DNA of 64,000 nucleotides from Thermodesulfobacteriota bacterium (lineage in GTDB: Bacteria > Desulfobacterota > Desulfarculia > JACQYL01): contig CAXXLZ010000001.1 of the NCBI GenBank assembly GCA_963675595.2, forward strand, positions 1,248,001 through 1,312,000. Direction: 5' to 3'. A program made the position numbers and the translations under genes. Numbering within the stretch: the first letter of the stretch is position 1; each line of letters opens with the position of its first letter. The notes below the pieces were generated by a model. The model saw nothing but the letters and a program-made list of their open reading frames with translations. It was not told where the DNA came from and ran no database searches. This document shows positions 1-64,000 of this stretch, piece by piece.

Positions 1-1421
1 CTGATTCGACCAAGCTCAACGGGGCCATTCCAGGGATTCCACACCGCGCCTCCGTCCAGGGAGAACTCCGGATGCTGCAGATCCACGGGCGGCCTGCCTC
101 TCAGTTCCGTCTCGTCCGATTCAGAGGGGCCCTGATTCGTCACGGTTATCGCATAGGTCAAACGGTGTTGTCCGCCCGCCACAACCGGTTGCGGTGTAGC
201 TGTGGCAGCCAGCTGCAGGTTGGCGTGAGGCGTGATGTTCCGGTAAAGGTGCAGAGGCGAAAAAGCCCAAGGCCACGCGTGAATGGATACCGGATCCGGG
301 TCCCCATCTCCGTCGAAGTCTGCGACGGTAACCGAATTCGCGCCTTGGGATCCCCCGTCGAAAAAAAGATGCGGCTCCCACTCCGTTCCTTGCCCGGTCA
401 AGTTTTCGTACCACCACACGCTGTCCGTAAGCCAATTGGCGGCAAGCACGTCAAGGTAACCGTCCGAATCCAAATCCGCCGCCACGATGTGTTTAGGCCC
501 CCCGCTTTCCTCTCCGGAGGCTACGACATGCTGTTCCCAAGGCTTTTTCTCCTTGAGTCGATTGCCGTACCAGACAACCTTATCGGCAGTGTAAAGCGCC
601 GCCAGGACATCGACTGCGTCGTCTCCGTCCACATCTCCCACGGCCAGAGAAACGGGACCCATGGCATGCGTCTCGTCCACGAGATGCACCGTCCACGAAT
701 TCCCTTTTCCGTCTTTGTTTTCGATCCAAACAATCCGATTCTTGTCTCCGAGTCCCGCCGGAACATCAATGTCGCCATCCCCGTCAATGTCGGCGGTGAC
801 CAAGGTGTCGACTTCCCCGTTGAGCTTGGCGATCAAATGGGAACGGGGCTCGTGTGCGGGATTTCCGTGGTTCTCGAACCAGACAATCGTGTTCGAGCCT
901 TTGAGCGCCACGACGGCATCCGGCAGACCGTCGCCGTTGATATCCGCCGCCGAAGAAGCGTTCGTGCGTCCTCCGGATTCGAGCAACGGCGCTTTCGTCC
1001 ACTCTTCGGACTTTCCCCCGTTGATGAACCAGCAGAGGGAGTCTTCATCCGGTGATGAAACCAAGATGTCGACCAAGCCGTCCCGGTTCATGTCGGCGGG
1101 GACCACGCTCGTAATCTTACCCGTTCCCTCGTAGATCTGGTGCACGGGCCATGGGGTATCGGCAGAGTCGGAACCCGGATTGGCGAACCAATACACGCTT
1201 CCCCAGCCCAATCCGACGATGATGTCCTGCAGTCCGTTTCCATCTACGTCCGCCGCCGCCAGACTCTCCAACGTGTCAAACTGCTTGGAGAAAACGGTTT
1301 CAGCTTTTGAGAACTCGGCACCGGCCGGAGCTTGGGCGACCACGCCCCCCAACACGAGAGCATGAAGGATGAGAGAGATTACAACCAGCCGTACAACGGC
1401 GGTGTGCATGCAATGCTTCAT
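1..1421 (-). CDS. Secreted FG-GAP/VCBS repeat (beta-propeller) protein, 3' end runs off the window
   Basis: Not in the ORF track; read manually. GGAG RBS, then ATG at 1421 and MKHCMHTAVVRLVVISLILHALVLGGVVAQAPAGA (signal peptide). Seven DxDGDGxxD repeats: ADVDGNGLQD, ADMNRDGLVD, ADINGDGLPD, ADIDGDGDID, GDVDGDDAVD, ADLDSDGYLD, ADFDGDGDPD. Confidence 0.85.
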   Translation of the reverse strand, partial: MKHCMHTAVVRLVVISLILHALVLGGVVAQAPAGAEFSKAETVFSKQFDTLESLAAADVDGNGLQDIIVGLGWGSVYWFANPGSDSADTPWPVHQIYEGTGKITSVVPADMNRDGLVDILVSSPDEDSLCWFINGGKSEEWTKAPLLESGGRTNASSAADINGDGLPDAVVALKGSNTIVWFENHGNPAHEPRSHLIAKLNGEVDTLVTADIDGDGDIDVPAGLGDKNRIVWIENKDGKGNSWTVHLVDETHAMGPVSLAVGDVDGDDAVDVLAALYTADKVVWYGNRLKEKKPWEQHVVASGEESGGPKHIVAADLDSDGYLDVLAANWLTDSVWWYENLTGQGTEWEPHLFFDGGSQGANSVTVADFDGDGDPDPVSIHAWPWAFSPLHLYRNITPHANLQLAATATPQPVVAGGQHRLTYAITVTNQGPSESDETELRGRPPVDLQHPEFSLDGGAVWNPWNGPVELGRI

Positions 1422-1919
1422 ATGAAACTCCGTGGTGATCTCCGGAAGCTGTGAACCGACATTCCGGGAGAAAAAGGGGCGGCATGATGAAGGCTTTGTT
1501 TTCAAAGCCGTCCTCCGGCCGGTATGGATGTAATGGCGATGGTGGGGGGTATGAACATAGATGACTCGATCGCCGATGAATTCATGAAACCGCGCGGGCT
1601 TGACCGTATCTCCGAGGGAGGAGAGGTTGAGGAGAATTCAATTCTAATACATGAATATGTACCTAAAATCGCTTTGTTGCGCAAGACGTATGAGAAGACA
1701 AAGCGGTCACCGTGCGCCATATCGTTTTGAAATTACAGTCGATTCAAGGGGGGGTGAAACGAGCGCTCGGACCGGCTTGGATTCTTCTTCATCCACAGGC
1801 ACGGGTCGAACAAGGGATGTCCGGCCATGGTGTGGAAGAGGACGGAAACGGCCGTCCCGGCGCAGCCGATCCGCGCGGCTTCGGCAGATTCTCGGGGACA
1901 AGGCAAGGAATGCGACGAT

Positions 1920-3095
1920 CTATCCGTTGGAGCAGCCGCAAGAGGATCCGGAGGAACAGGAGGAATTGATTTGGGAGTCCTGCGAATGAAGTCCGTGCGG
2001 ACCGGTTCGATGGGCGCTTTCATCCCGGCCTGGAAAACGGGAGACAATCTTCCGCCGAACGGGGTTCACCGAGATCAGCAGCAGCAATACGGCTCCGAGC
2101 ACACCCAGCTCATGGGGAACCAGCTCGGCCGCCTTTCCCAGGACCGCTCTCGCCGAGATCCCTAAAGATGAGTAGATGGAGTCCAGCGCCAAACCACTGA
2201 GCACGGCCACCAGGGAAAGGGACGCCAGGTAAATCGCCGTCCCCCGTTTTCCCAAGACGCTCGGCAAAACGGTGAGAGAGGTTATGTTGGTGGCCGGGCC
2301 GACCAGCAGGAAGACCAAGGCCGCTCCGGGGCTTACTCCTTTGAGGAGAAAAGTGGCCGCTATGGGAGTCGATGCGGTGGCGCAAATATAGAAAGGGATC
2401 CCGATAACCAACATGATCATCATGGATCCGAGTCCTCCTCCAAGATGGGCGGACGCCAATTCCATCGGCAGCAGGACGGAAATGACGCCGGCCAACAGCA
2501 GGCCCGTGAAGAACCAAACGGCCAAGTCGCCCCAGACTTCCCCAAATGCGTAAACCAGACCCGCCTTAACCTGTTGCCGGAAGGACCGACCGCCTTGGTG
2601 CGCCTCGGATGAACAGTCCGTTCCGTTGCAGCACGAATCCACAGACCGGCTCAAATCGAAGAGGGGGATCGGGGTTTTGGCGGGAGGATGGAGCAGGTTC
2701 TCGGTGATCCCTGCAGTCACGGCGGCTGCGAAAGCGGCACCCGGACGGGCCACGGTCATGATGGGATCCATCAACGCGTAAGTGAGGGCGATGGAGTCCA
2801 CACCGGACTCCGGAGTGGAGATGAGAAAGGAGGCAACGGCTCCGTTGTTGGCCCCCTGTTTCTTGAGAGAAGCGGCTGCGGGCAGCACGCCGCAAGAGCA
2901 CAACGGCAACGGGACCCCTAAAAGTGCGGCTTTGAACACCGAAGAAAAACGCCCCGATCCCAAGTGTCCGGCTACCGTGGAAGGCTTAAGAAAGACTTTG
3001 AGCATCCCGGCCGCCACAATGCCGAAAATCACGTAGACGGATGAATCTGAAAGGATGTGCCAGGACTCCGAAAGAACGGCCGTGAAATAGTGCAT
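1920..3095 (-). CDS. SO_0444/DUF318 (ArsP-like) heavy-metal efflux permease
   Basis: Motifs PLPLCSCGVLP, FLISTPESGVDS, IPFYICATASTP and FLLVGPATN; Cys/His-rich central loop and C-terminal tail. Confidence 0.9.
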   Translation of the reverse strand: MHYFTAVLSESWHILSDSSVYVIFGIVAAGMLKVFLKPSTVAGHLGSGRFSSVFKAALLGVPLPLCSCGVLPAAASLKKQGANNGAVASFLISTPESGVDSIALTYALMDPIMTVARPGAAFAAAVTAGITENLLHPPAKTPIPLFDLSRSVDSCCNGTDCSSEAHQGGRSFRQQVKAGLVYAFGEVWGDLAVWFFTGLLLAGVISVLLPMELASAHLGGGLGSMMIMLVIGIPFYICATASTPIAATFLLKGVSPGAALVFLLVGPATNITSLTVLPSVLGKRGTAIYLASLSLVAVLSGLALDSIYSSLGISARAVLGKAAELVPHELGVLGAVLLLLISVNPVRRKIVSRFPGRDESAHRTGPHGLHSQDSQINSSCSSGSSCGCSNG

Positions 3096-3169
3096 GCGGT
3101 GCTCACTTGCGCTTTTGCTTCAATTAAAGGACGAATGAACCTTGAAGGCGCCCTCAAAGTTATGAACGA

Positions 3170-3213
3170 TTGAACATATGCTCAAATATAGGCGAGTCCC
3201 CCGCCTCTGTCAA
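3170..3213 (-). promoter_or_regulatory. Sigma70 promoter with overlapping ArsR/SmtB-type operator for the permease
   Basis: Minus strand TTGACA (3213-3208), 17 bp spacer, TATATT (3190-3185). Near-perfect palindrome TTGAACATATGCTCAA (3170-3185) lies immediately downstream and resembles the TGAA-N6-TTCA boxes of SmtB/CzrA/CadC. Confidence 0.7.
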
Positions 3214-3320
3214 GCGCTTCATCGCTCCCACACCGAATACCTCGATCCTGGAAAACGGCGATTGGACGGCGCGGTGGAGGCCGCGCGGCCCCTCTCATGC
3301 GAAAGTACGAGAAGTCTTGT

Positions 3321-4241
3321 TCATCCGATCATCGACAACGCTCCGGGCAGAAGCTCGAATCTTGCCGGCAGTTCGCCCACGGCCTCTCCGTCCATTTCTA
3401 TGAACGCTTTGGCGGAGGATCGCGCTTCCAGACAACGGATTTCACTGTAACGCACTCTCGGATGATGCAAATAGGTGCCGGCCCGAAACGCAGGAAGATA
3501 TCGAAGTGCTTCCACTAGGCCAAAGGAGCCGATTTCGATCATGGAAAGGCTTCCGCTGTTCAATTCCGCGTGGGGCGCCGCCTTGATTCCACCTCCGTAA
3601 TATCGCCCGTTTCCCAAAATCACGTCGAACAGGAGACGTTTTTCTTCCTTTTCACCGTCGATGCGCAATGTGATTTCACGGGTCCGATAGGTGAACAGGG
3701 TCATCAGAATCGCCCATAGAAAAGCGAGTCCGCCTCCCATTCTTTTGGTGGTTCTCGTCACCCGCTCAACTACGGCGCCCCCGGCACCGAAATCCGTCAC
3801 GTTCAGAAAGAACCGTGTGGCGCTTCGGCCGGAAAAGTCGATGAAGTCGGCTTTGCCCACGTCGATTCGTTTTGTGAGCCCTTGATTGATTGCATGAATC
3901 AACGAGTTCGGATTGTCGGCGCCTCCCAGCGTTTTCGCAAAGTCACCGCAAGTGCCCACGCTGAAAATGCCGACCGCCGCGCCAACGGCTTCCCTCCCCC
4001 CGCCCTCGAAGAAACCGTTGAGCACCTCGTTGAGCGTCCCGTCACCACCGACGCCCACAACCCGGTGTGCTCCCTCTCTCACCGCGTTGGCCGCGAGGTC
4101 CCACGCGTGACCCTGATTTCGGGAAAAAACGGTGTGAAAAGGGCGATGTAATTCCCTTTTCAGCCGACTCTCCAAACCGGGCCAGATGCGACCCGTCCTA
4201 CCACAACCCGCAGCGGGATTTACGATGAACACGACTTCCAT
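3321..4241 (-). CDS. Diacylglycerol kinase family lipid kinase (YegS/BmrU-like)
   Basis: VNPAAG, GGDGTLNEV, GTCGDFAK, NGRYYGGG and DGE motifs. Confidence 0.92.
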   Translation of the reverse strand: MEVVFIVNPAAGCGRTGRIWPGLESRLKRELHRPFHTVFSRNQGHAWDLAANAVREGAHRVVGVGGDGTLNEVLNGFFEGGGREAVGAAVGIFSVGTCGDFAKTLGGADNPNSLIHAINQGLTKRIDVGKADFIDFSGRSATRFFLNVTDFGAGGAVVERVTRTTKRMGGGLAFLWAILMTLFTYRTREITLRIDGEKEEKRLLFDVILGNGRYYGGGIKAAPHAELNSGSLSMIEIGSFGLVEALRYLPAFRAGTYLHHPRVRYSEIRCLEARSSAKAFIEMDGEAVGELPARFELLPGALSMIG

Positions 4242-4325
4242 AGACTTCTCTTGACGGGCTCAACAGAAAGATACGGTGAAGTACGCAGAAGATGGGAACG
4301 AAGCAATGACGTTAAGCGGCGATTA

Positions 4326-5435
4326 TTATGATTTTGCCCGCATCACCTCACTTAGGGCGTTGATGAGAAGCTCGTTTTCCGAGTGGTTCCTGACGGCGAC
4401 GCGGATGTAATCTTTGCCGACCCCCCTAAAAGAAGCGCAGTCTCGAACCAGTATCTTCCTGCGGGACATGGCTTCGGAGATTTCGTGAGAGTCCCGGCCG
4501 GGCGCCGAAATGCGGATCAATAGATAATTGGCTTCCGAGGGGTGGCAGATGAGTGAGGGGATGTCGGAGGCGATCTTGCCGAGCATCCACTCCCGCTCCG
4601 CTTCAATTGAGGCGACGCTCCGTCTCACATAATCATCCTGAGTCATGCAATAGAAACCGGCTTCATGAGCAAGAACATTCACCGTCCACGGTTCCATACG
4701 CATGCCGAGATCCCGGACCCAATCCGGATGGGACACCAACCATCCTAAACGGAGCCCCGGGAGGGCATAGATCTTGGTCACGGATCGGAGCACGATGAGG
4801 TTCTTGGAAACGGCGGCGGTACGAATCCATGATTCGCGTCGAGTAAACTCGATGAAGGCCTCGTCGAGAACCAGAATGCGGCTTGAACCCTCGATTTGGT
4901 GCACGAGTTCATGAAGCAGATCCTCGGGTATCGATTGTCCCGTGGGATTGCCCGGATTGGCCATCCAAAGAGTCCTTGCACCCGGGGCAACCAATCGGTC
5001 CAATATTTCATCGGTAAAGGGCCACGGAGGCTCGGACTCGGGAAACACATATTCCACCGGCCGTCCGGCCAGGAGAGCCGCGTTCTCGTATTCCCCGAAG
5101 GCGGGACCGGCGATACGAACCGTGCCCTCCCCCAAAGCTTTCGGAAGCAAATAGATGAAACTGGTGGAGCCGTTGCCCACGAGCACGGAACCGCGGGGAA
5201 GGCCGTGGTGCGCTTCCAAGGCCGCGGCCAAGCTCTCGGCTCCCATCTCCGGATAGTGGATCACTCGGTCGAAATGCTCGAAAAGGTGTTCTCTCAAACC
5301 TTCGGGAGGGCCCGACGGATTAATGCTCGCACTGAAGTCATGAATTTCTTCCGGAGGAACGCCCAACTCACGGGCCACGGCGAACACTCTGCCGCCGTGG
5401 AAGCGGTTCAGCGAGTATAGATCGTGTTTCATCAA
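4326..5435 (-). CDS. cobD: L-threonine-O-3-phosphate decarboxylase (PLP aminotransferase class I/II fold)
   Basis: HGG...DFSASINP N-terminus, NPGNPTG, DEAFIEF, RSVTKIYALPGLRLG; translationally coupled to cbiB. Confidence 0.88.
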   Translation of the reverse strand: MMKHDLYSLNRFHGGRVFAVARELGVPPEEIHDFSASINPSGPPEGLREHLFEHFDRVIHYPEMGAESLAAALEAHHGLPRGSVLVGNGSTSFIYLLPKALGEGTVRIAGPAFGEYENAALLAGRPVEYVFPESEPPWPFTDEILDRLVAPGARTLWMANPGNPTGQSIPEDLLHELVHQIEGSSRILVLDEAFIEFTRRESWIRTAAVSKNLIVLRSVTKIYALPGLRLGWLVSHPDWVRDLGMRMEPWTVNVLAHEAGFYCMTQDDYVRRSVASIEAEREWMLGKIASDIPSLICHPSEANYLLIRISAPGRDSHEISEAMSRRKILVRDCASFRGVGKDYIRVAVRNHSENELLINALSEVMRAKS

Positions 5436-6376
5436 ATCATCCTGTATGTACTGGCGAGTATGACCATGAGCACCGAAGCCACAAAAAGCACATGTTCCGC
5501 CTCCTGCACACGATCCGTGTCCAGGGGATGCACCGCGTCACCGATATAGGGCTTGTCCGACAAGAGTCCTTGATAATAGGAGGGACCTCCCAGACGTACT
5601 CCCAACGCCCCGGCCATTGCCGCCTCGGGCCTGCCGGCGTTGGGGCTCTTGTGTTTGTCCCCGTCCCTTCTGAAGATTTTCCATGCGGAAACCGGGTCCA
5701 ATCGCAACACATAGGCGGCGCCTGCGATCAGTAATGCGGTGAGTCTTGCCGGTACATAATTCAGTACATCGTCCATTCGCGCACTAAACCACCCGAGGTG
5801 AAGATACCTCTCGTTCTTGTAGCCCAGCATGGAATCCAGCGTGCTGGCCGCTTTGTAGGCCATGGCCAAAGGTACGCCCCCGAGCGCCAAATAAAACAGA
5901 GGGGCGATTACGCCGTCCGACAGGTTTTCCGCCACGGTTTCGATGACCGCGCGCAACACCGCGTCCGCATCCAGCTCGGCGGTATCTCGGCCCACAATCA
6001 TGGACAGCCGCTCCCTGGCGCCGGTCAGGTCATCGGCCTTCAACGCTTTAACAACGCTCCACGACTGCAAATACAGGTCACGAACCGCAATGGTGGTGTA
6101 GGCTAGAACGACCGATGCCAGAATACCGAACCACTCGGCCGCTGCAAAACAGATGGCGAGAATGATTGTGGTGATCACCAATACAGCAAGGACGATGCTG
6201 AGTGACAGGATGACCCCGCCCCATCGCAGCTTTCGCTCGCTTCGAGCCCAAGATCGGACCCAGGCCTCCATTTTGTCGACAATATAACCGATGCCCCGAA
6301 CCGGATGAGGCGCCCACTGGGGGTCGCCTACGATCAGATCCAAAACAAACGCACACCATATCATGCCAAAAGACAA
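5432..6376 (-). CDS. cbiB: Adenosylcobinamide-phosphate synthase
   Basis: LDLIVGDP..HPV, IVGRDT, ENLSDGVIAPLFY, TLDSMLGYKN, DDVLNYVPARL, SPNAG; GAGGAGG RBS before the TTG start. Confidence 0.95.
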   Translation of the reverse strand: MSFGMIWCAFVLDLIVGDPQWAPHPVRGIGYIVDKMEAWVRSWARSERKLRWGGVILSLSIVLAVLVITTIILAICFAAAEWFGILASVVLAYTTIAVRDLYLQSWSVVKALKADDLTGARERLSMIVGRDTAELDADAVLRAVIETVAENLSDGVIAPLFYLALGGVPLAMAYKAASTLDSMLGYKNERYLHLGWFSARMDDVLNYVPARLTALLIAGAAYVLRLDPVSAWKIFRRDGDKHKSPNAGRPEAAMAGALGVRLGGPSYYQGLLSDKPYIGDAVHPLDTDRVQEAEHVLFVASVLMVILASTYRMI

Positions 6377-6574
6377 AGGTGATCCTCCTCGCGTTGTCTG
6401 ATTCGAGCAAGAGACTGATACGGCCCTGATTCAGGGAGAATGGGCTCCCCATATCACAAGGAGGAGCCAAAAGAAAGACTAATAGATAGGGCAAGTACCG
6501 AACGGACACGTCAAGCGGGAAATTCCCCCCGCCACGCCTAGGACTTGGAAAATCGGCGGAATGACCGGGCGTTT

Positions 6575-7105
6575 TTAGATGATTACGCCGGTGAGCAACA
6601 AAACCAAACCGGAGGACAACAATCCGGTGATAAAGCAGAGATAGGCCCAACGAATGAAGCGATACTTCTTGCGGGCGAGGAACATTCCAAGTCCGTACAC
6701 TTCACGGATTTGGACCTGGTACGCCAGGTTTGGATCGTTGAGAATTTCTTCCATGGACGACTCAAACTCCTGATAGCTCAGCCGTGTGAAGTCTCCGAAA
6801 AACAACGGATTGAAGCTTGGACTATGAGGGTCCGGGACATCGTTCTCTTTCGCCTTTGTCCGAATCTTCGGCATGGTGGAATAGGCTGCGAGAAGGATGG
6901 TGAGGAGGCAGAAAAACATCATCGTAATCGAAGCCCATTTGAGAGTCGGATCAAGCACATATCGCAGGGAAAGAGTGAGCACCACGGAAGACATGGTGAG
7001 AAGCATGTTCGCCTTCATATCCGCCATGGAACTGAGTTGGACATGATGCATGCGAGTCTGCCTCATCATGTGATCGAAATGAGCTCCGGGTTGTTTAATT
7101 TTCAT
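6575..7105 (-). CDS. DUF5706 / Pycsar transmembrane effector (PycTM)-family protein, stand-alone
   Basis: LSSMADMKANMLL, two TM helices, NPLFFGDF, LARKKY plus a third TM helix; GGAGG RBS. Confidence 0.8.
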   Translation of the reverse strand: MKIKQPGAHFDHMMRQTRMHHVQLSSMADMKANMLLTMSSVVLTLSLRYVLDPTLKWASITMMFFCLLTILLAAYSTMPKIRTKAKENDVPDPHSPSFNPLFFGDFTRLSYQEFESSMEEILNDPNLAYQVQIREVYGLGMFLARKKYRFIRWAYLCFITGLLSSGLVLLLTGVII

Positions 7106-7525
7106 AATATCCTCCCACGTGGAACCGTCGCCGGTTCACGGTATCGTAGCCGTGGCCGCTGCTCCGAATCGCTGATCTTTGATCGGGAACATACCCCCAT
7201 CGGAGTCGCCATCTCAATACCCGGGAGCCGATTTCCATTTGTTGCAGTGTTTGTGTGAGAATTCGGAGATGGAGGATGAGGTTCGTGGTGCTTCCGGGGA
7301 GCAATTCGTGGAAAGGGAGCCGGAGCGCCCGCCCCCAACTTGCCGGCTCGGTTCGTCGCTCGGGCCTCGAACAAACGGTTGGGCGCAGCTTCATTTCTAA
7401 TGGTATTTAGGGAGTATACCAAGTCGGTATGTGAACTTGACTTCCACCCCGAGACAAGCATAGGATAAACGTTAAGTTATGTTGCCCCGTGCCTTGAACG
7501 GCAGGGTCCAGCCTTGGAGGGAGCC

Positions 7526-9049
7526 ATGAAGAAGGGATTGAGGATTGTTTGGGTGGGTTTGATGCTCGGCATCTTTTTGGTCGCAGGCCATGCCTCGGCT
7601 CAAATGGTGGGTTACCAGGGAATCTGGAAGGAAGAAGGACCTACGCCCGGTCACAACTTCTATATCCAGCATTACCTTCAGGGAACTTCCACGGTGGTCG
7701 TCTATACCCAGGATGCCGAGACGTATTTCGCATTCCTTTCCACCATTTCTTCCAACACGTTCAACACGCCTTCTCTGGACCCAGGACAAGCTCGCAGCAT
7801 TCAGATCGCTTTCAGCTCTCCCATTACCGCCGTGGCCACGATCACGGACAACACTCAGAACCCCCCGGCAAGCACGACCGTAAACATCGTCCGGGTGTTT
7901 CAGGCGGAAGTAACGGATCATTCCGGAATATGGAAGGACGGTACCGGACTGTTTAATATCTACGTGCAGGACTATACCGAGAACTCCACCATTATCATCT
8001 ACACGTTCGATGCGGTTCACTTCGAGGCTTTTCTAAGCACGTTGTCCGGTAATACGTTTTCCGCAATCAATCTCGGAGACGGACAGGAGAATATGACCAC
8101 GGTTTTTTCCACGGCCAACCAGGCCACCGTGAACGTTACTCCCGTCTCAATGCCGTCCATTACACCGTCTGCCAATAACTTTTCCTACGCCATGACAAAG
8201 ACTTTCTATCCCACTCCCGTGCCCGAGGCTTCTTTCTCCGCAGCACCGCGAGCGGGAAACGCGCCTCTGGACGTCTTTTTCGTGGACCAGTCCACCGGAA
8301 CCGTGGAAACGTATTTGTGGAGTTTCGGAGACGGCGGCACCAGCACGTTCAAGAACCCCGATCATTCCTACGCAGCGGCGGGCACCTATGATGTGTCGCT
8401 GACGGTAAGCAACCTCAGCGGCTCGGCATCCTTGACGCAAGCGGGATTTGTCACGGTTGCGGTTGCCGGCACGCCGCCTACCGCGAACTTCAGCGTTGCT
8501 CCCGGTGTGGGGACTGCGCCTTTGTTGGTCAATTTCACCGATCTTTCCACCGGATCTCCCACGTCTTGGAGCTGGAATTTCGGCGATTCCGGGGATCCCA
8601 ATTCGGTGGACAGCACAGCCCAAAATCCGTCCCACACCTACACAAACACGGGGATGTACACCGTCAAGCTTACGGCGACCAATGCGAGCGGCTCCAACAC
8701 CCTGACCTCCGCGGGCGGCGTAAGCGTGGTTTCGGCTCCAAGCGGTACCTTGACGGCGGATTTCAACGCGACCACGGTGACCGTGGGCACCGCTCCACTG
8801 GCGGTGACTTTTCAGGATCAGTCCACCGGCGGCGTCACCTCCTGGGCGTGGAACTTCGGAGATGCGGGAGATCCGAACATCGTGCAAAGTAACTCGGCGA
8901 ATCCCACACATGTGTTCACAGTCGTCGGCACTTATGACGTGAAACTCACCGTGAGCGACGGATCGTCCACCGATTCGAAGTCGCAATCGTCTTATGTCAC
9001 GGTAAACCCGGGCTCCTCCACCGCCACCATGGGGTATCGAGGCTTCTGA
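7526..9049 (+). CDS. Secreted PKD-domain protein (two N-terminal repeats plus three PKD domains)
   Basis: Signal peptide MKKGLR...AGHASA. Duplicated GIWK...FYIQ/IYVQ...AFLST domain. Three copies of APLxVxFxDxSTG...W.FGD...NP.H.Y...G.Y.V.LT. Confidence 0.88.
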   Translation: MKKGLRIVWVGLMLGIFLVAGHASAQMVGYQGIWKEEGPTPGHNFYIQHYLQGTSTVVVYTQDAETYFAFLSTISSNTFNTPSLDPGQARSIQIAFSSPITAVATITDNTQNPPASTTVNIVRVFQAEVTDHSGIWKDGTGLFNIYVQDYTENSTIIIYTFDAVHFEAFLSTLSGNTFSAINLGDGQENMTTVFSTANQATVNVTPVSMPSITPSANNFSYAMTKTFYPTPVPEASFSAAPRAGNAPLDVFFVDQSTGTVETYLWSFGDGGTSTFKNPDHSYAAAGTYDVSLTVSNLSGSASLTQAGFVTVAVAGTPPTANFSVAPGVGTAPLLVNFTDLSTGSPTSWSWNFGDSGDPNSVDSTAQNPSHTYTNTGMYTVKLTATNASGSNTLTSAGGVSVVSAPSGTLTADFNATTVTVGTAPLAVTFQDQSTGGVTSWAWNFGDAGDPNIVQSNSANPTHVFTVVGTYDVKLTVSDGSSTDSKSQSSYVTVNPGSSTATMGYRGF

Positions 9050-9138
9050 GTTCTTGGGGGCGGACGAACTCGAAGAACATCCGTTCATTCCGAGTTCGTT
9101 CCGCCTTTATTTTCCCCTCTACCCACCGTGCTTCTTCC

Positions 9139-11043
9139 TTGACTCCTTTTCTGCAAGCCGATAGCGTTCCGGATGCCGATACGCGGCCGGCCGGCCCGAT
9201 GGGAAGCGGCGCGCTCTTTTCCGTTTGCATTCTGCTCTTGTCGGCCGCCGCGGTGCGCCTCCTTTTCTTCACCTCTCTCACCGGATCGGACGCAGCGCTC
9301 GCCCTCAGCGCTTTCGGAATGGAAGACGCCTCGCCTGTCACCCGAAGTCCGCTGCCGGCCTGGATTCTGCTCAAGGCCCTCGGTCACCTCTCCCCTTCCC
9401 CCCTTGCCGTTTGGCTTCCCTTTCTATGTCTCTCTCTTATGCAGATTTTCGGAGTCTTCCTCATCGCCTCGCGAATGTTTTCATCACGGTGGATCGGGTG
9501 GGTCTCAGGTCTGTACTGTGCCGCGTTTGCGCCCGATATCTTCTCCTCTACCCATGTGGCGGGAGAGCTCATCGCGGGGAGTCTGGTTACTCTGACCATG
9601 GCGTGCCTTGTGTTCGCCCGTGCGGTCCTTCCGGCAAAATCTCCCAGGCTCCTCTTGGCCTGCACATTGATGCTCGGGATATCATGCATGGCAAGTCCAT
9701 GGGGACTGCTGCTTCTTGCTTGCCCGGGATACGTCCTTTTCATGAAATTCCGCTCGGCAGGGGCGTCCAAGTTGGGATCGGCCGGCTTTGCCCTATCCTG
9801 GATCTGCCTGCCTGCGGCGTTGGCGTTCCTTCTCGCGCATTTGGGTGGAGTGACCCTCCTTCCGATTTCGATGAATTCTTCCAGCCCTTCCTCGTCTCTT
9901 CTTCCTCCTTGGATGTTCTTGTTCGCTCTTTGCATGGCTCTCCCTGCGGTCGCCCCGGGATTCAGACATGCGTGGCCGGTGGTCTGGCTTCTCCTTCCCG
10001 CAGCTCTGGGCACAGGATTGGAACTGCTGATGGGGACCCGATCGCCAGTACGAATGGACTTGTCGCAACTCGCGGCGCTCAGCGCTCCCGCCGCTCTGGT
10101 CGCCGGGATAGGCTCGTTCAGGATTAAAGAAACGGCACGGCGAGGAAAGACTCTGCTCGGAACGGGCATGGTGGTCGTTTTGGTGTTTGCCTGCGCAGCC
10201 GATTGGGGGACTTTGGGAAAGCGGCAGACGGACGACGGAGCGGGCACCCTCTTCGCGGCCGATATTGCCGCCTTTCTTTCGCGGCGTGCGGAACCATATC
10301 CGGTGTGGGTTGAGTCGGCCCTGCGAAGCTCCTTGGCGCTCCAGCTCGGATCCGATTTCGCGAGAGTGCGTTCCCCCATTCCTGAAACCCGGCTAAAAAA
10401 CATTGAGGGTTTCGTGGTTTATTCCGGAAGCACCGACGATCGAGAGCTGATGGTCCTGCCAGGGAACATCCGGGAGGCTCCCGGCACGCTCGTCGCGGCG
10501 TACAGGAGCGATCGTGCGTATGCTTCGGTGATGTTGGCAAAGGAAGGGCTTCGAAAAAGCACGCCCACCTTTGCCGAAACCAAGTCTTCTTCGGTGAGGT
10601 TGGCCGAGACGATCATCGGAGCGGGGCGGCCCGAGTACGTTTGCTATCTCCAGCCCGTACTGTTCCGTCGCTGCCGCCTTCGAAACTTCTTCGATTCCGG
10701 AACGGGCGGCGAAGGGCTGCGGCTGGGGGGGAACGATTTTTCGTATGGTCTGAAAATGCGTTCCAACACATCGGTCACCTACCGGATCGCCGGGAAGTAC
10801 AAGGGATTTGAAGCATGGGTCGGACTTGACGACGACGAGACGCGTACAACAAAAATCGTCTACTTCACCGTGCACGGCGACCGGACGTTGCTGGCCGGAA
10901 GTCCATGGTTGCGGGGCGGCGATCCCCCATGGAAATTATGGGCGGATCTGGCCGGCGTGCATGAGCTCAGGCTGACCGTGGTGAACCGCGGAGACGTGTT
11001 CCAGACATCCCACGCAAGTTGGGGCAACGCTTTGGTCTACTGA
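9139..11043 (+). CDS. Multi-TM GT-C-like membrane protein with C-terminal NPCBM/NEW2 domain
   Basis: About 11 hydrophobic segments, then YGLKMRSNTSVTYRI...FEAWVGLDD...VYFTVHGD...DLAGVHELRL...HASWGNA (NPCBM pattern). Start uncertain. Confidence 0.65.
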   Translation: MTPFLQADSVPDADTRPAGPMGSGALFSVCILLLSAAAVRLLFFTSLTGSDAALALSAFGMEDASPVTRSPLPAWILLKALGHLSPSPLAVWLPFLCLSLMQIFGVFLIASRMFSSRWIGWVSGLYCAAFAPDIFSSTHVAGELIAGSLVTLTMACLVFARAVLPAKSPRLLLACTLMLGISCMASPWGLLLLACPGYVLFMKFRSAGASKLGSAGFALSWICLPAALAFLLAHLGGVTLLPISMNSSSPSSSLLPPWMFLFALCMALPAVAPGFRHAWPVVWLLLPAALGTGLELLMGTRSPVRMDLSQLAALSAPAALVAGIGSFRIKETARRGKTLLGTGMVVVLVFACAADWGTLGKRQTDDGAGTLFAADIAAFLSRRAEPYPVWVESALRSSLALQLGSDFARVRSPIPETRLKNIEGFVVYSGSTDDRELMVLPGNIREAPGTLVAAYRSDRAYASVMLAKEGLRKSTPTFAETKSSSVRLAETIIGAGRPEYVCYLQPVLFRRCRLRNFFDSGTGGEGLRLGGNDFSYGLKMRSNTSVTYRIAGKYKGFEAWVGLDDDETRTTKIVYFTVHGDRTLLAGSPWLRGGDPPWKLWADLAGVHELRLTVVNRGDVFQTSHASWGNALVY

Positions 11044-12575
11044 CTCGGAGTCGCGCCTTGCGACCCGGAGCCGCCGGTCTCTCCCGCGGGGGAGATATTC
11101 GTGGGGGGAGAATCGAGAGGAAGAAACGGGAACGCTTTGTGATGGCCGAGTTGGTGCTCTATTCTGCCAAGGAGGGCCTCCGGATCGCCGATGATTCGTT
11201 TTTCTTGTCCACTGATCCGGACCGTATTCAACCGGTCTCCGCCCGGTAGCCGGAGACAGAATTCCGGATCGCCGAAAAGCGCTCTTCCATCCACCATAAG
11301 CAGCGCGATGTCTTGAGGCGACGTGTTCATCAGGTCCAGGTAAGGATCGCAGGTCTTTTTTTTCAGCAGCAGCACATCGGCCGGACAGTTCGGGTTGAGT
11401 CCTCCGATAACGCCCCCCATTCTCAGGACGGTGGCCGCATCAATCGTAACCATTCGGAAGATACGCTCCGGCTCGAGTTCAGGAAACGTTTTGGCGGCCA
11501 TTCGCATTTCTTCGAAAAGGCTGGTTCCCCCCGTCAATGCTCCATCCGTGGCCAAGGCCACCGTGACACCCAAGTCGAGTACCATGGGGATTCGGGGAGT
11601 TGAACCGTATAAGTGAAGATTGGAGGAAGGACACCATACCAATGACGCGCCGCGTTGGGCCGCAAGCTTCCAACCGTCGGTTGTGAATCCCAAAGCGTGC
11701 ACCAACACCGTATTACTCCGGAGGACTCCCGCCTGATCCAAGGCGTTCAGTTCCCGGGCCATGCGTGCGGTCTTTCCTTCGCCCACGTGAATGAAGTAGG
11801 GCTGGAGGCCTTTGGTTCTGTCAAAGTCCGAAGCGAGGAACTGCTTGTCGACGAAAACCGAATGGCTATGGCTGAACATATCGAGCATTCGAACCGGGTA
11901 GCCGTATAGATAAAGCTTCTTTCGATTCTCGATGAATACTTCAACGGTGCCCACGCCGCTCAACACTTGCTTGTAGAACGTAAGAGCCAATCGATCTTTA
12001 AGGTTGATCTCCGAGCTTTCCTTTTCCGAGGGATCGGCCTCCTTCCATCGCGCCTTCATCCATTGAATATAATCGCCGTACTCGCGCCGCGTTACGCGTG
12101 GATACCAGTTGTAGAAAGGGTGGTCATGGGCGTTGATGAGCGCCGGGTAAATGCGGTAGCCTGAACAGGGAATCACGGAAACCGAGGAGGATTGTTCGCC
12201 GGTGTCCGGAAGAGCGGTCCGGATGCGGGTTCCTGAGATGAACAGATCGGTCCTTCTCACTCCTTTTTCGGGGTAGACCAGTTCCGCGCCCTCAAAAACG
12301 ATTTTTCCCCGCTGCATCTCCTCTTTGCGGTAACCGTCATTGAAGTAATACATATGCCGAAACCGGCCTCGGCTTGCCGATTTCGCAGCACGGGAATCCG
12401 TTTCGGGCTTTTCCCATGACCGGGCGAAATCGTGCGGACCCGGAAACGGGAGGAGACAACATAGAAACAGGAAAAAAACGAGTCGCAACCTACGGTTGCG
12501 GCGAGGGTGCATCGCTGGAGGAAATGGTGGAATCCGCTTCGGCTTGAACAAGTTCAGCGCATGGAAAATCTTCAT
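11037..12575 (-). CDS. Metal-dependent amidohydrolase (TRZ/ATZ/deaminase-like)
   Basis: PALINAHDH, HVGEG, LVHA, WCPSSN, LATDG and ADVLL motifs. Confidence 0.85.
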   Translation of the reverse strand: MKIFHALNLFKPKRIPPFPPAMHPRRNRRLRLVFFLFLCCLLPFPGPHDFARSWEKPETDSRAAKSASRGRFRHMYYFNDGYRKEEMQRGKIVFEGAELVYPEKGVRRTDLFISGTRIRTALPDTGEQSSSVSVIPCSGYRIYPALINAHDHPFYNWYPRVTRREYGDYIQWMKARWKEADPSEKESSEINLKDRLALTFYKQVLSGVGTVEVFIENRKKLYLYGYPVRMLDMFSHSHSVFVDKQFLASDFDRTKGLQPYFIHVGEGKTARMARELNALDQAGVLRSNTVLVHALGFTTDGWKLAAQRGASLVWCPSSNLHLYGSTPRIPMVLDLGVTVALATDGALTGGTSLFEEMRMAAKTFPELEPERIFRMVTIDAATVLRMGGVIGGLNPNCPADVLLLKKKTCDPYLDLMNTSPQDIALLMVDGRALFGDPEFCLRLPGGDRLNTVRISGQEKRIIGDPEALLGRIEHQLGHHKAFPFLPLDSPPTNISPAGETGGSGSQGATPSQ

Positions 12576-12805
12576 GCCGTATCCCTTGACCGCTGTCGGG
12601 CGGCGTCGTTATCATTGCGCCGGTCAATGAAAAGGCTTGTCATGGCATGGGGGCCGGGCCCGCTCGACGCCCTGCGCCTTGCGTCTCGCCGTTTTTCACC
12701 GGCCTGCAGTAGATCCACTTTTTCAACGAGCCTTTTTCATCAGTCCCTGGGCGACTCCGCTTCAAAAGGTCCGCTCATTCATTTGCCCAACGGCCGTTCC
12801 GGAGA

Positions 12806-13555
12806 ATGTCCGGCCCAAAGAGAGTTGGTTGTATGCCTTTTCCGACCAAGGAGTTCGCTGCTTGGAAGAATTCCTTCCTGCAGCGCAAGTCCTTCTGCAC
12901 CATGGACCGTCGTCCGTTTTATGCCGTGGCCGGACGGTATCTGCCTCGCGACTCGGAGGCTACCGTAATCGATATCGGTTCCGGAACGGGCGGTTTTGCC
13001 GAATACCTCGATCTGAAGACTAGGTTTCGACACCTCCACTTGTTGGACGGCAATCCCGTAACCGTGGAACGGCTAAAATCCGGATTTCCCAACGTCCACC
13101 ATTATGAGGCCCCTGGCCGATTACCTTTCGAGACCTCGTCGGTGGATTACATTCACTGCAGCCACCTTATTGAACACCTTGACTCCGATCAATGTTACAG
13201 GTTTCTGCAGGAATCGGACCGCGTTCTGGGCGTCGGCGGCATATTGGCCGTCAGTGCGCCCATGCTCTGGCAGAAATTCTATGACGATTTGAGTCATGTA
13301 CGACCTTATAACCCGGAAATGTTACAGAACTATCTCGTAAGAGATCCGGGGCAACGGTCCGGAGCCCCCATTTCTGACCGTTACCGGATTCTAGAGCTTG
13401 TGTACCGCTACCGTGCGCACGGAGTGGACACGGGCTGGGGGTCCAGTCTCCTCCCTTTGGATTTTCTTATCAAGGCATTGGCTTATTGCCTCCACCTCAT
13501 ACGAATTCATCGGTGCGAGAAGAACGGTTACACTCTGGTTTTAAAGAAGTCGTGA
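12806..13555 (+). CDS. Class I SAM-dependent methyltransferase
   Basis: VIDIGSGTG, LPFETSSVD, SHLIEHL, RVLGVGG, DLSHVRPY. Confidence 0.88.
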   Translation: MSGPKRVGCMPFPTKEFAAWKNSFLQRKSFCTMDRRPFYAVAGRYLPRDSEATVIDIGSGTGGFAEYLDLKTRFRHLHLLDGNPVTVERLKSGFPNVHHYEAPGRLPFETSSVDYIHCSHLIEHLDSDQCYRFLQESDRVLGVGGILAVSAPMLWQKFYDDLSHVRPYNPEMLQNYLVRDPGQRSGAPISDRYRILELVYRYRAHGVDTGWGSSLLPLDFLIKALAYCLHLIRIHRCEKNGYTLVLKKS

Positions 13556-13646
13556 CTTTCCTTCCTGATCGGCAAGTCCACGCACGCTTCGGCTCCGCAA
13601 GCGACGGCCCCCGAGTTACCGGGAGCCGTTATCTTCATTGAATTCA

Positions 13647-14768
13647 TCATTCGCCGTCCGCAGGCCGTTTCGGTGCCGCTTCACCGCCGTGGGCCCTTCC
13701 CGAGAGCGGCTCTGAAAGCGGCCGTCTCCTCAAGAGCGCGGGAACGGCGCGTCGTTTCCCGGACATGACTTGTACCAGATACTCCGCGAAAAGCCCCCCG
13801 GAGAGACAAAAAGGGACCATGAGGATCAGAGGATAATGGGACCATTTGGTGGGCCAAACCAGGAGAAAGCCCGTGGCGAGGGCGAGCCAAACTGCATAGA
13901 TTCTCTCGCGCTTCCAGAGCAGACCTAAGCCGCAAAGCCCGCAAACAAAGATCAAAATGTCCAGATTCACCAAGCGCGGCGGCTCCAACACGAGGCGCTT
14001 CAAATCGAACAGATAAACCAACGGCTGATACCATGGGAAAAAGGTTCCGGCCACGTAATCGCTTTTTCCGTAGTCATAATGAAAGAGAAAAGAACCGGCG
14101 ACTTCCGGGGCGCTTCTGGCCCACCACACCGGATTCAGCAGAAGAAAGGCCGTCAGAAACACAACGGCGAAACGGAAGGAAGCACGCGCACGGTCTTCCG
14201 AATTCCGGAGGACGAACCATCCCAGTGCAACGATCGTCATGACAAAGGCGTACTTGGACGCCAAGGCGGCAGCGGCGGCCAAGGCCGAGGCGTAAAGCCA
14301 GGGAGAAAGGCGCCGCCCGCTCTTCTGGTAACACCAAACGGCCAAAAAGGAGAAGAGCATGGGAATCGAATCCAGGTACGCCAGTCCGTTGAACTTCACC
14401 GGGATGTTGTGAAGCGCCAGAGCAAGGCCGGCGAAAGGATTCATCCAGGCAAGGAGCGTAACGCAGGCCGTACCGAACGCAACGCTGAGCAACCGGATTA
14501 CGATTCGGCTTCTTTCCGGATCATCCGTCGAGCCGGTCAGAAGGACCGAGGCGGCGAAGAGGTATTTGGCCAACACGGGATGCATGTAGTTTTGGCGGGC
14601 GGTAAAAAGCCTTTCGTAGGCGCCCTCGTCAATCCAGCGGGCATAGTTGTCCGCGACCCGGATATAGACGTGTTCATCGAAAGTCCATGGGTTGTACAGC
14701 GCGGTCCGTAGTCTCAAGGAAAGTGCGGTGAGGGTGATCAGCAACACGATCAGAAACCGTTTGGACAT
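13647..14768 (-). CDS. GT-C (PMT/ArnT-like) membrane glycosyltransferase
   Basis: N-terminal TM followed by FDE.VY and HPVLAKYL; YLD and ASKY motifs; multiple TM helices. Confidence 0.75.
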   Translation of the reverse strand: MSKRFLIVLLITLTALSLRLRTALYNPWTFDEHVYIRVADNYARWIDEGAYERLFTARQNYMHPVLAKYLFAASVLLTGSTDDPERSRIVIRLLSVAFGTACVTLLAWMNPFAGLALALHNIPVKFNGLAYLDSIPMLFSFLAVWCYQKSGRRLSPWLYASALAAAAALASKYAFVMTIVALGWFVLRNSEDRARASFRFAVVFLTAFLLLNPVWWARSAPEVAGSFLFHYDYGKSDYVAGTFFPWYQPLVYLFDLKRLVLEPPRLVNLDILIFVCGLCGLGLLWKRERIYAVWLALATGFLLVWPTKWSHYPLILMVPFCLSGGLFAEYLVQVMSGKRRAVPALLRRRPLSEPLSGRAHGGEAAPKRPADGE

Positions 14769-14990
14769 GAGCCGGATTTCCTCCTACTGCATGTGAAACC
14801 AACTGGATGGGATTGGGGAATCCCGAACTCGGCGTCCGCCGCCCGCCCTACAAGAAACGGCACCGTCAAGCGTCCGGCCGGCAGGGTTGCGCTTCCCGAC
14901 ATCCTGAAATCGGCCGTTGAATTCAAAAAGACGATGGGGCATGTCGTCGTGATCGTTGCTTTCCCGATCCGAGCGTGCTATCTGCTCCGC

Positions 14991-16325
14991 ATGAAGCGCC
15001 TGCTGATGATCTCTTACTGCGGGCCCCCCAATGCCGCAGTGCCCGGCAAACGGATGGCGTGGTTCGCCCGTCATCTGCAAACCTACCAATGGAAACCGGT
15101 CCTGCTGTCGGCACATCCCCGGTATGGGGAAATCAGTGACCCATTTCTTGCGGAGCAGTTTCCTTCGGGCGCCGCCCTGCACCACACCCGCTCTTTCGAA
15201 CCTTTTCGAACCTGCCGACTCGACACGGTCTCCGGGCTTCCGGATTATTCCATGAACGGCATGAAGTGCTTGGGATCACTGGCTTTGCGTCGTTTACTCT
15301 CGAGTTGTTACCCCATCCGTGAACCCCAGTGGGGTTGGAACCGGTTCGCGCTTCGCAGAGCTCGACAACTGCATCGACGAACACCCTTTTCCGCGATGCT
15401 TGTTTCGGTCCCTCCCTTTTCTTCCTCACAAATCGGTCCCATACTCAAGAGAGAGCTGGGGCTCCCCTACGTCCTGGATTATCGCGATCCCTGGCATCAG
15501 ATGAGCAACGGAAAAATTACGGGGTTCGTGCAGGCGCCTTGGAAATCCATCAGGCTTCGCATGCATGTTCACCTGGAGAATGCCGCCATCAAAGAAGCCG
15601 ACGGTATTATAGCCGCTTCTCCGGCCATTGCCGAGCAGTTCCTCGAACGACTGCCCTCAGACTTTCATGACAGGATTACCACCATCACCAACTCCTTCGA
15701 TCCGGAGATCATAGACGGAATCCGTCCCAAAAAGGAGACTTGCCTTACCATCATCCATGGAGGGTCCCTCCATGGTCCGAGGATCGAATGCATGTTGCTT
15801 CTGCATGCGCTGGGAGAACTCATTGAGGAAGGAAAGACCTCTCCGGATCTGTTTCAGGTGCTTCTGTTCCCCGGTACCTTGCCCGATCTCCAAAAAGGCC
15901 GGGCACTTCGCGGCTTGTTCCGTCGATTTCCGAGACTGGAAGGAAGAGTCCGCATGATGCCCTACTTCGGATACGAGCGTTACCTCGAGTATCTGAAGGG
16001 CGCCGATTTACTCGTATTGGCGTCCGGCGTCATGATGCAAATGATCTTGGCGAAGTTCTTCGACTACCTGGGTGTGAACAAACCCGTTCTGGCCCTTGCG
16101 GCGCCCGGAAGCGCCATGGAGAGGATTATGGATGAAACCGGGGCGGGTTGGGTGATCTCCCCCGGCCGAACGGATCTTCTCAAATCCGCGCTTCTACGAT
16201 GTCTGAACGGTGAATCCCCGATACGGCCTTCGGAGTCGGACGCACGCTTAGCCTATACCGCCTCCGTGACCACGAAGAAACTTGCCGCGTTCCTCGACCG
16301 TGTCACCGTGGGAAACCGACGGTGA
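14991..16325 (+). CDS. Glycosyltransferase family 4 (GT-B)
   Basis: MKRLLMISYCGPP, SVPPFS, LDYRDPW, ITNSFD, KFFDYLGVNKPVL. Start placed at ATG 14991. Confidence 0.85.
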   Translation: MKRLLMISYCGPPNAAVPGKRMAWFARHLQTYQWKPVLLSAHPRYGEISDPFLAEQFPSGAALHHTRSFEPFRTCRLDTVSGLPDYSMNGMKCLGSLALRRLLSSCYPIREPQWGWNRFALRRARQLHRRTPFSAMLVSVPPFSSSQIGPILKRELGLPYVLDYRDPWHQMSNGKITGFVQAPWKSIRLRMHVHLENAAIKEADGIIAASPAIAEQFLERLPSDFHDRITTITNSFDPEIIDGIRPKKETCLTIIHGGSLHGPRIECMLLLHALGELIEEGKTSPDLFQVLLFPGTLPDLQKGRALRGLFRRFPRLEGRVRMMPYFGYERYLEYLKGADLLVLASGVMMQMILAKFFDYLGVNKPVLALAAPGSAMERIMDETGAGWVISPGRTDLLKSALLRCLNGESPIRPSESDARLAYTASVTTKKLAAFLDRVTVGNRR

Positions 16326-17824
16326 ACAAATTGGGATGGGAGAATCTTCTCCGGAAAAGCCGGGATCGGCTGTCGCAATGGATGCCTCGAGGTTCTCTTC
16401 GAGAATCGACCATCCTGGGAGGCTTTTGGAGGCTCTTTTCTCTGGCTCTTTCCGGAGTGCTGGGCATGGCCTCCGGCATCATTCTGGCTCGTTTGCTTTC
16501 TCCGGAAATCTTCGGGATGGTGGGCCTCCCACTGGCCTTTTTGTCCATATTGGACGGCGTGACCAACACGGGTGTATGGCAGGCTTTGATTCAACGGAAG
16601 AATGATCTCGAACCCTGCCTGGACTCCGCATGGACTCTCCAAGTTCTGAGGGGCTTGCTGCTGGCAAGCGTCACTTTCGTCTCCGCTCCCGTCGCGGCCG
16701 ATTTCTTCGGCAACCCGGACCTGACTCTTCTGTTCAGGGTCCTTGCCTTTACCTTTCTCATCAGAGGCGTTTCCAGCATCGCCATGGTCAATCTGACCAG
16801 AACCATGCAGTTTCGACGACTTACCTGGTTCGATCAGTTAAGCGGTATCGTCTCCTCTCTGGGGAAGATCGCTCTGGTCCTGGTGATGAGAAACGTCTGG
16901 GCTCTCGTGTGGTCCAGCTTGTTCAGCGCCTGCGTCCGAACCGGCGCCTCCTATGTGTTCGCACCAAGAAGACATCGTTTCGCATGGGAAGCGACGGTTG
17001 TTATGACGCTTCTGAAGTTCGGGAAATACATCTGGGGAGCGGGCGTGGCCTATTATCTGATTACCGGGGGGGACCGCTTGGTGATCGGGCGTATTGCGGG
17101 GCAGGAGGAACTAGGCCTGTATCTCTTCGCACTCACCTTGGCGTTCATTCCGGCAAAATACGCCACGAACATCATATCCCAGGTGACATTCCCCGCCTTT
17201 TCCATTATTCAAGGCAATCCGGAACGTTTGAGAGCGGCCTTCCAACGCGTATTCTTCTGGACCAACCTCGCCATCCTCCCTTTCGCAGGCTTTCTGTTCG
17301 TTCTCGGCCCGGACTTGATTCGTTGGGTGTATGGGGAGCAGTGGATGGGATCCCTTCCCTTGCTCAGAATTCTTCTTCCCGCAGGCATCGCTTCCGCCGT
17401 CTCCGCAGTGACATTTCCGGTGCTGAGGGCCGTAAACAGACCCGGTCTCGATTTCAGAATGAATCTGACGTATCTGGTGTTCGCCGCTGGTTTGATTGTG
17501 CCCGCCACCAAGACTTGGGGGGTCGTGGGCGCGGCCGTGGTCATGAGCCTCGGCGCCGTGCTGCGCGCCTTGGTCGGCTTTTTGTCTCTTCGGGGAGCCA
17601 TATCATTGCGTCTGTCTCATCCGTTGGGACTGTTCTGCCTGATCGGAGCAATAACCTTGGCTGCGGCGGGACTGACTGCGGCGTTGCGGTCCCTGCTGCA
17701 CACCGCGGCCTGGTGGACGTCGTGTCTGAGTTTGGCAGGAGGAGTGGCGGCGTATCTGACCGGCGCGGGGTGCCTGTTCTTTTTTAGAAGGCGGGGGCCG
17801 GCTCAAGCGAACGGCAATCCATGA
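16322..17824 (+). CDS. wzx: Polysaccharide flippase (Wzx/WzxC, PST family)
   Basis: ILARLLSPEIFG, ALIQR, DRLVIG...LGLY, VTFPAFS, YGEQW; about 12-14 TM helices. Confidence 0.88.
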   Translation: MNKLGWENLLRKSRDRLSQWMPRGSLRESTILGGFWRLFSLALSGVLGMASGIILARLLSPEIFGMVGLPLAFLSILDGVTNTGVWQALIQRKNDLEPCLDSAWTLQVLRGLLLASVTFVSAPVAADFFGNPDLTLLFRVLAFTFLIRGVSSIAMVNLTRTMQFRRLTWFDQLSGIVSSLGKIALVLVMRNVWALVWSSLFSACVRTGASYVFAPRRHRFAWEATVVMTLLKFGKYIWGAGVAYYLITGGDRLVIGRIAGQEELGLYLFALTLAFIPAKYATNIISQVTFPAFSIIQGNPERLRAAFQRVFFWTNLAILPFAGFLFVLGPDLIRWVYGEQWMGSLPLLRILLPAGIASAVSAVTFPVLRAVNRPGLDFRMNLTYLVFAAGLIVPATKTWGVVGAAVVMSLGAVLRALVGFLSLRGAISLRLSHPLGLFCLIGAITLAAAGLTAALRSLLHTAAWWTSCLSLAGGVAAYLTGAGCLFFFRRRGPAQANGNP

Positions 17825-18825
17825 GTGTTACCTTAGGCGTCATTACCCGAAACAGACCCCGGCATTTGGCGCAATGCCTCAGAAGCATCGCGACCCAAAC
17901 AAGGCTTCCCGATGCCCTGATCCTGGTCAACAACGGTTCGCGGCCGATTCCCCGGTCCGTTCTTGACGAATTACCTCGAAATCTGCCGCTGACGCTCATC
18001 TCCGAGACCACTCCGAGCATTCCCCTCAGCCGAAACCTCTGTCTTCGGGCTTGCGGTACGGACTTATTGGCCTTCACCGACGACGACTGCATCGCCCCCG
18101 CCCAGTGGCTGGACAAAGTTTGGCAATCCGTGGGGAACTTCCCGGAAGCGGCGGCGGTTGGGGGGCACGTGATGAACGGCGGGCATGGAATCCTTGGGGA
18201 AGCCAATCAGATTCTCTGGGAAAGTTGGCTCGCCGCATATCGTGTGGAACGCCGCGAAGGCGGAAGGGACATCCGTTTTCGACGTCCCCGGCTGATTCCG
18301 TCGCTGTTGAAACGGGAGGCGGAAGTTCGAAGCCTCTTCACCGCCAACGTGTGCTATCGCGTGGAACGTCTTGCGATGTTCGGCGGGTTTGACGAGTCAC
18401 TGCTTACGATGTCCGATGAAGAGTTGCATTGGCGTATGACTCAAGCCGGGGAGAGCCTCCGCTACATTCCGAACAACCCGGTGATCCACGTCCACAGAGG
18501 AACGTTTCGTGCCTTCATCGCGCAACATTTCCGCTACGGCATCGGTTTCCACCAGACCAGGACGCTGCATCCGGACATGCCGGGCAGGCTTCCGGGGACC
18601 TTGGGAAGAATGGTCCTCGCCTCCCCCGTCCTCGCCCTTGCGGGGCCGATGTTCCTGACGGCTTCTCGGCGTTTGGGACCTCGGACTCCGGCCTTGCTCG
18701 CCCTGATGTGGGCGGCGGACGCGGCTTTCAGGGCAGGTGTCGTTCACGCGGCACGGAAGAACGCGCGAAGATGTCGATCGCGCGTCCCGGTTTCTCCAAC
18801 TCTACCCGCAGACCTCGCGGAATAG
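17821..18825 (+). CDS. Glycosyltransferase family 2
   Basis: ITRNR, LVNNGS, SRNL, AFTDDDC, GGFDE. Confidence 0.9.
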   Translation: MSVTLGVITRNRPRHLAQCLRSIATQTRLPDALILVNNGSRPIPRSVLDELPRNLPLTLISETTPSIPLSRNLCLRACGTDLLAFTDDDCIAPAQWLDKVWQSVGNFPEAAAVGGHVMNGGHGILGEANQILWESWLAAYRVERREGGRDIRFRRPRLIPSLLKREAEVRSLFTANVCYRVERLAMFGGFDESLLTMSDEELHWRMTQAGESLRYIPNNPVIHVHRGTFRAFIAQHFRYGIGFHQTRTLHPDMPGRLPGTLGRMVLASPVLALAGPMFLTASRRLGPRTPALLALMWAADAAFRAGVVHAARKNARRCRSRVPVSPTLPADLAE

Positions 18826-20737
18826 GCCTCCAACTCGGAAGCGGCTCATGGAAGCCGGTCACTGCGTGCACGAAACCGCTCACCGTTTGTGCGGCAACTT
18901 CTCTAAGGGGAAGAAAGATCATCTCACAAGGTCCGAGCGCCGTACTCCATCGTTCCAGGTAGTCGTAACGAAAGGCCGTCTCGTTTCCGCGCCGTGCATC
19001 GAAGTCTTCTCCGGCTATCGGACGAGTCACCGAGGATGCTTCATCCCACCCGGAAAAAAGCCTGAATACGGCGGGACGCCACCACACCGACCGTTGCGTG
19101 CGGTTTTCCACACGGTCCCAGAAAAGGACGACGGGCGGGTCCAAACACAGCAGAAGACTCCGGTGCAAAACGACTCGTTGTTTTCGACGTGAGCCGGTAA
19201 TTCGGTACGGCATTTTGCCGATACCCAACCTCCGCACCACTGGTTCCAGTCGAAAAAAAACAGCCGGTCGAGTCCGAAGCAATCGTGTGATTCGACCCTG
19301 CACAATGCGCCATGAGTTGACGCCGTGCAAAACCCCCGTCCCCTGTATCAGCGTTACTCCGTCCGCAGGCGTATCCACGGACACATCCCGCCACGTATAG
19401 GGATGGTGCGTTTTACCATCAACGATCAGAAGCGGAAGGAAACCCGGGCTCCTGATGGCTTCCCTGGGACGGGGAGGCGCCGGAGGAGGCGGAACCAGGT
19501 CTCGCCCCTTCACCCGGAAGGCATAAAGATTCATTCCCGAAAACCGGGGATCCAGCTCGAATTCCGGATAGGTCTCCCGGCCCTGAAGGGAAACCGCGAG
19601 ATGGACATCGCCGGAACGGCAGAGAACGAATCCGGCTTGCTCATAGACTCGGCATCCGGAAGCCGGAGTGATGTCGGCCCGATCCGTATCCAAGACCGTT
19701 TCTCCGCCAAGCGCGGGGTCCAAAAGCAAGGCGGCCGCTATGGCGTTATATACGGTATGGTGCATGTAGAAATCCCAGGATCCACGGTCTCTCCCTCTGG
19801 ATCCGGGATTCAGAGCCAGCGTGCCGTCTTCCGATTTCAACCCGCATAGATGGGACAAGATTCGTGGGATGATTGCTCTGATTTGGGCGCATGCTCCCTG
19901 ATTTTCCGGGTCTGGAAAATCGGACGTCCGAAGAACCAGGCCTTCCAGCGCGCAAAGAGCCGTGGCGGCCCCAAAAATACTGTGGTTGCTCCTGCCGTAA
20001 CAGGCGAATTTGCCGGAATCGTCGAACCACGGCAGCAACGCTTCGATGCCTTTTCGTGCGGCGATGCGCACCCGTTCGTCATTCAGCAATCCGAGACATT
20101 TCCACAGGAAGAAGCAGGTGGCCGCCTGATAGGCCGGCGGGGTCATTGGGCGCGTAGACTCGGATTCATTCTTTCGCGGGAAGTCGGAAAAGAGGCCGTC
20201 GGAGTCCTGCCAAGCGAGAGTCTCCCGGAGGAGCACTCCCCTCGCCTGCGTCGAGAATTCGGGCCGTTTTCTCAAATGTCCGAGGAGAAGCAGATCCAGG
20301 GCCTTCAGAGTGATCCAGTTATTCCCGTGCGGCGTGAAAGGACCTGAATCGAACCGTGGCTCAATGAGCCCGTCCAGCTTACCACCAATGGAGGCACGGA
20401 CGCTCGATGGCAGAGCATCGACGCCGTCCAGTTCCAGTCTCGCCGAAATCAAGGCGAACTGAACGAATTCCCGATGCCCTTTCCTCTGCTCCGGAAGAGC
20501 GATCAGATAGTCGAGTACTCTCTCCGGATGGGAAAGGAATTCCGTTTCACCGGTTCGGGCGATGAGACGCAGGATCGCCAAAACGTAGAAGGCGTGCGCG
20601 CAGTTCCCGTCGGGAGTGGGCGCTTCATCCCAATGGTCGAACAAGGTACCGGAAGGAAGCAGGCTGTCGGATAGGCCGCGGCAGATGCCCTCTCCCAAAC
20701 CACTCCTGGAACCGGTCGTTTCCGAGGGAGTCCGCAA
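18728..20737 (-). CDS. Hypothetical protein of glycan locus, possible alpha/alpha-toroid (heparinase/DUF2264-like) enzyme
   Basis: 669-aa ORF at the end of the operon; NNW, GLFSDFP...AYQA and YGRS motifs. Family assignment weak. Confidence 0.5.
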   Translation of the reverse strand: MRTPSETTGSRSGLGEGICRGLSDSLLPSGTLFDHWDEAPTPDGNCAHAFYVLAILRLIARTGETEFLSHPERVLDYLIALPEQRKGHREFVQFALISARLELDGVDALPSSVRASIGGKLDGLIEPRFDSGPFTPHGNNWITLKALDLLLLGHLRKRPEFSTQARGVLLRETLAWQDSDGLFSDFPRKNESESTRPMTPPAYQAATCFFLWKCLGLLNDERVRIAARKGIEALLPWFDDSGKFACYGRSNHSIFGAATALCALEGLVLRTSDFPDPENQGACAQIRAIIPRILSHLCGLKSEDGTLALNPGSRGRDRGSWDFYMHHTVYNAIAAALLLDPALGGETVLDTDRADITPASGCRVYEQAGFVLCRSGDVHLAVSLQGRETYPEFELDPRFSGMNLYAFRVKGRDLVPPPPAPPRPREAIRSPGFLPLLIVDGKTHHPYTWRDVSVDTPADGVTLIQGTGVLHGVNSWRIVQGRITRLLRTRPAVFFRLEPVVRRLGIGKMPYRITGSRRKQRVVLHRSLLLCLDPPVVLFWDRVENRTQRSVWWRPAVFRLFSGWDEASSVTRPIAGEDFDARRGNETAFRYDYLERWSTALGPCEMIFLPLREVAAQTVSGFVHAVTGFHEPLPSWRPIPRGLRVELEKPGRAIDIFARSSVPRERHLP

Positions 20738-20743
20738 AGTCCT

Positions 20744-21850
20744 TCACCAAGATCCGATTTTCCGGTTGATGAAGGGCATGGAGCAGGCGCCGCGGCGAAG
20801 GCGGGGAGCGTGGTATCGTACCAGGGCTCTCGGAAGGGCGAGCCAGGGCCTGAGTGTGGGAAACCGTCCACTTTCGGCTTCTCGGTCTTCTACGGGCACC
20901 GAGCAGACGGCGCAAGGCTGCGGCAGTCCCTGGGAGGGGTCCAGAAGCCGCCTTCTCAAGTCACGCATTCGCGGGCCGTTCCAGACTTCATCCAGCGATT
21001 GTTCGTTAAGGTCCCCCGCGACGTATTCGTTTCGATAGTCCTGAAAACAGGCGGCCGCCTTTCCGTCCCAGGACACGAACAGCCCGGTGAAAGGCCTCAG
21101 ACAGGCACGGGAATAAACGGCACTGCGAGAGGATTCGATGGCTTTCCGCGATATGCCGCCGACTTCCGCCAGGTCGTTCACATAAGAACCCGTGGCGTGA
21201 ATGGGAGAAACGAAAATCCGATCCACGGGCAGCCCCCTGAAGCGATCCAGAAAAGCGGGGTCCGGGTCCGGATCGTAAGCACGGTCTTCGAATACCCTGA
21301 GGATCTTGACGGCCACCATGGGCCGGGAAAGGCCGAGCCTTTTCTTGAGCTCAAGAAATCCGAGAATATTTGCAAGAGTTTTCTCGTAACTTGCACCGAC
21401 ATGGGACTTTTCGTACTCTTCAGGAAATTCGCTGTCAAAACTGATCATCAGATTATCCAGCCCACTTTCGAGCAGAGCACGGGCACGGCCTCCCCGAAGC
21501 AGGGTGGCGTTGGTGTGCAGAAATGTTTGTGGAATTCCCGCTTGTTTTGCTTTGTGGATCCATGCGGGCAGTCGAGGATGCAATAATGCTTCTCCGCATC
21601 CGTTGAGCGTCAGATGAAACACACGGCCCGCGGCTTGTTCGAGGATTCTTAGGTAGAGCTCCTCCGTCATGGAACCCAACGGCCGGTTCAGTCCGTAATG
21701 ATGAGCGCACTTGACGCACCGGAGATTGCATCGGTTGGTGGACTCTACCCATAGTGAGACGGGTGGGACGCAACGCGTGCGTCCGTTCCGGAAACGCCTG
21801 TACGCCGAGTGGTTTCGGTAAAGATATTGCACGGTCTTCAGCAATTCCAT
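20744..21850 (-). CDS. Radical SAM protein with SPASM/twitch domain
   Basis: ESTNRCNLRCVKC, GEALLH, TNATLL; C-terminal CLRPF...AACFQD...CAVC. Confidence 0.92.
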   Translation of the reverse strand: MELLKTVQYLYRNHSAYRRFRNGRTRCVPPVSLWVESTNRCNLRCVKCAHHYGLNRPLGSMTEELYLRILEQAAGRVFHLTLNGCGEALLHPRLPAWIHKAKQAGIPQTFLHTNATLLRGGRARALLESGLDNLMISFDSEFPEEYEKSHVGASYEKTLANILGFLELKKRLGLSRPMVAVKILRVFEDRAYDPDPDPAFLDRFRGLPVDRIFVSPIHATGSYVNDLAEVGGISRKAIESSRSAVYSRACLRPFTGLFVSWDGKAAACFQDYRNEYVAGDLNEQSLDEVWNGPRMRDLRRRLLDPSQGLPQPCAVCSVPVEDREAESGRFPTLRPWLALPRALVRYHAPRLRRGACSMPFINRKIGSW

Positions 21851-21853
21851 GTT

Positions 21854-22903
21854 CTAGACACCGTCCCGAGGAGACCACGCTCTCCTTTTTCGCTTGGTGG
21901 AATTTTCTTGGCGGACCATACGGTTCTTCCTCATCCAATCCGCCAGCCGGCGTATGCCCGTCGCGGGATCCACCTTGGGTTCAAAGCCGAGTTCGAGTCG
22001 CGCACGTCCAATATCATAGTAGCGATCACGGGTTGCCAAGTCCAACTGAAGCGTGGTGGGCAGGGATCCCACTCCCGGAAGACGGAGCCCGGTCCGACTA
22101 CGGATATGGTACGCCGCATCCCCGACCATCGCAGGGCCGCGCAGCGCCCAGACGGGAATCGGCAGGCACGCTCCCCGCAATCCGAGAGCGGCCCTTATTT
22201 CGAAAACCAGTTCCTCCAAGGTGCAGGGCCTTGGACCGGCCAGGAGATGGCTTCCACCGTCGGACCTTCCGTGAATAGCGGCCAGGAGCAAACCTTCCGC
22301 CACGTCGGACAGCTCCACGAGATGCAGGCGGTTCTTTCCGTTTCCCGGAAACACGCCAAAACGGCGGGAGCACAAACGGGTCAAACCCACGGCGAAGCCG
22401 GAAGACTCACCGGGACCGTAAACCATGGCGGGCCGCACAATGCACGCCGGCAGCCCGAGTTTCCTCACGGCGCGCAGGACCACCCTCTCTCCCAGGAGTT
22501 TGGAAAAATGATAACGCCCAACGGGATTCATGGGCGAGGATTCTCGGATGGGAAGCCGGGACGGCCAACCGTGCACGCCGACACTGCTCACATGGACGAA
22601 TTTCCGGGCTTCCGAACGCAGGGCCAACTCGATCACACGTGAGGTGAGGACCACGTTGGCGCGAACGTAATCCACCAATGGTTTGGGTTCTTTCTCCCTC
22701 AGTCCCGCCAAGTGAACCCATATGGCGTGAGCCGGCAAATCGCGTGCTTCCGGTTGCTTATCATTGGAAAATGCATAGTCCTCCGGCCGTACCCTCAGCT
22801 TCACCACCGGGAACCCGTTTCGGGTCAGTCGGTCGCAAAACGCCGCACCGATGAATCCCGAAGCCCCCGTGACCACGAAAACCGTGTTATCGGAAGATTT
22901 CAT
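21854..22903 (-). CDS. NAD-dependent epimerase/dehydratase
   Basis: VTGASGFIG, HLAG, HVSSVGVHG, YHFSK, RPAMVYGP. Start placed at ATG 22903. Confidence 0.9.
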   Translation of the reverse strand: MKSSDNTVFVVTGASGFIGAAFCDRLTRNGFPVVKLRVRPEDYAFSNDKQPEARDLPAHAIWVHLAGLREKEPKPLVDYVRANVVLTSRVIELALRSEARKFVHVSSVGVHGWPSRLPIRESSPMNPVGRYHFSKLLGERVVLRAVRKLGLPACIVRPAMVYGPGESSGFAVGLTRLCSRRFGVFPGNGKNRLHLVELSDVAEGLLLAAIHGRSDGGSHLLAGPRPCTLEELVFEIRAALGLRGACLPIPVWALRGPAMVGDAAYHIRSRTGLRLPGVGSLPTTLQLDLATRDRYYDIGRARLELGFEPKVDPATGIRRLADWMRKNRMVRQENSTKRKRRAWSPRDGV

Positions 22904-23642
22904 AAACCAGGTAGCGATGGTGAGCCCAAAGGCTTTTGAATTTCTCCGGAAAGCCGTCTTCAAGGAAAGAAAGTCGGCGCACGATGGTCTTCTGAGACGG
23001 CGCTTCGCCCTTCAGAAAATCCAGGGTACTCCATCTCCAGACGCGAGACCGTCGCCCGACGTTCCCCGGAAGCCGCTCCTTGATCGCAAATCCCGTATCG
23101 GGCCAAGGAGGACAATCCAGAAATCCCTGTTCCACGACTGCACCCGGCAATTGTTCCAGGATCCGCAAAACATGGCCGAAGGGCAATCCTCCGCCTTTCT
23201 TGTTGAGGCCCATTTTGTGACACACGCTCTCATTGGGCTGAATGATCAGCAGTATCCTCCCGCAAATGCGGTACAGGTCGCGTACGGTTTTCTCCGCGTC
23301 GCTACCCTGCCCCACTCCGTGGAAACTCAAAACAATATCAAAAGCCCCGTCCCTGAACGGTAGAGGCGGCTCGGATTGTGTCACCAAAACCGTACCTCTC
23401 AGAAGCCTCCACAGGCGTGCGGCTTCTTGTGCCGTTCGGTACGATGGATCCGCCTGCACCACGGGGATTCCCCGAGAGACGAACCGCACGGGATTGGGTC
23501 CCGAAAGACCGGACATTCGCCCCAAAGGCGTTTCGAGCACCGAGCGGAAGCGATATTTTTCATCCAACCGGTCAATGAGCTTCCAAAGCCTGTGACGTTC
23601 GTATACGGTGCCCAGCCCCTCTTCACGTTCCAAGAGGTCCAT
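22887..23642 (-). CDS. SAM-dependent methyltransferase-like protein
   Basis: LPFRDGAFDIVLSF motif; EGLGTVYER and DCPPWPD segments. Start ATG 23642 lies just after the upstream stop. Confidence 0.6.
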   Translation of the reverse strand: MDLLEREEGLGTVYERHRLWKLIDRLDEKYRFRSVLETPLGRMSGLSGPNPVRFVSRGIPVVQADPSYRTAQEAARLWRLLRGTVLVTQSEPPLPFRDGAFDIVLSFHGVGQGSDAEKTVRDLYRICGRILLIIQPNESVCHKMGLNKKGGGLPFGHVLRILEQLPGAVVEQGFLDCPPWPDTGFAIKERLPGNVGRRSRVWRWSTLDFLKGEAPSQKTIVRRLSFLEDGFPEKFKSLWAHHRYLVYEIFR

Positions 23643-23644
23643 GC

Positions 23645-24841
23645 TCACAGTTTCCTCGACCGGCCCATACTCAGGGCGGCCAATTGAACCACGGCGCGGG
23701 GATCGAGCACCATACCGGTGAAAAACGCATTGGCCATATGACAGGAACATGCCGCCGTTTCCAACATCCTGCGCGTTTGTCGGGCTCGGACCCCATTCCA
23801 CAGTTGCGAAAAGTCGAAATTGTGCTCGGACAATCGGCCCATGGGGTCACCCCGAACACAGCAGGCCGAAACGGCCCCATCGGCATCCACGTGGGCGGAG
23901 AGCCTCCCCGCCCTGCACGGCGGGCGTTTTATTCCTCCGCGGAAGGCTCCGAGCATGAAAGAATAATAGAACAGTCGGGCCGCCCTGGACAATCGTACGA
24001 CCCCTCGGGCTTCAGCCCTTTCGAGGTCTCGGATGAGAAACGGCATCACTTGCCTGAGTTCGCGGTCTTCAGGTACGGATTCAAAGCCCTGGTTGGCCAG
24101 CTCCCAGCGCTCTTGCGCGGGCTCCACAATGAGTTGGTCCGCCCCCAGTTGCCGAAGTCTAGGGAGAATCGAAGGAAGGCGATGAAGGTTCAACCTCGAA
24201 ATCACCAGGTGAACGCCCACGTTGAGGTTATTCGGCGCCTCACGCTTGAGATTTCTCACCAGAGAAGAGGCTGCTCGGAATACTCCCTCTTTTCCCCGGA
24301 TTTGGTCGTGAAGCTCACCGACTTCATCCAAAGAGACATTCACAGTGAAGGCGGTTTTCGGATGTTTCAAAGCCAAGCCGCGCATGATTTCCCCGGTTCG
24401 GGGAACCGTTCCGTTGGTGGCGACATTTACCAGCACGGGGCGGCAAGTTGCGCAGAATTGTGAAATGATCTCCCGGAGGTCTTCTCTGAGAAAGGGTTCC
24501 CCACCGGTGAAGGTGATCCACGGGACCCCGAGCTTCAGAGAGGCGGCCAGTCGGGACAGTTCGTCCGGCGACAGGTCCGATCCTCTCCGTGTGTGGATTC
24601 CACAGGTGGGGCACGTGAGGTTGCACCGACGTGTCACGCTCACCGTCAGACTGAGAGGCAAAGGAGTCCATGCCGAATTGAGGAAAACGGCGTGGCGGAC
24701 AATCTTGCGGCTCAATCCGAGGATGCGTGGGATGAGATGTAGAGACGGCGTTTGGATGAGTCGATCCTCCGCCACACCTTGTGAGATCGGCCCCTTGTCA
24801 GATCCAACCATCCCAGGAAACGGGCCCAACCTTCCAAGCAT
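23645..24841 (-). CDS. Radical SAM protein with C-terminal Cys cluster
   Basis: VTRRCNLTCPTC, TGGEPFLR, TNG, HDQIRG, CRAG...ACC...CSC. True start probably downstream of 24841. Confidence 0.88.
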   Translation of the reverse strand: MLGRLGPFPGMVGSDKGPISQGVAEDRLIQTPSLHLIPRILGLSRKIVRHAVFLNSAWTPLPLSLTVSVTRRCNLTCPTCGIHTRRGSDLSPDELSRLAASLKLGVPWITFTGGEPFLREDLREIISQFCATCRPVLVNVATNGTVPRTGEIMRGLALKHPKTAFTVNVSLDEVGELHDQIRGKEGVFRAASSLVRNLKREAPNNLNVGVHLVISRLNLHRLPSILPRLRQLGADQLIVEPAQERWELANQGFESVPEDRELRQVMPFLIRDLERAEARGVVRLSRAARLFYYSFMLGAFRGGIKRPPCRAGRLSAHVDADGAVSACCVRGDPMGRLSEHNFDFSQLWNGVRARQTRRMLETAACSCHMANAFFTGMVLDPRAVVQLAALSMGRSRKL

Positions 24842-25620
24842 ACGGCTGCGGGCGCTACCGCAGGTAATCCTTCAGGATGTTCTTTAAGTTCTTCCTTGAG
24901 GGCGACGAGAATCCGGAATAAGCCGGTGGTCGATACCCGATAACCGGTCCGTTTTTCGAGCTCGGCATGGCCGAATTGGATTCGCCTCCGTTGCTCTATG
25001 AAATCGCGAACGGTGGTGGGGCCATGATTGAACACGACTGCTTGCGGAACGTAAACGAGCTTGAGACCTCGTGCAACGTGAAGCTGTTCCAGACAGGCCT
25101 CGTCCACACAAGTATTCTCATCCAAATGAACGATGGCGTCTTTGAAGGCGATGATTTCACCGAGCTTTGGATCTCCGTGAGCCAGTCGGTGGTGAAGCCT
25201 CCACTGAAGATGCACCACCCGGTTGATAAGACCCACATGCGGATTAAGGGGCACGGGTCTTCCTCCGGTCATGCCCACCTTGGGATCCGCCAGGGGCTCC
25301 GTCAGTCGCGCAACGGCATCTCGAGGAAGGAGAAGGTCCGCACCCAGCACGATACGAATCTTCTCTTCCGCGTGCTTCAGAAATAGATTGATTGCGGTCG
25401 CTTTGCCCGATCGGGTCGGCTGTACCAGGACTTGAATCCGGGAGTCCTGTTGCGCGATCTCTTGGACCGCCGCGATGGTGCCGTCGGTACACCCGCCCGC
25501 CACAACCAGTATTTGGGAAATCCTTCCCGCGGGGATCCGCTGATCAAGAAGCGACCGTAGGAGACTTCGTATGTTTTGTTCTTCGTTGTGCGCCATGACT
25601 CCGACGCTTATGTACCGCAT
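24712..25620 (-). CDS. Glycosyltransferase family 2
   Basis: ISVGVMAHNEE, GCTDGT, GKATAIN, DEA, QRRR. Confidence 0.88.
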   Translation of the reverse strand: MRYISVGVMAHNEEQNIRSLLRSLLDQRIPAGRISQILVVAGGCTDGTIAAVQEIAQQDSRIQVLVQPTRSGKATAINLFLKHAEEKIRIVLGADLLLPRDAVARLTEPLADPKVGMTGGRPVPLNPHVGLINRVVHLQWRLHHRLAHGDPKLGEIIAFKDAIVHLDENTCVDEACLEQLHVARGLKLVYVPQAVVFNHGPTTVRDFIEQRRRIQFGHAELEKRTGYRVSTTGLFRILVALKEELKEHPEGLPAVAPAAVCLEGWARFLGWLDLTRGRSHKVWRRIDSSKRRLYISSHASSD

Positions 25621-26341
25621 ACGATAGGAAGCTCCATCGGGGGAATTGAAGCGCGAGGACCAGGCGGACCGCTTCAAGGATCATCCCCGTGTTGAGTTTG
25701 GAATTTCCCCTGACCCGGTCCACGAAGCGGATGGGGACCTCTCTCATCCGGAACCCTCTTCGGCGGGCGAGGTAATTCACCTCCACTTGAAATACATATC
25801 CCAAGGACTGGAGGTTCTCCAGATCAATGGCCTCGAGTACTTCCCTGCGAAAACACTTGAAACCCGAGGTCGCATCCGTGCAATAGTCGCCGGTGACGCT
25901 GCGGACGAACCAGGTGGCCATCTTACTGAGTGCCAGGCGATAAGGGGCCCAGTTTACGGTGCCGCCTCCGGTAATATACCTGGAACCCACGACGAAATCG
26001 CAACCTTCCAATGCGTTCAACAGGTCGGGAATCTGAGAGGGGTCGTGGGAAAAGTCTGCGTCCATCTGGATGATCTTACGGTAGCCCGCGTCCAACACCC
26101 GTTTGAAAGCTTGAGCATAGGCACGGCCCAGTCCGGTCCTCCAAGGACGATGAAAGACTCGCACGTGGGGAAGTCTTTCGGCGATTTGATCCGCCAGTTC
26201 CCCCGTGCCGTCGGGTGAACGGTCGTCCACGATAAGCACGTCCAGCGGGAGTTCCAATCGTGAAACGGCCTCCACGATGGGAACCAGGTTCGCCCTCTCA
26301 TTGAACGTCGGAATAACCACGACCGTGTCGTTGATTCTCAG
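25544..26341 (-). CDS. Polyprenol monophosphomannose synthase (Ppm1/DPM1-like GT2)
   Basis: VIPTFNE, VDDRSPDGT, GLGRAY, QMDADFSHDP, GSRY, DATSGF, FVDRVRGNSK. Start extended to an in-frame CTG behind AGGAGG. Confidence 0.9.
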   Translation of the reverse strand: MRINDTVVVIPTFNERANLVPIVEAVSRLELPLDVLIVDDRSPDGTGELADQIAERLPHVRVFHRPWRTGLGRAYAQAFKRVLDAGYRKIIQMDADFSHDPSQIPDLLNALEGCDFVVGSRYITGGGTVNWAPYRLALSKMATWFVRSVTGDYCTDATSGFKCFRREVLEAIDLENLQSLGYVFQVEVNYLARRRGFRMREVPIRFVDRVRGNSKLNTGMILEAVRLVLALQFPRWSFLSYAVHKRRSHGAQRRTKHTKSPTVAS

Positions 26342-26531
26342 AGTCGCCTCCTGCGCGCATCGAAATGTTGTGATCGTTCGATCGCCTAGTTACATAGTAT
26401 ACCTAAAAGAACGTGATAGGAAGGGTGTCAAGTTGACTTGCTCGCCGAACCTTTGTACAAGCCGGCATGTAACCCTTCCAACATTGGCGACTTCGGGGCG
26501 ATATTAGACCGGAACCGGCCGAACGACCTTT

Positions 26532-27875
26532 GTGGGCGGTGGGGTGCCGAACGTCCTCGTCCCTTCCCTGGGGTTTTCGGTCGGGGCAAACTTAAGCCGT
26601 GGAGGATATTTCCAAAGCCGTATGGGCCACCCGGAAGTACATAGCCTCCTCACCATCGGCCTTTTGCTCGTTGTGGGACACCTTTGCGGGCTGGCGGCAA
26701 ACGCGGTGAAATTGCCGCGAGTCACGGGATACATTACTGCAGGTCTTCTTCTGTCGCCCACCGTCACCGGACTTCTCGCAAGGCACCGGGTCGAATCTCT
26801 CCTCCCCTTGATCACCGACATGACGCTGGGCATCATAGCCTTCGCCATCGGAGCCAGCCTTCTGGTCTCTCGAGTACGCGCGTTGGGCAAGTCCATTCTC
26901 TGGATTACCCTCACCGAAAGCGTCGGGGCCCTGTTGCTGTCGTCCCTTGCTTTGTGGCTCGCGGCTCCGGCTTCACCATTGCTCAGCAGCCACGGCAGCG
27001 GAACCCTGCTCGGCATGATTCTCGTGGTGGGCGCGGTGTCCGTCCCCACCGCGCCGGCCGCCGTGCTGGCCGTGGTGCACGAAATCCGAGCCGATGGTCC
27101 CGTTACTACGACTCTGTTGGGGATCGTGGCCCTGGACGACGCTTTGGGCCTGATGCTGTTCTCCGGGACGGTCGCCGCCGCAACGCTTCTCGGCGAAGTG
27201 TCGGGCCCAACCCAAGTAGGGGCCGTGACGGTGCTGAAGGAAATCTGCGGAGCCGTCATCAGCGGAGCCATCGGGGGATTGATTCTTGAGCGGGTGATAC
27301 GAACCGCAAGACGACCCGAAGTGCACCTGGTCGCAGTGCTGGGATTTGTCTTCCTGCAGGTGGGATTTTGCACCATGTATGGGATTTCGCCTCTCTTGGC
27401 GAACATGGTCATGGGGTTCACCATCACCAATCGAATGCAGCATGCGGACGAATTGCTTCAACAGATGGAGATTCTGGAAGAGCCCATGTACTGCCTGTTT
27501 TTCGCGCTTGCAGGTGCACATTTCAATCTCGGAGTCCTGACTTCCTCGATTATTCTCACCATAGCCTTGCTGGTGGGCAGGTTTGCGGGTAAGATTCTGG
27601 GCACGGTTGCCGGTGGAAAGATATCCCATGCTCCGGCTCAAGTCAGAAAGTACCTGGGTTTGACTCTTCTGCCACAGGCCGGGCTTTCTTTGGGACTGAT
27701 CTTTCTGGCCAGACCCGTGCTTCCGGAAGGCGTGTACGACGTCCTGCTCAACGCCATGCTCGCCTCGATCATCCTAAACGAATTTATCTCCCCGCCCCTG
27801 CTTAAATGGGCCATCGGGTCGGCGGGAGAAAGCGGAACCTCCTCCAATAATCGCACTTTTCCAACGAGCTGTTGA
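26532..27875 (+). CDS. Cation:proton antiporter (CPA2, Kef-like membrane domain)
   Basis: LPRVTGYI, TAPAAVLAV, ALDDA, FFALAG, GRFAGK, LLPQAG. Start uncertain. Confidence 0.9.
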   Translation: MGGGVPNVLVPSLGFSVGANLSRGGYFQSRMGHPEVHSLLTIGLLLVVGHLCGLAANAVKLPRVTGYITAGLLLSPTVTGLLARHRVESLLPLITDMTLGIIAFAIGASLLVSRVRALGKSILWITLTESVGALLLSSLALWLAAPASPLLSSHGSGTLLGMILVVGAVSVPTAPAAVLAVVHEIRADGPVTTTLLGIVALDDALGLMLFSGTVAAATLLGEVSGPTQVGAVTVLKEICGAVISGAIGGLILERVIRTARRPEVHLVAVLGFVFLQVGFCTMYGISPLLANMVMGFTITNRMQHADELLQQMEILEEPMYCLFFALAGAHFNLGVLTSSIILTIALLVGRFAGKILGTVAGGKISHAPAQVRKYLGLTLLPQAGLSLGLIFLARPVLPEGVYDVLLNAMLASIILNEFISPPLLKWAIGSAGESGTSSNNRTFPTSC

Positions 27876-27878
27876 GAA

Positions 27879-28349
27879 ATGATCATCAAGAACGTGGTTG
27901 AATCCATCGGAAACCGGGAAATTCCCTTCGTACGATCCGGCAGTGATATAGATGAAGTGATCGACGTGATGGTGCGTTCATGCCACACGCGAATCGTTTA
28001 CGTTTTGGACGAAGAAGACCGGCTGCTGGGATACATTGAAATCGGCAGTCTGCTGAGGCATCTTTTCCCTCACCTTTATGAAGGGAAAATCCACTCTCAC
28101 GGCCTGCTGCGAAGAATCACGGTGGAGACCGCGGAACAGTTGATGACAAAAGCCAAGCTTACCGCGGGACTCGACGAGACGGTGGACGAGGTCCTGCAAC
28201 GAATGGCTCTCACCGGAAAAAAGGAAATCGCCGTTCTTGACGCGGAAGGTAGGATTCTTGCCGACATCAATGCGGTGGACCTGCTGCGCTATTTTCATTT
28301 GGATCATTGCAGGTCCGGGCTTCGACAGGCTGAAACGGAGGCTATCTAA
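27879..28349 (+). CDS. CBS-domain protein
   Basis: Tandem CBS pattern (VYVLDEEDRLLG; IAVLDAEGRILA); adjacent to the antiporter. Confidence 0.85.
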   Translation: MIIKNVVESIGNREIPFVRSGSDIDEVIDVMVRSCHTRIVYVLDEEDRLLGYIEIGSLLRHLFPHLYEGKIHSHGLLRRITVETAEQLMTKAKLTAGLDETVDEVLQRMALTGKKEIAVLDAEGRILADINAVDLLRYFHLDHCRSGLRQAETEAI

Positions 28350-28543
28350 ACCGGGGCGGGCGGCGAAGGTCGGGGTTGCTCGAAACCCTTATCGCCCAAA
28401 TCACTTGCCTCGACCCTGAGATTGCCCTATTCTCGTTGCCTTACCGGTTCTCTCAGGTCCGGAGACGGCCGGCTTGGCAGCCCCCCCGACCCCATTCCCG
28501 GTCCTTCCCAGTGTCGGGCCGGCAACACCGAACAGGCTTGCGG

Positions 28544-29938
28544 ATGGATTTGCCCATCATTCAAACTCCCATTGCGCCTCGCTGGGTATGGATGGAGGAA
28601 GTCACCTATTCCCACATCCCCATCGCAACGCTCATCACCGCTTTTCTGCTGCTGGCCCCCATCTACGAAACCATCGGCTATTTGAGGAAAGACCCACGCT
28701 TCGACCGACTGGCGAAAAGCATGGTGTTTTTCACCATGATCCTGTATTCCCCGGGCGCCGCTCTGGGCACGGGCATTCCCATGTTCATCATCGGGTTGTG
28801 GCCGGAATTCTGGTCCCGTTGGTCCAACCTGTTCTTCTGGCCGCTTATGGGCCAGTTCATGTTCTTTCTTCTTGATGTAATCTTTCTATTCTTCTTCTAC
28901 TACCTGATGTGGGAGAAACTGGCCGACCGCAAACCACTCCACATCTTTTTCGGCTTTCTCTCCGCACTTTTCGGCATATTGATCCAGCTCGTTTGGGACA
29001 GTCTCGGCGGGTACATGACCACGCCCAGTGTGCCGCTACCCATGGTAAACGAGCCCGTGGGCTGGTCCGCGGCGGCCTTTTTCAATCCCAGTTTCCCTTA
29101 TCTTTTCGCGCATCGTTTCTTCGCCAACATCAGTTACACGATGCTCCTGCTCGGAGGCGTTTTCGCATTGAAGTATATGAGGCAGAAGGATCCGCAGGAA
29201 AAAGCCTATTTTGGATTCGCGGCGGACCTGACGTTTACCATCGGATTTCTATGCTTCTTCGTGATGCCCTTCGTGGGCTGGAATTTCGCCCGCGTGCTTC
29301 AAGAAGAGTCCCCCGTGGTTTTTCACGCGATCATGGGAGGGCACGCCTCTCCCTACTTTGTCGTTAAGATGGGATTGATTGCTTTCCTGGTTTCGTTCGG
29401 AGGCGCCTATCTGTTCATGAGACACCGAAACCGGGCGGTCTTGGCGTTTATCACCGCCGGTATTGCGGGGATTTACTATATACTCCACGTGCACCCTCCG
29501 CTGCACTGGATTCCCGGTGGACCAACGGTTTGGAGAGTGAGCTACACCGTGGTGCTCGCTGGTCTTCTGATCTTTTTTTGGACCCGAAAACGAAAAGGAG
29601 AGGAAGAGAGCGCAAGCCGACCGCGGCTCATGTTTCTCGTGGGCCTGGCCGCGTTCTTCGCCTTTGCCCTGGGGGGGTTCACGCGTGAACGGGCTCGACA
29701 GCCCTACAACGTCTACGGACAACTGGTGAAGTCCGAAGTGCTTCCCCTGGAGGCGGACCGTTGGCTCACTTATGAAAAATGCATCATGTGTCATCACCAA
29801 AGCCCGGCTGAGTTCGAGCGCTATAAGCCCAAAGACTGGGTCGCGCGTGTAAAGACGGAACGTGATCGTCCCGGTGTGAACATCTCCGATGAGGAGGCGG
29901 AACGGATTACCCGTTTTCTTCAGGAGAATTACCGTTGA
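28544..29938 (+). CDS. Cytochrome bd oxidase subunit I-like protein with C-terminal c-type heme domain
   Basis: YSHIPIA (N-terminal His), AFFNPSF...HRFFAN, GGFTRERARQPY (GRQPW-like), C-terminal CIMCH. Confidence 0.8.
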   Translation: MDLPIIQTPIAPRWVWMEEVTYSHIPIATLITAFLLLAPIYETIGYLRKDPRFDRLAKSMVFFTMILYSPGAALGTGIPMFIIGLWPEFWSRWSNLFFWPLMGQFMFFLLDVIFLFFFYYLMWEKLADRKPLHIFFGFLSALFGILIQLVWDSLGGYMTTPSVPLPMVNEPVGWSAAAFFNPSFPYLFAHRFFANISYTMLLLGGVFALKYMRQKDPQEKAYFGFAADLTFTIGFLCFFVMPFVGWNFARVLQEESPVVFHAIMGGHASPYFVVKMGLIAFLVSFGGAYLFMRHRNRAVLAFITAGIAGIYYILHVHPPLHWIPGGPTVWRVSYTVVLAGLLIFFWTRKRKGEEESASRPRLMFLVGLAAFFAFALGGFTRERARQPYNVYGQLVKSEVLPLEADRWLTYEKCIMCHHQSPAEFERYKPKDWVARVKTERDRPGVNISDEEAERITRFLQENYR

Positions 29939-31398
29939 ACCATATTGAGTTTCCAATCCTGGGCGCCAAATGGGCCATCGGGTCCATTGCGCTTTTCCAC
30001 ACGGCCGTGGCCTCCCTGGCCATCGGGTTCGCCTTTTTTGTGGCCGTGGCCGAGATCATGGGCTACGTGCACAAGAACAGGCAGTACGACCTATTGGCCA
30101 AACGGGTTCAACTCATTCACGTCTGCATCTACAACATCGGTACGATCAACGCCATAGGCCTGGTTTTCGCTCTTTCCGGGCTTTTCCCTCAGTTCTGGAG
30201 CCAGATTTTCGTACAATTCTATTGGCCGCTCATCGTCGAAGAGTTTCTTTTCTTTCTGTTGGCCACCACTCTCACGTTCCACTACTTCTTCTGGGACCGC
30301 CTTTGGGGGCACAAGAAGCTCCATATCTTCATGGGAGTGTTATTGACTCCCATGTTCTTTCTCCAGTTCTACATCATCAACGGTTTGGGCGGGTTCATGC
30401 TCACCCAGGGAGTGGGCGAGGCGGAACTGTCCTTGCGCACCGGCATCTTGGGTTGGGACCGATTGGGTTTCTACAACCCTTCCTTTCTGATGCTGACCCT
30501 TCATAGGACATTGGCGAATTTCGCCTACGGGAGCTTCGGCGTTGCGGGCATCTGCGGGGCCATGCTGTACCTGACCAACCGTCCCAAGGTGAAGGCATTC
30601 TACGAGGAGGGCGGGCGCCTTGCCTTCTATGTGGCTTTTGCCGCTTTTCTATCCCTGCCCATCATCGGCTATTTCTACGCCCATGTGCTAAGAACCCAGG
30701 CCAACGAGGCCTTCGTCAACTTGATGTGGGGGAGAGGCGACGTGGTCGCCGGCGGTGTGGATTGGTGGTGGGTGAAACATATCCTGGTGGCTTCCATGCT
30801 GGGTATGTGCCTGACCTACTTCATGCGCACATCCGATGATAAGCGCCCTTTCAACATTCCGAACATCATGGTGATCAGCGTAGCCGGATTCTACATCATG
30901 TTCTATCTGGCCATGGGTATGATCATGACCTGGGCCTTCTTCTGGTGGATGCTGGCCTTCGGCATCGGCGGGGCCTGCTTGAGCGGCCATCTACTGAGCT
31001 ATCATCAAGGGTCCGGGCGGGGCGTATACCTTCTCATCGGCATTCTCTCCTTCGCCACCGTGTTGCTGGGAGGATACGCCAGGGAATCCGCAAGACCCAG
31101 GTTTGTGGATCGCATATCCCATTACGACCAAGTGTTCGTGCCCGAAGACAGACAGCCCTATCTTATGCTGCCCCTGAAACCGACCACAGAGGCGGCGACG
31201 GTTATGAAAGAGCCGGTGGGCGCCGGAGAGCTGATTCGAAAAAAGTGCACCGGATGCCATACCCTGGACCGAATCAAAAACTACCCAAGAACCAATTGGG
31301 ACACGGTGGTGCGGCAAATGGAGGTCTACGGAGCCCGTCTTTCCGACAAGGAACGGGAACTCGTGACGGCCCATCTGAAAGAAGGAAAACCTCTCTGA
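29935..31398 (+). CDS. Second cytochrome bd subunit I-like protein with C-terminal c-type heme domain
   Basis: ALFHTAVA, WPLIVEE, FYNPSF...HRTLAN, GGYARESAR, C-terminal CTGCH...WDTVVRQM; start overlaps the stop of the previous gene. Confidence 0.8.
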   Translation: MNHIEFPILGAKWAIGSIALFHTAVASLAIGFAFFVAVAEIMGYVHKNRQYDLLAKRVQLIHVCIYNIGTINAIGLVFALSGLFPQFWSQIFVQFYWPLIVEEFLFFLLATTLTFHYFFWDRLWGHKKLHIFMGVLLTPMFFLQFYIINGLGGFMLTQGVGEAELSLRTGILGWDRLGFYNPSFLMLTLHRTLANFAYGSFGVAGICGAMLYLTNRPKVKAFYEEGGRLAFYVAFAAFLSLPIIGYFYAHVLRTQANEAFVNLMWGRGDVVAGGVDWWWVKHILVASMLGMCLTYFMRTSDDKRPFNIPNIMVISVAGFYIMFYLAMGMIMTWAFFWWMLAFGIGGACLSGHLLSYHQGSGRGVYLLIGILSFATVLLGGYARESARPRFVDRISHYDQVFVPEDRQPYLMLPLKPTTEAATVMKEPVGAGELIRKKCTGCHTLDRIKNYPRTNWDTVVRQMEVYGARLSDKERELVTAHLKEGKPL

Positions 31399-31411
31399 CG
31401 CTAAGGACGGT

Positions 31412-31747
31412 ATGAGCGACGAGGCCGAAAACCGGCGGCAGGAGACAGCGGAACAGGAATCTCATGAGGATTCGCCGGACAAGTCTCCCCACGAAGGGGC
31501 GACGGAGCCCCAGACCGAGGGGAATTCCGACGCGGACTCCAAGGAGCAATCCACGAGTCCGGGCGCAGCCACAAAGGAGGTCCCGGGGGGCCCTGCGTGG
31601 GAGGCCGAAATCGATGTCTATCCACTGCGCGAGGCAACTGAAGATGCCAAATGGGCCGTCAGGACCGTCTGGATATGGATCGGCTTTGCCTTGGTCGCCA
31701 TGGGGTTCATCCTGGTCTTGCTGATATTGGGCGCGATGCACGACTAG
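31412..31747 (+). CDS. Small membrane protein (acidic N-terminus, single C-terminal TM)
   Basis: AAGGA RBS; co-oriented with the bd-like pair; EDAKWAVRTVWIW followed by a TM helix. Confidence 0.65.
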   Translation: MSDEAENRRQETAEQESHEDSPDKSPHEGATEPQTEGNSDADSKEQSTSPGAATKEVPGGPAWEAEIDVYPLREATEDAKWAVRTVWIWIGFALVAMGFILVLLILGAMHD

Positions 31748-31891
31748 TAATCACTTCCATGCCTGACCCGGCCGCTTGCCGCGGAGCTCAAAGGAGAATC
31801 GAGAGAGGGCTTGAAGGGGAACATGCAGGCCTGTTTGCGGATCGAAACCGCGGAAGATCGCACGACTTTTAGCCGCCTCTCAAATCCATTC

Positions 31892-32452
31892 ATGTTTCTC
31901 TTCAAAGGTAAATTTTGGCTTACGGTCCTCAAGGTCCTCTTCCTGGCATTTGTGGGAGCCATGCTTCTGGTGCAAATCCCGGAGTTGCGCTACGATCTGG
32001 GCGACCACGTTCCGGTGGACGTATACACTCCCGAGGAACTGACCTTCGAGCGTTTCCCCAAGGCTACCTTCGTCACGGTGCACGGAAGCCCGAATTTTGA
32101 GAAAGGATTCGTGTATCGCCGGTACGGCCTCAACTACACCTATTTCAATATCAAACCCTTTGGAATGCGGATTGTCGCGCGGACCCACGACGAGGTTACC
32201 GACGAGTGGAAGCAGCTCGACCGCTTCCTGGGTAAGCTCCGCCCCTTCAACGCCCAACCCTTCCATTACCGTATTCGGGATATCTACCGGGAGAAGTTCA
32301 GGGCCGAAGTGCCGGAAGACGCCTTTTTTCTTGCCCTGGACGACGTCCCCCGCCTGAGCGGCTGGCAGATCGGCGCGGCGGGCTTTTCCTGTGTGCTGTG
32401 GCTGGTCATGTTCTACTTCTTTTTCTTCTTTCGGAGGAGGCCATCCGCGTGA
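31892..32452 (+). CDS. Hypothetical membrane-anchored protein
   Basis: N- and C-terminal TM helices flanking a soluble domain. Confidence 0.65.
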   Translation: MFLFKGKFWLTVLKVLFLAFVGAMLLVQIPELRYDLGDHVPVDVYTPEELTFERFPKATFVTVHGSPNFEKGFVYRRYGLNYTYFNIKPFGMRIVARTHDEVTDEWKQLDRFLGKLRPFNAQPFHYRIRDIYREKFRAEVPEDAFFLALDDVPRLSGWQIGAAGFSCVLWLVMFYFFFFFRRRPSA

Positions 32453-32507
32453 AGTGCCGAAGGATTCCGCATCCTCTCCGTTCGGAACTTGTCGGCGATC
32501 CTTCCTC

Positions 32508-32924
32508 TTACAGAAGAATCAGAAACATCCATCCGGCAAGCCCCCATAATACCAATGTTCCCACCACCAGAAGGATTCCGAGTAAAGGAACGTAAGGTCG
32601 GTAGTTCCGGTAAAGCCGGATGAAGCTGAGCTTGAGCAGGAGAATACCGAAGAGACTCATGGCCAGGGTCGCATGAATCACGGCCCTGGAATCAAGCTTT
32701 CCGCCCGCCGCCGCCAGCCGATCCATCAAGTCCACACAAATCCAGGAAATCCAAACGAAATAGAAAAGGAACACATATCCGGCTATGCGATGCAGGCGCA
32801 AGACTAGGCGTACCGATTTCCCCGCCGGTCCTTTCCTGCCGAAAATCTTCATCGCCGCCCAGAATTCGAAAAGAGCCAGTACAACCAACCCCAAACTCAC
32901 ATAACTCTTGGTCAACGGATCCAC
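32508..32924 (-). CDS. Four-TM membrane protein, possibly heme b binding
   Basis: His residues in TM segments (LHRIAGY, IHATLA); GGAG-type RBS before GTG. Confidence 0.65.
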   Translation of the reverse strand: MDPLTKSYVSLGLVVLALFEFWAAMKIFGRKGPAGKSVRLVLRLHRIAGYVFLFYFVWISWICVDLMDRLAAAGGKLDSRAVIHATLAMSLFGILLLKLSFIRLYRNYRPYVPLLGILLVVGTLVLWGLAGWMFLILL

Positions 32925-33043
32925 GGTTCTCTCTCCCTGAACAACGAAAGCATGAGATTATTTTCGAAACGACTCCGGACCGAGGCGTCCGTGCGGACAT
33001 CCGGGACGAGATCGTTCATGGAAACGGAAACACTCGATCCGGT

Positions 33044-33790
33044 TCACCGAGGGCCTGCCGGTCTCCCAAATCCCTCTCCGGGCAGGTCGCACAGGCGCAA
33101 CAACGCGGGAAACAACAGAGCCGCCAACCCCAAGTATCCGCCGCTCACGGACAGGACGGCGGTGCCGGATCCCGAAGCGTCGGCGCAGGCTCCATCCATC
33201 GCCGCCTTGAGCGCGAAGACGGGACTCCATGCGGAGGTCGAGGCCACTACAGGTTTGAGTAAGTCGGGCGCCGGCATCAAGCCCGACAGAAACGCAATCA
33301 TACCCACGGCCAGCGCCCCCGCCAGATGTATCTCCGCGTTTCCTTCCACCGCCGCTCCTAGAAGATGTCCCAAGATGTTCAACAACAGCAGTGTGGCGCA
33401 TGCATATCCAAACACCGGTCCCCATACGCTCGGATCGTATCCGGTCCCCTCAACGACCAGAAGAAAGGCGATCAAAGGTCCGATCTGGAGAAGATCGATC
33501 ACACCGCCGGCCCACGCCCGATCGAGCATCACCAGAATGCGCGGGATGGGGAGAATCCGAAGCTGCATGGCCCTGCCGTCCGAACGGGTTTTGGCCGTGG
33601 AAACCGCCGCTCCGAAAAAGCCCACGAAAAGCAGCAGCATGGTCAGGCCCGTGGTCTTCACGGCAAGGGGCATGGCCGTAAAAACAAAGGGTGAGCCCAG
33701 CAAGAACGCAAGCCCCACCCTGCGCACCAACCTTCGGTGGCTCCCCACAGCGTAGAAGAGCTCCAGTTGAAACACGTTGGATGGGTTCAC
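33044..33790 (-). CDS. ABC-2 type transporter permease
   Basis: Multi-TM protein with LRILPI and FLSG segments; GTGA overlap with the ATPase stop. Confidence 0.75.
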   Translation of the reverse strand: MNPSNVFQLELFYAVGSHRRLVRRVGLAFLLGSPFVFTAMPLAVKTTGLTMLLLFVGFFGAAVSTAKTRSDGRAMQLRILPIPRILVMLDRAWAGGVIDLLQIGPLIAFLLVVEGTGYDPSVWGPVFGYACATLLLLNILGHLLGAAVEGNAEIHLAGALAVGMIAFLSGLMPAPDLLKPVVASTSAWSPVFALKAAMDGACADASGSGTAVLSVSGGYLGLAALLFPALLRLCDLPGEGFGRPAGPR

Positions 33791-34722
33791 CCGTTCACCG
33801 GTCTTCCTGTTCGTAACAGAAAAGCCTCCTTGAGCCCTGCTCCCGAACAAGCCATGGAGCGGACTCCCACGCCTTGAGAAACGATCCAACGCATGATTTC
33901 GGGCAGCAGTCGAGGGTTCGGAGGCATGAGCATCACAAGAATATTTCCCTCCTGATGGAAAGAGCGAATCTCCGTCATCTCCGGGGGAGACAAAGGGAGG
34001 TATCCGTCAAGAACGACGCGAACCTCCTCAAGAGCCGAGACTTGGTCCAATAAGGAATCCACGGTCCCGTCCCCCACCACCCTCCCCTCTTCCATGATCA
34101 GTATCCCGGGATCCACACCGGCCAGCCAGTCCGCGTCATTGGAGGCGATCCAGGTGGTCATGCCCTTTTCTTTTCTGCTCAGGACAACTTGGGTAAGAAC
34201 CCCCATGAACTGTGGGTCCACTCCGGCTGTGGGCTCATCCAAAATCAGAAGTTCCGGATCATGACATAACGCCTGGATCAAACCGAGCTTCTTCTTCATT
34301 CCAAAGGAATAGGTCGAAACGGGCTCATGAGCCTGGTCTTCCATGCAGGCGGACTCGAAAAGCTTCTCCAGCGCGTGGGTGATATGATCCCGAGAGCAGC
34401 CGTAGGCACGGGCCGTGAAATAGGCATTTCGGTACCCGGACAGGTTTTCCCAGAGAGGCGGGCGGTCGGGGGCGAATCCGATGCGCCCAAGGTGTGATCG
34501 AGATCCGTTGGAAACCGGGTGACCGAAAACCCGAATCGAGCCGGACTTCAACTCATGTAATCCCAGAAGGAGGTGCGTGAGGGTGGTCTTGCCGGAACCG
34601 TTTCTGCCCAAGAGGCCGAGGCATTCCCCCTTCCATACGGTTATGGAAACCCCACGGACTCCCTTGCCGCCGGGATAGCTGAAAGACACCTCCCACATCT
34701 CGATCGTCGGATTCGGCATCAC
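33787..34722 (-). CDS. ABC transporter ATP-binding protein
   Basis: Walker A GRNGSGKTT, signature YSFGM, Walker B LILDEPT. Confidence 0.93.
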   Translation of the reverse strand: MMPNPTIEMWEVSFSYPGGKGVRGVSITVWKGECLGLLGRNGSGKTTLTHLLLGLHELKSGSIRVFGHPVSNGSRSHLGRIGFAPDRPPLWENLSGYRNAYFTARAYGCSRDHITHALEKLFESACMEDQAHEPVSTYSFGMKKKLGLIQALCHDPELLILDEPTAGVDPQFMGVLTQVVLSRKEKGMTTWIASNDADWLAGVDPGILIMEEGRVVGDGTVDSLLDQVSALEEVRVVLDGYLPLSPPEMTEIRSFHQEGNILVMLMPPNPRLLPEIMRWIVSQGVGVRSMACSGAGLKEAFLLRTGRPVNG

Positions 34723-34922
34723 TCGAAATGAAGTACCGTGTTCGCCGTAACCTCGACCGTACCGTCGGGATCGGTCCGGACCACTTCGAAAACCACGACG
34801 CGTTCGCCGGTGGTGCAGGTACGCCCCATGAGACGACTTCTGGCGATGTGGCGATGGAACGGCGGAGCCATGGGTTTTGTCTTTCTCAGCCAGACTTCGG
34901 CGGCTTCGGGAAAGCTCGTCAT
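34719..34922 (-). CDS. Small hypothetical protein (67 aa)
   Basis: MTSFPEAAEV...FEVVRTDPDGTVEVTANTVLHFE; coupled to neighbours by ATGA overlaps on both sides. Confidence 0.6.
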   Translation of the reverse strand: MTSFPEAAEVWLRKTKPMAPPFHRHIARSRLMGRTCTTGERVVVFEVVRTDPDGTVEVTANTVLHFE

Positions 34923-36202
34923 GAGTCGGACCCGTCGGGCCGTCGGCCCATGCCTATACGATTCGCCGTATCCGTGAAGAAATCGGCGCTGATTCGGGTC
35001 ATGCCCAACCTTTGCGCTTGTTCCTCCACCATCCTGCGGGCCATGTGTCGAACGAAGGACGGGACCCTTTGCAGTCGACTTTCCGCCTCGGCTTCCCATT
35101 CCAGGGAAGAAGGCCGGAGTCTCGCCTGGACGGATGGCGTATCCACGGCCTTGGTGACGAGCACATTGCAGGGAGAGCGTCCGGCGATGGATTCGGAATT
35201 GGATCCAATATCCGAGCACGGTTCTCGGTGGTGTCCGAAACGGCCCACTACGGCCAGCGTCGGAGCGGGGCCGGAAGCCATGTACTCGATGAGCGTCGAA
35301 TAGGCCTTGCCTTGAAGCAGGATGGACGTATTCGCTACCCCCAGGCTCTGCGCCAAAGCGGCGCCCTCCTCCAGAAAACCTTCGTAAAGGCGTTTCAGCC
35401 CGTCATCGATGATCATGTGGTGCAGCTTCTCCTGTCGGTCCAGGCCGATCTGCACCTTGCGGTCATCCGATAGAGAACGGGACATGACCTTGAAGACCTC
35501 GGTATGAAAAACGGGGTCGTAAGCGGCGGCCAGTTCGAGTCTAGCACCCAAAGCCCTGCACCAGGCCGCGGCGCGCTCGAGACTACCCAGCGCTTCCCGG
35601 CTTCCATCCAAGCCCACCAGTATCCTGCTTCCGGTTTCGAACGGTCCGCGGCAAATAAATACGTCACAACCGGCTTGCCGAAGCACCCGCGAGGCCGTGC
35701 TCCCTAAACGGCCGTCCTCCGTACGGCCCAGACCATGGGCTCCGAGCATGACCAATCCGGCGCCGCAAGACTCGACTTGTTCGAGAATCTTGACATAGTT
35801 TCGCCCTTCCAAACTGCAAAGTCGGGCCTTGACGCCGAGAGCCTCAGCCTCTTCCGCAAATTGATCCATGTAGCCTTGAGAAAGGGACTCCAATCCTTCC
35901 TGGATCAGTCCCGTGTGCGCTCGCCGAAGCTCTTCCAGCACCGGACTCATTTGATATCTGGAAGACAGGGAAGGTTCCATGTCCCGAAACCGTGCGTTGT
36001 GGAGCTCGGCACCATACACGTGACAACCAACCACTCCGCACCCGATTTGCCGGGCCAGCCTCAGGGCAAGACTTCCGGCTTGGGAAGAAAATTCAGAGCC
36101 GTCCAATGCCGCAAGAATTTTGGAATACACGTTGCAGACCACCGAGCCTATAGCATGAGATGGATGAGCAAAGGGCAATGTGTCTTTTTGCAGGACAACC
36201 AC
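34919..36202 (-). CDS. Tandem universal stress protein with C-terminal PCP_red (protochlorophyllide reductase-like) domain
   Basis: KILAALDGS...GAHGLG...GSTA, second USP domain RILVGLDGS...IGSNSE, and C-terminal WEAEAESRLQRVPSFVRHMAR. Probable start near 36130. Confidence 0.85.
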   Translation of the reverse strand: MVVLQKDTLPFAHPSHAIGSVVCNVYSKILAALDGSEFSSQAGSLALRLARQIGCGVVGCHVYGAELHNARFRDMEPSLSSRYQMSPVLEELRRAHTGLIQEGLESLSQGYMDQFAEEAEALGVKARLCSLEGRNYVKILEQVESCGAGLVMLGAHGLGRTEDGRLGSTASRVLRQAGCDVFICRGPFETGSRILVGLDGSREALGSLERAAAWCRALGARLELAAAYDPVFHTEVFKVMSRSLSDDRKVQIGLDRQEKLHHMIIDDGLKRLYEGFLEEGAALAQSLGVANTSILLQGKAYSTLIEYMASGPAPTLAVVGRFGHHREPCSDIGSNSESIAGRSPCNVLVTKAVDTPSVQARLRPSSLEWEAEAESRLQRVPSFVRHMARRMVEEQAQRLGMTRISADFFTDTANRIGMGRRPDGSDS

Positions 36203-36949
36203 GCCGCTCTTCGAAGCCGACGCGAAGTGTGACTATATCGGTCGCCGGCTGTTTCAGTCAACTCGATGCCTTCCGAGGAAACGAGCGCATCGCACCCCTA
36301 AAAAGACTTGAGGCGGAACAATAGACTTCCTTGTTCCGCCTCAAATCGAGATTCGGGTGTGTTTTTTTGTTTCCAAAACCGTCGCAGGCAACACGGTCGA
36401 CGTGTTTGGCTCCCTGCATCGACCACCCGTGCCTCGAAGCCCTCGTTCCGTAGAAGACGTTGTCCCGCGCACACGTTTGGGGCGATTCCCTGTTGTGCCG
36501 TAGGAGATGCACGTTCTCCACAGATGATTATATGCTAGTCATCTTCCCGTTAAATGCAATATGCTCTAAAAAAAATTTGATCCAGTGAAGCGGCCTACGT
36601 CGAGATTCTTCGATCCGCCCCTGCCCCTCAGGCGTAGGAACCATGCCCCCTAGATTCCAGAGCGAATTTGACAAAAGCGATTCCGTTGAAGTATCCAACA
36701 GGTCGGCTTTCGGGCGCAGCAAGGACGACGTGGGGCCTCACCCCATCCGGTTCCTGTTTGGTGCCGGACCATGGCGCCCGTCTCATCCGAACCTTGCGCC
36801 GAACCGGGTTCAAAATGTACCATTCGCCCACATGAATTGCGGCATGACGGGCGGCCCACACCGCCCGCCCATGCCGGAAGGCGGACAACGTCGAGCTTCA
36901 GTCTCAAATCACCCTGAACTTTTTCAAGGATGCCCAACATAGGCCGGAC

Positions 36950-37669
36950 ATGAATGCAACCAAAGAATTCACCAACTCCATAGGGATGCGATTTCTCCAT
37001 ATTCCACCAGGGAAGTTCCTCATGGGAAGTCCCGAGGAAGAAACGGATCGCAGCGACGATGAAACGCTTCACGAAGTCACTCTCACCATGGGTTTCTACA
37101 TCCAGGAAACGCCGGTCACTCAAGGCCAATGGCAATCCCTGGTGGGTTATAATCCCTCGGAATTCTGTGAGCTTGGAGACGAGTATCCCGTCGAACAGGT
37201 TTCCTGGGAGGAATGCGTCGGCTTCGCGGGCCGGCTCAAGGCACGGGAAAAAGGCAGAATCTACCGGCTCCCCACCGAATCCGAATGGGAGTGCGCCTGC
37301 AGGGCCGGGACCTCCGCTAGATTTTCTTTCGGCGACGACGAATCCCTCCTGGACCAATACGGTTGGTTCAGAGACAACGCGGGAGGGCATACTCACCCGG
37401 TGGGCCGGAAGAAACCCAACCCCTGGGGCCTGTACGACATGCATGGAAATGTCTGGGAATGGTGCCTGGATTCCTTCGGAGACTATCCCGATGGTCCCGC
37501 AACGGACCCTTTAGGCTCCCTTGAGGGACTCTACAAAGTGGGCCGCGGCGGAGGCTGGAGCGATCCGGCCAAAGCCTGCCGCTCGGCCTATCGCAGCGGC
37601 AGCGACCCAATGAACTGTGGAAGCGACATGGGCTTCCGCTTGGCGTGCATCATTCCCTTGGTATTCTGA
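36950..37669 (+). CDS. Formylglycine-generating enzyme family (FGE-sulfatase/CLec fold) protein
   Basis: FTNSIGM, FLMGS, VTQGQW, YRLPTESEWE, PNPWGLYDMHGNVWEWC, RGGGW, GFRL. Confidence 0.92.
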   Translation: MNATKEFTNSIGMRFLHIPPGKFLMGSPEEETDRSDDETLHEVTLTMGFYIQETPVTQGQWQSLVGYNPSEFCELGDEYPVEQVSWEECVGFAGRLKAREKGRIYRLPTESEWECACRAGTSARFSFGDDESLLDQYGWFRDNAGGHTHPVGRKKPNPWGLYDMHGNVWEWCLDSFGDYPDGPATDPLGSLEGLYKVGRGGGWSDPAKACRSAYRSGSDPMNCGSDMGFRLACIIPLVF

Positions 37670-37778
37670 AAAACTGCCTGGAACAGCATTGAGACAAACG
37701 GATCTTCTGCGGGAACATCAAGTGAATCAATAAGGTCCGCTCGATCGAGCCGAACCGGATCTGCTTTCGAATCGCACC

Positions 37779-37973
37779 TCAGCTCCGAAGTGTCGCGGTC
37801 GCCGAACCGCTCGCCGCTTGGGTCGATGCGGAGTGTAAGCTACCGTCTCCACATTGGGAACCGCCGGCCCATACCGGGGTATTTGCCCAAAGAAAGGAGA
37901 GAAACAACATGATGATCACAATGATAACGAGGGATTTCCATTCGGTCTGTAGGGTCAACCTCAAGTGACTCAT
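37779..37973 (-). CDS. Small secreted or membrane-anchored hypothetical protein
   Basis: Hydrophobic N-terminus with an AxA-like site (PVWA); ATGA overlap with the upstream HTH gene. Confidence 0.55.
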   Translation of the reverse strand: MSHLRLTLQTEWKSLVIIVIIMLFLSFLWANTPVWAGGSQCGDGSLHSASTQAASGSATATLRS

Positions 37974-38140
37974 CGCTTTTTCCTTTCTTCAATGAATCGT
38001 TCGATTTCCCTGCGGGAGATGAGCCAGTCCCTGCCCATTTTCTCCCCTTTCAACTTACCGGCTCTAAGCAGTTGACAGACTCTGCTGCTGTTCAAACCCA
38101 CTGCGATGGAGGCCTGCTTGGTCGTCAGAAACCGGTCCAA
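37970..38140 (-). CDS. Excisionase-like HTH_17 (MerR-superfamily) DNA-binding protein, 56 aa
   Basis: Below the ORF-track cutoff; read manually as MDRFLTTKQASIAVGLNSSRVCQLLRAGKLKGEKMGRDWLISRREIERFIEERKKR. AAGGGG RBS before TTG; LT..A...G.....V......GKL...K.G..W.I pattern. Confidence 0.8.
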   Translation of the reverse strand: MDRFLTTKQASIAVGLNSSRVCQLLRAGKLKGEKMGRDWLISRREIERFIEERKKR

Positions 38141-38707
38141 TGAAAATACCCCTTGCGTCTTTTCCTCCCCGATTTCACGCCGCGTGAAAGGCCTGCCCTT
38201 TCTGCCTGAGGCCTCCCGCCATCGGTTCCTTTAACGTCTCTCCGGATGCACTGAACCGATTCCGAGTGAACAACTGCTTAACTATTGAACTTACGCTCTT
38301 ATCATTAAATCATGCTGTAATTCATGTCAATAGAAATCTCTTTCTCTTATGACTTCGCAATAAAATTTACATAGTATGCATCGACGTATCTTTATCGCTT
38401 CAAGGACCCCATAACCGGCTTTGCTGGAACAACCACTTCCAGGAAACGGCTCGCCCTTGCTTCCGAGCCTAAAACGCGCGTTCATTCAGAGTTTGGTGCC
38501 GCCCGTGGGCCGAAGGGAACCTAACTCCATGCAACTTTCAACTGATGATGCCCCAACGAAACTTATAGCAATGTATCAAGTTTTCTTTTCAACATGGCGC
38601 ACATCCCGCATCCCTTATGGCGCGGCGCTTTCAGGGCTTAGTTTCCAACCTGTTGAAACCGTGACGATTTTAAGGAGAGAGGGAGAGGAATCGGCTTAAG
38701 GATATCC

Positions 38708-38720
38708 CAACTTATTGATA
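38708..38720 (-). promoter_or_regulatory. IHF-consensus site on the host side of att
   Basis: Reverse strand TATCAATAAGTTG matches WATCAA-N4-TTR. Confidence 0.45.
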
Positions 38721-38866
38721 TTACATTGTAACCCCAAGGAGCTCTTTGCCTTTTTTCGCGATGGAATCCCTCAAGGGGGGAGCCCCATTACTTACTTCTA
38801 CTTACTTCACGATTCCCATATCGCCCTTTGAGAAGCATGAATGATTGGAGTTGGTCACGACGTCAC

Positions 38867-39050
38867 TGTTTAGGGGAGGAATCGCCGGACGCTCGGCGGA
38901 GGGTGAAAATTGGGGTCTCGAACGTGGCCCCCTGATTATGCGATGGTTGTGCGACACATCCGCAATCACCGCACAATGGGGATTCATTCGGAAGGGTTCG
39001 GCGGCAAGGGCTCCCAAGTCGGCGATGCGCTCGGCAAGTCCCTATAAACA
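38867..39050. repeat. 184-bp degenerate palindrome (MITE-like element or structured RNA)
   Basis: TGTTTAGGGGA...TCCCTATAAACA termini with nested pairings GCCGGACGC/GCGCTCGGC, CCCC/GGGG and TGCGATGGTTGTG/CGCAATCACCGCA. Confidence 0.55.
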
Positions 39051-39083
39051 AAAAAAGGACTTGGTCGAAATTGACCTAAGTCC
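39050..39083 (-). terminator. Rho-independent terminator of the original tRNA-Asp locus
   Basis: Minus strand GGACTTAGGTC-AATTTC-GACCAAGTCC-TTTTTTT, about 10 bp after the tRNA CCA end. Confidence 0.8.
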
Positions 39084-39093
39084 ATGAGGCTTA

Positions 39094-39140
39094 TGGCGGG
39101 AGCGACGAGACTCGAACTCGCGACCTCCGGCGTGACAGGC
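39094..39140 (-). tRNA. 3' half of tRNA-Asp(GTC): displaced fragment and prophage att core
   Basis: GCCTGTCACGCCGGAGGTCGCGAGTTCGAGTCTCGTCGCTCCCGCCA contains the anticodon loop CTGTCAC, T-arm TTCGAGT and CCA. The 5' half is absent and replaced by phage DNA. Confidence 0.9.
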
Positions 39141-39166
39141 TTTAAACAAGAACTCGTATCGCCGAA

Positions 39167-39179
39167 TATCAATAACTTA
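39167..39179 (+). promoter_or_regulatory. IHF site in the phage att arm
   Basis: TATCAATAACTTA matches WATCAA-N4-TTR, 26 bp from the att core; AAACCCT direct repeats follow (~39210-39230). Confidence 0.65.
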
Positions 39180-39249
39180 CGACGTGGGGAAACGTCGAAA
39201 TGCGCGCAAAAACCCTTTAGGGAAACCCTCTGAGGGTTGTCGAGGTTCC

Positions 39250-39465
39250 ATGCAAACCGAATCCGAATTTAAAGCTGATGTAGCCGCAGAGATGTTTTTT
39301 CAGGAAACAAAAGACGAAATTTGGTTCACTCCAGGAATTCGAGAAGCCTATATGGCCGACAATGCAGATTGGCTGGAAGAGCTTTGGCAGGATTACAAGC
39401 GGCAAGCGCTGGCCGAAGCCGAGCAAGACGCCAGAGGGTTGATGGAAGAAATTGGGGAGGAATAA
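39250..39465 (+). CDS. Small acidic prophage protein
   Basis: GAGG RBS; MQTESEFKADV...; TAATG coupling to the next ORF. Confidence 0.6.
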   Translation: MQTESEFKADVAAEMFFQETKDEIWFTPGIREAYMADNADWLEELWQDYKRQALAEAEQDARGLMEEIGEE

Positions 39466-39710
39466 TGGAACGACCACAGCATCAGGTACAGCGACTCATA
39501 GATCGCATCGAGCGGCGCAAAGCCGAAAGGATCAGGCAAAAACCGGACACGTTGTCCATATACGGATTGAAAATTGAAGACAATGACCCGCAACTCGACG
39601 ATGCACTGCGTGCGTCTCTGGATAAAGCGGCAAAGAACGCTTCCCGTGTTCTCCATGATATAGTTGTGAATGCAATCAAACACGCAAATAAGTCGGTAGC
39701 AGGAGAATAA
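39465..39710 (+). CDS. Small prophage protein
   Basis: GGAGG RBS; MERPQHQVQRL...; converges on the holin-like gene. Confidence 0.6.
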   Translation: MERPQHQVQRLIDRIERRKAERIRQKPDTLSIYGLKIEDNDPQLDDALRASLDKAAKNASRVLHDIVVNAIKHANKSVAGE

Positions 39711-39719
39711 CAATCTTCA

Positions 39720-40070
39720 TTACTGTTTCGAGGCCTCCATGACGTAATGCAGCACTGCAACCCATGTCGCCCCCAACGCCGAAGCTATGCCGATGGTAAA
39801 CGTCCACAAAAATTTCATCTGCCCCCTGGGGCACGAGGATTGATGACTTTGAATCGTGGCGATGATGCCGTCAGGCGCGCATATCTGATCCATCTTTCGC
39901 CACACGGCCCGAAACTGTGACTGAAGGTCGGATATCTGAGAGCTCTGAACAGCAATTGCGTCCAACTTCGAATCAATCATATCCATCTTTTTTTCTACGC
40001 GCTGTACCTGTCTTTCCAGGCCCATCAAGCGGTTGTCGTCGATCATGGTCACTCCGGTTTCTTTCCCCAT
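39720..40070 (-). CDS. XhlA-like coiled-coil plus C-terminal TM protein (lysis module)
   Basis: Coiled coil LERQVQRVEKKMDMIDSKLD and a single C-terminal TM; adjacent to the holin. Confidence 0.6.
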   Translation of the reverse strand: MGKETGVTMIDDNRLMGLERQVQRVEKKMDMIDSKLDAIAVQSSQISDLQSQFRAVWRKMDQICAPDGIIATIQSHQSSCPRGQMKFLWTFTIGIASALGATWVAVLHYVMEASKQ

Positions 40071-40447
40071 ATTTTTTCAGCACTCCGCCCCACCACATAT
40101 CCGCCCACGCCCACATTCAAAAGTGCCCAGAGGCCGTCAGGAAGTTCGAGCATTTTTACCTTATCGGTGAACGCCGATAGGTAAGGGAAAAAGATATAGT
40201 TGTTCACCACGATGGCCATGATGGACACCATGAGCATGGGGCGCCAGTTGCGCTGAAGCCAGGAACCCTGCGCCTCCAGGCGCACGATGGAAGCCCGGAT
40301 TTCCTGGTCCTGAAGCATGGCCGCCTGCATGCCGGCCTGGATTTCCGCTTTGGCTTTGGCCTTGTCCGCTTCACTCATGGACGGCGGGAACCAGTGATCC
40401 AGGACCTTACCCGCTACGTTCAGTGCCGTGTCGATAATGGGGATCAT
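40049..40447 (-). CDS. Holin, GTA 3TM-holin family
   Basis: KVLDHWFPP...EAQGSWLQRNWRP...LWALLNVGVGGYVVGRSAEK. Confidence 0.85.
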   Translation of the reverse strand: MIPIIDTALNVAGKVLDHWFPPSMSEADKAKAKAEIQAGMQAAMLQDQEIRASIVRLEAQGSWLQRNWRPMLMVSIMAIVVNNYIFFPYLSAFTDKVKMLELPDGLWALLNVGVGGYVVGRSAEKIWGKKPE

Positions 40448-43400
40448 GACGCCTTCTCCCGTTCTTCATCGTCCCGAGCAAACACCGCCTGCATGGCATC
40501 CCGGCCGTAAAGCCGCATGTACCACTCGAGCGCTTTGCGGTACACTTCCCGATCCTTCGCGGAAAGGGTCCCGAGAAAGCGCCGCCTCATGTTCTTGGAC
40601 ATACCTCCGAGCGGGTGTGCGAGCTTCACGCTGATTTTGAGCCCCTTGGCCGATCCTCCCAACTCGAAATACTTTTGAAGGTATCGTTTCGCCGCCTTCA
40701 CGTCTCCGTATCGCAGAGCCCGTTTGTATTGGTAAAGAGCGTTCCCCTTCTTTGTCGGCGTAATCGACGGCATTTCTCTTCCCTGGTCCTCCAGGAAGTC
40801 GAACATCTTTTTCTTGACGTCGTAGTAAGCCGTCTCCCCGGGGTCGGATGAGTACCCTCCGAAGGCGAATATGTCGCTGAACAGTTGGCCCAAAACGGTC
40901 TCCTCCTTCCTCATCGGCTTGGGAGGCAGGTCCGTAAACTCGGACAATCCGCGAGACGCCCATACGTAGGGGGTTCCGAGAGAGAACAGCCGGGCGATAT
41001 GCTCCGCCTTGTCTCGAATCGGCCGCGGAGCCGTCGGGTCCGGCCACAAGGCCTTGCCCGTGATCGTCTCATAGATCGCTTTCTCAATCGGCCTGGTGCC
41101 CTGGAACAATCGAAGAGGACCGGCTGCGAGTCCTTCTCCGGCCTTGGTTACAATCGTCTCACGGCCGCTCACGACGTCTTTAACGTCCTCCACGACGTCT
41201 TCCGCGCCGAACCACCCCAGCGCATCAGAGAGGGCTCCTTGGAACCGAATAGACATGATCGTTCCGTCTTCCCGGCGCCCGAGGATCAGGTGAAGTTGAC
41301 GCCGTTTGTCTTCTCCGATCTCGTCCCACTCGTCCGGGAAAAACGTCATGTTGAACAGGACTACGGCCGCGTACAACGCCGAAGCCTTGACTCCGAGCTT
41401 GGTAGCCTTCCATCCAAGCACCGCGCCTACGCCCGCCTTACTCTTCCCCTCGTATTGCAGGTTCCGAAGCAGCCGGACATACCTGGGGGCGTTGATCTCC
41501 ATCCACGAATAGAACGAAATCAGGTGCCGGCGGATCCACTTGCCCGCCTCCGAAATGTTGCCGTAATCTCCGATTAGTTCTCGAGAGAGCTTCGCCGCCA
41601 TCTCGGCATCCGTCGCGGAGTCCTTCATGGACAACAGCTCGTCCCGATTCGACGCCGCGATCATGTTTTCCCCGGGCTTCCGGCCCTTCTTGATCTGGTC
41701 CTGGAAATACCTGAACGCTGCAAGTCGCAGGATGTTTTCCCGGAACGTGGTGAAGTCCTTGGATGACTTCCAGAAGCGCTTGAACAGGTTCGGTCGTTCC
41801 CCGCGGAGGACCTCGAGGAAGTCGTTCTCCGCAAGCGACGACGCTACTTCGTTGAGCTCCTGGACGGACCATCCGGAGGACGTGACTCCGAGACGCATAG
41901 CTTCGTCCATTTGCTCCTGGAGCCCCTTTGGCAAAGCGGCACGGTTGCGGTACGCCTTCAGGTCCTTCGCCGCCTTCCAGGCATATTTGAAAATCTTCGG
42001 GTCATAGGCCATCACAATATCGGCGTCGCCCGACAGGTTGTTCAGGTTGTATCTGATCCACCGGAACGGGTTCACCAGGGTCCATATTTTCCAACCGCTT
42101 TGAACCTTGGCCGACGCCTTCGACAAGACGTGATCGTCTAACGGCGGATTCAAGTTGTCCAAGGTCTTGGCAAGGTCCACGGGAACGGCCCATGCCTGTC
42201 CCGGTACCCGGGCCCACACTTGCGGGATTTTGTCCGGCAGAGGTTCCCCGGCGCGGACCCGTTCGAGGACGGAATCGGTGATGCTGTTCACACGAAAGAA
42301 CACGCCGCCCGGTTTCGGTTGCCATGCGGTGAAGCCCGGAGGGAGGAAATCATCCCACTCGGACCTGTCGGACCCGAGGACGTCATTGATGACTACAAGT
42401 CGCTGGTTCCTGCCCTTGTAGAATCCAAAGGCCGCTCCTTTTGCCGCGTGGCCGGTTTGAACCAAATGGCTCAAAAGCTCAAACAGGTTCATCCCCGTTA
42501 CGTCGATTCGCAGCTCCGAGCCCGTGGCTTTGTTTTTTTGGGCTTGTTGGACGCGGGCATGTTCGGACGCGAGCTTGGCGACGATCTTGTTGAATTGGTT
42601 GGGTAGTCCGGCCAACTCTCCATCGGAGGCCATCTTTGCCAAACGGTGAAGCGCTCGGCCCATGCGAACGCCGCCGCCCTTCATGCGGGCGTCAAGCTCG
42701 GCGAACGCCTTCATATCTTTCTTTTCGAGATCGGCCCATTTCTCCGCGAACATGGCATCGTTGGCGGCCTTGGCCCGCGCTTCAAGAGCCGGACGAACAT
42801 CGGCAACCTGCTTCATCCGGTCCATGGCTTTCTTCGTTTCGACCTGGGCGAGCCCTTGGGCGATCACTTCGAATTCCGACTGGAAATAATCGGTGGAGTA
42901 GTCCTTTACGGACCCCTTTCGGGCGATCTGCCACCCTTTGCGGTGCATCCGCAAGTCCCGGGATCCGGTTCCCGGGGCGAGGTTGTACGACTCCCCGAGC
43001 GCTCTGGCCGCACGATACTCGAGAACCTGGTGGTGGAAATACCGATCATCATCGAGGACGGACTTATCAAGAAGGTCCTCCTCGACCAGGGAGCGCTTAA
43101 GCGCCCGCATAAAGTCGTGCCGCACCTTGATCGCCGTAGACACGCCCTCGTTTTCCAATGCTTGCCGACGGATGTGCGTCGCGTAGTCCCGCGCCGTTTG
43201 TTCGTCGAAGCCGAAAGGTAGCTTGCCGTCTTGGTCGGGCTTCAAGAGTCCGGAGTCCATGTCGCGGATCATGTCGTCCATGACCAAGTGAAGTTCGAAG
43301 AGACGTTTCTCTTGCATCGTTTTCATCGGTCGAACGATGTCGGCGAGTTGTTCCTGGGCTTTACGCCGGCTGTTCTCCGACGTCTCTTGGAACAATCGAA

Positions 43401-46400
43401 GGATATTCAGCTCGGCCCCGAAGGTGTCCGGGTCCAGATGCTCGTGAGCCCTGGTGAACTGGTTTTTGGTCCAGGCCACGGAGGCGCGGAGTTTTTGCGC
43501 CAATGAGGCAATGGGTATTCCTTTCGAAGACACATCCAAGCGTTTCTTCACGTCTTCCGGGAGTCCGGCGTAGAGTCCGGAAAGGTCTGGCGACTTGGAC
43601 CGAAGGGAAAACATGGGCTGGCCTGCTTCGAGAACCGAATCCCGCATTTTGTCGTTAATCGGCACGAAGTGGACGGCTTGTATGTCCTGTTCGCCCGTGT
43701 CAATTTTGGTGGTTCCGACCTTGACACCCCATTTTTTGACGTACTTGTTCACTAGAGACGTAAGTATTTTGTCGTAGAAGGCGACCATCCCTTGGCTTGC
43801 ATGCTCTACTGTATCGTTCAAGGCGTAGAATACATATCCGTCGTCATTGTCTGGACGACTTAAAAGGTCGTTCGCTGCGTTTTGGCCTATGTAGTCTGCC
43901 AAGTCGGCCTGCGAAACCTTTCTTTGGGTGAACAAATAATTGTCGTCCTGGTCAAAAGCCGTTAATTCATTGTGGGCTCTATCGTATGAAACAGATGTAA
44001 TATAATCGGTTAGCTTATATCTGTTGGATTGCTGCTTTCCCGTTGTCCAGGCCACGCCGTCCATGTTTTGCTCTGCGGCCTTTCTAAGCATAAACTTAAA
44101 CCCTAACAACGGCCAAGACTGCTTCCATGGTGCGTCTGCAACCGAACCCCTCTTCGTTGGATCGTAACCCTTTTTCCTTCCTTTTTGGTGCCAATCACTT
44201 TGTATTTCTTCAATAAATAAAAGACGACCGTCGCCGGAAGAGCTGTCTCGAACACTTGTTCTGGTATGTAAAATAGGGTTCTTGTCTCCACTGAAATGGT
44301 TGCTATAGAAAAGCTCTTCGTCAATATCAAACGAAAAAACATGCTCATTATACAACGATAATGGTCCGCCTAAAACATACTGACCGTATTGCGTATACAT
44401 GTGATTCTGTGCTTTGTATGCAAATACATCGTTTGATAATTCATCGACAAAAAAATCAGGATACAAAGACAAAACCACTTCATCATACAGCACTCTAACG
44501 TCGATATTTTCAACATCGTAAAAAATGTGGTGGCTACCGTTGTTTGCTAATAGTTCGCTAAAGATTTTGTCCTGATGCTCCATTAAATACGCAACGGCGT
44601 TTTTCGCCGAGACACGCACTTCTTCAGGTGTAAAGAAATAAGGATCTTTCGTAGACTCCGCTTCTGAGTTCGCCACGTCAATGTCTAAAAGAAGCGTCGT
44701 TAGAGCGTCATCACTTTCCGATGTCAACGTCTTAAAGAAGCCGGTTATGGCGTTATAGACAGATGTAGCCTTGGCGTGTAGGCCGTCACTGTCGGAAAAA
44801 GGCCTTTCGCCCTTCCATATATCAAGAATGTTGGGCGTTGCAGCCCTAACAAAACCAATTACATCGTCTTTGGTTACCTGTCGCTCGTTGCGAGCTTCAA
44901 GCCACTCTACCATACCCGACCAATCAAGCTCTTCCTGCTTGAACTCGCCCTTCCGAGCAAAGCCCTGCACCATTTCAGCGAACCCTTTTCCGGTTCCCTT
45001 GTGCGGCAATTTCTTTTCCAAAACCCGCTGCATATGAGAATACAGCACCGGCCCCTTGGCCGAGAAAGACATGCCGGCTCCGCCCCGCCCGACCGCCTGC
45101 CTTGCCTTCGAGATCAAGTCCCGAATTTCCGCGTCGGACAACTTGAGTCCGGGGAACAACCGCCGCAACGCCTTGCGAACCGCCGCGATCAATCGATCCA
45201 GAAAGGACGCCTTGAACTCCGGATCCCGCGCGAGCTTGGCGACGGCTTCTTCGATGGCCTGCAACTTCTGTTCTCGGTCCTTCAGGTCCAGCCCGTAGTT
45301 GTCCGCGATTCCTCGGGCGGATCGCGCTACCCGACTATTCAGCCACGCCGCGTTCAGGATCGGCGTTAGGTCTTCTCCAAGTACGGCGCGAAGTCCGAAG
45401 TGACCCACCATCTCTTCAAGGTAGACACGCTGCGCCCGCTCAGGCGAGGATAGATTGTCGGCTACGAGGTAGACTTTGCCGTCATGGTAGACGCCTTCGA
45501 CTCGCCCTTCGTAACCTCGTGCTTGAATGATTTTGCGAACGGCTTCGGGTAGATCGGACTCGGATTGCACTATTGCAACGTCGGCCGGCAGTTGCGCGTT
45601 GTCGGTCGCGGAGCGCACCGCTTCCGTCACGGCTTCGACCGAGTTTTTCTTTTCGGCGGGTTTTTCCGAAAGGGAAAACTTCCCCGCATCTTTGGCGGGT
45701 TTTTCTTTGGAGGCTTCAGTGTCGGTGGTCTTCTCGCTCGACTCCCGGTCGGACTGTTTCTTGTCCCCGGACCCATCTTTCTTTTTCCGAGCCGCCGACT
45801 TCTTTTTCCCGGATTCGGATTTCTTTTTCCCTACTTCGTCTTTTTGCTTCCCGGCACGATCACCTGCCCGTACCGTTCGTTCATCCTTCTTTTCAGACGT
45901 TTGTGTCTCTGCGCCGCGATCTCGTCCCCTTCCGGAACCAGGCTCCCCTCCCTCACCATCTGTTCCAGCTCCTTGGCGAGCGCCTGGAGTTCTTCCTGCG
46001 ACAGCTTCCGGGATTCGTTCGGCGACGGCTTCGTAGAATTCTCGTTTGATTCCATCCGCTTCCCTCGGACTTCCCGCCTTGGACAATCGCAAGGCGTACT
46101 CGTTCAACAACTCGCTGATCGGCCCACCCTGAAAACCGGCCAGCTTGTCAAAGGCGTCCTTCATGAACGCCGCGCGTTCGGCCGCCGACCGATTGTCCGC
46201 TACCTTGATTGTGTTGCCGACCTCGGACAGTCGTTCCGCCTTGCCCGCATTTGCTACGGCGGAAAATAGGCGCTTGTCGTCGACAAACCTGCCCACAGCA
46301 TACTCTCGCAGCGCCGCGCGGTCCATCAATACCGGGCGAGTCCCGAAAAAATCTTCTTCGCCGAACAGGGACGCCTGGGTCCCCCTCGTCGTGGGAATCC

Positions 46401-49400
46401 CCTTGACCTCGTTGATCAACTCCCTCAAAAAAGCCGGCGATATTTTGCGCCCCTTGGAACGCTCCTTGTCCACCGCCTTCATGACTTCGAGTTGCGCCCG
46501 CTGGTCCTCGAGTCCTTCCCCCAAGACGACGCCGAGTCCCTGGTCGAGTTCTCCGCTCTCCACCTGTCCGAAAATACTCGGGTGTAGCTGGGACAGAGCC
46601 GCGCCCTTGCGGGCCAAGTCGCCCTTCAAGGAAACCTTGAATTTTTCCATCAACTCCTTCGGGGTGATGCCCTTTTCACGCATGAAATGCGCTACGTCTT
46701 CCGGTCGGCCGTTGCCTTCGGCTATGTTGATCGCCGCGCCCTTCAGCTTGGCGTCCTGCCACGTCTCCGCCTGCAGGAAACGCACGTCCACGTCGGGAAC
46801 GCCTGCACGCTTCGCCAGGTCATAGCGATGATGGCCGTTGACGACGTAGGCTTTCCCGTCTTCCGGATCGAACCAAACCGACAACACACCGCCCAACTCC
46901 GGATCATACTCCTGCACGTCGCTGAGTTTGGATCCGGCTCCGGTTCTGGAATTCACGTCGCGCTTGAACTGGAACCGGTCGGGATCCACATTCAGGTCCT
47001 CGGTCTTCATCCGCACAATGCGGGAATCCGTGGGGATGGTGTCCCGATCAATCGTTCCGTCTTCGCGGACCACGATCGAAGAAGGGGCGGTCGCCCGTTC
47101 TATCTCCTCGTCCTGCTCGGCACGTTCCCTGCGCCGTTGCTCCCAAGGCGGAACCTGCTTGACCTTTCCCGTCGCCTCATCCGCCGTCGCCGCCTCTTCC
47201 GGCTCGGTATCCGGAGGCGGGGGCGTAATCGTGGGCGGCTTCTTGGCTCCTTGCTCGCCGGTCTCCGCTTCACCCGCCGGGCCCGTGATGACGGCCTCGA
47301 CTCCGAGCACTTCTCCCGTGTCCCCGTCCACCACTTCTTCGAACGTGACGGCCTGGTCAGGGTCCTTGATGGCCTTCCGTACTTCCTTATGGAGCGCTGC
47401 GGACTTCTCGTTCCGGAACGGACGATCGTTTTTCGTACGCACCCGGCGCGTAACGATTTCCGGCTCCTTCGGCGGCTCTTCGCTTGACTCTTCCGCGCCC
47501 GGAGGAGGGGGTGCCACGGTGGCGGGTTCGGAAGGCTTCTTCTGGCCTTCGTCGGAGTTCCGCGCCGAATCCTCAGGCTTCAGAGGACTTCCTCCCCCTC
47601 CCAAGAGATGGTTCGCGTAGTCGTAACCCGTCTTGCCAAGGTCCGACCCGTTAACCAAATAAACGGTTTTGGTGCCCGCATCCTTGATACGTTGTTCGTA
47701 CTCGTGTTGTGCCTTATATGAATCCAGGCGGTTGAACGTGGCGCGATTCCATTTCAACTTAGGCTCCTCAAGGGAGCTTGTTTCCAACCTTCCCTCTTCG
47801 AACAACGAATCAATCCGATCTCGGATGCTCGACACCTCACCGGTGTCTTGAAACCTAAGTTCCTTCTCAAGCGCTTTTTTAGCCCTGCCCTTCTCCATGG
47901 GCGACTTGGAGCGGACGAAACCGTTCCACCGATCCTCCCGCGATGCCGCCGCCTCGTCGGTCGAAGGAGGCACTTCACCTTCCACGCCCTCCGCCACCTC
48001 ATCCGAAGGCGGAATATTAATGTCGGCGACTTCATCCGGCGCAAAGTCCTCTTCGTACTCCCCTCCGCCTTCGTCGGAACGAATGGTGACCGTCTCGCCT
48101 TCGCCCTTGGGTTCTGTCGGCTCTTGAGTGTCCGGTGCTTGCCCTACCCCTTCCTCGGTCGCATTCGTCGATCCTGGGGCAACCTCCGGCTCCGTTTTTT
48201 CGGGCCTGCCTTCGGCTTTTTTGGAATTCGCCGCGATGTAGTCCTCTGCGGACTTCAAGTTCTCCCGCCATGCTTTCGGAACCGGTCTTCCCCCTTCCTC
48301 CTGAGAGGAGATCAATTCCCGAAGCTGACGGGCGATACTTTCGGCCTGGTCTACTGTATCGAACTGCGACCAAGGCTCTACTTTTTGCCCTTCTTCCCCT
48401 GTCCCTTGCCCTTGCTCTTCTCCCGGGGTTCCGGTGCCTGCTGCGACTGCTTCTTCGGTTTTTGAGGCCTCTTCTTGGACATTGAATCCTCCTTCGGCGT
48501 CGATCTCTCGGGCTCTACGTCTGGCGTATTCCGCAACCGGCGAGTCATCTTTGTAAAGTGCGTCCACCGCCCCAACAGACCCGAGTTCCCGAATCTTCTT
48601 CTCGATGAATTGAACCTGCCCCTCGTCCAACCCTTGGGAAGCGCTTTCCTGTTTTCTGGAAGGCGTTTCCGGGGTCTTTGGAAGGTTGTTTTCGGGTGCC
48701 CGTACGGTACTTTCAACCGGTTGGGAAGGCGCTTCCGTCGCAACGGGAAGATCGGGGAACCCGAGATAATACTGGTCCGGCCCCACCTGATCCAGCGTAA
48801 CGTTAACGCCCCCCTCGAAAGCGTCTTTCAACATCCAGCCCATGCGGTGCGCCTGGCGCAACGTCAACGGCTCTCCACCCGGCATTCCAAACCCGCCCCG
48901 GCTACTGCGTTCCAAACCGAAGGCATCGTCCAGGGTCTGCTCGGAAAGCTGCTCAGGCTTGAATTGTCCCTGCTCCGGACTCCACGGCTTCCACCCGGGT
49001 TCCTCAGGAGTTGTCTCTGGGGCAATAGGCGTATGATCCGCCACCATGGGCGGTCCCTGCCGCCGAGCATCCGACGAAGCCAACGGACCCGTAGGCCGCG
49101 CCGCTTCCGCGGGAGTCTCGGTCGTCTCAGGCCCCAATAGGTTGATCTCCTCGCCGCTCGCCAACCGGTCCGGCATGACCCGCTGCTTCGGATTCGCAAC
49201 AGGCGTGAATTCGTCCTGTTCTCCAAAAGCGATGGTGCCGTCCGGTTCCACGGCCCCGGTGGGTGCGTTCTCCTCGTCGAACACCGCCCGCTTCCTGGGA
49301 GAATCTACGGTAAGGTAATCCCGTTGCGTTTGAGGCTGAGTGATTGTTGCGCCGGTTTCGGGGTCAATGGCAGACTGCTGCCGCGACGCCGCCTGCTCCG

Positions 49401-51096
49401 CCTTGACCTTGTCATACGCGGCGATCTCCTCCGCCGTAGCTTCGTCCGCCTGCGTCAAATTCAGGATGGACGAGTCGCCCTTTTTTATGGTTTGAGCTAG
49501 CGTTCCAACGGCTCCGAAAAACGGGACGGCTGCCGCTACCTGCAAAAACGTATCGGCCATCAATTTGCCCAACGGAGTACTGCCCATGTTGGCCGACCTC
49601 TTCATGGCCTCCTGGACAAGTGACGTCAACTCTTCGGTTGGCACCTCCGCGACGGCCGACTTGAACATATTGCCGCCCAAGCGCCGTAACAGCCTCGTCA
49701 TCCACTGTGTAACCGGTTCACCAATAGCCTTACGAAGAGGCTCCGCCGCTCCTTTCCCGAGAATACCCCAAAGCCGACCCGTAACCATTTCGCCTAGCGC
49801 TTCAAACGTACCCTCTGCCGCCCCGGACACAAGCGCTTGCGTGTTCACCGTCCGCTTGGCGATGTCCCGAGCGGTCTTCATGTCGGGTGCTTCGCCGGCC
49901 TTTACCAGACCCTCGGCGTATCGATCCAAAAATTGGTCATATTCAGACAACGAAAAAATCAAACCCGCACTTAACGCATGCCCTAAAAAGCCTCCGACCG
50001 GGCCACCAATCAGCGAGCCCGCGAGCGCTCCGGGGGCGCCAACCATGAGGGACGTCGCCGCCGTACCGGCACCCTGTCCAAGGAATTGCATGATAGTCTG
50101 CGGATCTGGTAGCTGTGGATGATCTTTTTTGAACTGTTCAATCTCTTCGTCGGTCTTGATTCCGAGCGCACGCGCCGCGTGCAGGGCAACGTTGTAGGCT
50201 TCCCAATTTCCTTGGTTCAAATAATCGAAGAACGAAAGATTGTTGAGTTGTTTCCCCTTGGCTTCGGATTGCTGCGCGGCCATTTCCGCTTCCCGGTCCT
50301 TGGCCGCTGCGCTCTGCTCGATGTTTTCCGCCGGAGGTTGCGCCGTAACGGCCGTTCCACGTCCGCCCTGAGCCAACGGGCCGGTAAGATAAGACGTGCT
50401 TGACTCTACAGGCGCGTATAAGCCGGAATCATCTTGGGCTTGCATGGTAGGTGGAGAAGCCGAAGCCGTGCTCGTGCTCGAAGATAGGGGGCCGGTAGGG
50501 GGCCGGTCGCCTGCAAGGGTGTCATAGAAGCCCTTAACCTTGTCTGCATGGGTCAAAGACTTCGGTCCGACATACCGGCGGGCGAGACGTTCCTGTTCCT
50601 CGGACGGCTGCTCATACGCCAACGTGTTCAAATAAGCCGGAGCCGCCGAAGGACCGGCATGATAGGCAAGTGCGACGTTGCGCGGGTCTTCCCCGACCTT
50701 CGGGACAATGTATTGCTTCACGTACCGCGCCGCCGCGTCGGCCGCTTTGGCGAAGTCAAAGGCGTCTTCTTCCGTAATGCCAAGCTCCTTCTGAGTGCCG
50801 GGCATGATCTGAAATGCGCCGGCGGCTCTGCCTTGTCCGGGCACCTCGGGGCCGACCGTTTTCGGGTTGCCGGACGTTTCGGCGTACATCATGGCCTCGA
50901 GTAACAACGGATCCACGCCGTACCGCGCCCCGGCTTCCTGAAGAATGGCCCGCTTCTGCTCGATGCCCGGCACGTCCGGAATCGCGCCGCCGGGTTGCCC
51001 GCTTTGCGCCGAACTCGGGTCCGGAGACGCATTCGACGGCGCTTCCTCCTGCCCGTCAAACCAATCCAACACGCCCGACAAGAAAGACTTGCTCAC
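40444..51096 (-). CDS. Giant (~3550 aa) polyvalent internal virion / DNA-ejection protein
   Basis: N-terminal lytic transglycosylase (AETSG...GAFQIMP...AYHAGP), ParB/Srx-like domain (VVNGHHR), MPTase-like domain (EEMVGHFGLR), EEIQSD domain and a helical C-terminal region resembling LPD38-type proteins. GTG start overlaps the upstream stop. Confidence 0.85.
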   Translation of the reverse strand: MSKSFLSGVLDWFDGQEEAPSNASPDPSSAQSGQPGGAIPDVPGIEQKRAILQEAGARYGVDPLLLEAMMYAETSGNPKTVGPEVPGQGRAAGAFQIMPGTQKELGITEEDAFDFAKAADAAARYVKQYIVPKVGEDPRNVALAYHAGPSAAPAYLNTLAYEQPSEEQERLARRYVGPKSLTHADKVKGFYDTLAGDRPPTGPLSSSTSTASASPPTMQAQDDSGLYAPVESSTSYLTGPLAQGGRGTAVTAQPPAENIEQSAAAKDREAEMAAQQSEAKGKQLNNLSFFDYLNQGNWEAYNVALHAARALGIKTDEEIEQFKKDHPQLPDPQTIMQFLGQGAGTAATSLMVGAPGALAGSLIGGPVGGFLGHALSAGLIFSLSEYDQFLDRYAEGLVKAGEAPDMKTARDIAKRTVNTQALVSGAAEGTFEALGEMVTGRLWGILGKGAAEPLRKAIGEPVTQWMTRLLRRLGGNMFKSAVAEVPTEELTSLVQEAMKRSANMGSTPLGKLMADTFLQVAAAVPFFGAVGTLAQTIKKGDSSILNLTQADEATAEEIAAYDKVKAEQAASRQQSAIDPETGATITQPQTQRDYLTVDSPRKRAVFDEENAPTGAVEPDGTIAFGEQDEFTPVANPKQRVMPDRLASGEEINLLGPETTETPAEAARPTGPLASSDARRQGPPMVADHTPIAPETTPEEPGWKPWSPEQGQFKPEQLSEQTLDDAFGLERSSRGGFGMPGGEPLTLRQAHRMGWMLKDAFEGGVNVTLDQVGPDQYYLGFPDLPVATEAPSQPVESTVRAPENNLPKTPETPSRKQESASQGLDEGQVQFIEKKIRELGSVGAVDALYKDDSPVAEYARRRAREIDAEGGFNVQEEASKTEEAVAAGTGTPGEEQGQGTGEEGQKVEPWSQFDTVDQAESIARQLRELISSQEEGGRPVPKAWRENLKSAEDYIAANSKKAEGRPEKTEPEVAPGSTNATEEGVGQAPDTQEPTEPKGEGETVTIRSDEGGGEYEEDFAPDEVADINIPPSDEVAEGVEGEVPPSTDEAAASREDRWNGFVRSKSPMEKGRAKKALEKELRFQDTGEVSSIRDRIDSLFEEGRLETSSLEEPKLKWNRATFNRLDSYKAQHEYEQRIKDAGTKTVYLVNGSDLGKTGYDYANHLLGGGGSPLKPEDSARNSDEGQKKPSEPATVAPPPPGAEESSEEPPKEPEIVTRRVRTKNDRPFRNEKSAALHKEVRKAIKDPDQAVTFEEVVDGDTGEVLGVEAVITGPAGEAETGEQGAKKPPTITPPPPDTEPEEAATADEATGKVKQVPPWEQRRRERAEQDEEIERATAPSSIVVREDGTIDRDTIPTDSRIVRMKTEDLNVDPDRFQFKRDVNSRTGAGSKLSDVQEYDPELGGVLSVWFDPEDGKAYVVNGHHRYDLAKRAGVPDVDVRFLQAETWQDAKLKGAAINIAEGNGRPEDVAHFMREKGITPKELMEKFKVSLKGDLARKGAALSQLHPSIFGQVESGELDQGLGVVLGEGLEDQRAQLEVMKAVDKERSKGRKISPAFLRELINEVKGIPTTRGTQASLFGEEDFFGTRPVLMDRAALREYAVGRFVDDKRLFSAVANAGKAERLSEVGNTIKVADNRSAAERAAFMKDAFDKLAGFQGGPISELLNEYALRLSKAGSPREADGIKREFYEAVAERIPEAVAGRTPGARQGAGTDGEGGEPGSGRGRDRGAETQTSEKKDERTVRAGDRAGKQKDEVGKKKSESGKKKSAARKKKDGSGDKKQSDRESSEKTTDTEASKEKPAKDAGKFSLSEKPAEKKNSVEAVTEAVRSATDNAQLPADVAIVQSESDLPEAVRKIIQARGYEGRVEGVYHDGKVYLVADNLSSPERAQRVYLEEMVGHFGLRAVLGEDLTPILNAAWLNSRVARSARGIADNYGLDLKDREQKLQAIEEAVAKLARDPEFKASFLDRLIAAVRKALRRLFPGLKLSDAEIRDLISKARQAVGRGGAGMSFSAKGPVLYSHMQRVLEKKLPHKGTGKGFAEMVQGFARKGEFKQEELDWSGMVEWLEARNERQVTKDDVIGFVRAATPNILDIWKGERPFSDSDGLHAKATSVYNAITGFFKTLTSESDDALTTLLLDIDVANSEAESTKDPYFFTPEEVRVSAKNAVAYLMEHQDKIFSELLANNGSHHIFYDVENIDVRVLYDEVVLSLYPDFFVDELSNDVFAYKAQNHMYTQYGQYVLGGPLSLYNEHVFSFDIDEELFYSNHFSGDKNPILHTRTSVRDSSSGDGRLLFIEEIQSDWHQKGRKKGYDPTKRGSVADAPWKQSWPLLGFKFMLRKAAEQNMDGVAWTTGKQQSNRYKLTDYITSVSYDRAHNELTAFDQDDNYLFTQRKVSQADLADYIGQNAANDLLSRPDNDDGYVFYALNDTVEHASQGMVAFYDKILTSLVNKYVKKWGVKVGTTKIDTGEQDIQAVHFVPINDKMRDSVLEAGQPMFSLRSKSPDLSGLYAGLPEDVKKRLDVSSKGIPIASLAQKLRASVAWTKNQFTRAHEHLDPDTFGAELNILRLFQETSENSRRKAQEQLADIVRPMKTMQEKRLFELHLVMDDMIRDMDSGLLKPDQDGKLPFGFDEQTARDYATHIRRQALENEGVSTAIKVRHDFMRALKRSLVEEDLLDKSVLDDDRYFHHQVLEYRAARALGESYNLAPGTGSRDLRMHRKGWQIARKGSVKDYSTDYFQSEFEVIAQGLAQVETKKAMDRMKQVADVRPALEARAKAANDAMFAEKWADLEKKDMKAFAELDARMKGGGVRMGRALHRLAKMASDGELAGLPNQFNKIVAKLASEHARVQQAQKNKATGSELRIDVTGMNLFELLSHLVQTGHAAKGAAFGFYKGRNQRLVVINDVLGSDRSEWDDFLPPGFTAWQPKPGGVFFRVNSITDSVLERVRAGEPLPDKIPQVWARVPGQAWAVPVDLAKTLDNLNPPLDDHVLSKASAKVQSGWKIWTLVNPFRWIRYNLNNLSGDADIVMAYDPKIFKYAWKAAKDLKAYRNRAALPKGLQEQMDEAMRLGVTSSGWSVQELNEVASSLAENDFLEVLRGERPNLFKRFWKSSKDFTTFRENILRLAAFRYFQDQIKKGRKPGENMIAASNRDELLSMKDSATDAEMAAKLSRELIGDYGNISEAGKWIRRHLISFYSWMEINAPRYVRLLRNLQYEGKSKAGVGAVLGWKATKLGVKASALYAAVVLFNMTFFPDEWDEIGEDKRRQLHLILGRREDGTIMSIRFQGALSDALGWFGAEDVVEDVKDVVSGRETIVTKAGEGLAAGPLRLFQGTRPIEKAIYETITGKALWPDPTAPRPIRDKAEHIARLFSLGTPYVWASRGLSEFTDLPPKPMRKEETVLGQLFSDIFAFGGYSSDPGETAYYDVKKKMFDFLEDQGREMPSITPTKKGNALYQYKRALRYGDVKAAKRYLQKYFELGGSAKGLKISVKLAHPLGGMSKNMRRRFLGTLSAKDREVYRKALEWYMRLYGRDAMQAVFARDDEEREKAS

Positions 51097-52421
51097 TGAA
51101 CCGCCCCTCTCGTTCCCCCGGGAACCAACACGCCGCCGGACGCCTGATTTCGAGGCCATCCGTCCTGTCGCTGAACGTTGCCGCTCATGCGACGCGCCGC
51201 TTCTCGATAGGCCTCCGCAATCATTTCCGAAAGCATCGCGGCGTTACCCGTTCGCCGGTTGTAGCCTTCCGGGTCCTGCTGAAAAGCCAGAATATCCTCT
51301 TTCGTCAGGCCCTGCTCCTTTGCCATCTGTGCAAAAATTTTCGTGGCAAGCGATTCAAGGGCCGGAAGCTCTTCAGGCGAAAACGTGCCGGGGACCCTCA
51401 CGGACATGTTGTCATCCACCTTGACATCCGTGTAGCCCTTGGCTTTGTCGGGATAATTCGGGTTTTGCGCCCGGCCCGCGGGCCGACTATACCGGTCTTG
51501 AGACAACCATCCGAAGGCTTTCGGGAACGCGCCGGTGGGCTGTTCGTCTCCGGCGCCGCCCATGGCATAGTCGTATATGCGAGACAGGACACCCGGCGGT
51601 TCGGACTCGGCCTTGGTTTCCATTTGCGTCGGCGCGGCCTCATCCGGAGGAGGAGACGCCCTGTTCAGAAAATCGGCGAAAAATGGATCGGTCCGAGCCA
51701 ATGACCCAAGATTGAGTTGCAGCGCTTCCCGAAATCTCTGAGGATCAACGACGCCGTACATGTCTTCGGACATCTCTTGGGCAAACTTCATCGCTTCCGA
51801 TATGGTTTTCTGCTTGTCCTTCAACGACATTTCCGGTTCGCGCCCGGCCATCCGCATAACCTGGGGCCTGGACAGCTCCTTTAAAACCGTTCGCTTGTCG
51901 GGAGCGATCAACCTGAACATGTCCGCCTGGTCGTCGTATACAATCTCGGAGTCCTTCGGAAGTCCGAACACTTCTTTTGCGGGCTCATACAGGCTGTCCA
52001 ACACAAGCCCGGCGCCATACTTCGTTCTCTTCTCATCCAGCTCAAACTTTTTCAGAGCCGTATCGGCCTTCTGCCGCTCCTCTTCATGCTTGAGGCCTGC
52101 GAGCATGATGCGTCGCTTCTCCGGGGCGTCTATGAGCTCCTGCATTTTTATCATCATGTTCATTCGATTGAACATGGCCTGCTGTTCCGCCGCGCGTCTC
52201 TGCTGTTGAGACTGCTCCGCCTCCAACCCGAATCGCTTCTGTTGCAGGCCGAACTCATCCGTCTGGAGCTTCTTCTGCCAGTCGAGCTGTTCTCTTTGGA
52301 GCTGCTCCTGCCGGTCGAGCCTGTCCTGCTGATCGTTGTAACGATTCTGCTCCTGCCATGAACGACCGATCCCCGCCGCCAAGGGGCCGATATACCGAAG
52401 TGCCGCGCCGAAATTCGCCAT
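51093..52421 (-). CDS. Putative internal virion / ejection protein (Q/E-rich coiled coil)
   Basis: MANFGAAL..GPLAAGIG N-terminus, long Q-rich helix; located between small ejection-type genes and the giant protein; TGATG coupling. Confidence 0.65.
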   Translation of the reverse strand: MANFGAALRYIGPLAAGIGRSWQEQNRYNDQQDRLDRQEQLQREQLDWQKKLQTDEFGLQQKRFGLEAEQSQQQRRAAEQQAMFNRMNMMIKMQELIDAPEKRRIMLAGLKHEEERQKADTALKKFELDEKRTKYGAGLVLDSLYEPAKEVFGLPKDSEIVYDDQADMFRLIAPDKRTVLKELSRPQVMRMAGREPEMSLKDKQKTISEAMKFAQEMSEDMYGVVDPQRFREALQLNLGSLARTDPFFADFLNRASPPPDEAAPTQMETKAESEPPGVLSRIYDYAMGGAGDEQPTGAFPKAFGWLSQDRYSRPAGRAQNPNYPDKAKGYTDVKVDDNMSVRVPGTFSPEELPALESLATKIFAQMAKEQGLTKEDILAFQQDPEGYNRRTGNAAMLSEMIAEAYREAARRMSGNVQRQDGWPRNQASGGVLVPGGTRGAVQ

Positions 52422-53131
52422 CACAAATTCCAATCATTGTAGGCGTTTTGAGAGCTCACCCATCCGCCGCTGATATTGGAGGCCGGAGCCGTATTCGTCC
52501 TCGACGAAAGCGGCCCGCCCTTTCCAAACAGTGCACTCCCGACACCTTGCCCGAGCTGAGACATGGAATCCATGGTCTGCTGATCCTGCCGAAGATACAT
52601 GTCGGCCAAAGACCCCGACAAACTTCCCCCCTTCGAAATGGACCCGATCGCCATACTGGGCTGTCCTCGAACGGGAGACGCCAGACTTTCCAGCTTTGAC
52701 GGCGTTTCCGTAAGCACCGCCTTGTAGGCGTCCGACGCCGCCTTGTCGTTCAGCCGGCGCATAGTGCTTTCCGCAATCTTCTTCTGTGCGGGAGACAGAC
52801 CGGAAAGCGCCGTCGTGGCAATGTGCTCGGCATTGCGGTCGTACATGGGCTTGACGTCCGAATAGAACTGCTCGTCCGGATTACGCGTTGCTTCCGCAAT
52901 GAGTGCGCCTTGAAGGGGAAGATACTGCTCTTTGAATTTTGCGTTTTGCTCTCTGGCAATCTCGAGCTGAACCTGTTGCGCCTCTAATTGGGCGTCTTGT
53001 AAGTTCTTTTTCGACTGATCTTCCCCGGTAAGTAGGGCGCCGGGATCCAATATCTGCTCAATCAACGATTGCTCTTTGTCCCCGGCGATCATTCGCTCCA
53101 ATGGCGTAAAGATATCAAGAACGTCACCCAT
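52421..53131 (-). CDS. Putative DNA ejection/pilot protein
   Basis: AQQVQLEIAREQ...YLPLQ; Gly/Ser-rich C-terminus. Confidence 0.6.
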   Translation of the reverse strand: MGDVLDIFTPLERMIAGDKEQSLIEQILDPGALLTGEDQSKKNLQDAQLEAQQVQLEIAREQNAKFKEQYLPLQGALIAEATRNPDEQFYSDVKPMYDRNAEHIATTALSGLSPAQKKIAESTMRRLNDKAASDAYKAVLTETPSKLESLASPVRGQPSMAIGSISKGGSLSGSLADMYLRQDQQTMDSMSQLGQGVGSALFGKGGPLSSRTNTAPASNISGGWVSSQNAYNDWNL

Positions 53132-53134
53132 GGT

Positions 53135-53731
53135 TTACCCCCACCACCCTGCGGAACCGCCCATGTCCATAAGCCCGTTCGCAAGGCTCGACCAGTTGTC
53201 GGCCGTCTGTTGGTTCTGCGTGTTCAAGTTGTTCAACACGCCCAAGCCAAGATTCGCCGCCGATTGATAGCCCTCCATGGCCGCCGTGGGAAGCCCGTAG
53301 CCCCCCTGAAGGAACTTTTGCTTCTCCGCAAACACCTTGTTCTGAGCCTCACGAACGCCCGCGACAGCCGAAGAGCCTCTTGTCGCTTCCAACTCGCCCA
53401 TTGCCTTGCCTTCGAGCCCGGAACCCTTCATACCGCGCAACACCATATTGCTCTTGACCTGGTCTTTTATGTCCCGGTAAGAGGCGTTGGTCGGGCTGAT
53501 CTTGCTTTCGGCAAGCGCCGTCAAGTATTTGGGATTGGATAGAATGCCCGACCATGCTTCCTCAAGCGGCGCAAGGGCATCCTGGCTTTGCTTGTACTGT
53601 TCTAAGCCTAGTTGCGTCATTTCCCGACTGATGTCGGCAAGCTGGTTTTCCGTGTCGCTGGTGTCCTGCTGCGACATGGACGACCCCAACATCGACGCGC
53701 CTGCGATAATCAATGGGATCCACCAAGCCAT
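53135..53731 (-). CDS. Putative DNA ejection/pilot protein
   Basis: MAWWIPLIIAGASMLGS hydrophobic N-terminus, LRGMKGSG motif, G/A/Q-rich. Confidence 0.65.
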   Translation of the reverse strand: MAWWIPLIIAGASMLGSSMSQQDTSDTENQLADISREMTQLGLEQYKQSQDALAPLEEAWSGILSNPKYLTALAESKISPTNASYRDIKDQVKSNMVLRGMKGSGLEGKAMGELEATRGSSAVAGVREAQNKVFAEKQKFLQGGYGLPTAAMEGYQSAANLGLGVLNNLNTQNQQTADNWSSLANGLMDMGGSAGWWG

Positions 53732-53734
53732 ATC

Positions 53735-54238
53735 CTATCTCTCCTCTCCCAAACGCTTTCCCCAAATTACCAGGTTGTGAAGCTCTCCATCTTTCATGAT
53801 CGCCTCGCTCGACAGCCCTTCCGTCCGAAAGCCCACCATCTTCATGAAAAAATTGGCTCGCCTGTTGAACGCCGGAATCAACCCGAGAAGTTTTTGCGCC
53901 CCCATTGCTCGAAGCGCCTGAAACGCTTTCGGCGCTACACCGACAAGAGGTTTTCCACGATATTCCGGAAGAACGGCGATGTGCAGTTGAACCGTAATCG
54001 AAGTAAGGGCTTCACCCCAGGTTCCGCCGGCCAATTTGGCCCCGTCGTAAAAGCCGAGACGCAGCACCCCGGGTCGAATCAGTCGGTCTATTGCCGACTT
54101 CAGGATCGACTCAACCGGAGTATATCCGTTTCCGAGCACGTCCTCGTGGATCAAGATTTTAACAAGGGAAAGCAGGTCCGCGTCCGACTCGATGGGTCGA
54201 ACGTCAAGAATAACATCCTGCTTTCCCTTGTTGACCAT
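53735..54238 (-). CDS. Phage GNAT-family acetyltransferase
   Basis: HIAVLPEYRG, N.RA..F...GF..EG; usual podovirus position between tail and ejection genes. Confidence 0.8.
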   Translation of the reverse strand: MVNKGKQDVILDVRPIESDADLLSLVKILIHEDVLGNGYTPVESILKSAIDRLIRPGVLRLGFYDGAKLAGGTWGEALTSITVQLHIAVLPEYRGKPLVGVAPKAFQALRAMGAQKLLGLIPAFNRRANFFMKMVGFRTEGLSSEAIMKDGELHNLVIWGKRLGEER

Positions 54239-54244
54239 CGGCGC

Positions 54245-54667
54245 TTACCCCTTGCCTTTTTTACCTTTTCCCGCGTCTCCGTCGCCCTTTGCTTCCGCCG
54301 CTTCTTTTGCAGCTTTCTCTCTTTCCTCTTTTTCTTTTTTTTCCGCCTCGTCGAGACTTCGCATGTTGTTGAAGTGCTCGGCGAGGAAATCAACCACGAG
54401 CGGCCCGAAGGCATACCCGCAACGATTATCCAAAATCGCAAGCTCGTCGGGGGTCACCTCCACCACGGGATCCATGCACTTTTTGATCTTCTTGCCGAGC
54501 TGAGCCACCCTGGTCTTCTGGTCCTTGCCCACCTGGGCGTCTCCGGGAATCGAGTTGAAACAAGCTACAACCGCCATTTGCTTGACGGTAATGGCCTCTC
54601 CGGTGTTCGGATCGATCATGGGGTTGTCGTTTTCGTCCAGAATGGGCGTATCAATCCTGAGCTGCAT
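54245..54667 (-). CDS. Hypothetical phage protein with K/E-rich tail
   Basis: GGAGG RBS; within the operon downstream of the tail fibre. Confidence 0.7.
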   Translation of the reverse strand: MQLRIDTPILDENDNPMIDPNTGEAITVKQMAVVACFNSIPGDAQVGKDQKTRVAQLGKKIKKCMDPVVEVTPDELAILDNRCGYAFGPLVVDFLAEHFNNMRSLDEAEKKEKEEREKAAKEAAEAKGDGDAGKGKKGKG

Positions 54668-54688
54668 AAATCCTCCGTAAATGGTGTG

Positions 54689-55018
54689 TTATTTTTCGAA
54701 GGTTTCCGTCGTCTTGAGTATGTCGTTGAGCAGACCGTCCGCCTTGTCGATCAGCCCGGTAACGTATGCCTGCTGCGTTTTCGTGAGCTTTCCATAGATG
54801 TCCTCGATGAACCGTTCCCCGGCCCTTGTATACCCGAGAACCACCTTTGGATCCTCGTTGTCCAGGTCTATATCGGCATGAGCTGGAATGATTTCGATGA
54901 TCCTGATATTCGCTCGTCCGGTTTCCTGTTTCAGGACTAGAGTACCTTCCGGTAGAACCTGTTCGGCGGACTTATCATCCGGGATATCAAAAATGCCGGA
55001 TATAAATTGCTTGGTCAT
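54689..55018 (-). CDS. Hypothetical phage protein (possible fibre chaperone)
   Basis: AAGGGA RBS; directly after the tail fibre gene. Confidence 0.65.
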   Translation of the reverse strand: MTKQFISGIFDIPDDKSAEQVLPEGTLVLKQETGRANIRIIEIIPAHADIDLDNEDPKVVLGYTRAGERFIEDIYGKLTKTQQAYVTGLIDKADGLLNDILKTTETFEK

Positions 55019-55028
55019 GCTGTTTCCC

Positions 55029-57755
55029 TTATGGAGTTGCGCTGTAAGTAAACGCCGTCACAATACCGCCCTTGATCGTTATTGTCAGATAAGGAGTTGA
55101 TGCTGTATTGATGCTCAATGTTGTCCCGGAAGACCCTCCAAGTCCTGCGGTGCCGTTACAATTAAACCCGGCGTTCGACCGCACCGTACCAACGCACGTA
55201 ATGCTGCTGTCCACATTGAACGGAACGGATGAATTGACGACGATTTCAGAAGGCTTTACCAGCATCGACGCGGAGCCGCCCCTAACGTAGCCAAAGCCGA
55301 TTCCGGTAACGCTTGACCCTGCCAGAATCCACCCCCAACTCGGATAGGTCGCGTGAGCGGTACCCCCAAGGCCGATCGTCATGATGTAGTTTTCACTTGC
55401 CGTTCTGACCTTGAATTCCGCCTCACCGGCCGTGTTGGGGTTCTCGACCACCACCCGAGTCATTGCCGCTTGGCTTTTGTATACCTCCAACATATCGGTA
55501 GGCACTTTGCCGACGCCGGTTGCGCCCGCAAAGTAGTTCTTGGCACTCGCGTACTCTTGATACATTCCATACCAAGCACCCACGGTAGCGGTAACGGACG
55601 ATGGCGACCGAAGATAGATGCCATAGACCGTTGTTATTGAAACGCTTCCTCCACTACGTGCTAATGGGGTTAGATCAATACCGGTTGCTCTGGTAACAGT
55701 AGCGTTTGTACATGAGGAATTGGTCCCATAAAAAAACCGACAGGAAATCAAATCATTTACTGTGCTGGATGCCGTATTGGCGGAATTAAGCTGTGCGAAA
55801 CCTGTTACGGCTACAATTCTATCCGCTGCAGAATTAAGTGATACACCAGTGGTATTTACCCATATTCCATAATAACCAGAACTTGATGACGTAATAGATA
55901 CGCCTCCGGCGCATGAAATATAGGTTCCCGCTAAGTAGGTTGAGCCGGCTCCAGTTCCACTGCTTAAAACGTACAAACCATATGCAGCGGCTGGAGTTGA
56001 TCCAATGCCAACGTTTCCACTTGAATAATAAACCCCGTTGGCATGACTTAACCATAGAGCTTCACCAACCGTCTTCCAGGCTGATCCGTTGTACCAAGAC
56101 AGGTTGCTTCCATCGTGCTTTAAGCCCCCCGTCAGAGCGGTCGCACCCCATGAATCCGTTCCAAGTGCAATCACGTCACGCGCAAAAGTCACCAAGCTGG
56201 TACTCTGCGCGATAATCAACGACGCGCTAGACCCTCGAACGTATCCGATCCCTAAGCCGCTCGTTAAGCCTGGACCCGCAAGAATCCATCCCCAATTAGG
56301 AATAGACGAAGTTGTGTTGCCACACCCAAAAGCAATGATGTGATTCTCGTCGGCCCCACGGGCCTTGATTTCAACCAGTCCGTCGGCATGCGCGTTCTCC
56401 GCTACGATTCTGGTGTAGGCATACGGTGACGTCCCGTCGTCTTGGTCTTTCTTGACAACCAGCATGTCCCCGGGCGCATTGGTCCCGATTCCCATCGCTC
56501 CGGCAAAATAGCTTGCAGCCGAATGCTCTGAATAAAGAGCCCACTGATTTGTAACAGTGCCTCCAGTTGTTGCAGCACCGATATAAATTCCGTAGCTGCT
56601 TGTTATTGTTCCAGATGTATGGAATGGATAAATCCTGACCCCGTAGGCTTCAGTAACTGTTCCAGGTCCACTGTTGATGCCGAATTGTACCCTGGCTCCT
56701 ATCAGAGTGCCTACAGTTCCGGTCTTGGTGCCTGTCGCATCAAGGCAATACGCTCCCATGGAGGCCCCGATATGATATCCTGATGCCGTAATACCGGCTG
56801 CTGCATTAGGATTTACCGAAGACCATACACCGTATTGGAAATAAGCGTTATTGCTCGTATGCCCTGGAACAAGATAAGCGTCTACTCCAACCTTGTTTTG
56901 GCTCGCGATAGCTGCATAAAAATATCCACAGTATTCCGTGCTTGGAGTGGTTCCAACCGCAATACCTTTTACTCCGTCTGTGTAATAAAGACCGTTTGCA
57001 TGCGCCGACCAAAGCCCGGAAGCAGACGTATCCACCAACTGTTTCCACGCGGCATCAATGGTATGATAGTACCAAATGGCCGATCCGGTATGCTTGATGC
57101 CTCCGGTCTCAGCAGACCCCGTTACGTAGGTATGACTCGGGTCGAGATAGATGCGATCCAAATAGAAGGATACGGGGAAATCCTTCTTGATAATCATAGA
57201 CGCCGAAGGACCCTGCACATACCCCAAAGCAATCCCGGTCACCCCGGCGCCTGCCAAGACGTATCCCCACGACGGCGCGGAATGATACGTCCCGCACAAA
57301 CCGAAGCTCATGGTTTTGGCCGCCGTCTGATCGGTGACCACATAGAGTTCCGACTGCGCCGCCGTGCCGAGGCTCGGATTATCGACTCGTACTCCCGTAA
57401 CGGCGTTGGCGCTCTCTACAAAATGCGCCGTCCTCTGGGCCGTTGGCGTTCCGATGCCTACTCGGTTGGGCGTGTCGGCATAGATCGTATTCCCCGACTT
57501 CTTCCAGTAGCTATCCGAGGTATAGATCACGTTCGACGTATTCCCGCCGGACGCCTGAGACGTAGCGGACAATCCCAAGGCGTCCAACTCGCCGTGCGTG
57601 ACGAACGAGTTCTTTTTCTCGCCTCGTCGCCCGTACGCCTGGGCCAACAACTCCTCGATTCGCACAAAAGTCCGCTTCGCGTGCTGATCGGCCACACGAT
57701 TATGGTCTTCGAAGAGAACGCCCTGGTTCTTCGCCTTCGCCGCCGTAACCGCCAT
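55029..57755 (-). CDS. Tail fibre / receptor-binding protein with A-B-A-B-A modules
   Basis: Repeated (N/A)(V/M)GIGT fibre motifs, G/S/T/Y-rich beta composition, C-terminal TIKGGIVT; TAATG coupling. Confidence 0.8.
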   Translation of the reverse strand: MAVTAAKAKNQGVLFEDHNRVADQHAKRTFVRIEELLAQAYGRRGEKKNSFVTHGELDALGLSATSQASGGNTSNVIYTSDSYWKKSGNTIYADTPNRVGIGTPTAQRTAHFVESANAVTGVRVDNPSLGTAAQSELYVVTDQTAAKTMSFGLCGTYHSAPSWGYVLAGAGVTGIALGYVQGPSASMIIKKDFPVSFYLDRIYLDPSHTYVTGSAETGGIKHTGSAIWYYHTIDAAWKQLVDTSASGLWSAHANGLYYTDGVKGIAVGTTPSTEYCGYFYAAIASQNKVGVDAYLVPGHTSNNAYFQYGVWSSVNPNAAAGITASGYHIGASMGAYCLDATGTKTGTVGTLIGARVQFGINSGPGTVTEAYGVRIYPFHTSGTITSSYGIYIGAATTGGTVTNQWALYSEHSAASYFAGAMGIGTNAPGDMLVVKKDQDDGTSPYAYTRIVAENAHADGLVEIKARGADENHIIAFGCGNTTSSIPNWGWILAGPGLTSGLGIGYVRGSSASLIIAQSTSLVTFARDVIALGTDSWGATALTGGLKHDGSNLSWYNGSAWKTVGEALWLSHANGVYYSSGNVGIGSTPAAAYGLYVLSSGTGAGSTYLAGTYISCAGGVSITSSSSGYYGIWVNTTGVSLNSAADRIVAVTGFAQLNSANTASSTVNDLISCRFFYGTNSSCTNATVTRATGIDLTPLARSGGSVSITTVYGIYLRSPSSVTATVGAWYGMYQEYASAKNYFAGATGVGKVPTDMLEVYKSQAAMTRVVVENPNTAGEAEFKVRTASENYIMTIGLGGTAHATYPSWGWILAGSSVTGIGFGYVRGGSASMLVKPSEIVVNSSVPFNVDSSITCVGTVRSNAGFNCNGTAGLGGSSGTTLSINTASTPYLTITIKGGIVTAFTYSATP

Positions 57756-60700
57756 TATTGCAACCTCGCTCCATGCCATCGGACGTTGAACACAAACAAC
57801 GAATTCTTGGAGTCTTCCTCGTAGTCGTACATGACTTTGTGTCCGCGGATCCCCGCGGGAAGCAAAAACCGGTGGGCGGTCGGTTTGGTAACGGCCTCCA
57901 ACCGCTTCGTCTTCACCAACTTATGGTCCACGAAAATCTTCAACGTGCCGGTTCCGATCCAGCGCACCGTGTAAGCCTGGAAGGCGAACCGCGCAAAGTT
58001 GCCGCGCGTTGGAGATATTTCAGACAACCGCATGTCGGGATCGAAGGCGAACTTGACGTCGTAGACGAACCCGGTTCCCTCGTTATCCCACGCAATCCGG
58101 CTCGCGATGGGCAGATTGAAGCCCGTAGGATACGAATGAAATATCGTCTCGATGGTTTCCGTCTGCCAGTCCGTGGAGTCATAGGTCGTAAGGCTTTTAC
58201 TGATGTCCGACCGCAGCACGTCGTCGAAGTAGAACTTCAGGTCCACCGCGCCGAAATAGGTCACCGTGGTGCTGTAAATGTAGGCTCTCTTGACCGGGAG
58301 CCCCGTCAATTCGCTCGCCTGCGTAACCTTGGGAGGCTCCGTCTCGACGTCAAACTTCACTGCATGCAGCCACCCGGGATGCGTAGCATCCTTGTCTGCG
58401 TGATACGCTTGGTAGACGTGTCCAATCTTTGGGGGCTGTATTTCAAGCATCTTCGAGTTGTGTACCGAGCTCGAAAGCGTAGTGGACAGGTCCTCCGTGC
58501 CGTCCAGGTGAATCTTGAAGCCTATGTCCCCGTCCCACGCCACTTCCGCGCCCTTCAAGAGCACCCTGGTCGAATACTCCTGGTCCGGAACCACGTCGAA
58601 CTGCACCGTGTCATAATCAAGGCCGTTCCCGGTCCACTGTATCTGGTAAAGCTGACCGTGTGCATTCCTGGCGAAATAAGCCGTGTTCTCTCCGGCCCGA
58701 TGAACTGTGACCGTAGCGCTCAATACGCCGTCCAAATACAGATAGACGGTGCACGCGCCCCGAGAGATGAACCTCACGGCATGCGCTACCACTCGCTGAA
58801 GGTAATCCTTCTCCGGGCTCCACCACCATTCCAGGACTTGAATGGATGGAGAAGGCACGTGATAGGTACTGATACTCGCCCACCAGACCGCCTGGGCGCG
58901 TTTGCCCTTCGTGGCCGCCGGGAAGAACAGCGGCGTCTCGTTGTCTCCCGAGACCGTCTGCGTCGTGCCCTTCGCCGTACCGTCTGCGTAAAGCTGAAAA
59001 CTCGCACTCGCCCGATGCCCGACCCTGGCGCCGTGAAGGACGCTCAACTCGTCCATGGCCTCGTCGCGGTCGATCAGCCAACGAAGAGTCTTGATCGCCG
59101 TTGATGGAACGGTCGTTCCGGCCCCCTGCACGTAACATCGAATCCTGGGGATGAACCCAACCGTGTTGGCATCGAAATGACAATCAACCTCGGTGGGCGT
59201 CGTCGCGTTGATCCTCCATCTCGGATAAGTCGTCATGTTCCCGAAATCGCAATGGAGCACGATGTCGCAGGCTTCGTGTGTCGTAACGAGCGCCCTATGA
59301 AACAGAGTCTGCACCTGGTACTTCTTGAGAGATTGATAGTGCAGGGTGGCCTGATAGAACTTGCCGATACCGTAGACGAGAATCTGCGCCTTGTAGCCCG
59401 TGCAATCCGCCTTGGCGATGGGCAGGTAGACCAGGTGAGTCACCGTGCCGGTTACGGGCCCGGAAAAAACTCGGTTGGCCTTGGTCGTGCCGTCGATACC
59501 TACGTGCACCGTCAACGATTCGCCGGATGGAATATCCGAAACAGTGACCTCAAGGAAGTCGAATATCTTCAGATCGTGCAGATCATCGCCTGCCGTCTCT
59601 CCGGACAAATACCACATGTTGACATAGGAATCCGCGCGACCGTCCTCTCCGTCGCAGCCCTGCCACATGTAAAGGTCCCCGGTCCCCGGACTCGAAGGAT
59701 CCTCGGTGAGCACATACACCTTGTCGTCGATCGCGTCATAATAGGAGTCGTTGATTTCAAACCGAGCCCTTACCGACTCCCCGGATAACGGATTAAACTG
59801 CGCCGTCCCGTCCCAGTCCCACCCAAACAGTTTCCATTCCGGCACGACGCCCTGGTTGGTGCTGTGAAGTCTCGTGAAATCGGCAACGAGAGTTCCCACA
59901 TCGGTGAAAAGCAAATACTGCTTCTTCCAATACTGAGCCGACATGTAACTCGCCGCTTTGATTTCGATCGTGCCGAGAACGGGCGTTGACAGGTCCCGGA
60001 TCCTGCCGGTGCTCAGGTCCAGCATTACGATCGCATCCGTAGCCGGCCAGATAACCCCGTACTCAGTGGAAACGATCGCCCTCATGGAAGCGCAATTCCA
60101 GGAGCCCTCGAGTTGCTGCTTCACCATGGACGTTGCGTCCGTTCCCGAAAGAATCCAGGGACCCTTCTCCGTAATAACCAGAAGCCCGGCGTCGGTGGAA
60201 TGCAACGCAAGGATCGTGACCGGAAACGGTATAAACTGAGATAATCCCCAGGCATGGGGATCGTCCGTGTTCGAGAAAAACAGAACGGAGTTGTTCGGCC
60301 CGCCGGTCGCGTAAAATCTGTTCTTGTGGAACACGATCATTCGAAGGAACGTGCGCGTATAGGTCCCATCACCGTCCGGATACCAACCGGGCGTATGGTT
60401 GTCTTCCGACTCAAGGGGCCGATTCAGAAGAAGGTCCGTATCCGACGTTGTATCCGTATAGCTGGAAAAGCTGCCCGGAGTTCCGGACGCTAAAAAGTAA
60501 AACTCGCTTCCATTGGCCGTTGTTCGAAAGAGCCATATCTTTTCCACCGGCAACTCGTAGATCGCGCCGGAAGGTGAAGCCCCGTAATACTTCCCGCCCG
60601 TGAATACCGGGGGCTGCGGAATAGACGCGATGGAAACGGCCGACACGTCGGTTGGAAACGTGCACGAAATCACCGACCAATCATCGTTAGGGCTCCATGG

Positions 60701-61765
60701 AGCCGAAATCACACCATGCGTCTCATTGACGAACACAACGGCATATTGATAGGTCCCGTTGAAATAGAACGGATCGTCGTCGGGAGGGCGTGTCGTTTCG
60801 CCCTGCGCCGCATGCCACACCCGACGCGCCTTCGGATATTGAGTAATCGCTCCACCGTTGAAGGTGTTATAGACAAACCGATAGATGCCGACGTTATCCG
60901 AAGGGGGCGTCCAGGTGAATTGATTCCACCCGCCGATCTTGAACGGAAAGTCACCTACTCCATAAGCCGTCCATGCGGAACCGCTCCAATATTGCTGCGT
61001 AATGGGTCCGGCCACGTTGTACCATTCGCCGTCCGCCTTCTTGTATTGAAAGATCAACTCATAGACGCCCCCGGAACAAACTCCCGCGGTGGACACGTCA
61101 ATGACGATCTGTCCGGCCGTGATCGGAATTTTAAACGCAATGTTGTTGTTTACCCGCGGATCCTCGCTGTGAATGTTCGGATCAACCGAAAGAGGGGTGT
61201 CGTCCGGAGCCGTGTCCTTGGACGCTATCGCATAGTTCCCAAGCAATTTATCATCGCTCGGCGTAATCCCGCTTCCGGAAGGCGGAACACCCCGCCACAC
61301 GTCCCAAAACTCCACCACGCCGAACTTGGCGCCACCGGCAAACCCGGACGCGGCCGCCGCCTCAACGTCCGGAGGAGTAATCCCGAGCAGGTGCGTCGGG
61401 TTCCCCGTTTCGTTCAAAATGATTTTCGGTCGATGCACCAGTCCGTCGGGAGACCCGTCTTCCGTATAGACCAAGTGGTCGTCCCAAGATTCATGTGTGA
61501 TGACGATATCGCTTGAAGGCCATTCGTCGTCGATGGCGCCGCCTGTGCGGTTCCGCAACCGGGTGAACGTGCGACAGTTCGTCAGGTCGCCTACCTTGTG
61601 ATTCTCCCGCATAGGCAACAGCGCCCCGCTGGAGAAGTCGCAGTCCCGAGCGTCCATAGCCTCGCTCTCGGACAACAGGTGAGGTTCCTTGACGGCATTG
61701 ATCCCGCCGAACCTCATCACTCTGGTCTGCATCAACGTGTCGAAAAAATTCAGCTCTTGAGGCAT
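57755..61765 (-). CDS. Tail nozzle / tail tubular protein B-like with tandem C-terminal modules
   Basis: FGGIN..KEPHLL...A....DF..G.L.P N-terminus, IWLFRT..GS.FYFL, LFFSN...PHAW and beta-propeller-like middle region. Confidence 0.75.
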   Translation of the reverse strand: MPQELNFFDTLMQTRVMRFGGINAVKEPHLLSESEAMDARDCDFSSGALLPMRENHKVGDLTNCRTFTRLRNRTGGAIDDEWPSSDIVITHESWDDHLVYTEDGSPDGLVHRPKIILNETGNPTHLLGITPPDVEAAAASGFAGGAKFGVVEFWDVWRGVPPSGSGITPSDDKLLGNYAIASKDTAPDDTPLSVDPNIHSEDPRVNNNIAFKIPITAGQIVIDVSTAGVCSGGVYELIFQYKKADGEWYNVAGPITQQYWSGSAWTAYGVGDFPFKIGGWNQFTWTPPSDNVGIYRFVYNTFNGGAITQYPKARRVWHAAQGETTRPPDDDPFYFNGTYQYAVVFVNETHGVISAPWSPNDDWSVISCTFPTDVSAVSIASIPQPPVFTGGKYYGASPSGAIYELPVEKIWLFRTTANGSEFYFLASGTPGSFSSYTDTTSDTDLLLNRPLESEDNHTPGWYPDGDGTYTRTFLRMIVFHKNRFYATGGPNNSVLFFSNTDDPHAWGLSQFIPFPVTILALHSTDAGLLVITEKGPWILSGTDATSMVKQQLEGSWNCASMRAIVSTEYGVIWPATDAIVMLDLSTGRIRDLSTPVLGTIEIKAASYMSAQYWKKQYLLFTDVGTLVADFTRLHSTNQGVVPEWKLFGWDWDGTAQFNPLSGESVRARFEINDSYYDAIDDKVYVLTEDPSSPGTGDLYMWQGCDGEDGRADSYVNMWYLSGETAGDDLHDLKIFDFLEVTVSDIPSGESLTVHVGIDGTTKANRVFSGPVTGTVTHLVYLPIAKADCTGYKAQILVYGIGKFYQATLHYQSLKKYQVQTLFHRALVTTHEACDIVLHCDFGNMTTYPRWRINATTPTEVDCHFDANTVGFIPRIRCYVQGAGTTVPSTAIKTLRWLIDRDEAMDELSVLHGARVGHRASASFQLYADGTAKGTTQTVSGDNETPLFFPAATKGKRAQAVWWASISTYHVPSPSIQVLEWWWSPEKDYLQRVVAHAVRFISRGACTVYLYLDGVLSATVTVHRAGENTAYFARNAHGQLYQIQWTGNGLDYDTVQFDVVPDQEYSTRVLLKGAEVAWDGDIGFKIHLDGTEDLSTTLSSSVHNSKMLEIQPPKIGHVYQAYHADKDATHPGWLHAVKFDVETEPPKVTQASELTGLPVKRAYIYSTTVTYFGAVDLKFYFDDVLRSDISKSLTTYDSTDWQTETIETIFHSYPTGFNLPIASRIAWDNEGTGFVYDVKFAFDPDMRLSEISPTRGNFARFAFQAYTVRWIGTGTLKIFVDHKLVKTKRLEAVTKPTAHRFLLPAGIRGHKVMYDYEEDSKNSLFVFNVRWHGARLQ

Positions 61766-61768
61766 GGC

Positions 61769-62122
61769 TTATCCGTCGTAGGCATAGATTCGATCGAAGT
61801 CGAACTCCAACACCGCTCCGCTCGACAAGGTTAGAGCAAACTTCAGCTTGTACTTTCCCTGCTTCGCCGTGGGCGGATACCTCATGGTCACGTTGACGTA
61901 GTAGTTCGACGCAACGGACGAAGCCGTCATTACGTCGGAGCTCACATCCGTACCGTCGTCAACGTCCTCCGCCGTAACTACCGCGCTGCTGATCGTCGTC
62001 GAATAAGGAATCGCCCCATCCCGGGCCGTCGCCGACGTCCACGCCGGGAAATAAAAAGCCACCACCAAGCCGGCGGTGGCGGGTTGTAAAACGATATTCT
62101 CAGAGCCCTTGAAGTCAGGCAT
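61769..62122 (-). CDS. Phage structural protein (fibre-tail adaptor-like Ig fold)
   Basis: MPDFKGSENIVLQP...GAIPYSTTISSAVV...GKYKLKF; start at ATG 62122. Confidence 0.6.
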   Translation of the reverse strand: MPDFKGSENIVLQPATAGLVVAFYFPAWTSATARDGAIPYSTTISSAVVTAEDVDDGTDVSSDVMTASSVASNYYVNVTMRYPPTAKQGKYKLKFALTLSSGAVLEFDFDRIYAYDG

Positions 62123-62243
62123 GTCCCGAACCCTTTCCCCGTGCGACGAATCGGAAGAAATCCCTCGCCTTGGCCTGAAACAGAAAGGCGCGGTTCCGAG
62201 CGATAAACAAGAAACTCCGTGGTTTGGCTTCGAACAGAAACAC
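62115..62243 (-). CDS. Unannotated 42-aa peptide with 4x FLFxA[KR]xR repeat
   Basis: MFLFEAKPRS-FLFIARNRA-FLFQAKARD-FFRFVARGKGSGHA*. Fills the gap exactly: GTG directly after and in frame with the upstream TGA, and the stop overlaps the next gene start (ATGCCTGA). Confidence 0.7.
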   Translation of the reverse strand: MFLFEAKPRSFLFIARNRAFLFQAKARDFFRFVARGKGSGHA

Positions 62244-63404
62244 TCAGCGCCCCCACGCCTCAAGTATCTCGGCTTCCAGTTCCGTCCCTTGAATGGTCCA
62301 CCTACGAAGGAAGGCGTCTTCGTTGTAACAGAACGCCAAGAAACATTGCGGCGTCTTCCCGGCGCCGCTCAGCCCCTCATAGATTTCATTGAGAGTCCGG
62401 AACTTGTCATCATCGGAAACGGTGTTGTCCACGTTATTTGCTTCGGTTACGCACCACGGCAACGCGCCGCTCAAGTGTCCAATCTCGTCCACCCGCCTCA
62501 AGTTCGTATTGGCAAAGTCCGCGATGGACTTGAAGTCTCCGATATGATTGTAGGCATGAAAATTGAAAGCGTCGGTCAAGTGTCCAATCAAGGGTAGGAG
62601 TTGCTTCGTCTTGCTGTTATAGAAACTCTCGGTAATGGACGTCAGTCCGCCGTTGACGACAACGGCACTCGGATCCTTGCTCAGAATAAGGTTCCGGGTG
62701 CGTTCAAGAAACGTTGCATACTGCGCCGCGGTAATCGAATTCTCCGTACCGTCCGGACCCGTCATGAACCGCCCGGGCTCCCACATCTCATTCCATATCT
62801 GGTAGGCGTACGCCTTTCCGCGCCCGGCCTCCACCAACGCCGCCACATAGGCCGTCCACGGTCCCTGAAACCACGCCTCGTCGGTCGGCTTCGGGCCTCC
62901 GGCCGAAACGGGATAGTTGGAATACCGGGACTGGTCCTCCAGGCGCACGATGAGCTTCATTCCATATTCGGCGGAGAAGTTGATCACGTCCTGAAGGTGA
63001 GGCTTGATGACCGGATCATCCCACCACGCCTTCCAAAGATTGCTCACCACCCAATCCCCGGAGCGTCGCATTTGGGCAAAATCGTCTCGCGTCGCATATT
63101 TCAAGTAATAACTGTCGGCCTGCGCCCCGATCTCCGACATCTCCGCCCTGGACCCGTATCCGGCCGCGTGCACCTCAAGGGAATAATTCTCCGGCTGATC
63201 CTCAAAAGAGGCCGCCGATACCCCCGCCTCCTGGATCGCCACGGGATTGTAGTGGTATCCGAAGTTATCAGCTCCGAGCGGTCTGTCCGGATCTCCGGAC
63301 AACCCACCGCAACCGCCGAACACACATGCAAAAGCCAAGACGATGAACGCGATAAACAACTCCGCCGCTTCAATCTTCGTGCCGATATTCCAAAATCTCT
63401 TCAT
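62244..63404 (-). CDS. Clan GH-A glycoside hydrolase-like lipoprotein
   Basis: Signal peptide with lipobox-like VFGG-C; AYQIWNE (acid/base), FNFHAY, WCVTEAN (nucleophile); TAATG coupling to the adaptor gene. Confidence 0.7.
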   Translation of the reverse strand: MKRFWNIGTKIEAAELFIAFIVLAFACVFGGCGGLSGDPDRPLGADNFGYHYNPVAIQEAGVSAASFEDQPENYSLEVHAAGYGSRAEMSEIGAQADSYYLKYATRDDFAQMRRSGDWVVSNLWKAWWDDPVIKPHLQDVINFSAEYGMKLIVRLEDQSRYSNYPVSAGGPKPTDEAWFQGPWTAYVAALVEAGRGKAYAYQIWNEMWEPGRFMTGPDGTENSITAAQYATFLERTRNLILSKDPSAVVVNGGLTSITESFYNSKTKQLLPLIGHLTDAFNFHAYNHIGDFKSIADFANTNLRRVDEIGHLSGALPWCVTEANNVDNTVSDDDKFRTLNEIYEGLSGAGKTPQCFLAFCYNEDAFLRRWTIQGTELEAEILEAWGR

Positions 63405-64000
63405 TACTTCCCCCAAGATCGCCACGGAAGTTGGTTCTCCGATTCCGCGATTCCCATACGGTTGTCGATTCGCATGTCGGATAGCATTTCCCTGTACTCA
63501 CGCTCCCAAACGCCCGCCTTGGCAAGCGCCGCCCTCACCATGTCGCCCTCGGCGTCCTTCAAGAAACCTTTCCAGAGCACCCAATAGGCAAGAATTATAT
63601 GCCATCGCCGCTCGAACTCGGGCTCGTCGTCCGAATCAGCCAGATCTTCCGGGTACTTGACCCCGTACACCGTCAACGTGTCCCCGGTCGCATCGTCGCT
63701 CGGAAAAGGGAAAATGCGTATTTGTTTGGTAGTGTTTCCGCGAGCATCCACGTAATACAGAGGCGTATCTCCGGTGTTGTCCGAAGACTTCCAGTCGTCC
63801 CCGTACTGAGAACGCATCCACTCCTCGTCCCGCTGCTTCACCTCGCCGCCGTCGTCGTCCCGCTCTATCCACTCGATCCACGCCGTGTCCGACTCCAAGT
63901 TATACAGCGCCGTCCCGGACGCCGCAGCCCCCGTAACAAGGACAATAGTTTCCGTTTTTTTAATACACCCGGTCTTCCAAAGAACCTCCTCCTGCGCTCG
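63404..64000 (-). CDS. Phage head-tail adaptor / tail tubular protein A-like, 5' end outside the window
   Basis: Frame open to the window edge (RAQEEVLWKTGC...); GDTPLYY...IRIFPFP...PEDL..SDDEP.F..RWH.ILAYW. Confidence 0.75.
   Translation of the reverse strand, partial: RAQEEVLWKTGCIKKTETIVLVTGAAASGTALYNLESDTAWIEWIERDDDGGEVKQRDEEWMRSQYGDDWKSSDNTGDTPLYYVDARGNTTKQIRIFPFPSDDATGDTLTVYGVKYPEDLADSDDEPEFERRWHIILAYWVLWKGFLKDAEGDMVRAALAKAGVWEREYREMLSDMRIDNRMGIAESENQLPWRSWGK

Follow-up and report, generated by a model that had tools for sequence, protein, structure and literature searches.

The 42-codon reading frame pep42, which lies between a glycoside hydrolase (GH) gene and the adaptor-like gene p117 on the minus strand of the window (the whole 64,000-nt stretch of DNA that was analysed), is probably a genuine small gene that is translated separately and belongs to the late (virion) operon of a podophage-like prophage. 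Most likely it represents a divergent branch of an unnamed family of phage FxFxA-repeat proteins of 47-82 aa, without the N-terminal region of that family. The features of the locus were as follows.

63404..63898, minus strand: head-to-tail adaptor gene of the SU10-adaptor type (Pfam PF24175 SU10_adaptor, E 2.7e-14, 54.5 bits against a cut-off of 27)
62244..63404, minus strand: GH gene, 386 aa, clan GH-A type (beta/alpha)8 by AF2 and Foldseek; ATG at 63404, end ...ILEAWGR-TGA
62250..62254, minus strand: GGGGG, a Shine-Dalgarno-like run 6 nt ahead of the pep42 GTG
62115..62243, minus strand: pep42, 42-codon micro-gene, GTG at 62243 to TGA at 62117-62115, matched by the family profile
62214..62240, minus strand: repeat unit 1, FLFEAKPRS (motif count, unit alignment)
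62187..62213, minus strand: repeat unit 2, FLFIARNRA (motif count, unit alignment)
62160..62186, minus strand: repeat unit 3, FLFQAKARD (motif count, unit alignment)
62133..62159, minus strand: repeat unit 4, FFRFVARGK, degenerate (sequence, unit alignment)
61769..62122, minus strand: p117, 117-aa acidic protein, remote GP4 gp77-like fibre-tail adaptor (BLASTP, profile, Atlas)
57755..61765, minus strand: p1336, large tail or internal virion protein (phrog_511 'internal virion protein', E 6.1e-29)
40049-40447: holin p132, about 22 kb from pep42

The pep42 frame and its nonapeptide repeat

The letters confirmed the arrangement given in the preliminary description, in which the GH gene ends in WGR-TGA, a 42-codon stretch opens in the same frame with GTG at 62243, and its end overlaps the start of the adaptor-like gene. 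The GTG (62243-62241) abuts the GH stop (TGA, 62246-62244) without a gap, and the pep42 stop (TGA, 62117-62115) falls 8 nt inside p117, the ATG of which is at 62122. The GH stop was also reproduced in sequencing data, being identical (0 differences, 0 gaps) in independent contigs of run X1 (record 1, depth 18.1) and run X2 (record 4, depth 11.1), both from one sample that is possibly the source of this DNA; runs X3 and X4 covered parts of the GH gene, with the repeat outside their coverage. The translation reads (M/V)FLFEAKPRS FLFIARNRA FLFQAKARD FFRFVARGK GSGHA, giving a net charge of +7, a pI of 12.0 and 9 Phe among 42 residues (21%). All three sense frames are open across this stretch, so the open frame alone is uninformative.

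The frame contains four in-phase 9-residue units, three of them perfect to [FY]-x-[FY]-x-A-[KR]-x-[KR]-x. Five matches to FLFxA[KR]xR were found in a six-frame search of the genome (6,794,304 bases), and three of the five were the consecutive in-phase units of pep42; the repeat is beyond chance. As had been claimed, it was stronger in protein than in DNA. Tandem Repeats Finder reported no tandem repeat at the pep42 DNA, and a DNA repeat search there found one 32-nt pair only, at 72% identity. Units 1 and 2 match at 10 of 27 bases and at 5 of 9 residues, with 0 identical and 5 synonymous codons. Amino-acid identity summed over the six unit pairs was 19 in the pep42 frame versus 8, 9, 8, 9 and 13 in the other five frames, and the value of 19 was reached by 43 of 20,000 column permutations of the 4 x 27 DNA alignment. 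In units 1-3 the codons have changed synonymously while F-x-F-x-A-[KR]-x-R has been kept, which points to selection at the peptide level after the units had diverged. Another copy of the 140-nt region was not found elsewhere in the genome. A 17-mer from this region that does recur is part of an unrelated multi-copy element. A search with a two-unit DNA pattern returned 2 viral and 18 genome stretches, which were judged to be chance matches, none having a third unit or a like context.

The GGGGG proposed earlier as a possible ribosome-binding site is present 6 nt ahead of the GTG, and the run (62254-62250) is supplied by Trp-Gly codons that are conserved at the GH C-terminus. The 3' end of the 16S rRNA is ..GGATCACCTCCTTTCT. 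An identical GGGGG at an identical 6-nt spacing precedes gene p236, and in two GH relatives (L035 and L036) the ATG of the gene behind the GH gene overlaps the GH stop, immediately 3' of the same TGGGGG. The 3' part of unit 4, GGGGAAAGGG, is also the purine-rich ribosome-binding region of p117. An in-frame G_GGA_AAG heptamer was rejected as a frameshift site, the -1 frame giving 52 junk-like residues with no join to p117, and was taken for a by-product of the ribosome-binding site of that gene.

The small frame also fits the spacing of the operon. Among the 15 genes, all other junctions are at most 21 nt or overlapping, whereas the GH gene and p117 would be separated by 121 nt without pep42; with it, the junctions become 0 nt and an 8-nt overlap. 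The stop (TAA) of the SU10-type adaptor gene overlaps the GH ATG by 1 nt, and p1336, the next operon gene, begins 3 nt after p117. GC contents at codon positions 1, 2 and 3 were 0.57, 0.44 and 0.61 in pep42 versus 0.62, 0.43 and 0.67 in long ORFs. The codon model placed the pep42 frame about 10 log units ahead of the two other sense frames, a score equalled by only 1.9% of shifted windows from real genes, but it did not separate this frame from the in-phase antisense, and four similar units make a small effective sample. Ribosomes ending the GH protein at its TGA could restart at the adjacent GTG, aided by the GGGGG, and since the pep42 stop overlaps the p117 ATG, the GH gene, pep42 and p117 would be translationally coupled.

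A family of small repeat proteins beside adaptor genes

Conservation of the repeat upstream of adaptor homologues, which had been set as a test beforehand, was positive at four of the eight p117-homologue loci, the window counted. At the three others (L054, L055 and L062), a separate small ORF of 65-82 aa with 4-5 units of the same repeat lies directly upstream and ends 1-2 nt before the p117 homologue (43-45% identity to p117). The ORF of L054 has its own ATG and a frame unlike that of the gene upstream, which supports the earlier suggestion of an independent micro-protein. The repeat ORF was absent at the remaining four loci (L056, which is the same as L010, L057, L058 and L011), indicating that the adaptor does not need the repeat protein. 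L012-L014 were excluded from these counts, their matches having E values of 7.7e-4 or worse and two of them carrying internal stops. Seven further family proteins of 47-67 aa (P0006-P0012) were recovered from 26 candidates in metagenomes, one of which (P0012) has only 2 repeat units. Members occur in phages of at least two host phyla, and at every family locus with a readable neighbourhood the gene stands immediately before an acidic gp77-type gene of about 118 aa.

Together, 11 proteins have 43 in-phase units, with F or Y at position 1 in all 43, F at position 3 in 39 and A at position 5 in 41; positions 6 and 8 were each K or R in 29. Position 2 was Asn in 35 of 43 family units, where pep42 has Leu. 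The small proteins, all 11 of them, have a basic net charge (+6 to +10). The nine other members share an invariant N-terminal stretch of about 30 residues, SPTATPG[RQG]RY...Y.L, which pep42 lacks, its first repeat unit coming right after the start; at 42 aa it is slightly below the family range. When matched to a family profile built without it, pep42 scored a modest 25.0 bits, and the best of 5000 shuffles reached 11.7 bits. It was the only significant match of that profile in its own genome (E 1.4e-4 among 181,045 six-frame ORFs; the next was at E 5.3). In relatives, the repeat ORFs lie in AT-richer DNA and encode the conserved amino-acid pattern by quite different codons. In the one pair that was compared (L054 and L062, relatives and not pep42 itself), dN/dS was 0.17 for the small ORF, 0.18 for the gp6-like connector and 0.03 for p118.

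The family is unnamed and absent from Pfam and PHROGs: none of nine members had a Pfam family match, one chance match aside, and one of nine matched a PHROG, at E 0.006. No GenBank phage record matched p117 or the small repeat protein. Searches with pep42 alone returned no candidate in a word search of 5.8 billion proteins, no relative in the Atlas (best score 0.77, recognition 1192) and, across 401 genomes of the phylum translated in six frames, the window copy only (best other E 0.017 per genome). Its sole HMMER match among 1.84 billion representatives, P0005, was spurious, a 574-aa translation of a tandem repeat. Literature searches with the repeat motif strings returned unrelated text only. 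Small translationally coupled accessory genes are a general kind in phage structural operons; pep42 resembles them in its tight position between larger virion genes, its start abutting the upstream stop and its stop overlapping the downstream start, but differs in being built of nonapeptides and in belonging to a family unknown to both collections. Small genes of this sort are routinely missed in annotation, and here a whole family of them is tied to the gene of a fibre-fastening collar protein of podophage tails.

The adaptor-like nature of p117, proposed in the preliminary description, was borne out by way of a homologue and a structural profile. No Pfam match was found for p117, and PF23148 (Gp77) was not hit at E<=10. 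The L058 protein, to which p117 is related by BLASTP (E 3e-12, 32% identity over 82 aa), matched PF23148 at E 9.7e-12 (45.7 bits, cut-off 27) and was the only one of eight aligned p117-family members to reach that model. A profile of the eight members matched PDB 8jou_D at E 0.0023 over 84 profile positions, and an Atlas feature score of 0.95 linked p117 to Gp77-bearing clusters, as a lead only. By these sequence comparisons, p117 is a remote relative of the gp77 fibre-tail adaptor of podophage GP4. It has a net charge of -5 and a pI of 4.4, and all five adaptor homologues that were checked are acidic (net -4 to -11). Viral contigs gave no match to p117. The gp77 of GP4 has been described as a 93-aa Ig-like tail-fibre adapter, 15 copies of which ring the head-to-tail adaptor and hold the fibres (PMC11445570). 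Like the gp77 gene, the p117 gene is near a head-to-tail adaptor gene, and the gene upstream at L056 weakly resembles GP4 fibre I gp80 (E 0.0019, 19 bits, cut-off 27). In contrast to gp77, p117 has about 35 additional residues at its N-terminus and falls short of the PF23148 model, and no small repeat protein is mentioned beside gp77 in the excerpted GP4 descriptions.

Role of pep42 and competing explanations

Docking of the peptide on the adaptor, suggested earlier as that of a beta-strand tag, passed complex prediction only weakly. The pairing of p117 with pep42 scored 0.56 (runs 0.56, 0.62 and 0.24) versus 0.21 for the best of three controls, which ranks as 'weak support'. Of 80 solved complexes, 58 attained that mark, as did 2 of 110 mismatched pairs; at scores of 0.60 or lower it was attained by only 7 of the 80 solved complexes and by both passing mismatches. 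The runs did not agree on the contacts (agreement at least 0%); chain pLDDT was 88-91 for p117 and at least 44 for the partner. As a single sequence, pep42 was modelled by AF2 as one helix (residues 8-36, pLDDT 78.4) with no strands. Taken as a helix, it is strongly amphipathic in its C-terminal half (11-residue hydrophobic moment up to 0.91) and not in its N-terminal half (0.02-0.4). The family pattern F-N-F-N-A alternates in a strand-like manner. Binding of pep42 to p117 is plausible, though weakly modelled. RTX-type beta-rolls are built of nine-residue repeats with a GGxGxD calcium motif; as a structural analogy only, pep42 shares the nine-residue period, and alternate residues could face a core, but it has no GGxGxD and its conserved residues are aromatic residues and Ala.

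If pep42 is a real gene, there is roughly an even chance that its repeats form short amphipathic strands binding the acidic Ig-like adaptor and, jointly with this, that it serves the fibre-carrying collar at the head-tail junction as a small partner, a linker or a staple. The GH protein itself is probably a separate exported PslG-like lipoprotein bearing no repeat tag, its gene probably inserted between the head-to-tail adaptor gene and the pep42-p117 pair. The repeat and its conservation at the protein level, the family, its synteny, the purifying selection seen in relatives and the homology of the adaptor came directly from the data; translation of pep42 in the host, its binding to the adaptor and its place in the virion are what we infer.

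An unlikely alternative is that pep42 is a decaying remnant, a 3' stump whose 5' part was lost at the GH insertion and which is no longer made or useful. The missing N-terminal region, invariant in nine other members, fits such a stump, as do a beginning exactly at the GH stop, where an insertion joint would be, the GTG start, a profile score of only 25 bits, three open sense frames in which an open frame costs nothing, and the four of eight adaptor loci without such a gene. However, the motif of units 1-3 has been kept through synonymous changes, a start codon and GGGGG are both present at a working distance, the stop overlaps the next ATG in the style of a coupled operon, and family members can have as few as 2 units, as P0012 does. 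There is a very slim chance that the stretch is non-coding and that the 27-nt period reflects DNA or RNA regulatory sites for the tail genes (e.g., T-rich TTYYTGTTY). The window holds more matches to the 9-mer TTTCTKTTY than expected (12 versus 2.7, two of the 12 at the pep42 locus), the repeat falls between genes, and a weak 5-pair hairpin followed by T's stands at the GH stop. Yet the units share almost no bases outside the 9-mer and have no second copy in the genome; the RNA fold was unremarkable (z = 0.62, 140 of 200 shuffles folding at least as well), Rfam gave no match (the single one listed had E 7.2), the promoter scan of the gap found no promoter-like site and the terminator scan was unconvincing, and relatives keep the amino-acid pattern with different codons at a dN/dS of 0.17.

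A membrane-active cationic peptide, acting as a disruptin-like lysis or entry helper alongside the exported GH protein, would suit the length, charge and Phe content of pep42, the AF2 helix and the amphipathic C-terminal half. The 'disruptin' gp28 of phage phiKT is likewise a small, strongly cationic peptide (bioRxiv 10.1101/515445). This function is very unlikely all the same: unlike gp28, pep42 is repeat-built, lies beside an adaptor gene and stands outside the lysis cassette, with the holin about 22 kb off; its N-terminal half is not amphipathic, the conserved neighbour of the family is the adaptor gene and no lysis gene, and the F-N-F-N-A alternation is strand-like. Programmed read-through of the TGA (or selenocysteine insertion), giving a longer GH isoform with a repeat docking tag, was the least probable reading. 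The read-through protein A1 of Qbeta is an extension past an in-frame UGA that is usable in the virion, and pep42 is similarly split from the GH frame by a single TGA, belongs to a repeat family linked to the adaptor gene and passed the complex model weakly. Against this, all five closest GH homologues (P0002-P0004, L035 and L036; P0002 is a 65% relative) end at ..ILEAWGR with unrelated sequence behind, two of the five stopping at TGA and followed by a gene in another frame, and no GH protein fused to the repeat was present among four proteins found at 212-676 aa. Neither the two GH isoforms proposed earlier nor a stop-free fusion of GH homologues to the repeat was supported, and the repeat does not tag the C-terminus of upstream genes irrespective of their cargo; it is its own gene, in L054 with its own ATG in a frame other than that of its upstream gene. 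Nothing marks the GH TGA as leaky. More long ORFs of the genome end in TGA than in any other stop (2364 of 4378, 590 of the 2364 followed by G, as here), a shared frame is expected by chance in one case out of three, and the lipoprotein-type GH N-terminus points to export. Selenocysteine was rejected, RNA folding giving no hairpin after the TGA and homologues ending there. An in-frame extension behind a stop, read-through-like at first, can thus be an ordinary coupled gene.

The reading of pep42 as a genuine small gene of the collar can be taken further, to a version that is improbable as a whole. The repeat protein would be a modular collar staple in which every nonapeptide is a strand docking on one acidic gp77-like subunit. 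A chain would then tie together as many adaptor subunits as its count of units (2 to 5 seen) dictates, which could help to solve the 12:15:5 symmetry mismatch described for GP4, and the fibre from the upstream gene would be held by the N-terminal SPTATPG region. Here, the fibre gene and the N-terminal region would be gone, replaced by an exported polysaccharide hydrolase, leaving pep42 as a minimal, repeats-only staple. A peptide in the collar would be an unseen component of a structure under active cryo-EM study (GP4, DEV and A1002) and a simple repeat-based means of joining rings of unequal symmetry; if the staple version is true, it would represent a new class of repeat-based, symmetry-matching virion linker.

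The glycoside hydrolase and other neighbours

The GH protein had no match in Pfam, PHROG or PDB sequences. Its AF2 model (12 sequences) reached a pLDDT of 77.2 and a pTM of 0.77, and Foldseek returned 373 matches in the PDB at E<=0.001. The top three were PslG (9g17_A, E 1.3e-10, TMq 0.56), followed by GH5, GH113, GH1, GH10, GH51 and GH53 enzymes. Residues N205, E206 and E321 are invariant in the 12 sequences; N205-E206 come right after strand 200-203 and E321 lies in strand 317-323, in line with the Asn-Glu pair behind strand 4 and the strand-7 Glu of clan GH-A barrels, and the three are presumably catalytic. At the N-terminus, a hydrophobic helix (residues 5-30) is followed by G31-C32-G33, invariant in the four closest sequences; this conserved lipoprotein-type N-terminus argues for export and not for virion assembly. 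The nearest fold is thus that of PslG, the GH39-like exopolysaccharide hydrolase of Pseudomonas aeruginosa, a clan GH-A (beta/alpha)8 protein that also has the invariant N-E pair, the second invariant Glu and N-terminal anchoring, the last putative for the GH protein. However, the GH protein is only 12% identical to it, is phage-borne and has a lipobox-like GCGG. A search of viral contigs with the GH sequence gave no match, and in genome contigs only relatives of 34-37% were aligned, with unrelated sequence downstream.

No Pfam match was found for p1336, and its first 650 aa had no match in viral or genome contigs. The PF24175 match of the SU10-type adaptor spans profile positions 69-182 of 194, and the protein also matched phrog_399, a structural protein, at E 5.3e-9. 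The true start of this gene may be further upstream or past the end of the window.

Position and coding character of the repeat frame

At its end the window carries, on the minus strand, 15 tightly packed genes that form a late operon of a podophage-like prophage. If pep42, the 42-codon repeat frame, is left out, a gap of 121 nt separates the glycoside-hydrolase (GH) gene from the adaptor-like gene p117; if it is counted, it abuts the GH gene (0 nt) and overlaps p117 by 8 nt. All other junctions in the operon overlap or leave gaps of at most 21 nt.

Genes of the late operon, in operon order (window positions)
63898..63404, minus strand: SU10-type head-to-tail adaptor gene (PF24175, E 2.7e-14)
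63404..62244, minus strand: GH gene, 386 aa, ending ...ILEAWGR-TGA
62243..62115, minus strand: pep42, 42 codons, GTG directly behind the GH TGA
62122..61769, minus strand: p117, 117 aa; the pep42 TGA lies 8 nt inside it
directly after p117, minus strand: 1336-aa gene (phrog_511)
between the 1336-aa gene and the holin gene, minus strand: nine further genes
40049-40447, minus strand: holin p132, 3 TM (PF11351, E 1.1e-15), last in the operon

The true head-to-tail adaptor is the gene before GH, not p117. An ORF of 3571 aa (40444-51159, minus strand) carried an N-terminal SLT lytic transglycosylase domain (residues 74-173, E 1.3e-10) with no other Pfam match, and probably encodes a very large internal virion or ejection protein.

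After its GTG, pep42 reads FLFEAKPRS FLFIARNRA FLFQAKARD FFRFVARGK GSGHA; the preliminary description of the GH end, the TGA, the GTG, the repeat frame and the p117 overlap was exact. Translating the 6.79 Mb genome in six frames gave five occurrences of the motif FLFxA[KR]xR, and three of these were the consecutive in-phase units of pep42. The repeat had been described as stronger in protein than in DNA, and this was confirmed. Residue identity summed over the six unit pairs was 19 in the pep42 frame versus 8-13 in the other five frames, a value reached in only 43 of 20,000 column permutations. Tandem Repeats Finder reported nothing in the repeat DNA, and a repeat search gave a single 32-nt pair at 72% identity. 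Units 1 and 2 had 10 of 27 bases in common, and each of their five common residues (of nine) was encoded by a different synonymous codon. GC content at the three codon positions (0.57/0.44/0.61) followed a trend similar to that of the genome's genes (0.62/0.43/0.67), and a codon model favored the pep42 frame over the two other sense frames by ~10 log units, the in-phase antisense frame not being separable. A non-coding explanation for the repeat had no support: RNA structure of the region did not exceed that of shuffles, and no Rfam family, promoter-like site or second copy in the genome was found for it. A 17-mer at the unit 2/3 junction that also occurs in a multi-copy element of the own genome was a chance match; the element has 15 or more sites there, C2:186395-186411 being one example, identical over ~100 nt at those inspected.

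A GGGGG stretch lies 6 nt ahead of the pep42 GTG, within the codons for the conserved C-terminal Trp-Gly pair of GH; the 3' end of the 16S rRNA is ..CACCUCCUUUCU. Because in the metagenome loci L035 and L036 the gene behind the GH homologue has an ATG overlapping the GH stop after the same TGGGGG, translation restart at the end of the GH cassette appears, from these sequences, to be an established arrangement. A classic -1 slippery heptamer, G_GGA_AAG, was found in phase with the pep42 frame (62133-62139, minus strand); the -1 frame yielded 52 junk-like residues to 61978 with no join to p117, and the purine run is likely p117's ribosome-binding site.

A small-protein family before the adaptor gene

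No relatives were found with pep42 alone in protein searches of several databases or with a two-unit DNA pattern. An alignment of p117 and two relatives led to five IMG/VR loci. Two of them (L054 and L055) had a small ORF with the pep42 nonapeptide repeat directly upstream of a p117 homologue of 43-45% identity. The L054 ORF (67 aa) reads ...YNFTATPRA FNFNAKNKV FNFNAKKRV FNFTARIGMGE and the L055 ORF (82 aa) ...FNFNVRAMA FNYTAKTMT FNYTARSKA YNVTANTRV FNFIARTG. Each ORF begins with an ATG of its own next to the stop of the preceding gene and finishes 1-2 nt short of the adaptor homologue; the L054 ORF lies in a frame other than that of the preceding gene. Of 26 candidates found with a profile of these sequences, seven were further family members, 47-67 aa long; the profile also led to a third syntenic locus (L062) on a contig of an Anaerolineales MAG. 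The check proposed in the preliminary description, conservation of the repeat upstream of adaptor homologues, was positive in four of eight homologue loci, the window included. Among 43 in-phase units from 11 proteins, position 1 was F/Y in all, position 3 was F in 39 and position 5 was A in 41, while positions 6 and 8 were K/R in 29 each. The family is a real protein under purifying selection, since dN/dS between the L054 and L062 small ORFs was 0.17 (dN 0.159, dS 0.963); that of the neighboring gp6-like connector gene was 0.18.

Against a family profile built without it, pep42 scored 25.0 bits, the best of 5000 shuffles reaching 11.7 bits. When 181,045 six-frame ORFs from the genome and all fetched loci were ranked, pep42 was the only significant own-genome match (E 1.4e-4; next, E 5.3). 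It belongs to the FxFxA family, the strongest argument being that the single match in 6.8 Mb sits exactly before p117. Neither Pfam nor PHROGs contained a convincing match to the family, which is undescribed, and 50,697 GenBank phage records contained no match. In L061 (3001-3582), a 69-aa ORF has the family's N-terminal SPTATPG motif without the FNF repeats (profile E 1.6e-6) and is followed by a 122-aa ORF; it may represent a sister family in which the C-terminal module differs.

Independent protein, remnant or read-through product

The window's copy lacks the ~30-residue N-terminal stretch SPTATPG[RQG]RY... common to nine other members, opens with a GTG immediately behind the GH stop, and has Leu instead of Asn at unit position 2. 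The gene upstream of the small ORF encodes a 188-199 aa protein in L054, L055 and L062, and GH in the window. In the simplest history, a GH cassette would have been inserted before the gene pair or have replaced the upstream gene, removing the small gene's 5' part along with it. That pep42 is a stump no longer working is nevertheless rather improbable, given the synonymous differences between its units, the start signals before it and its overlap with p117.

Far less probable still is read-through of the GH TGA, proposed earlier as a source of a repeat-tagged isoform. The C-terminus is ..ILEAWGR in each of the three GH proteins nearest in sequence (65, 49 and 43% identity) and in the L035 and L036 copies, and no longer, fused form was found within the 212-676 aa range. 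Three sets of 8, 4 and 4 GH loci contained no repeat behind GH except the window's own. TGA is also the genome's commonest stop (2364 of 4378 long ORFs), followed by G, as at GH, in 590 of them. The TGA itself held when checked against sequencing runs: independent contigs of two runs reproduced it with zero difference, both runs coming from one sample that may be the source of the DNA. The earlier interpretation was half right: the tag was not upheld, and the independent micro-protein tied to the adaptor was, pep42 being most likely a real small protein and a divergent member of its family.

p117 itself matched no Pfam or PHROG model. The label "adaptor-like" is right because p117 aligned with the L058 protein (E 3e-12), which clearly belongs to the GP4 gp77 fibre-tail adaptor family PF23148 (E 9.7e-12, 45.7 bits, cut-off 27), because a profile of eight p117-family members matched the solved GP4 protein 8jou_D (E 0.0023), and because an Atlas lead pointed the same way (score 0.95). 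In GP4, according to PMC11445570, fifteen copies of the 93-aa Ig-like gp77 ring the dodecameric head-to-tail adaptor and hold three fibre sets; the PDB code is from a figure legend of PMC13730344.

The small-gene/adaptor-gene pair is conserved and tightly coupled, which counts toward a partnership. So do the opposite charges, which are net +6 to +10 in the 11 small proteins, all of them basic, and -4 to -11 in the five adaptor homologues checked, all of them acidic. Complex prediction with the p117 alignment and pep42 was rated "weak support"; contact agreement between runs was at least 0% and partner pLDDT at least 44. The score was 0.56 (runs 0.56, 0.62 and 0.24) versus 0.21 for the best of three controls; of 80 solved complexes 58 attained that mark, as did 2 of 110 mismatched pairs, and the range up to 0.60 held only 7 of the 80 and both passing mismatches. 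AF2 folded the pep42 single sequence as one helix (residues 8-36, pLDDT 78.4), whereas the family pattern F-N-F-N-A alternates in a strand-like manner. The small gene was missing from four of eight adaptor-homologue loci (L056, the same DNA as L010 of G060; L057; L058; L011), and it is therefore accessory, not an obligatory partner. In L056, ORF 1955-2497 precedes the homologue; it matched phrog_8123 (E 3.6e-26), phrog_4176 (tail fibre, E 5.3e-6) and, weakly and under cut-off, the GP4 fibre I gp80 model PF23140 (E 0.0019).

The GH cassette

No sequence-level family was found for GH in Pfam, PHROG or PDB sequences. Its AF2 model from 12 sequences (pLDDT 77.2) resembled clan GH-A barrels, with PslG as best structural match (E 1.3e-10, TMq 0.56), and residues N205-E206 and E321 were invariant. 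The N-terminus is predicted to be lipoprotein-like: an invariant G-C-G comes after a hydrophobic helix. As a putatively exported enzyme, GH is unlikely to be virion cargo; remodelling of the host's surface polysaccharide is the more likely role. Phage T5 encodes the lipoprotein Llp beside its receptor-binding gene, and the putative host-surface role of GH is comparable to that of Llp.

GH is a travelling cassette. Three more copies of the PslG-like lipoprotein GH occurred in the genome (C2:1096902-1097897, C2:3100005-3101051 and C2:3681796-3682764), and others within unrelated phage tail modules on metagenome contigs (L035, L036). A 95% identical copy of holin p132 (C2:1088859-1089248) lies ~8 kb from the first of these paralogues, suggesting a second phage-like element on C2 that carries both genes. 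GC-rich palindromic units, GGGG(C/T)GGTTCGCGAACC.., lie beside GH paralogues at several loci, namely L004 (behind the GH stop), L037 and L036 (about 1700-1950), and look like a dispersed intergenic repeat.
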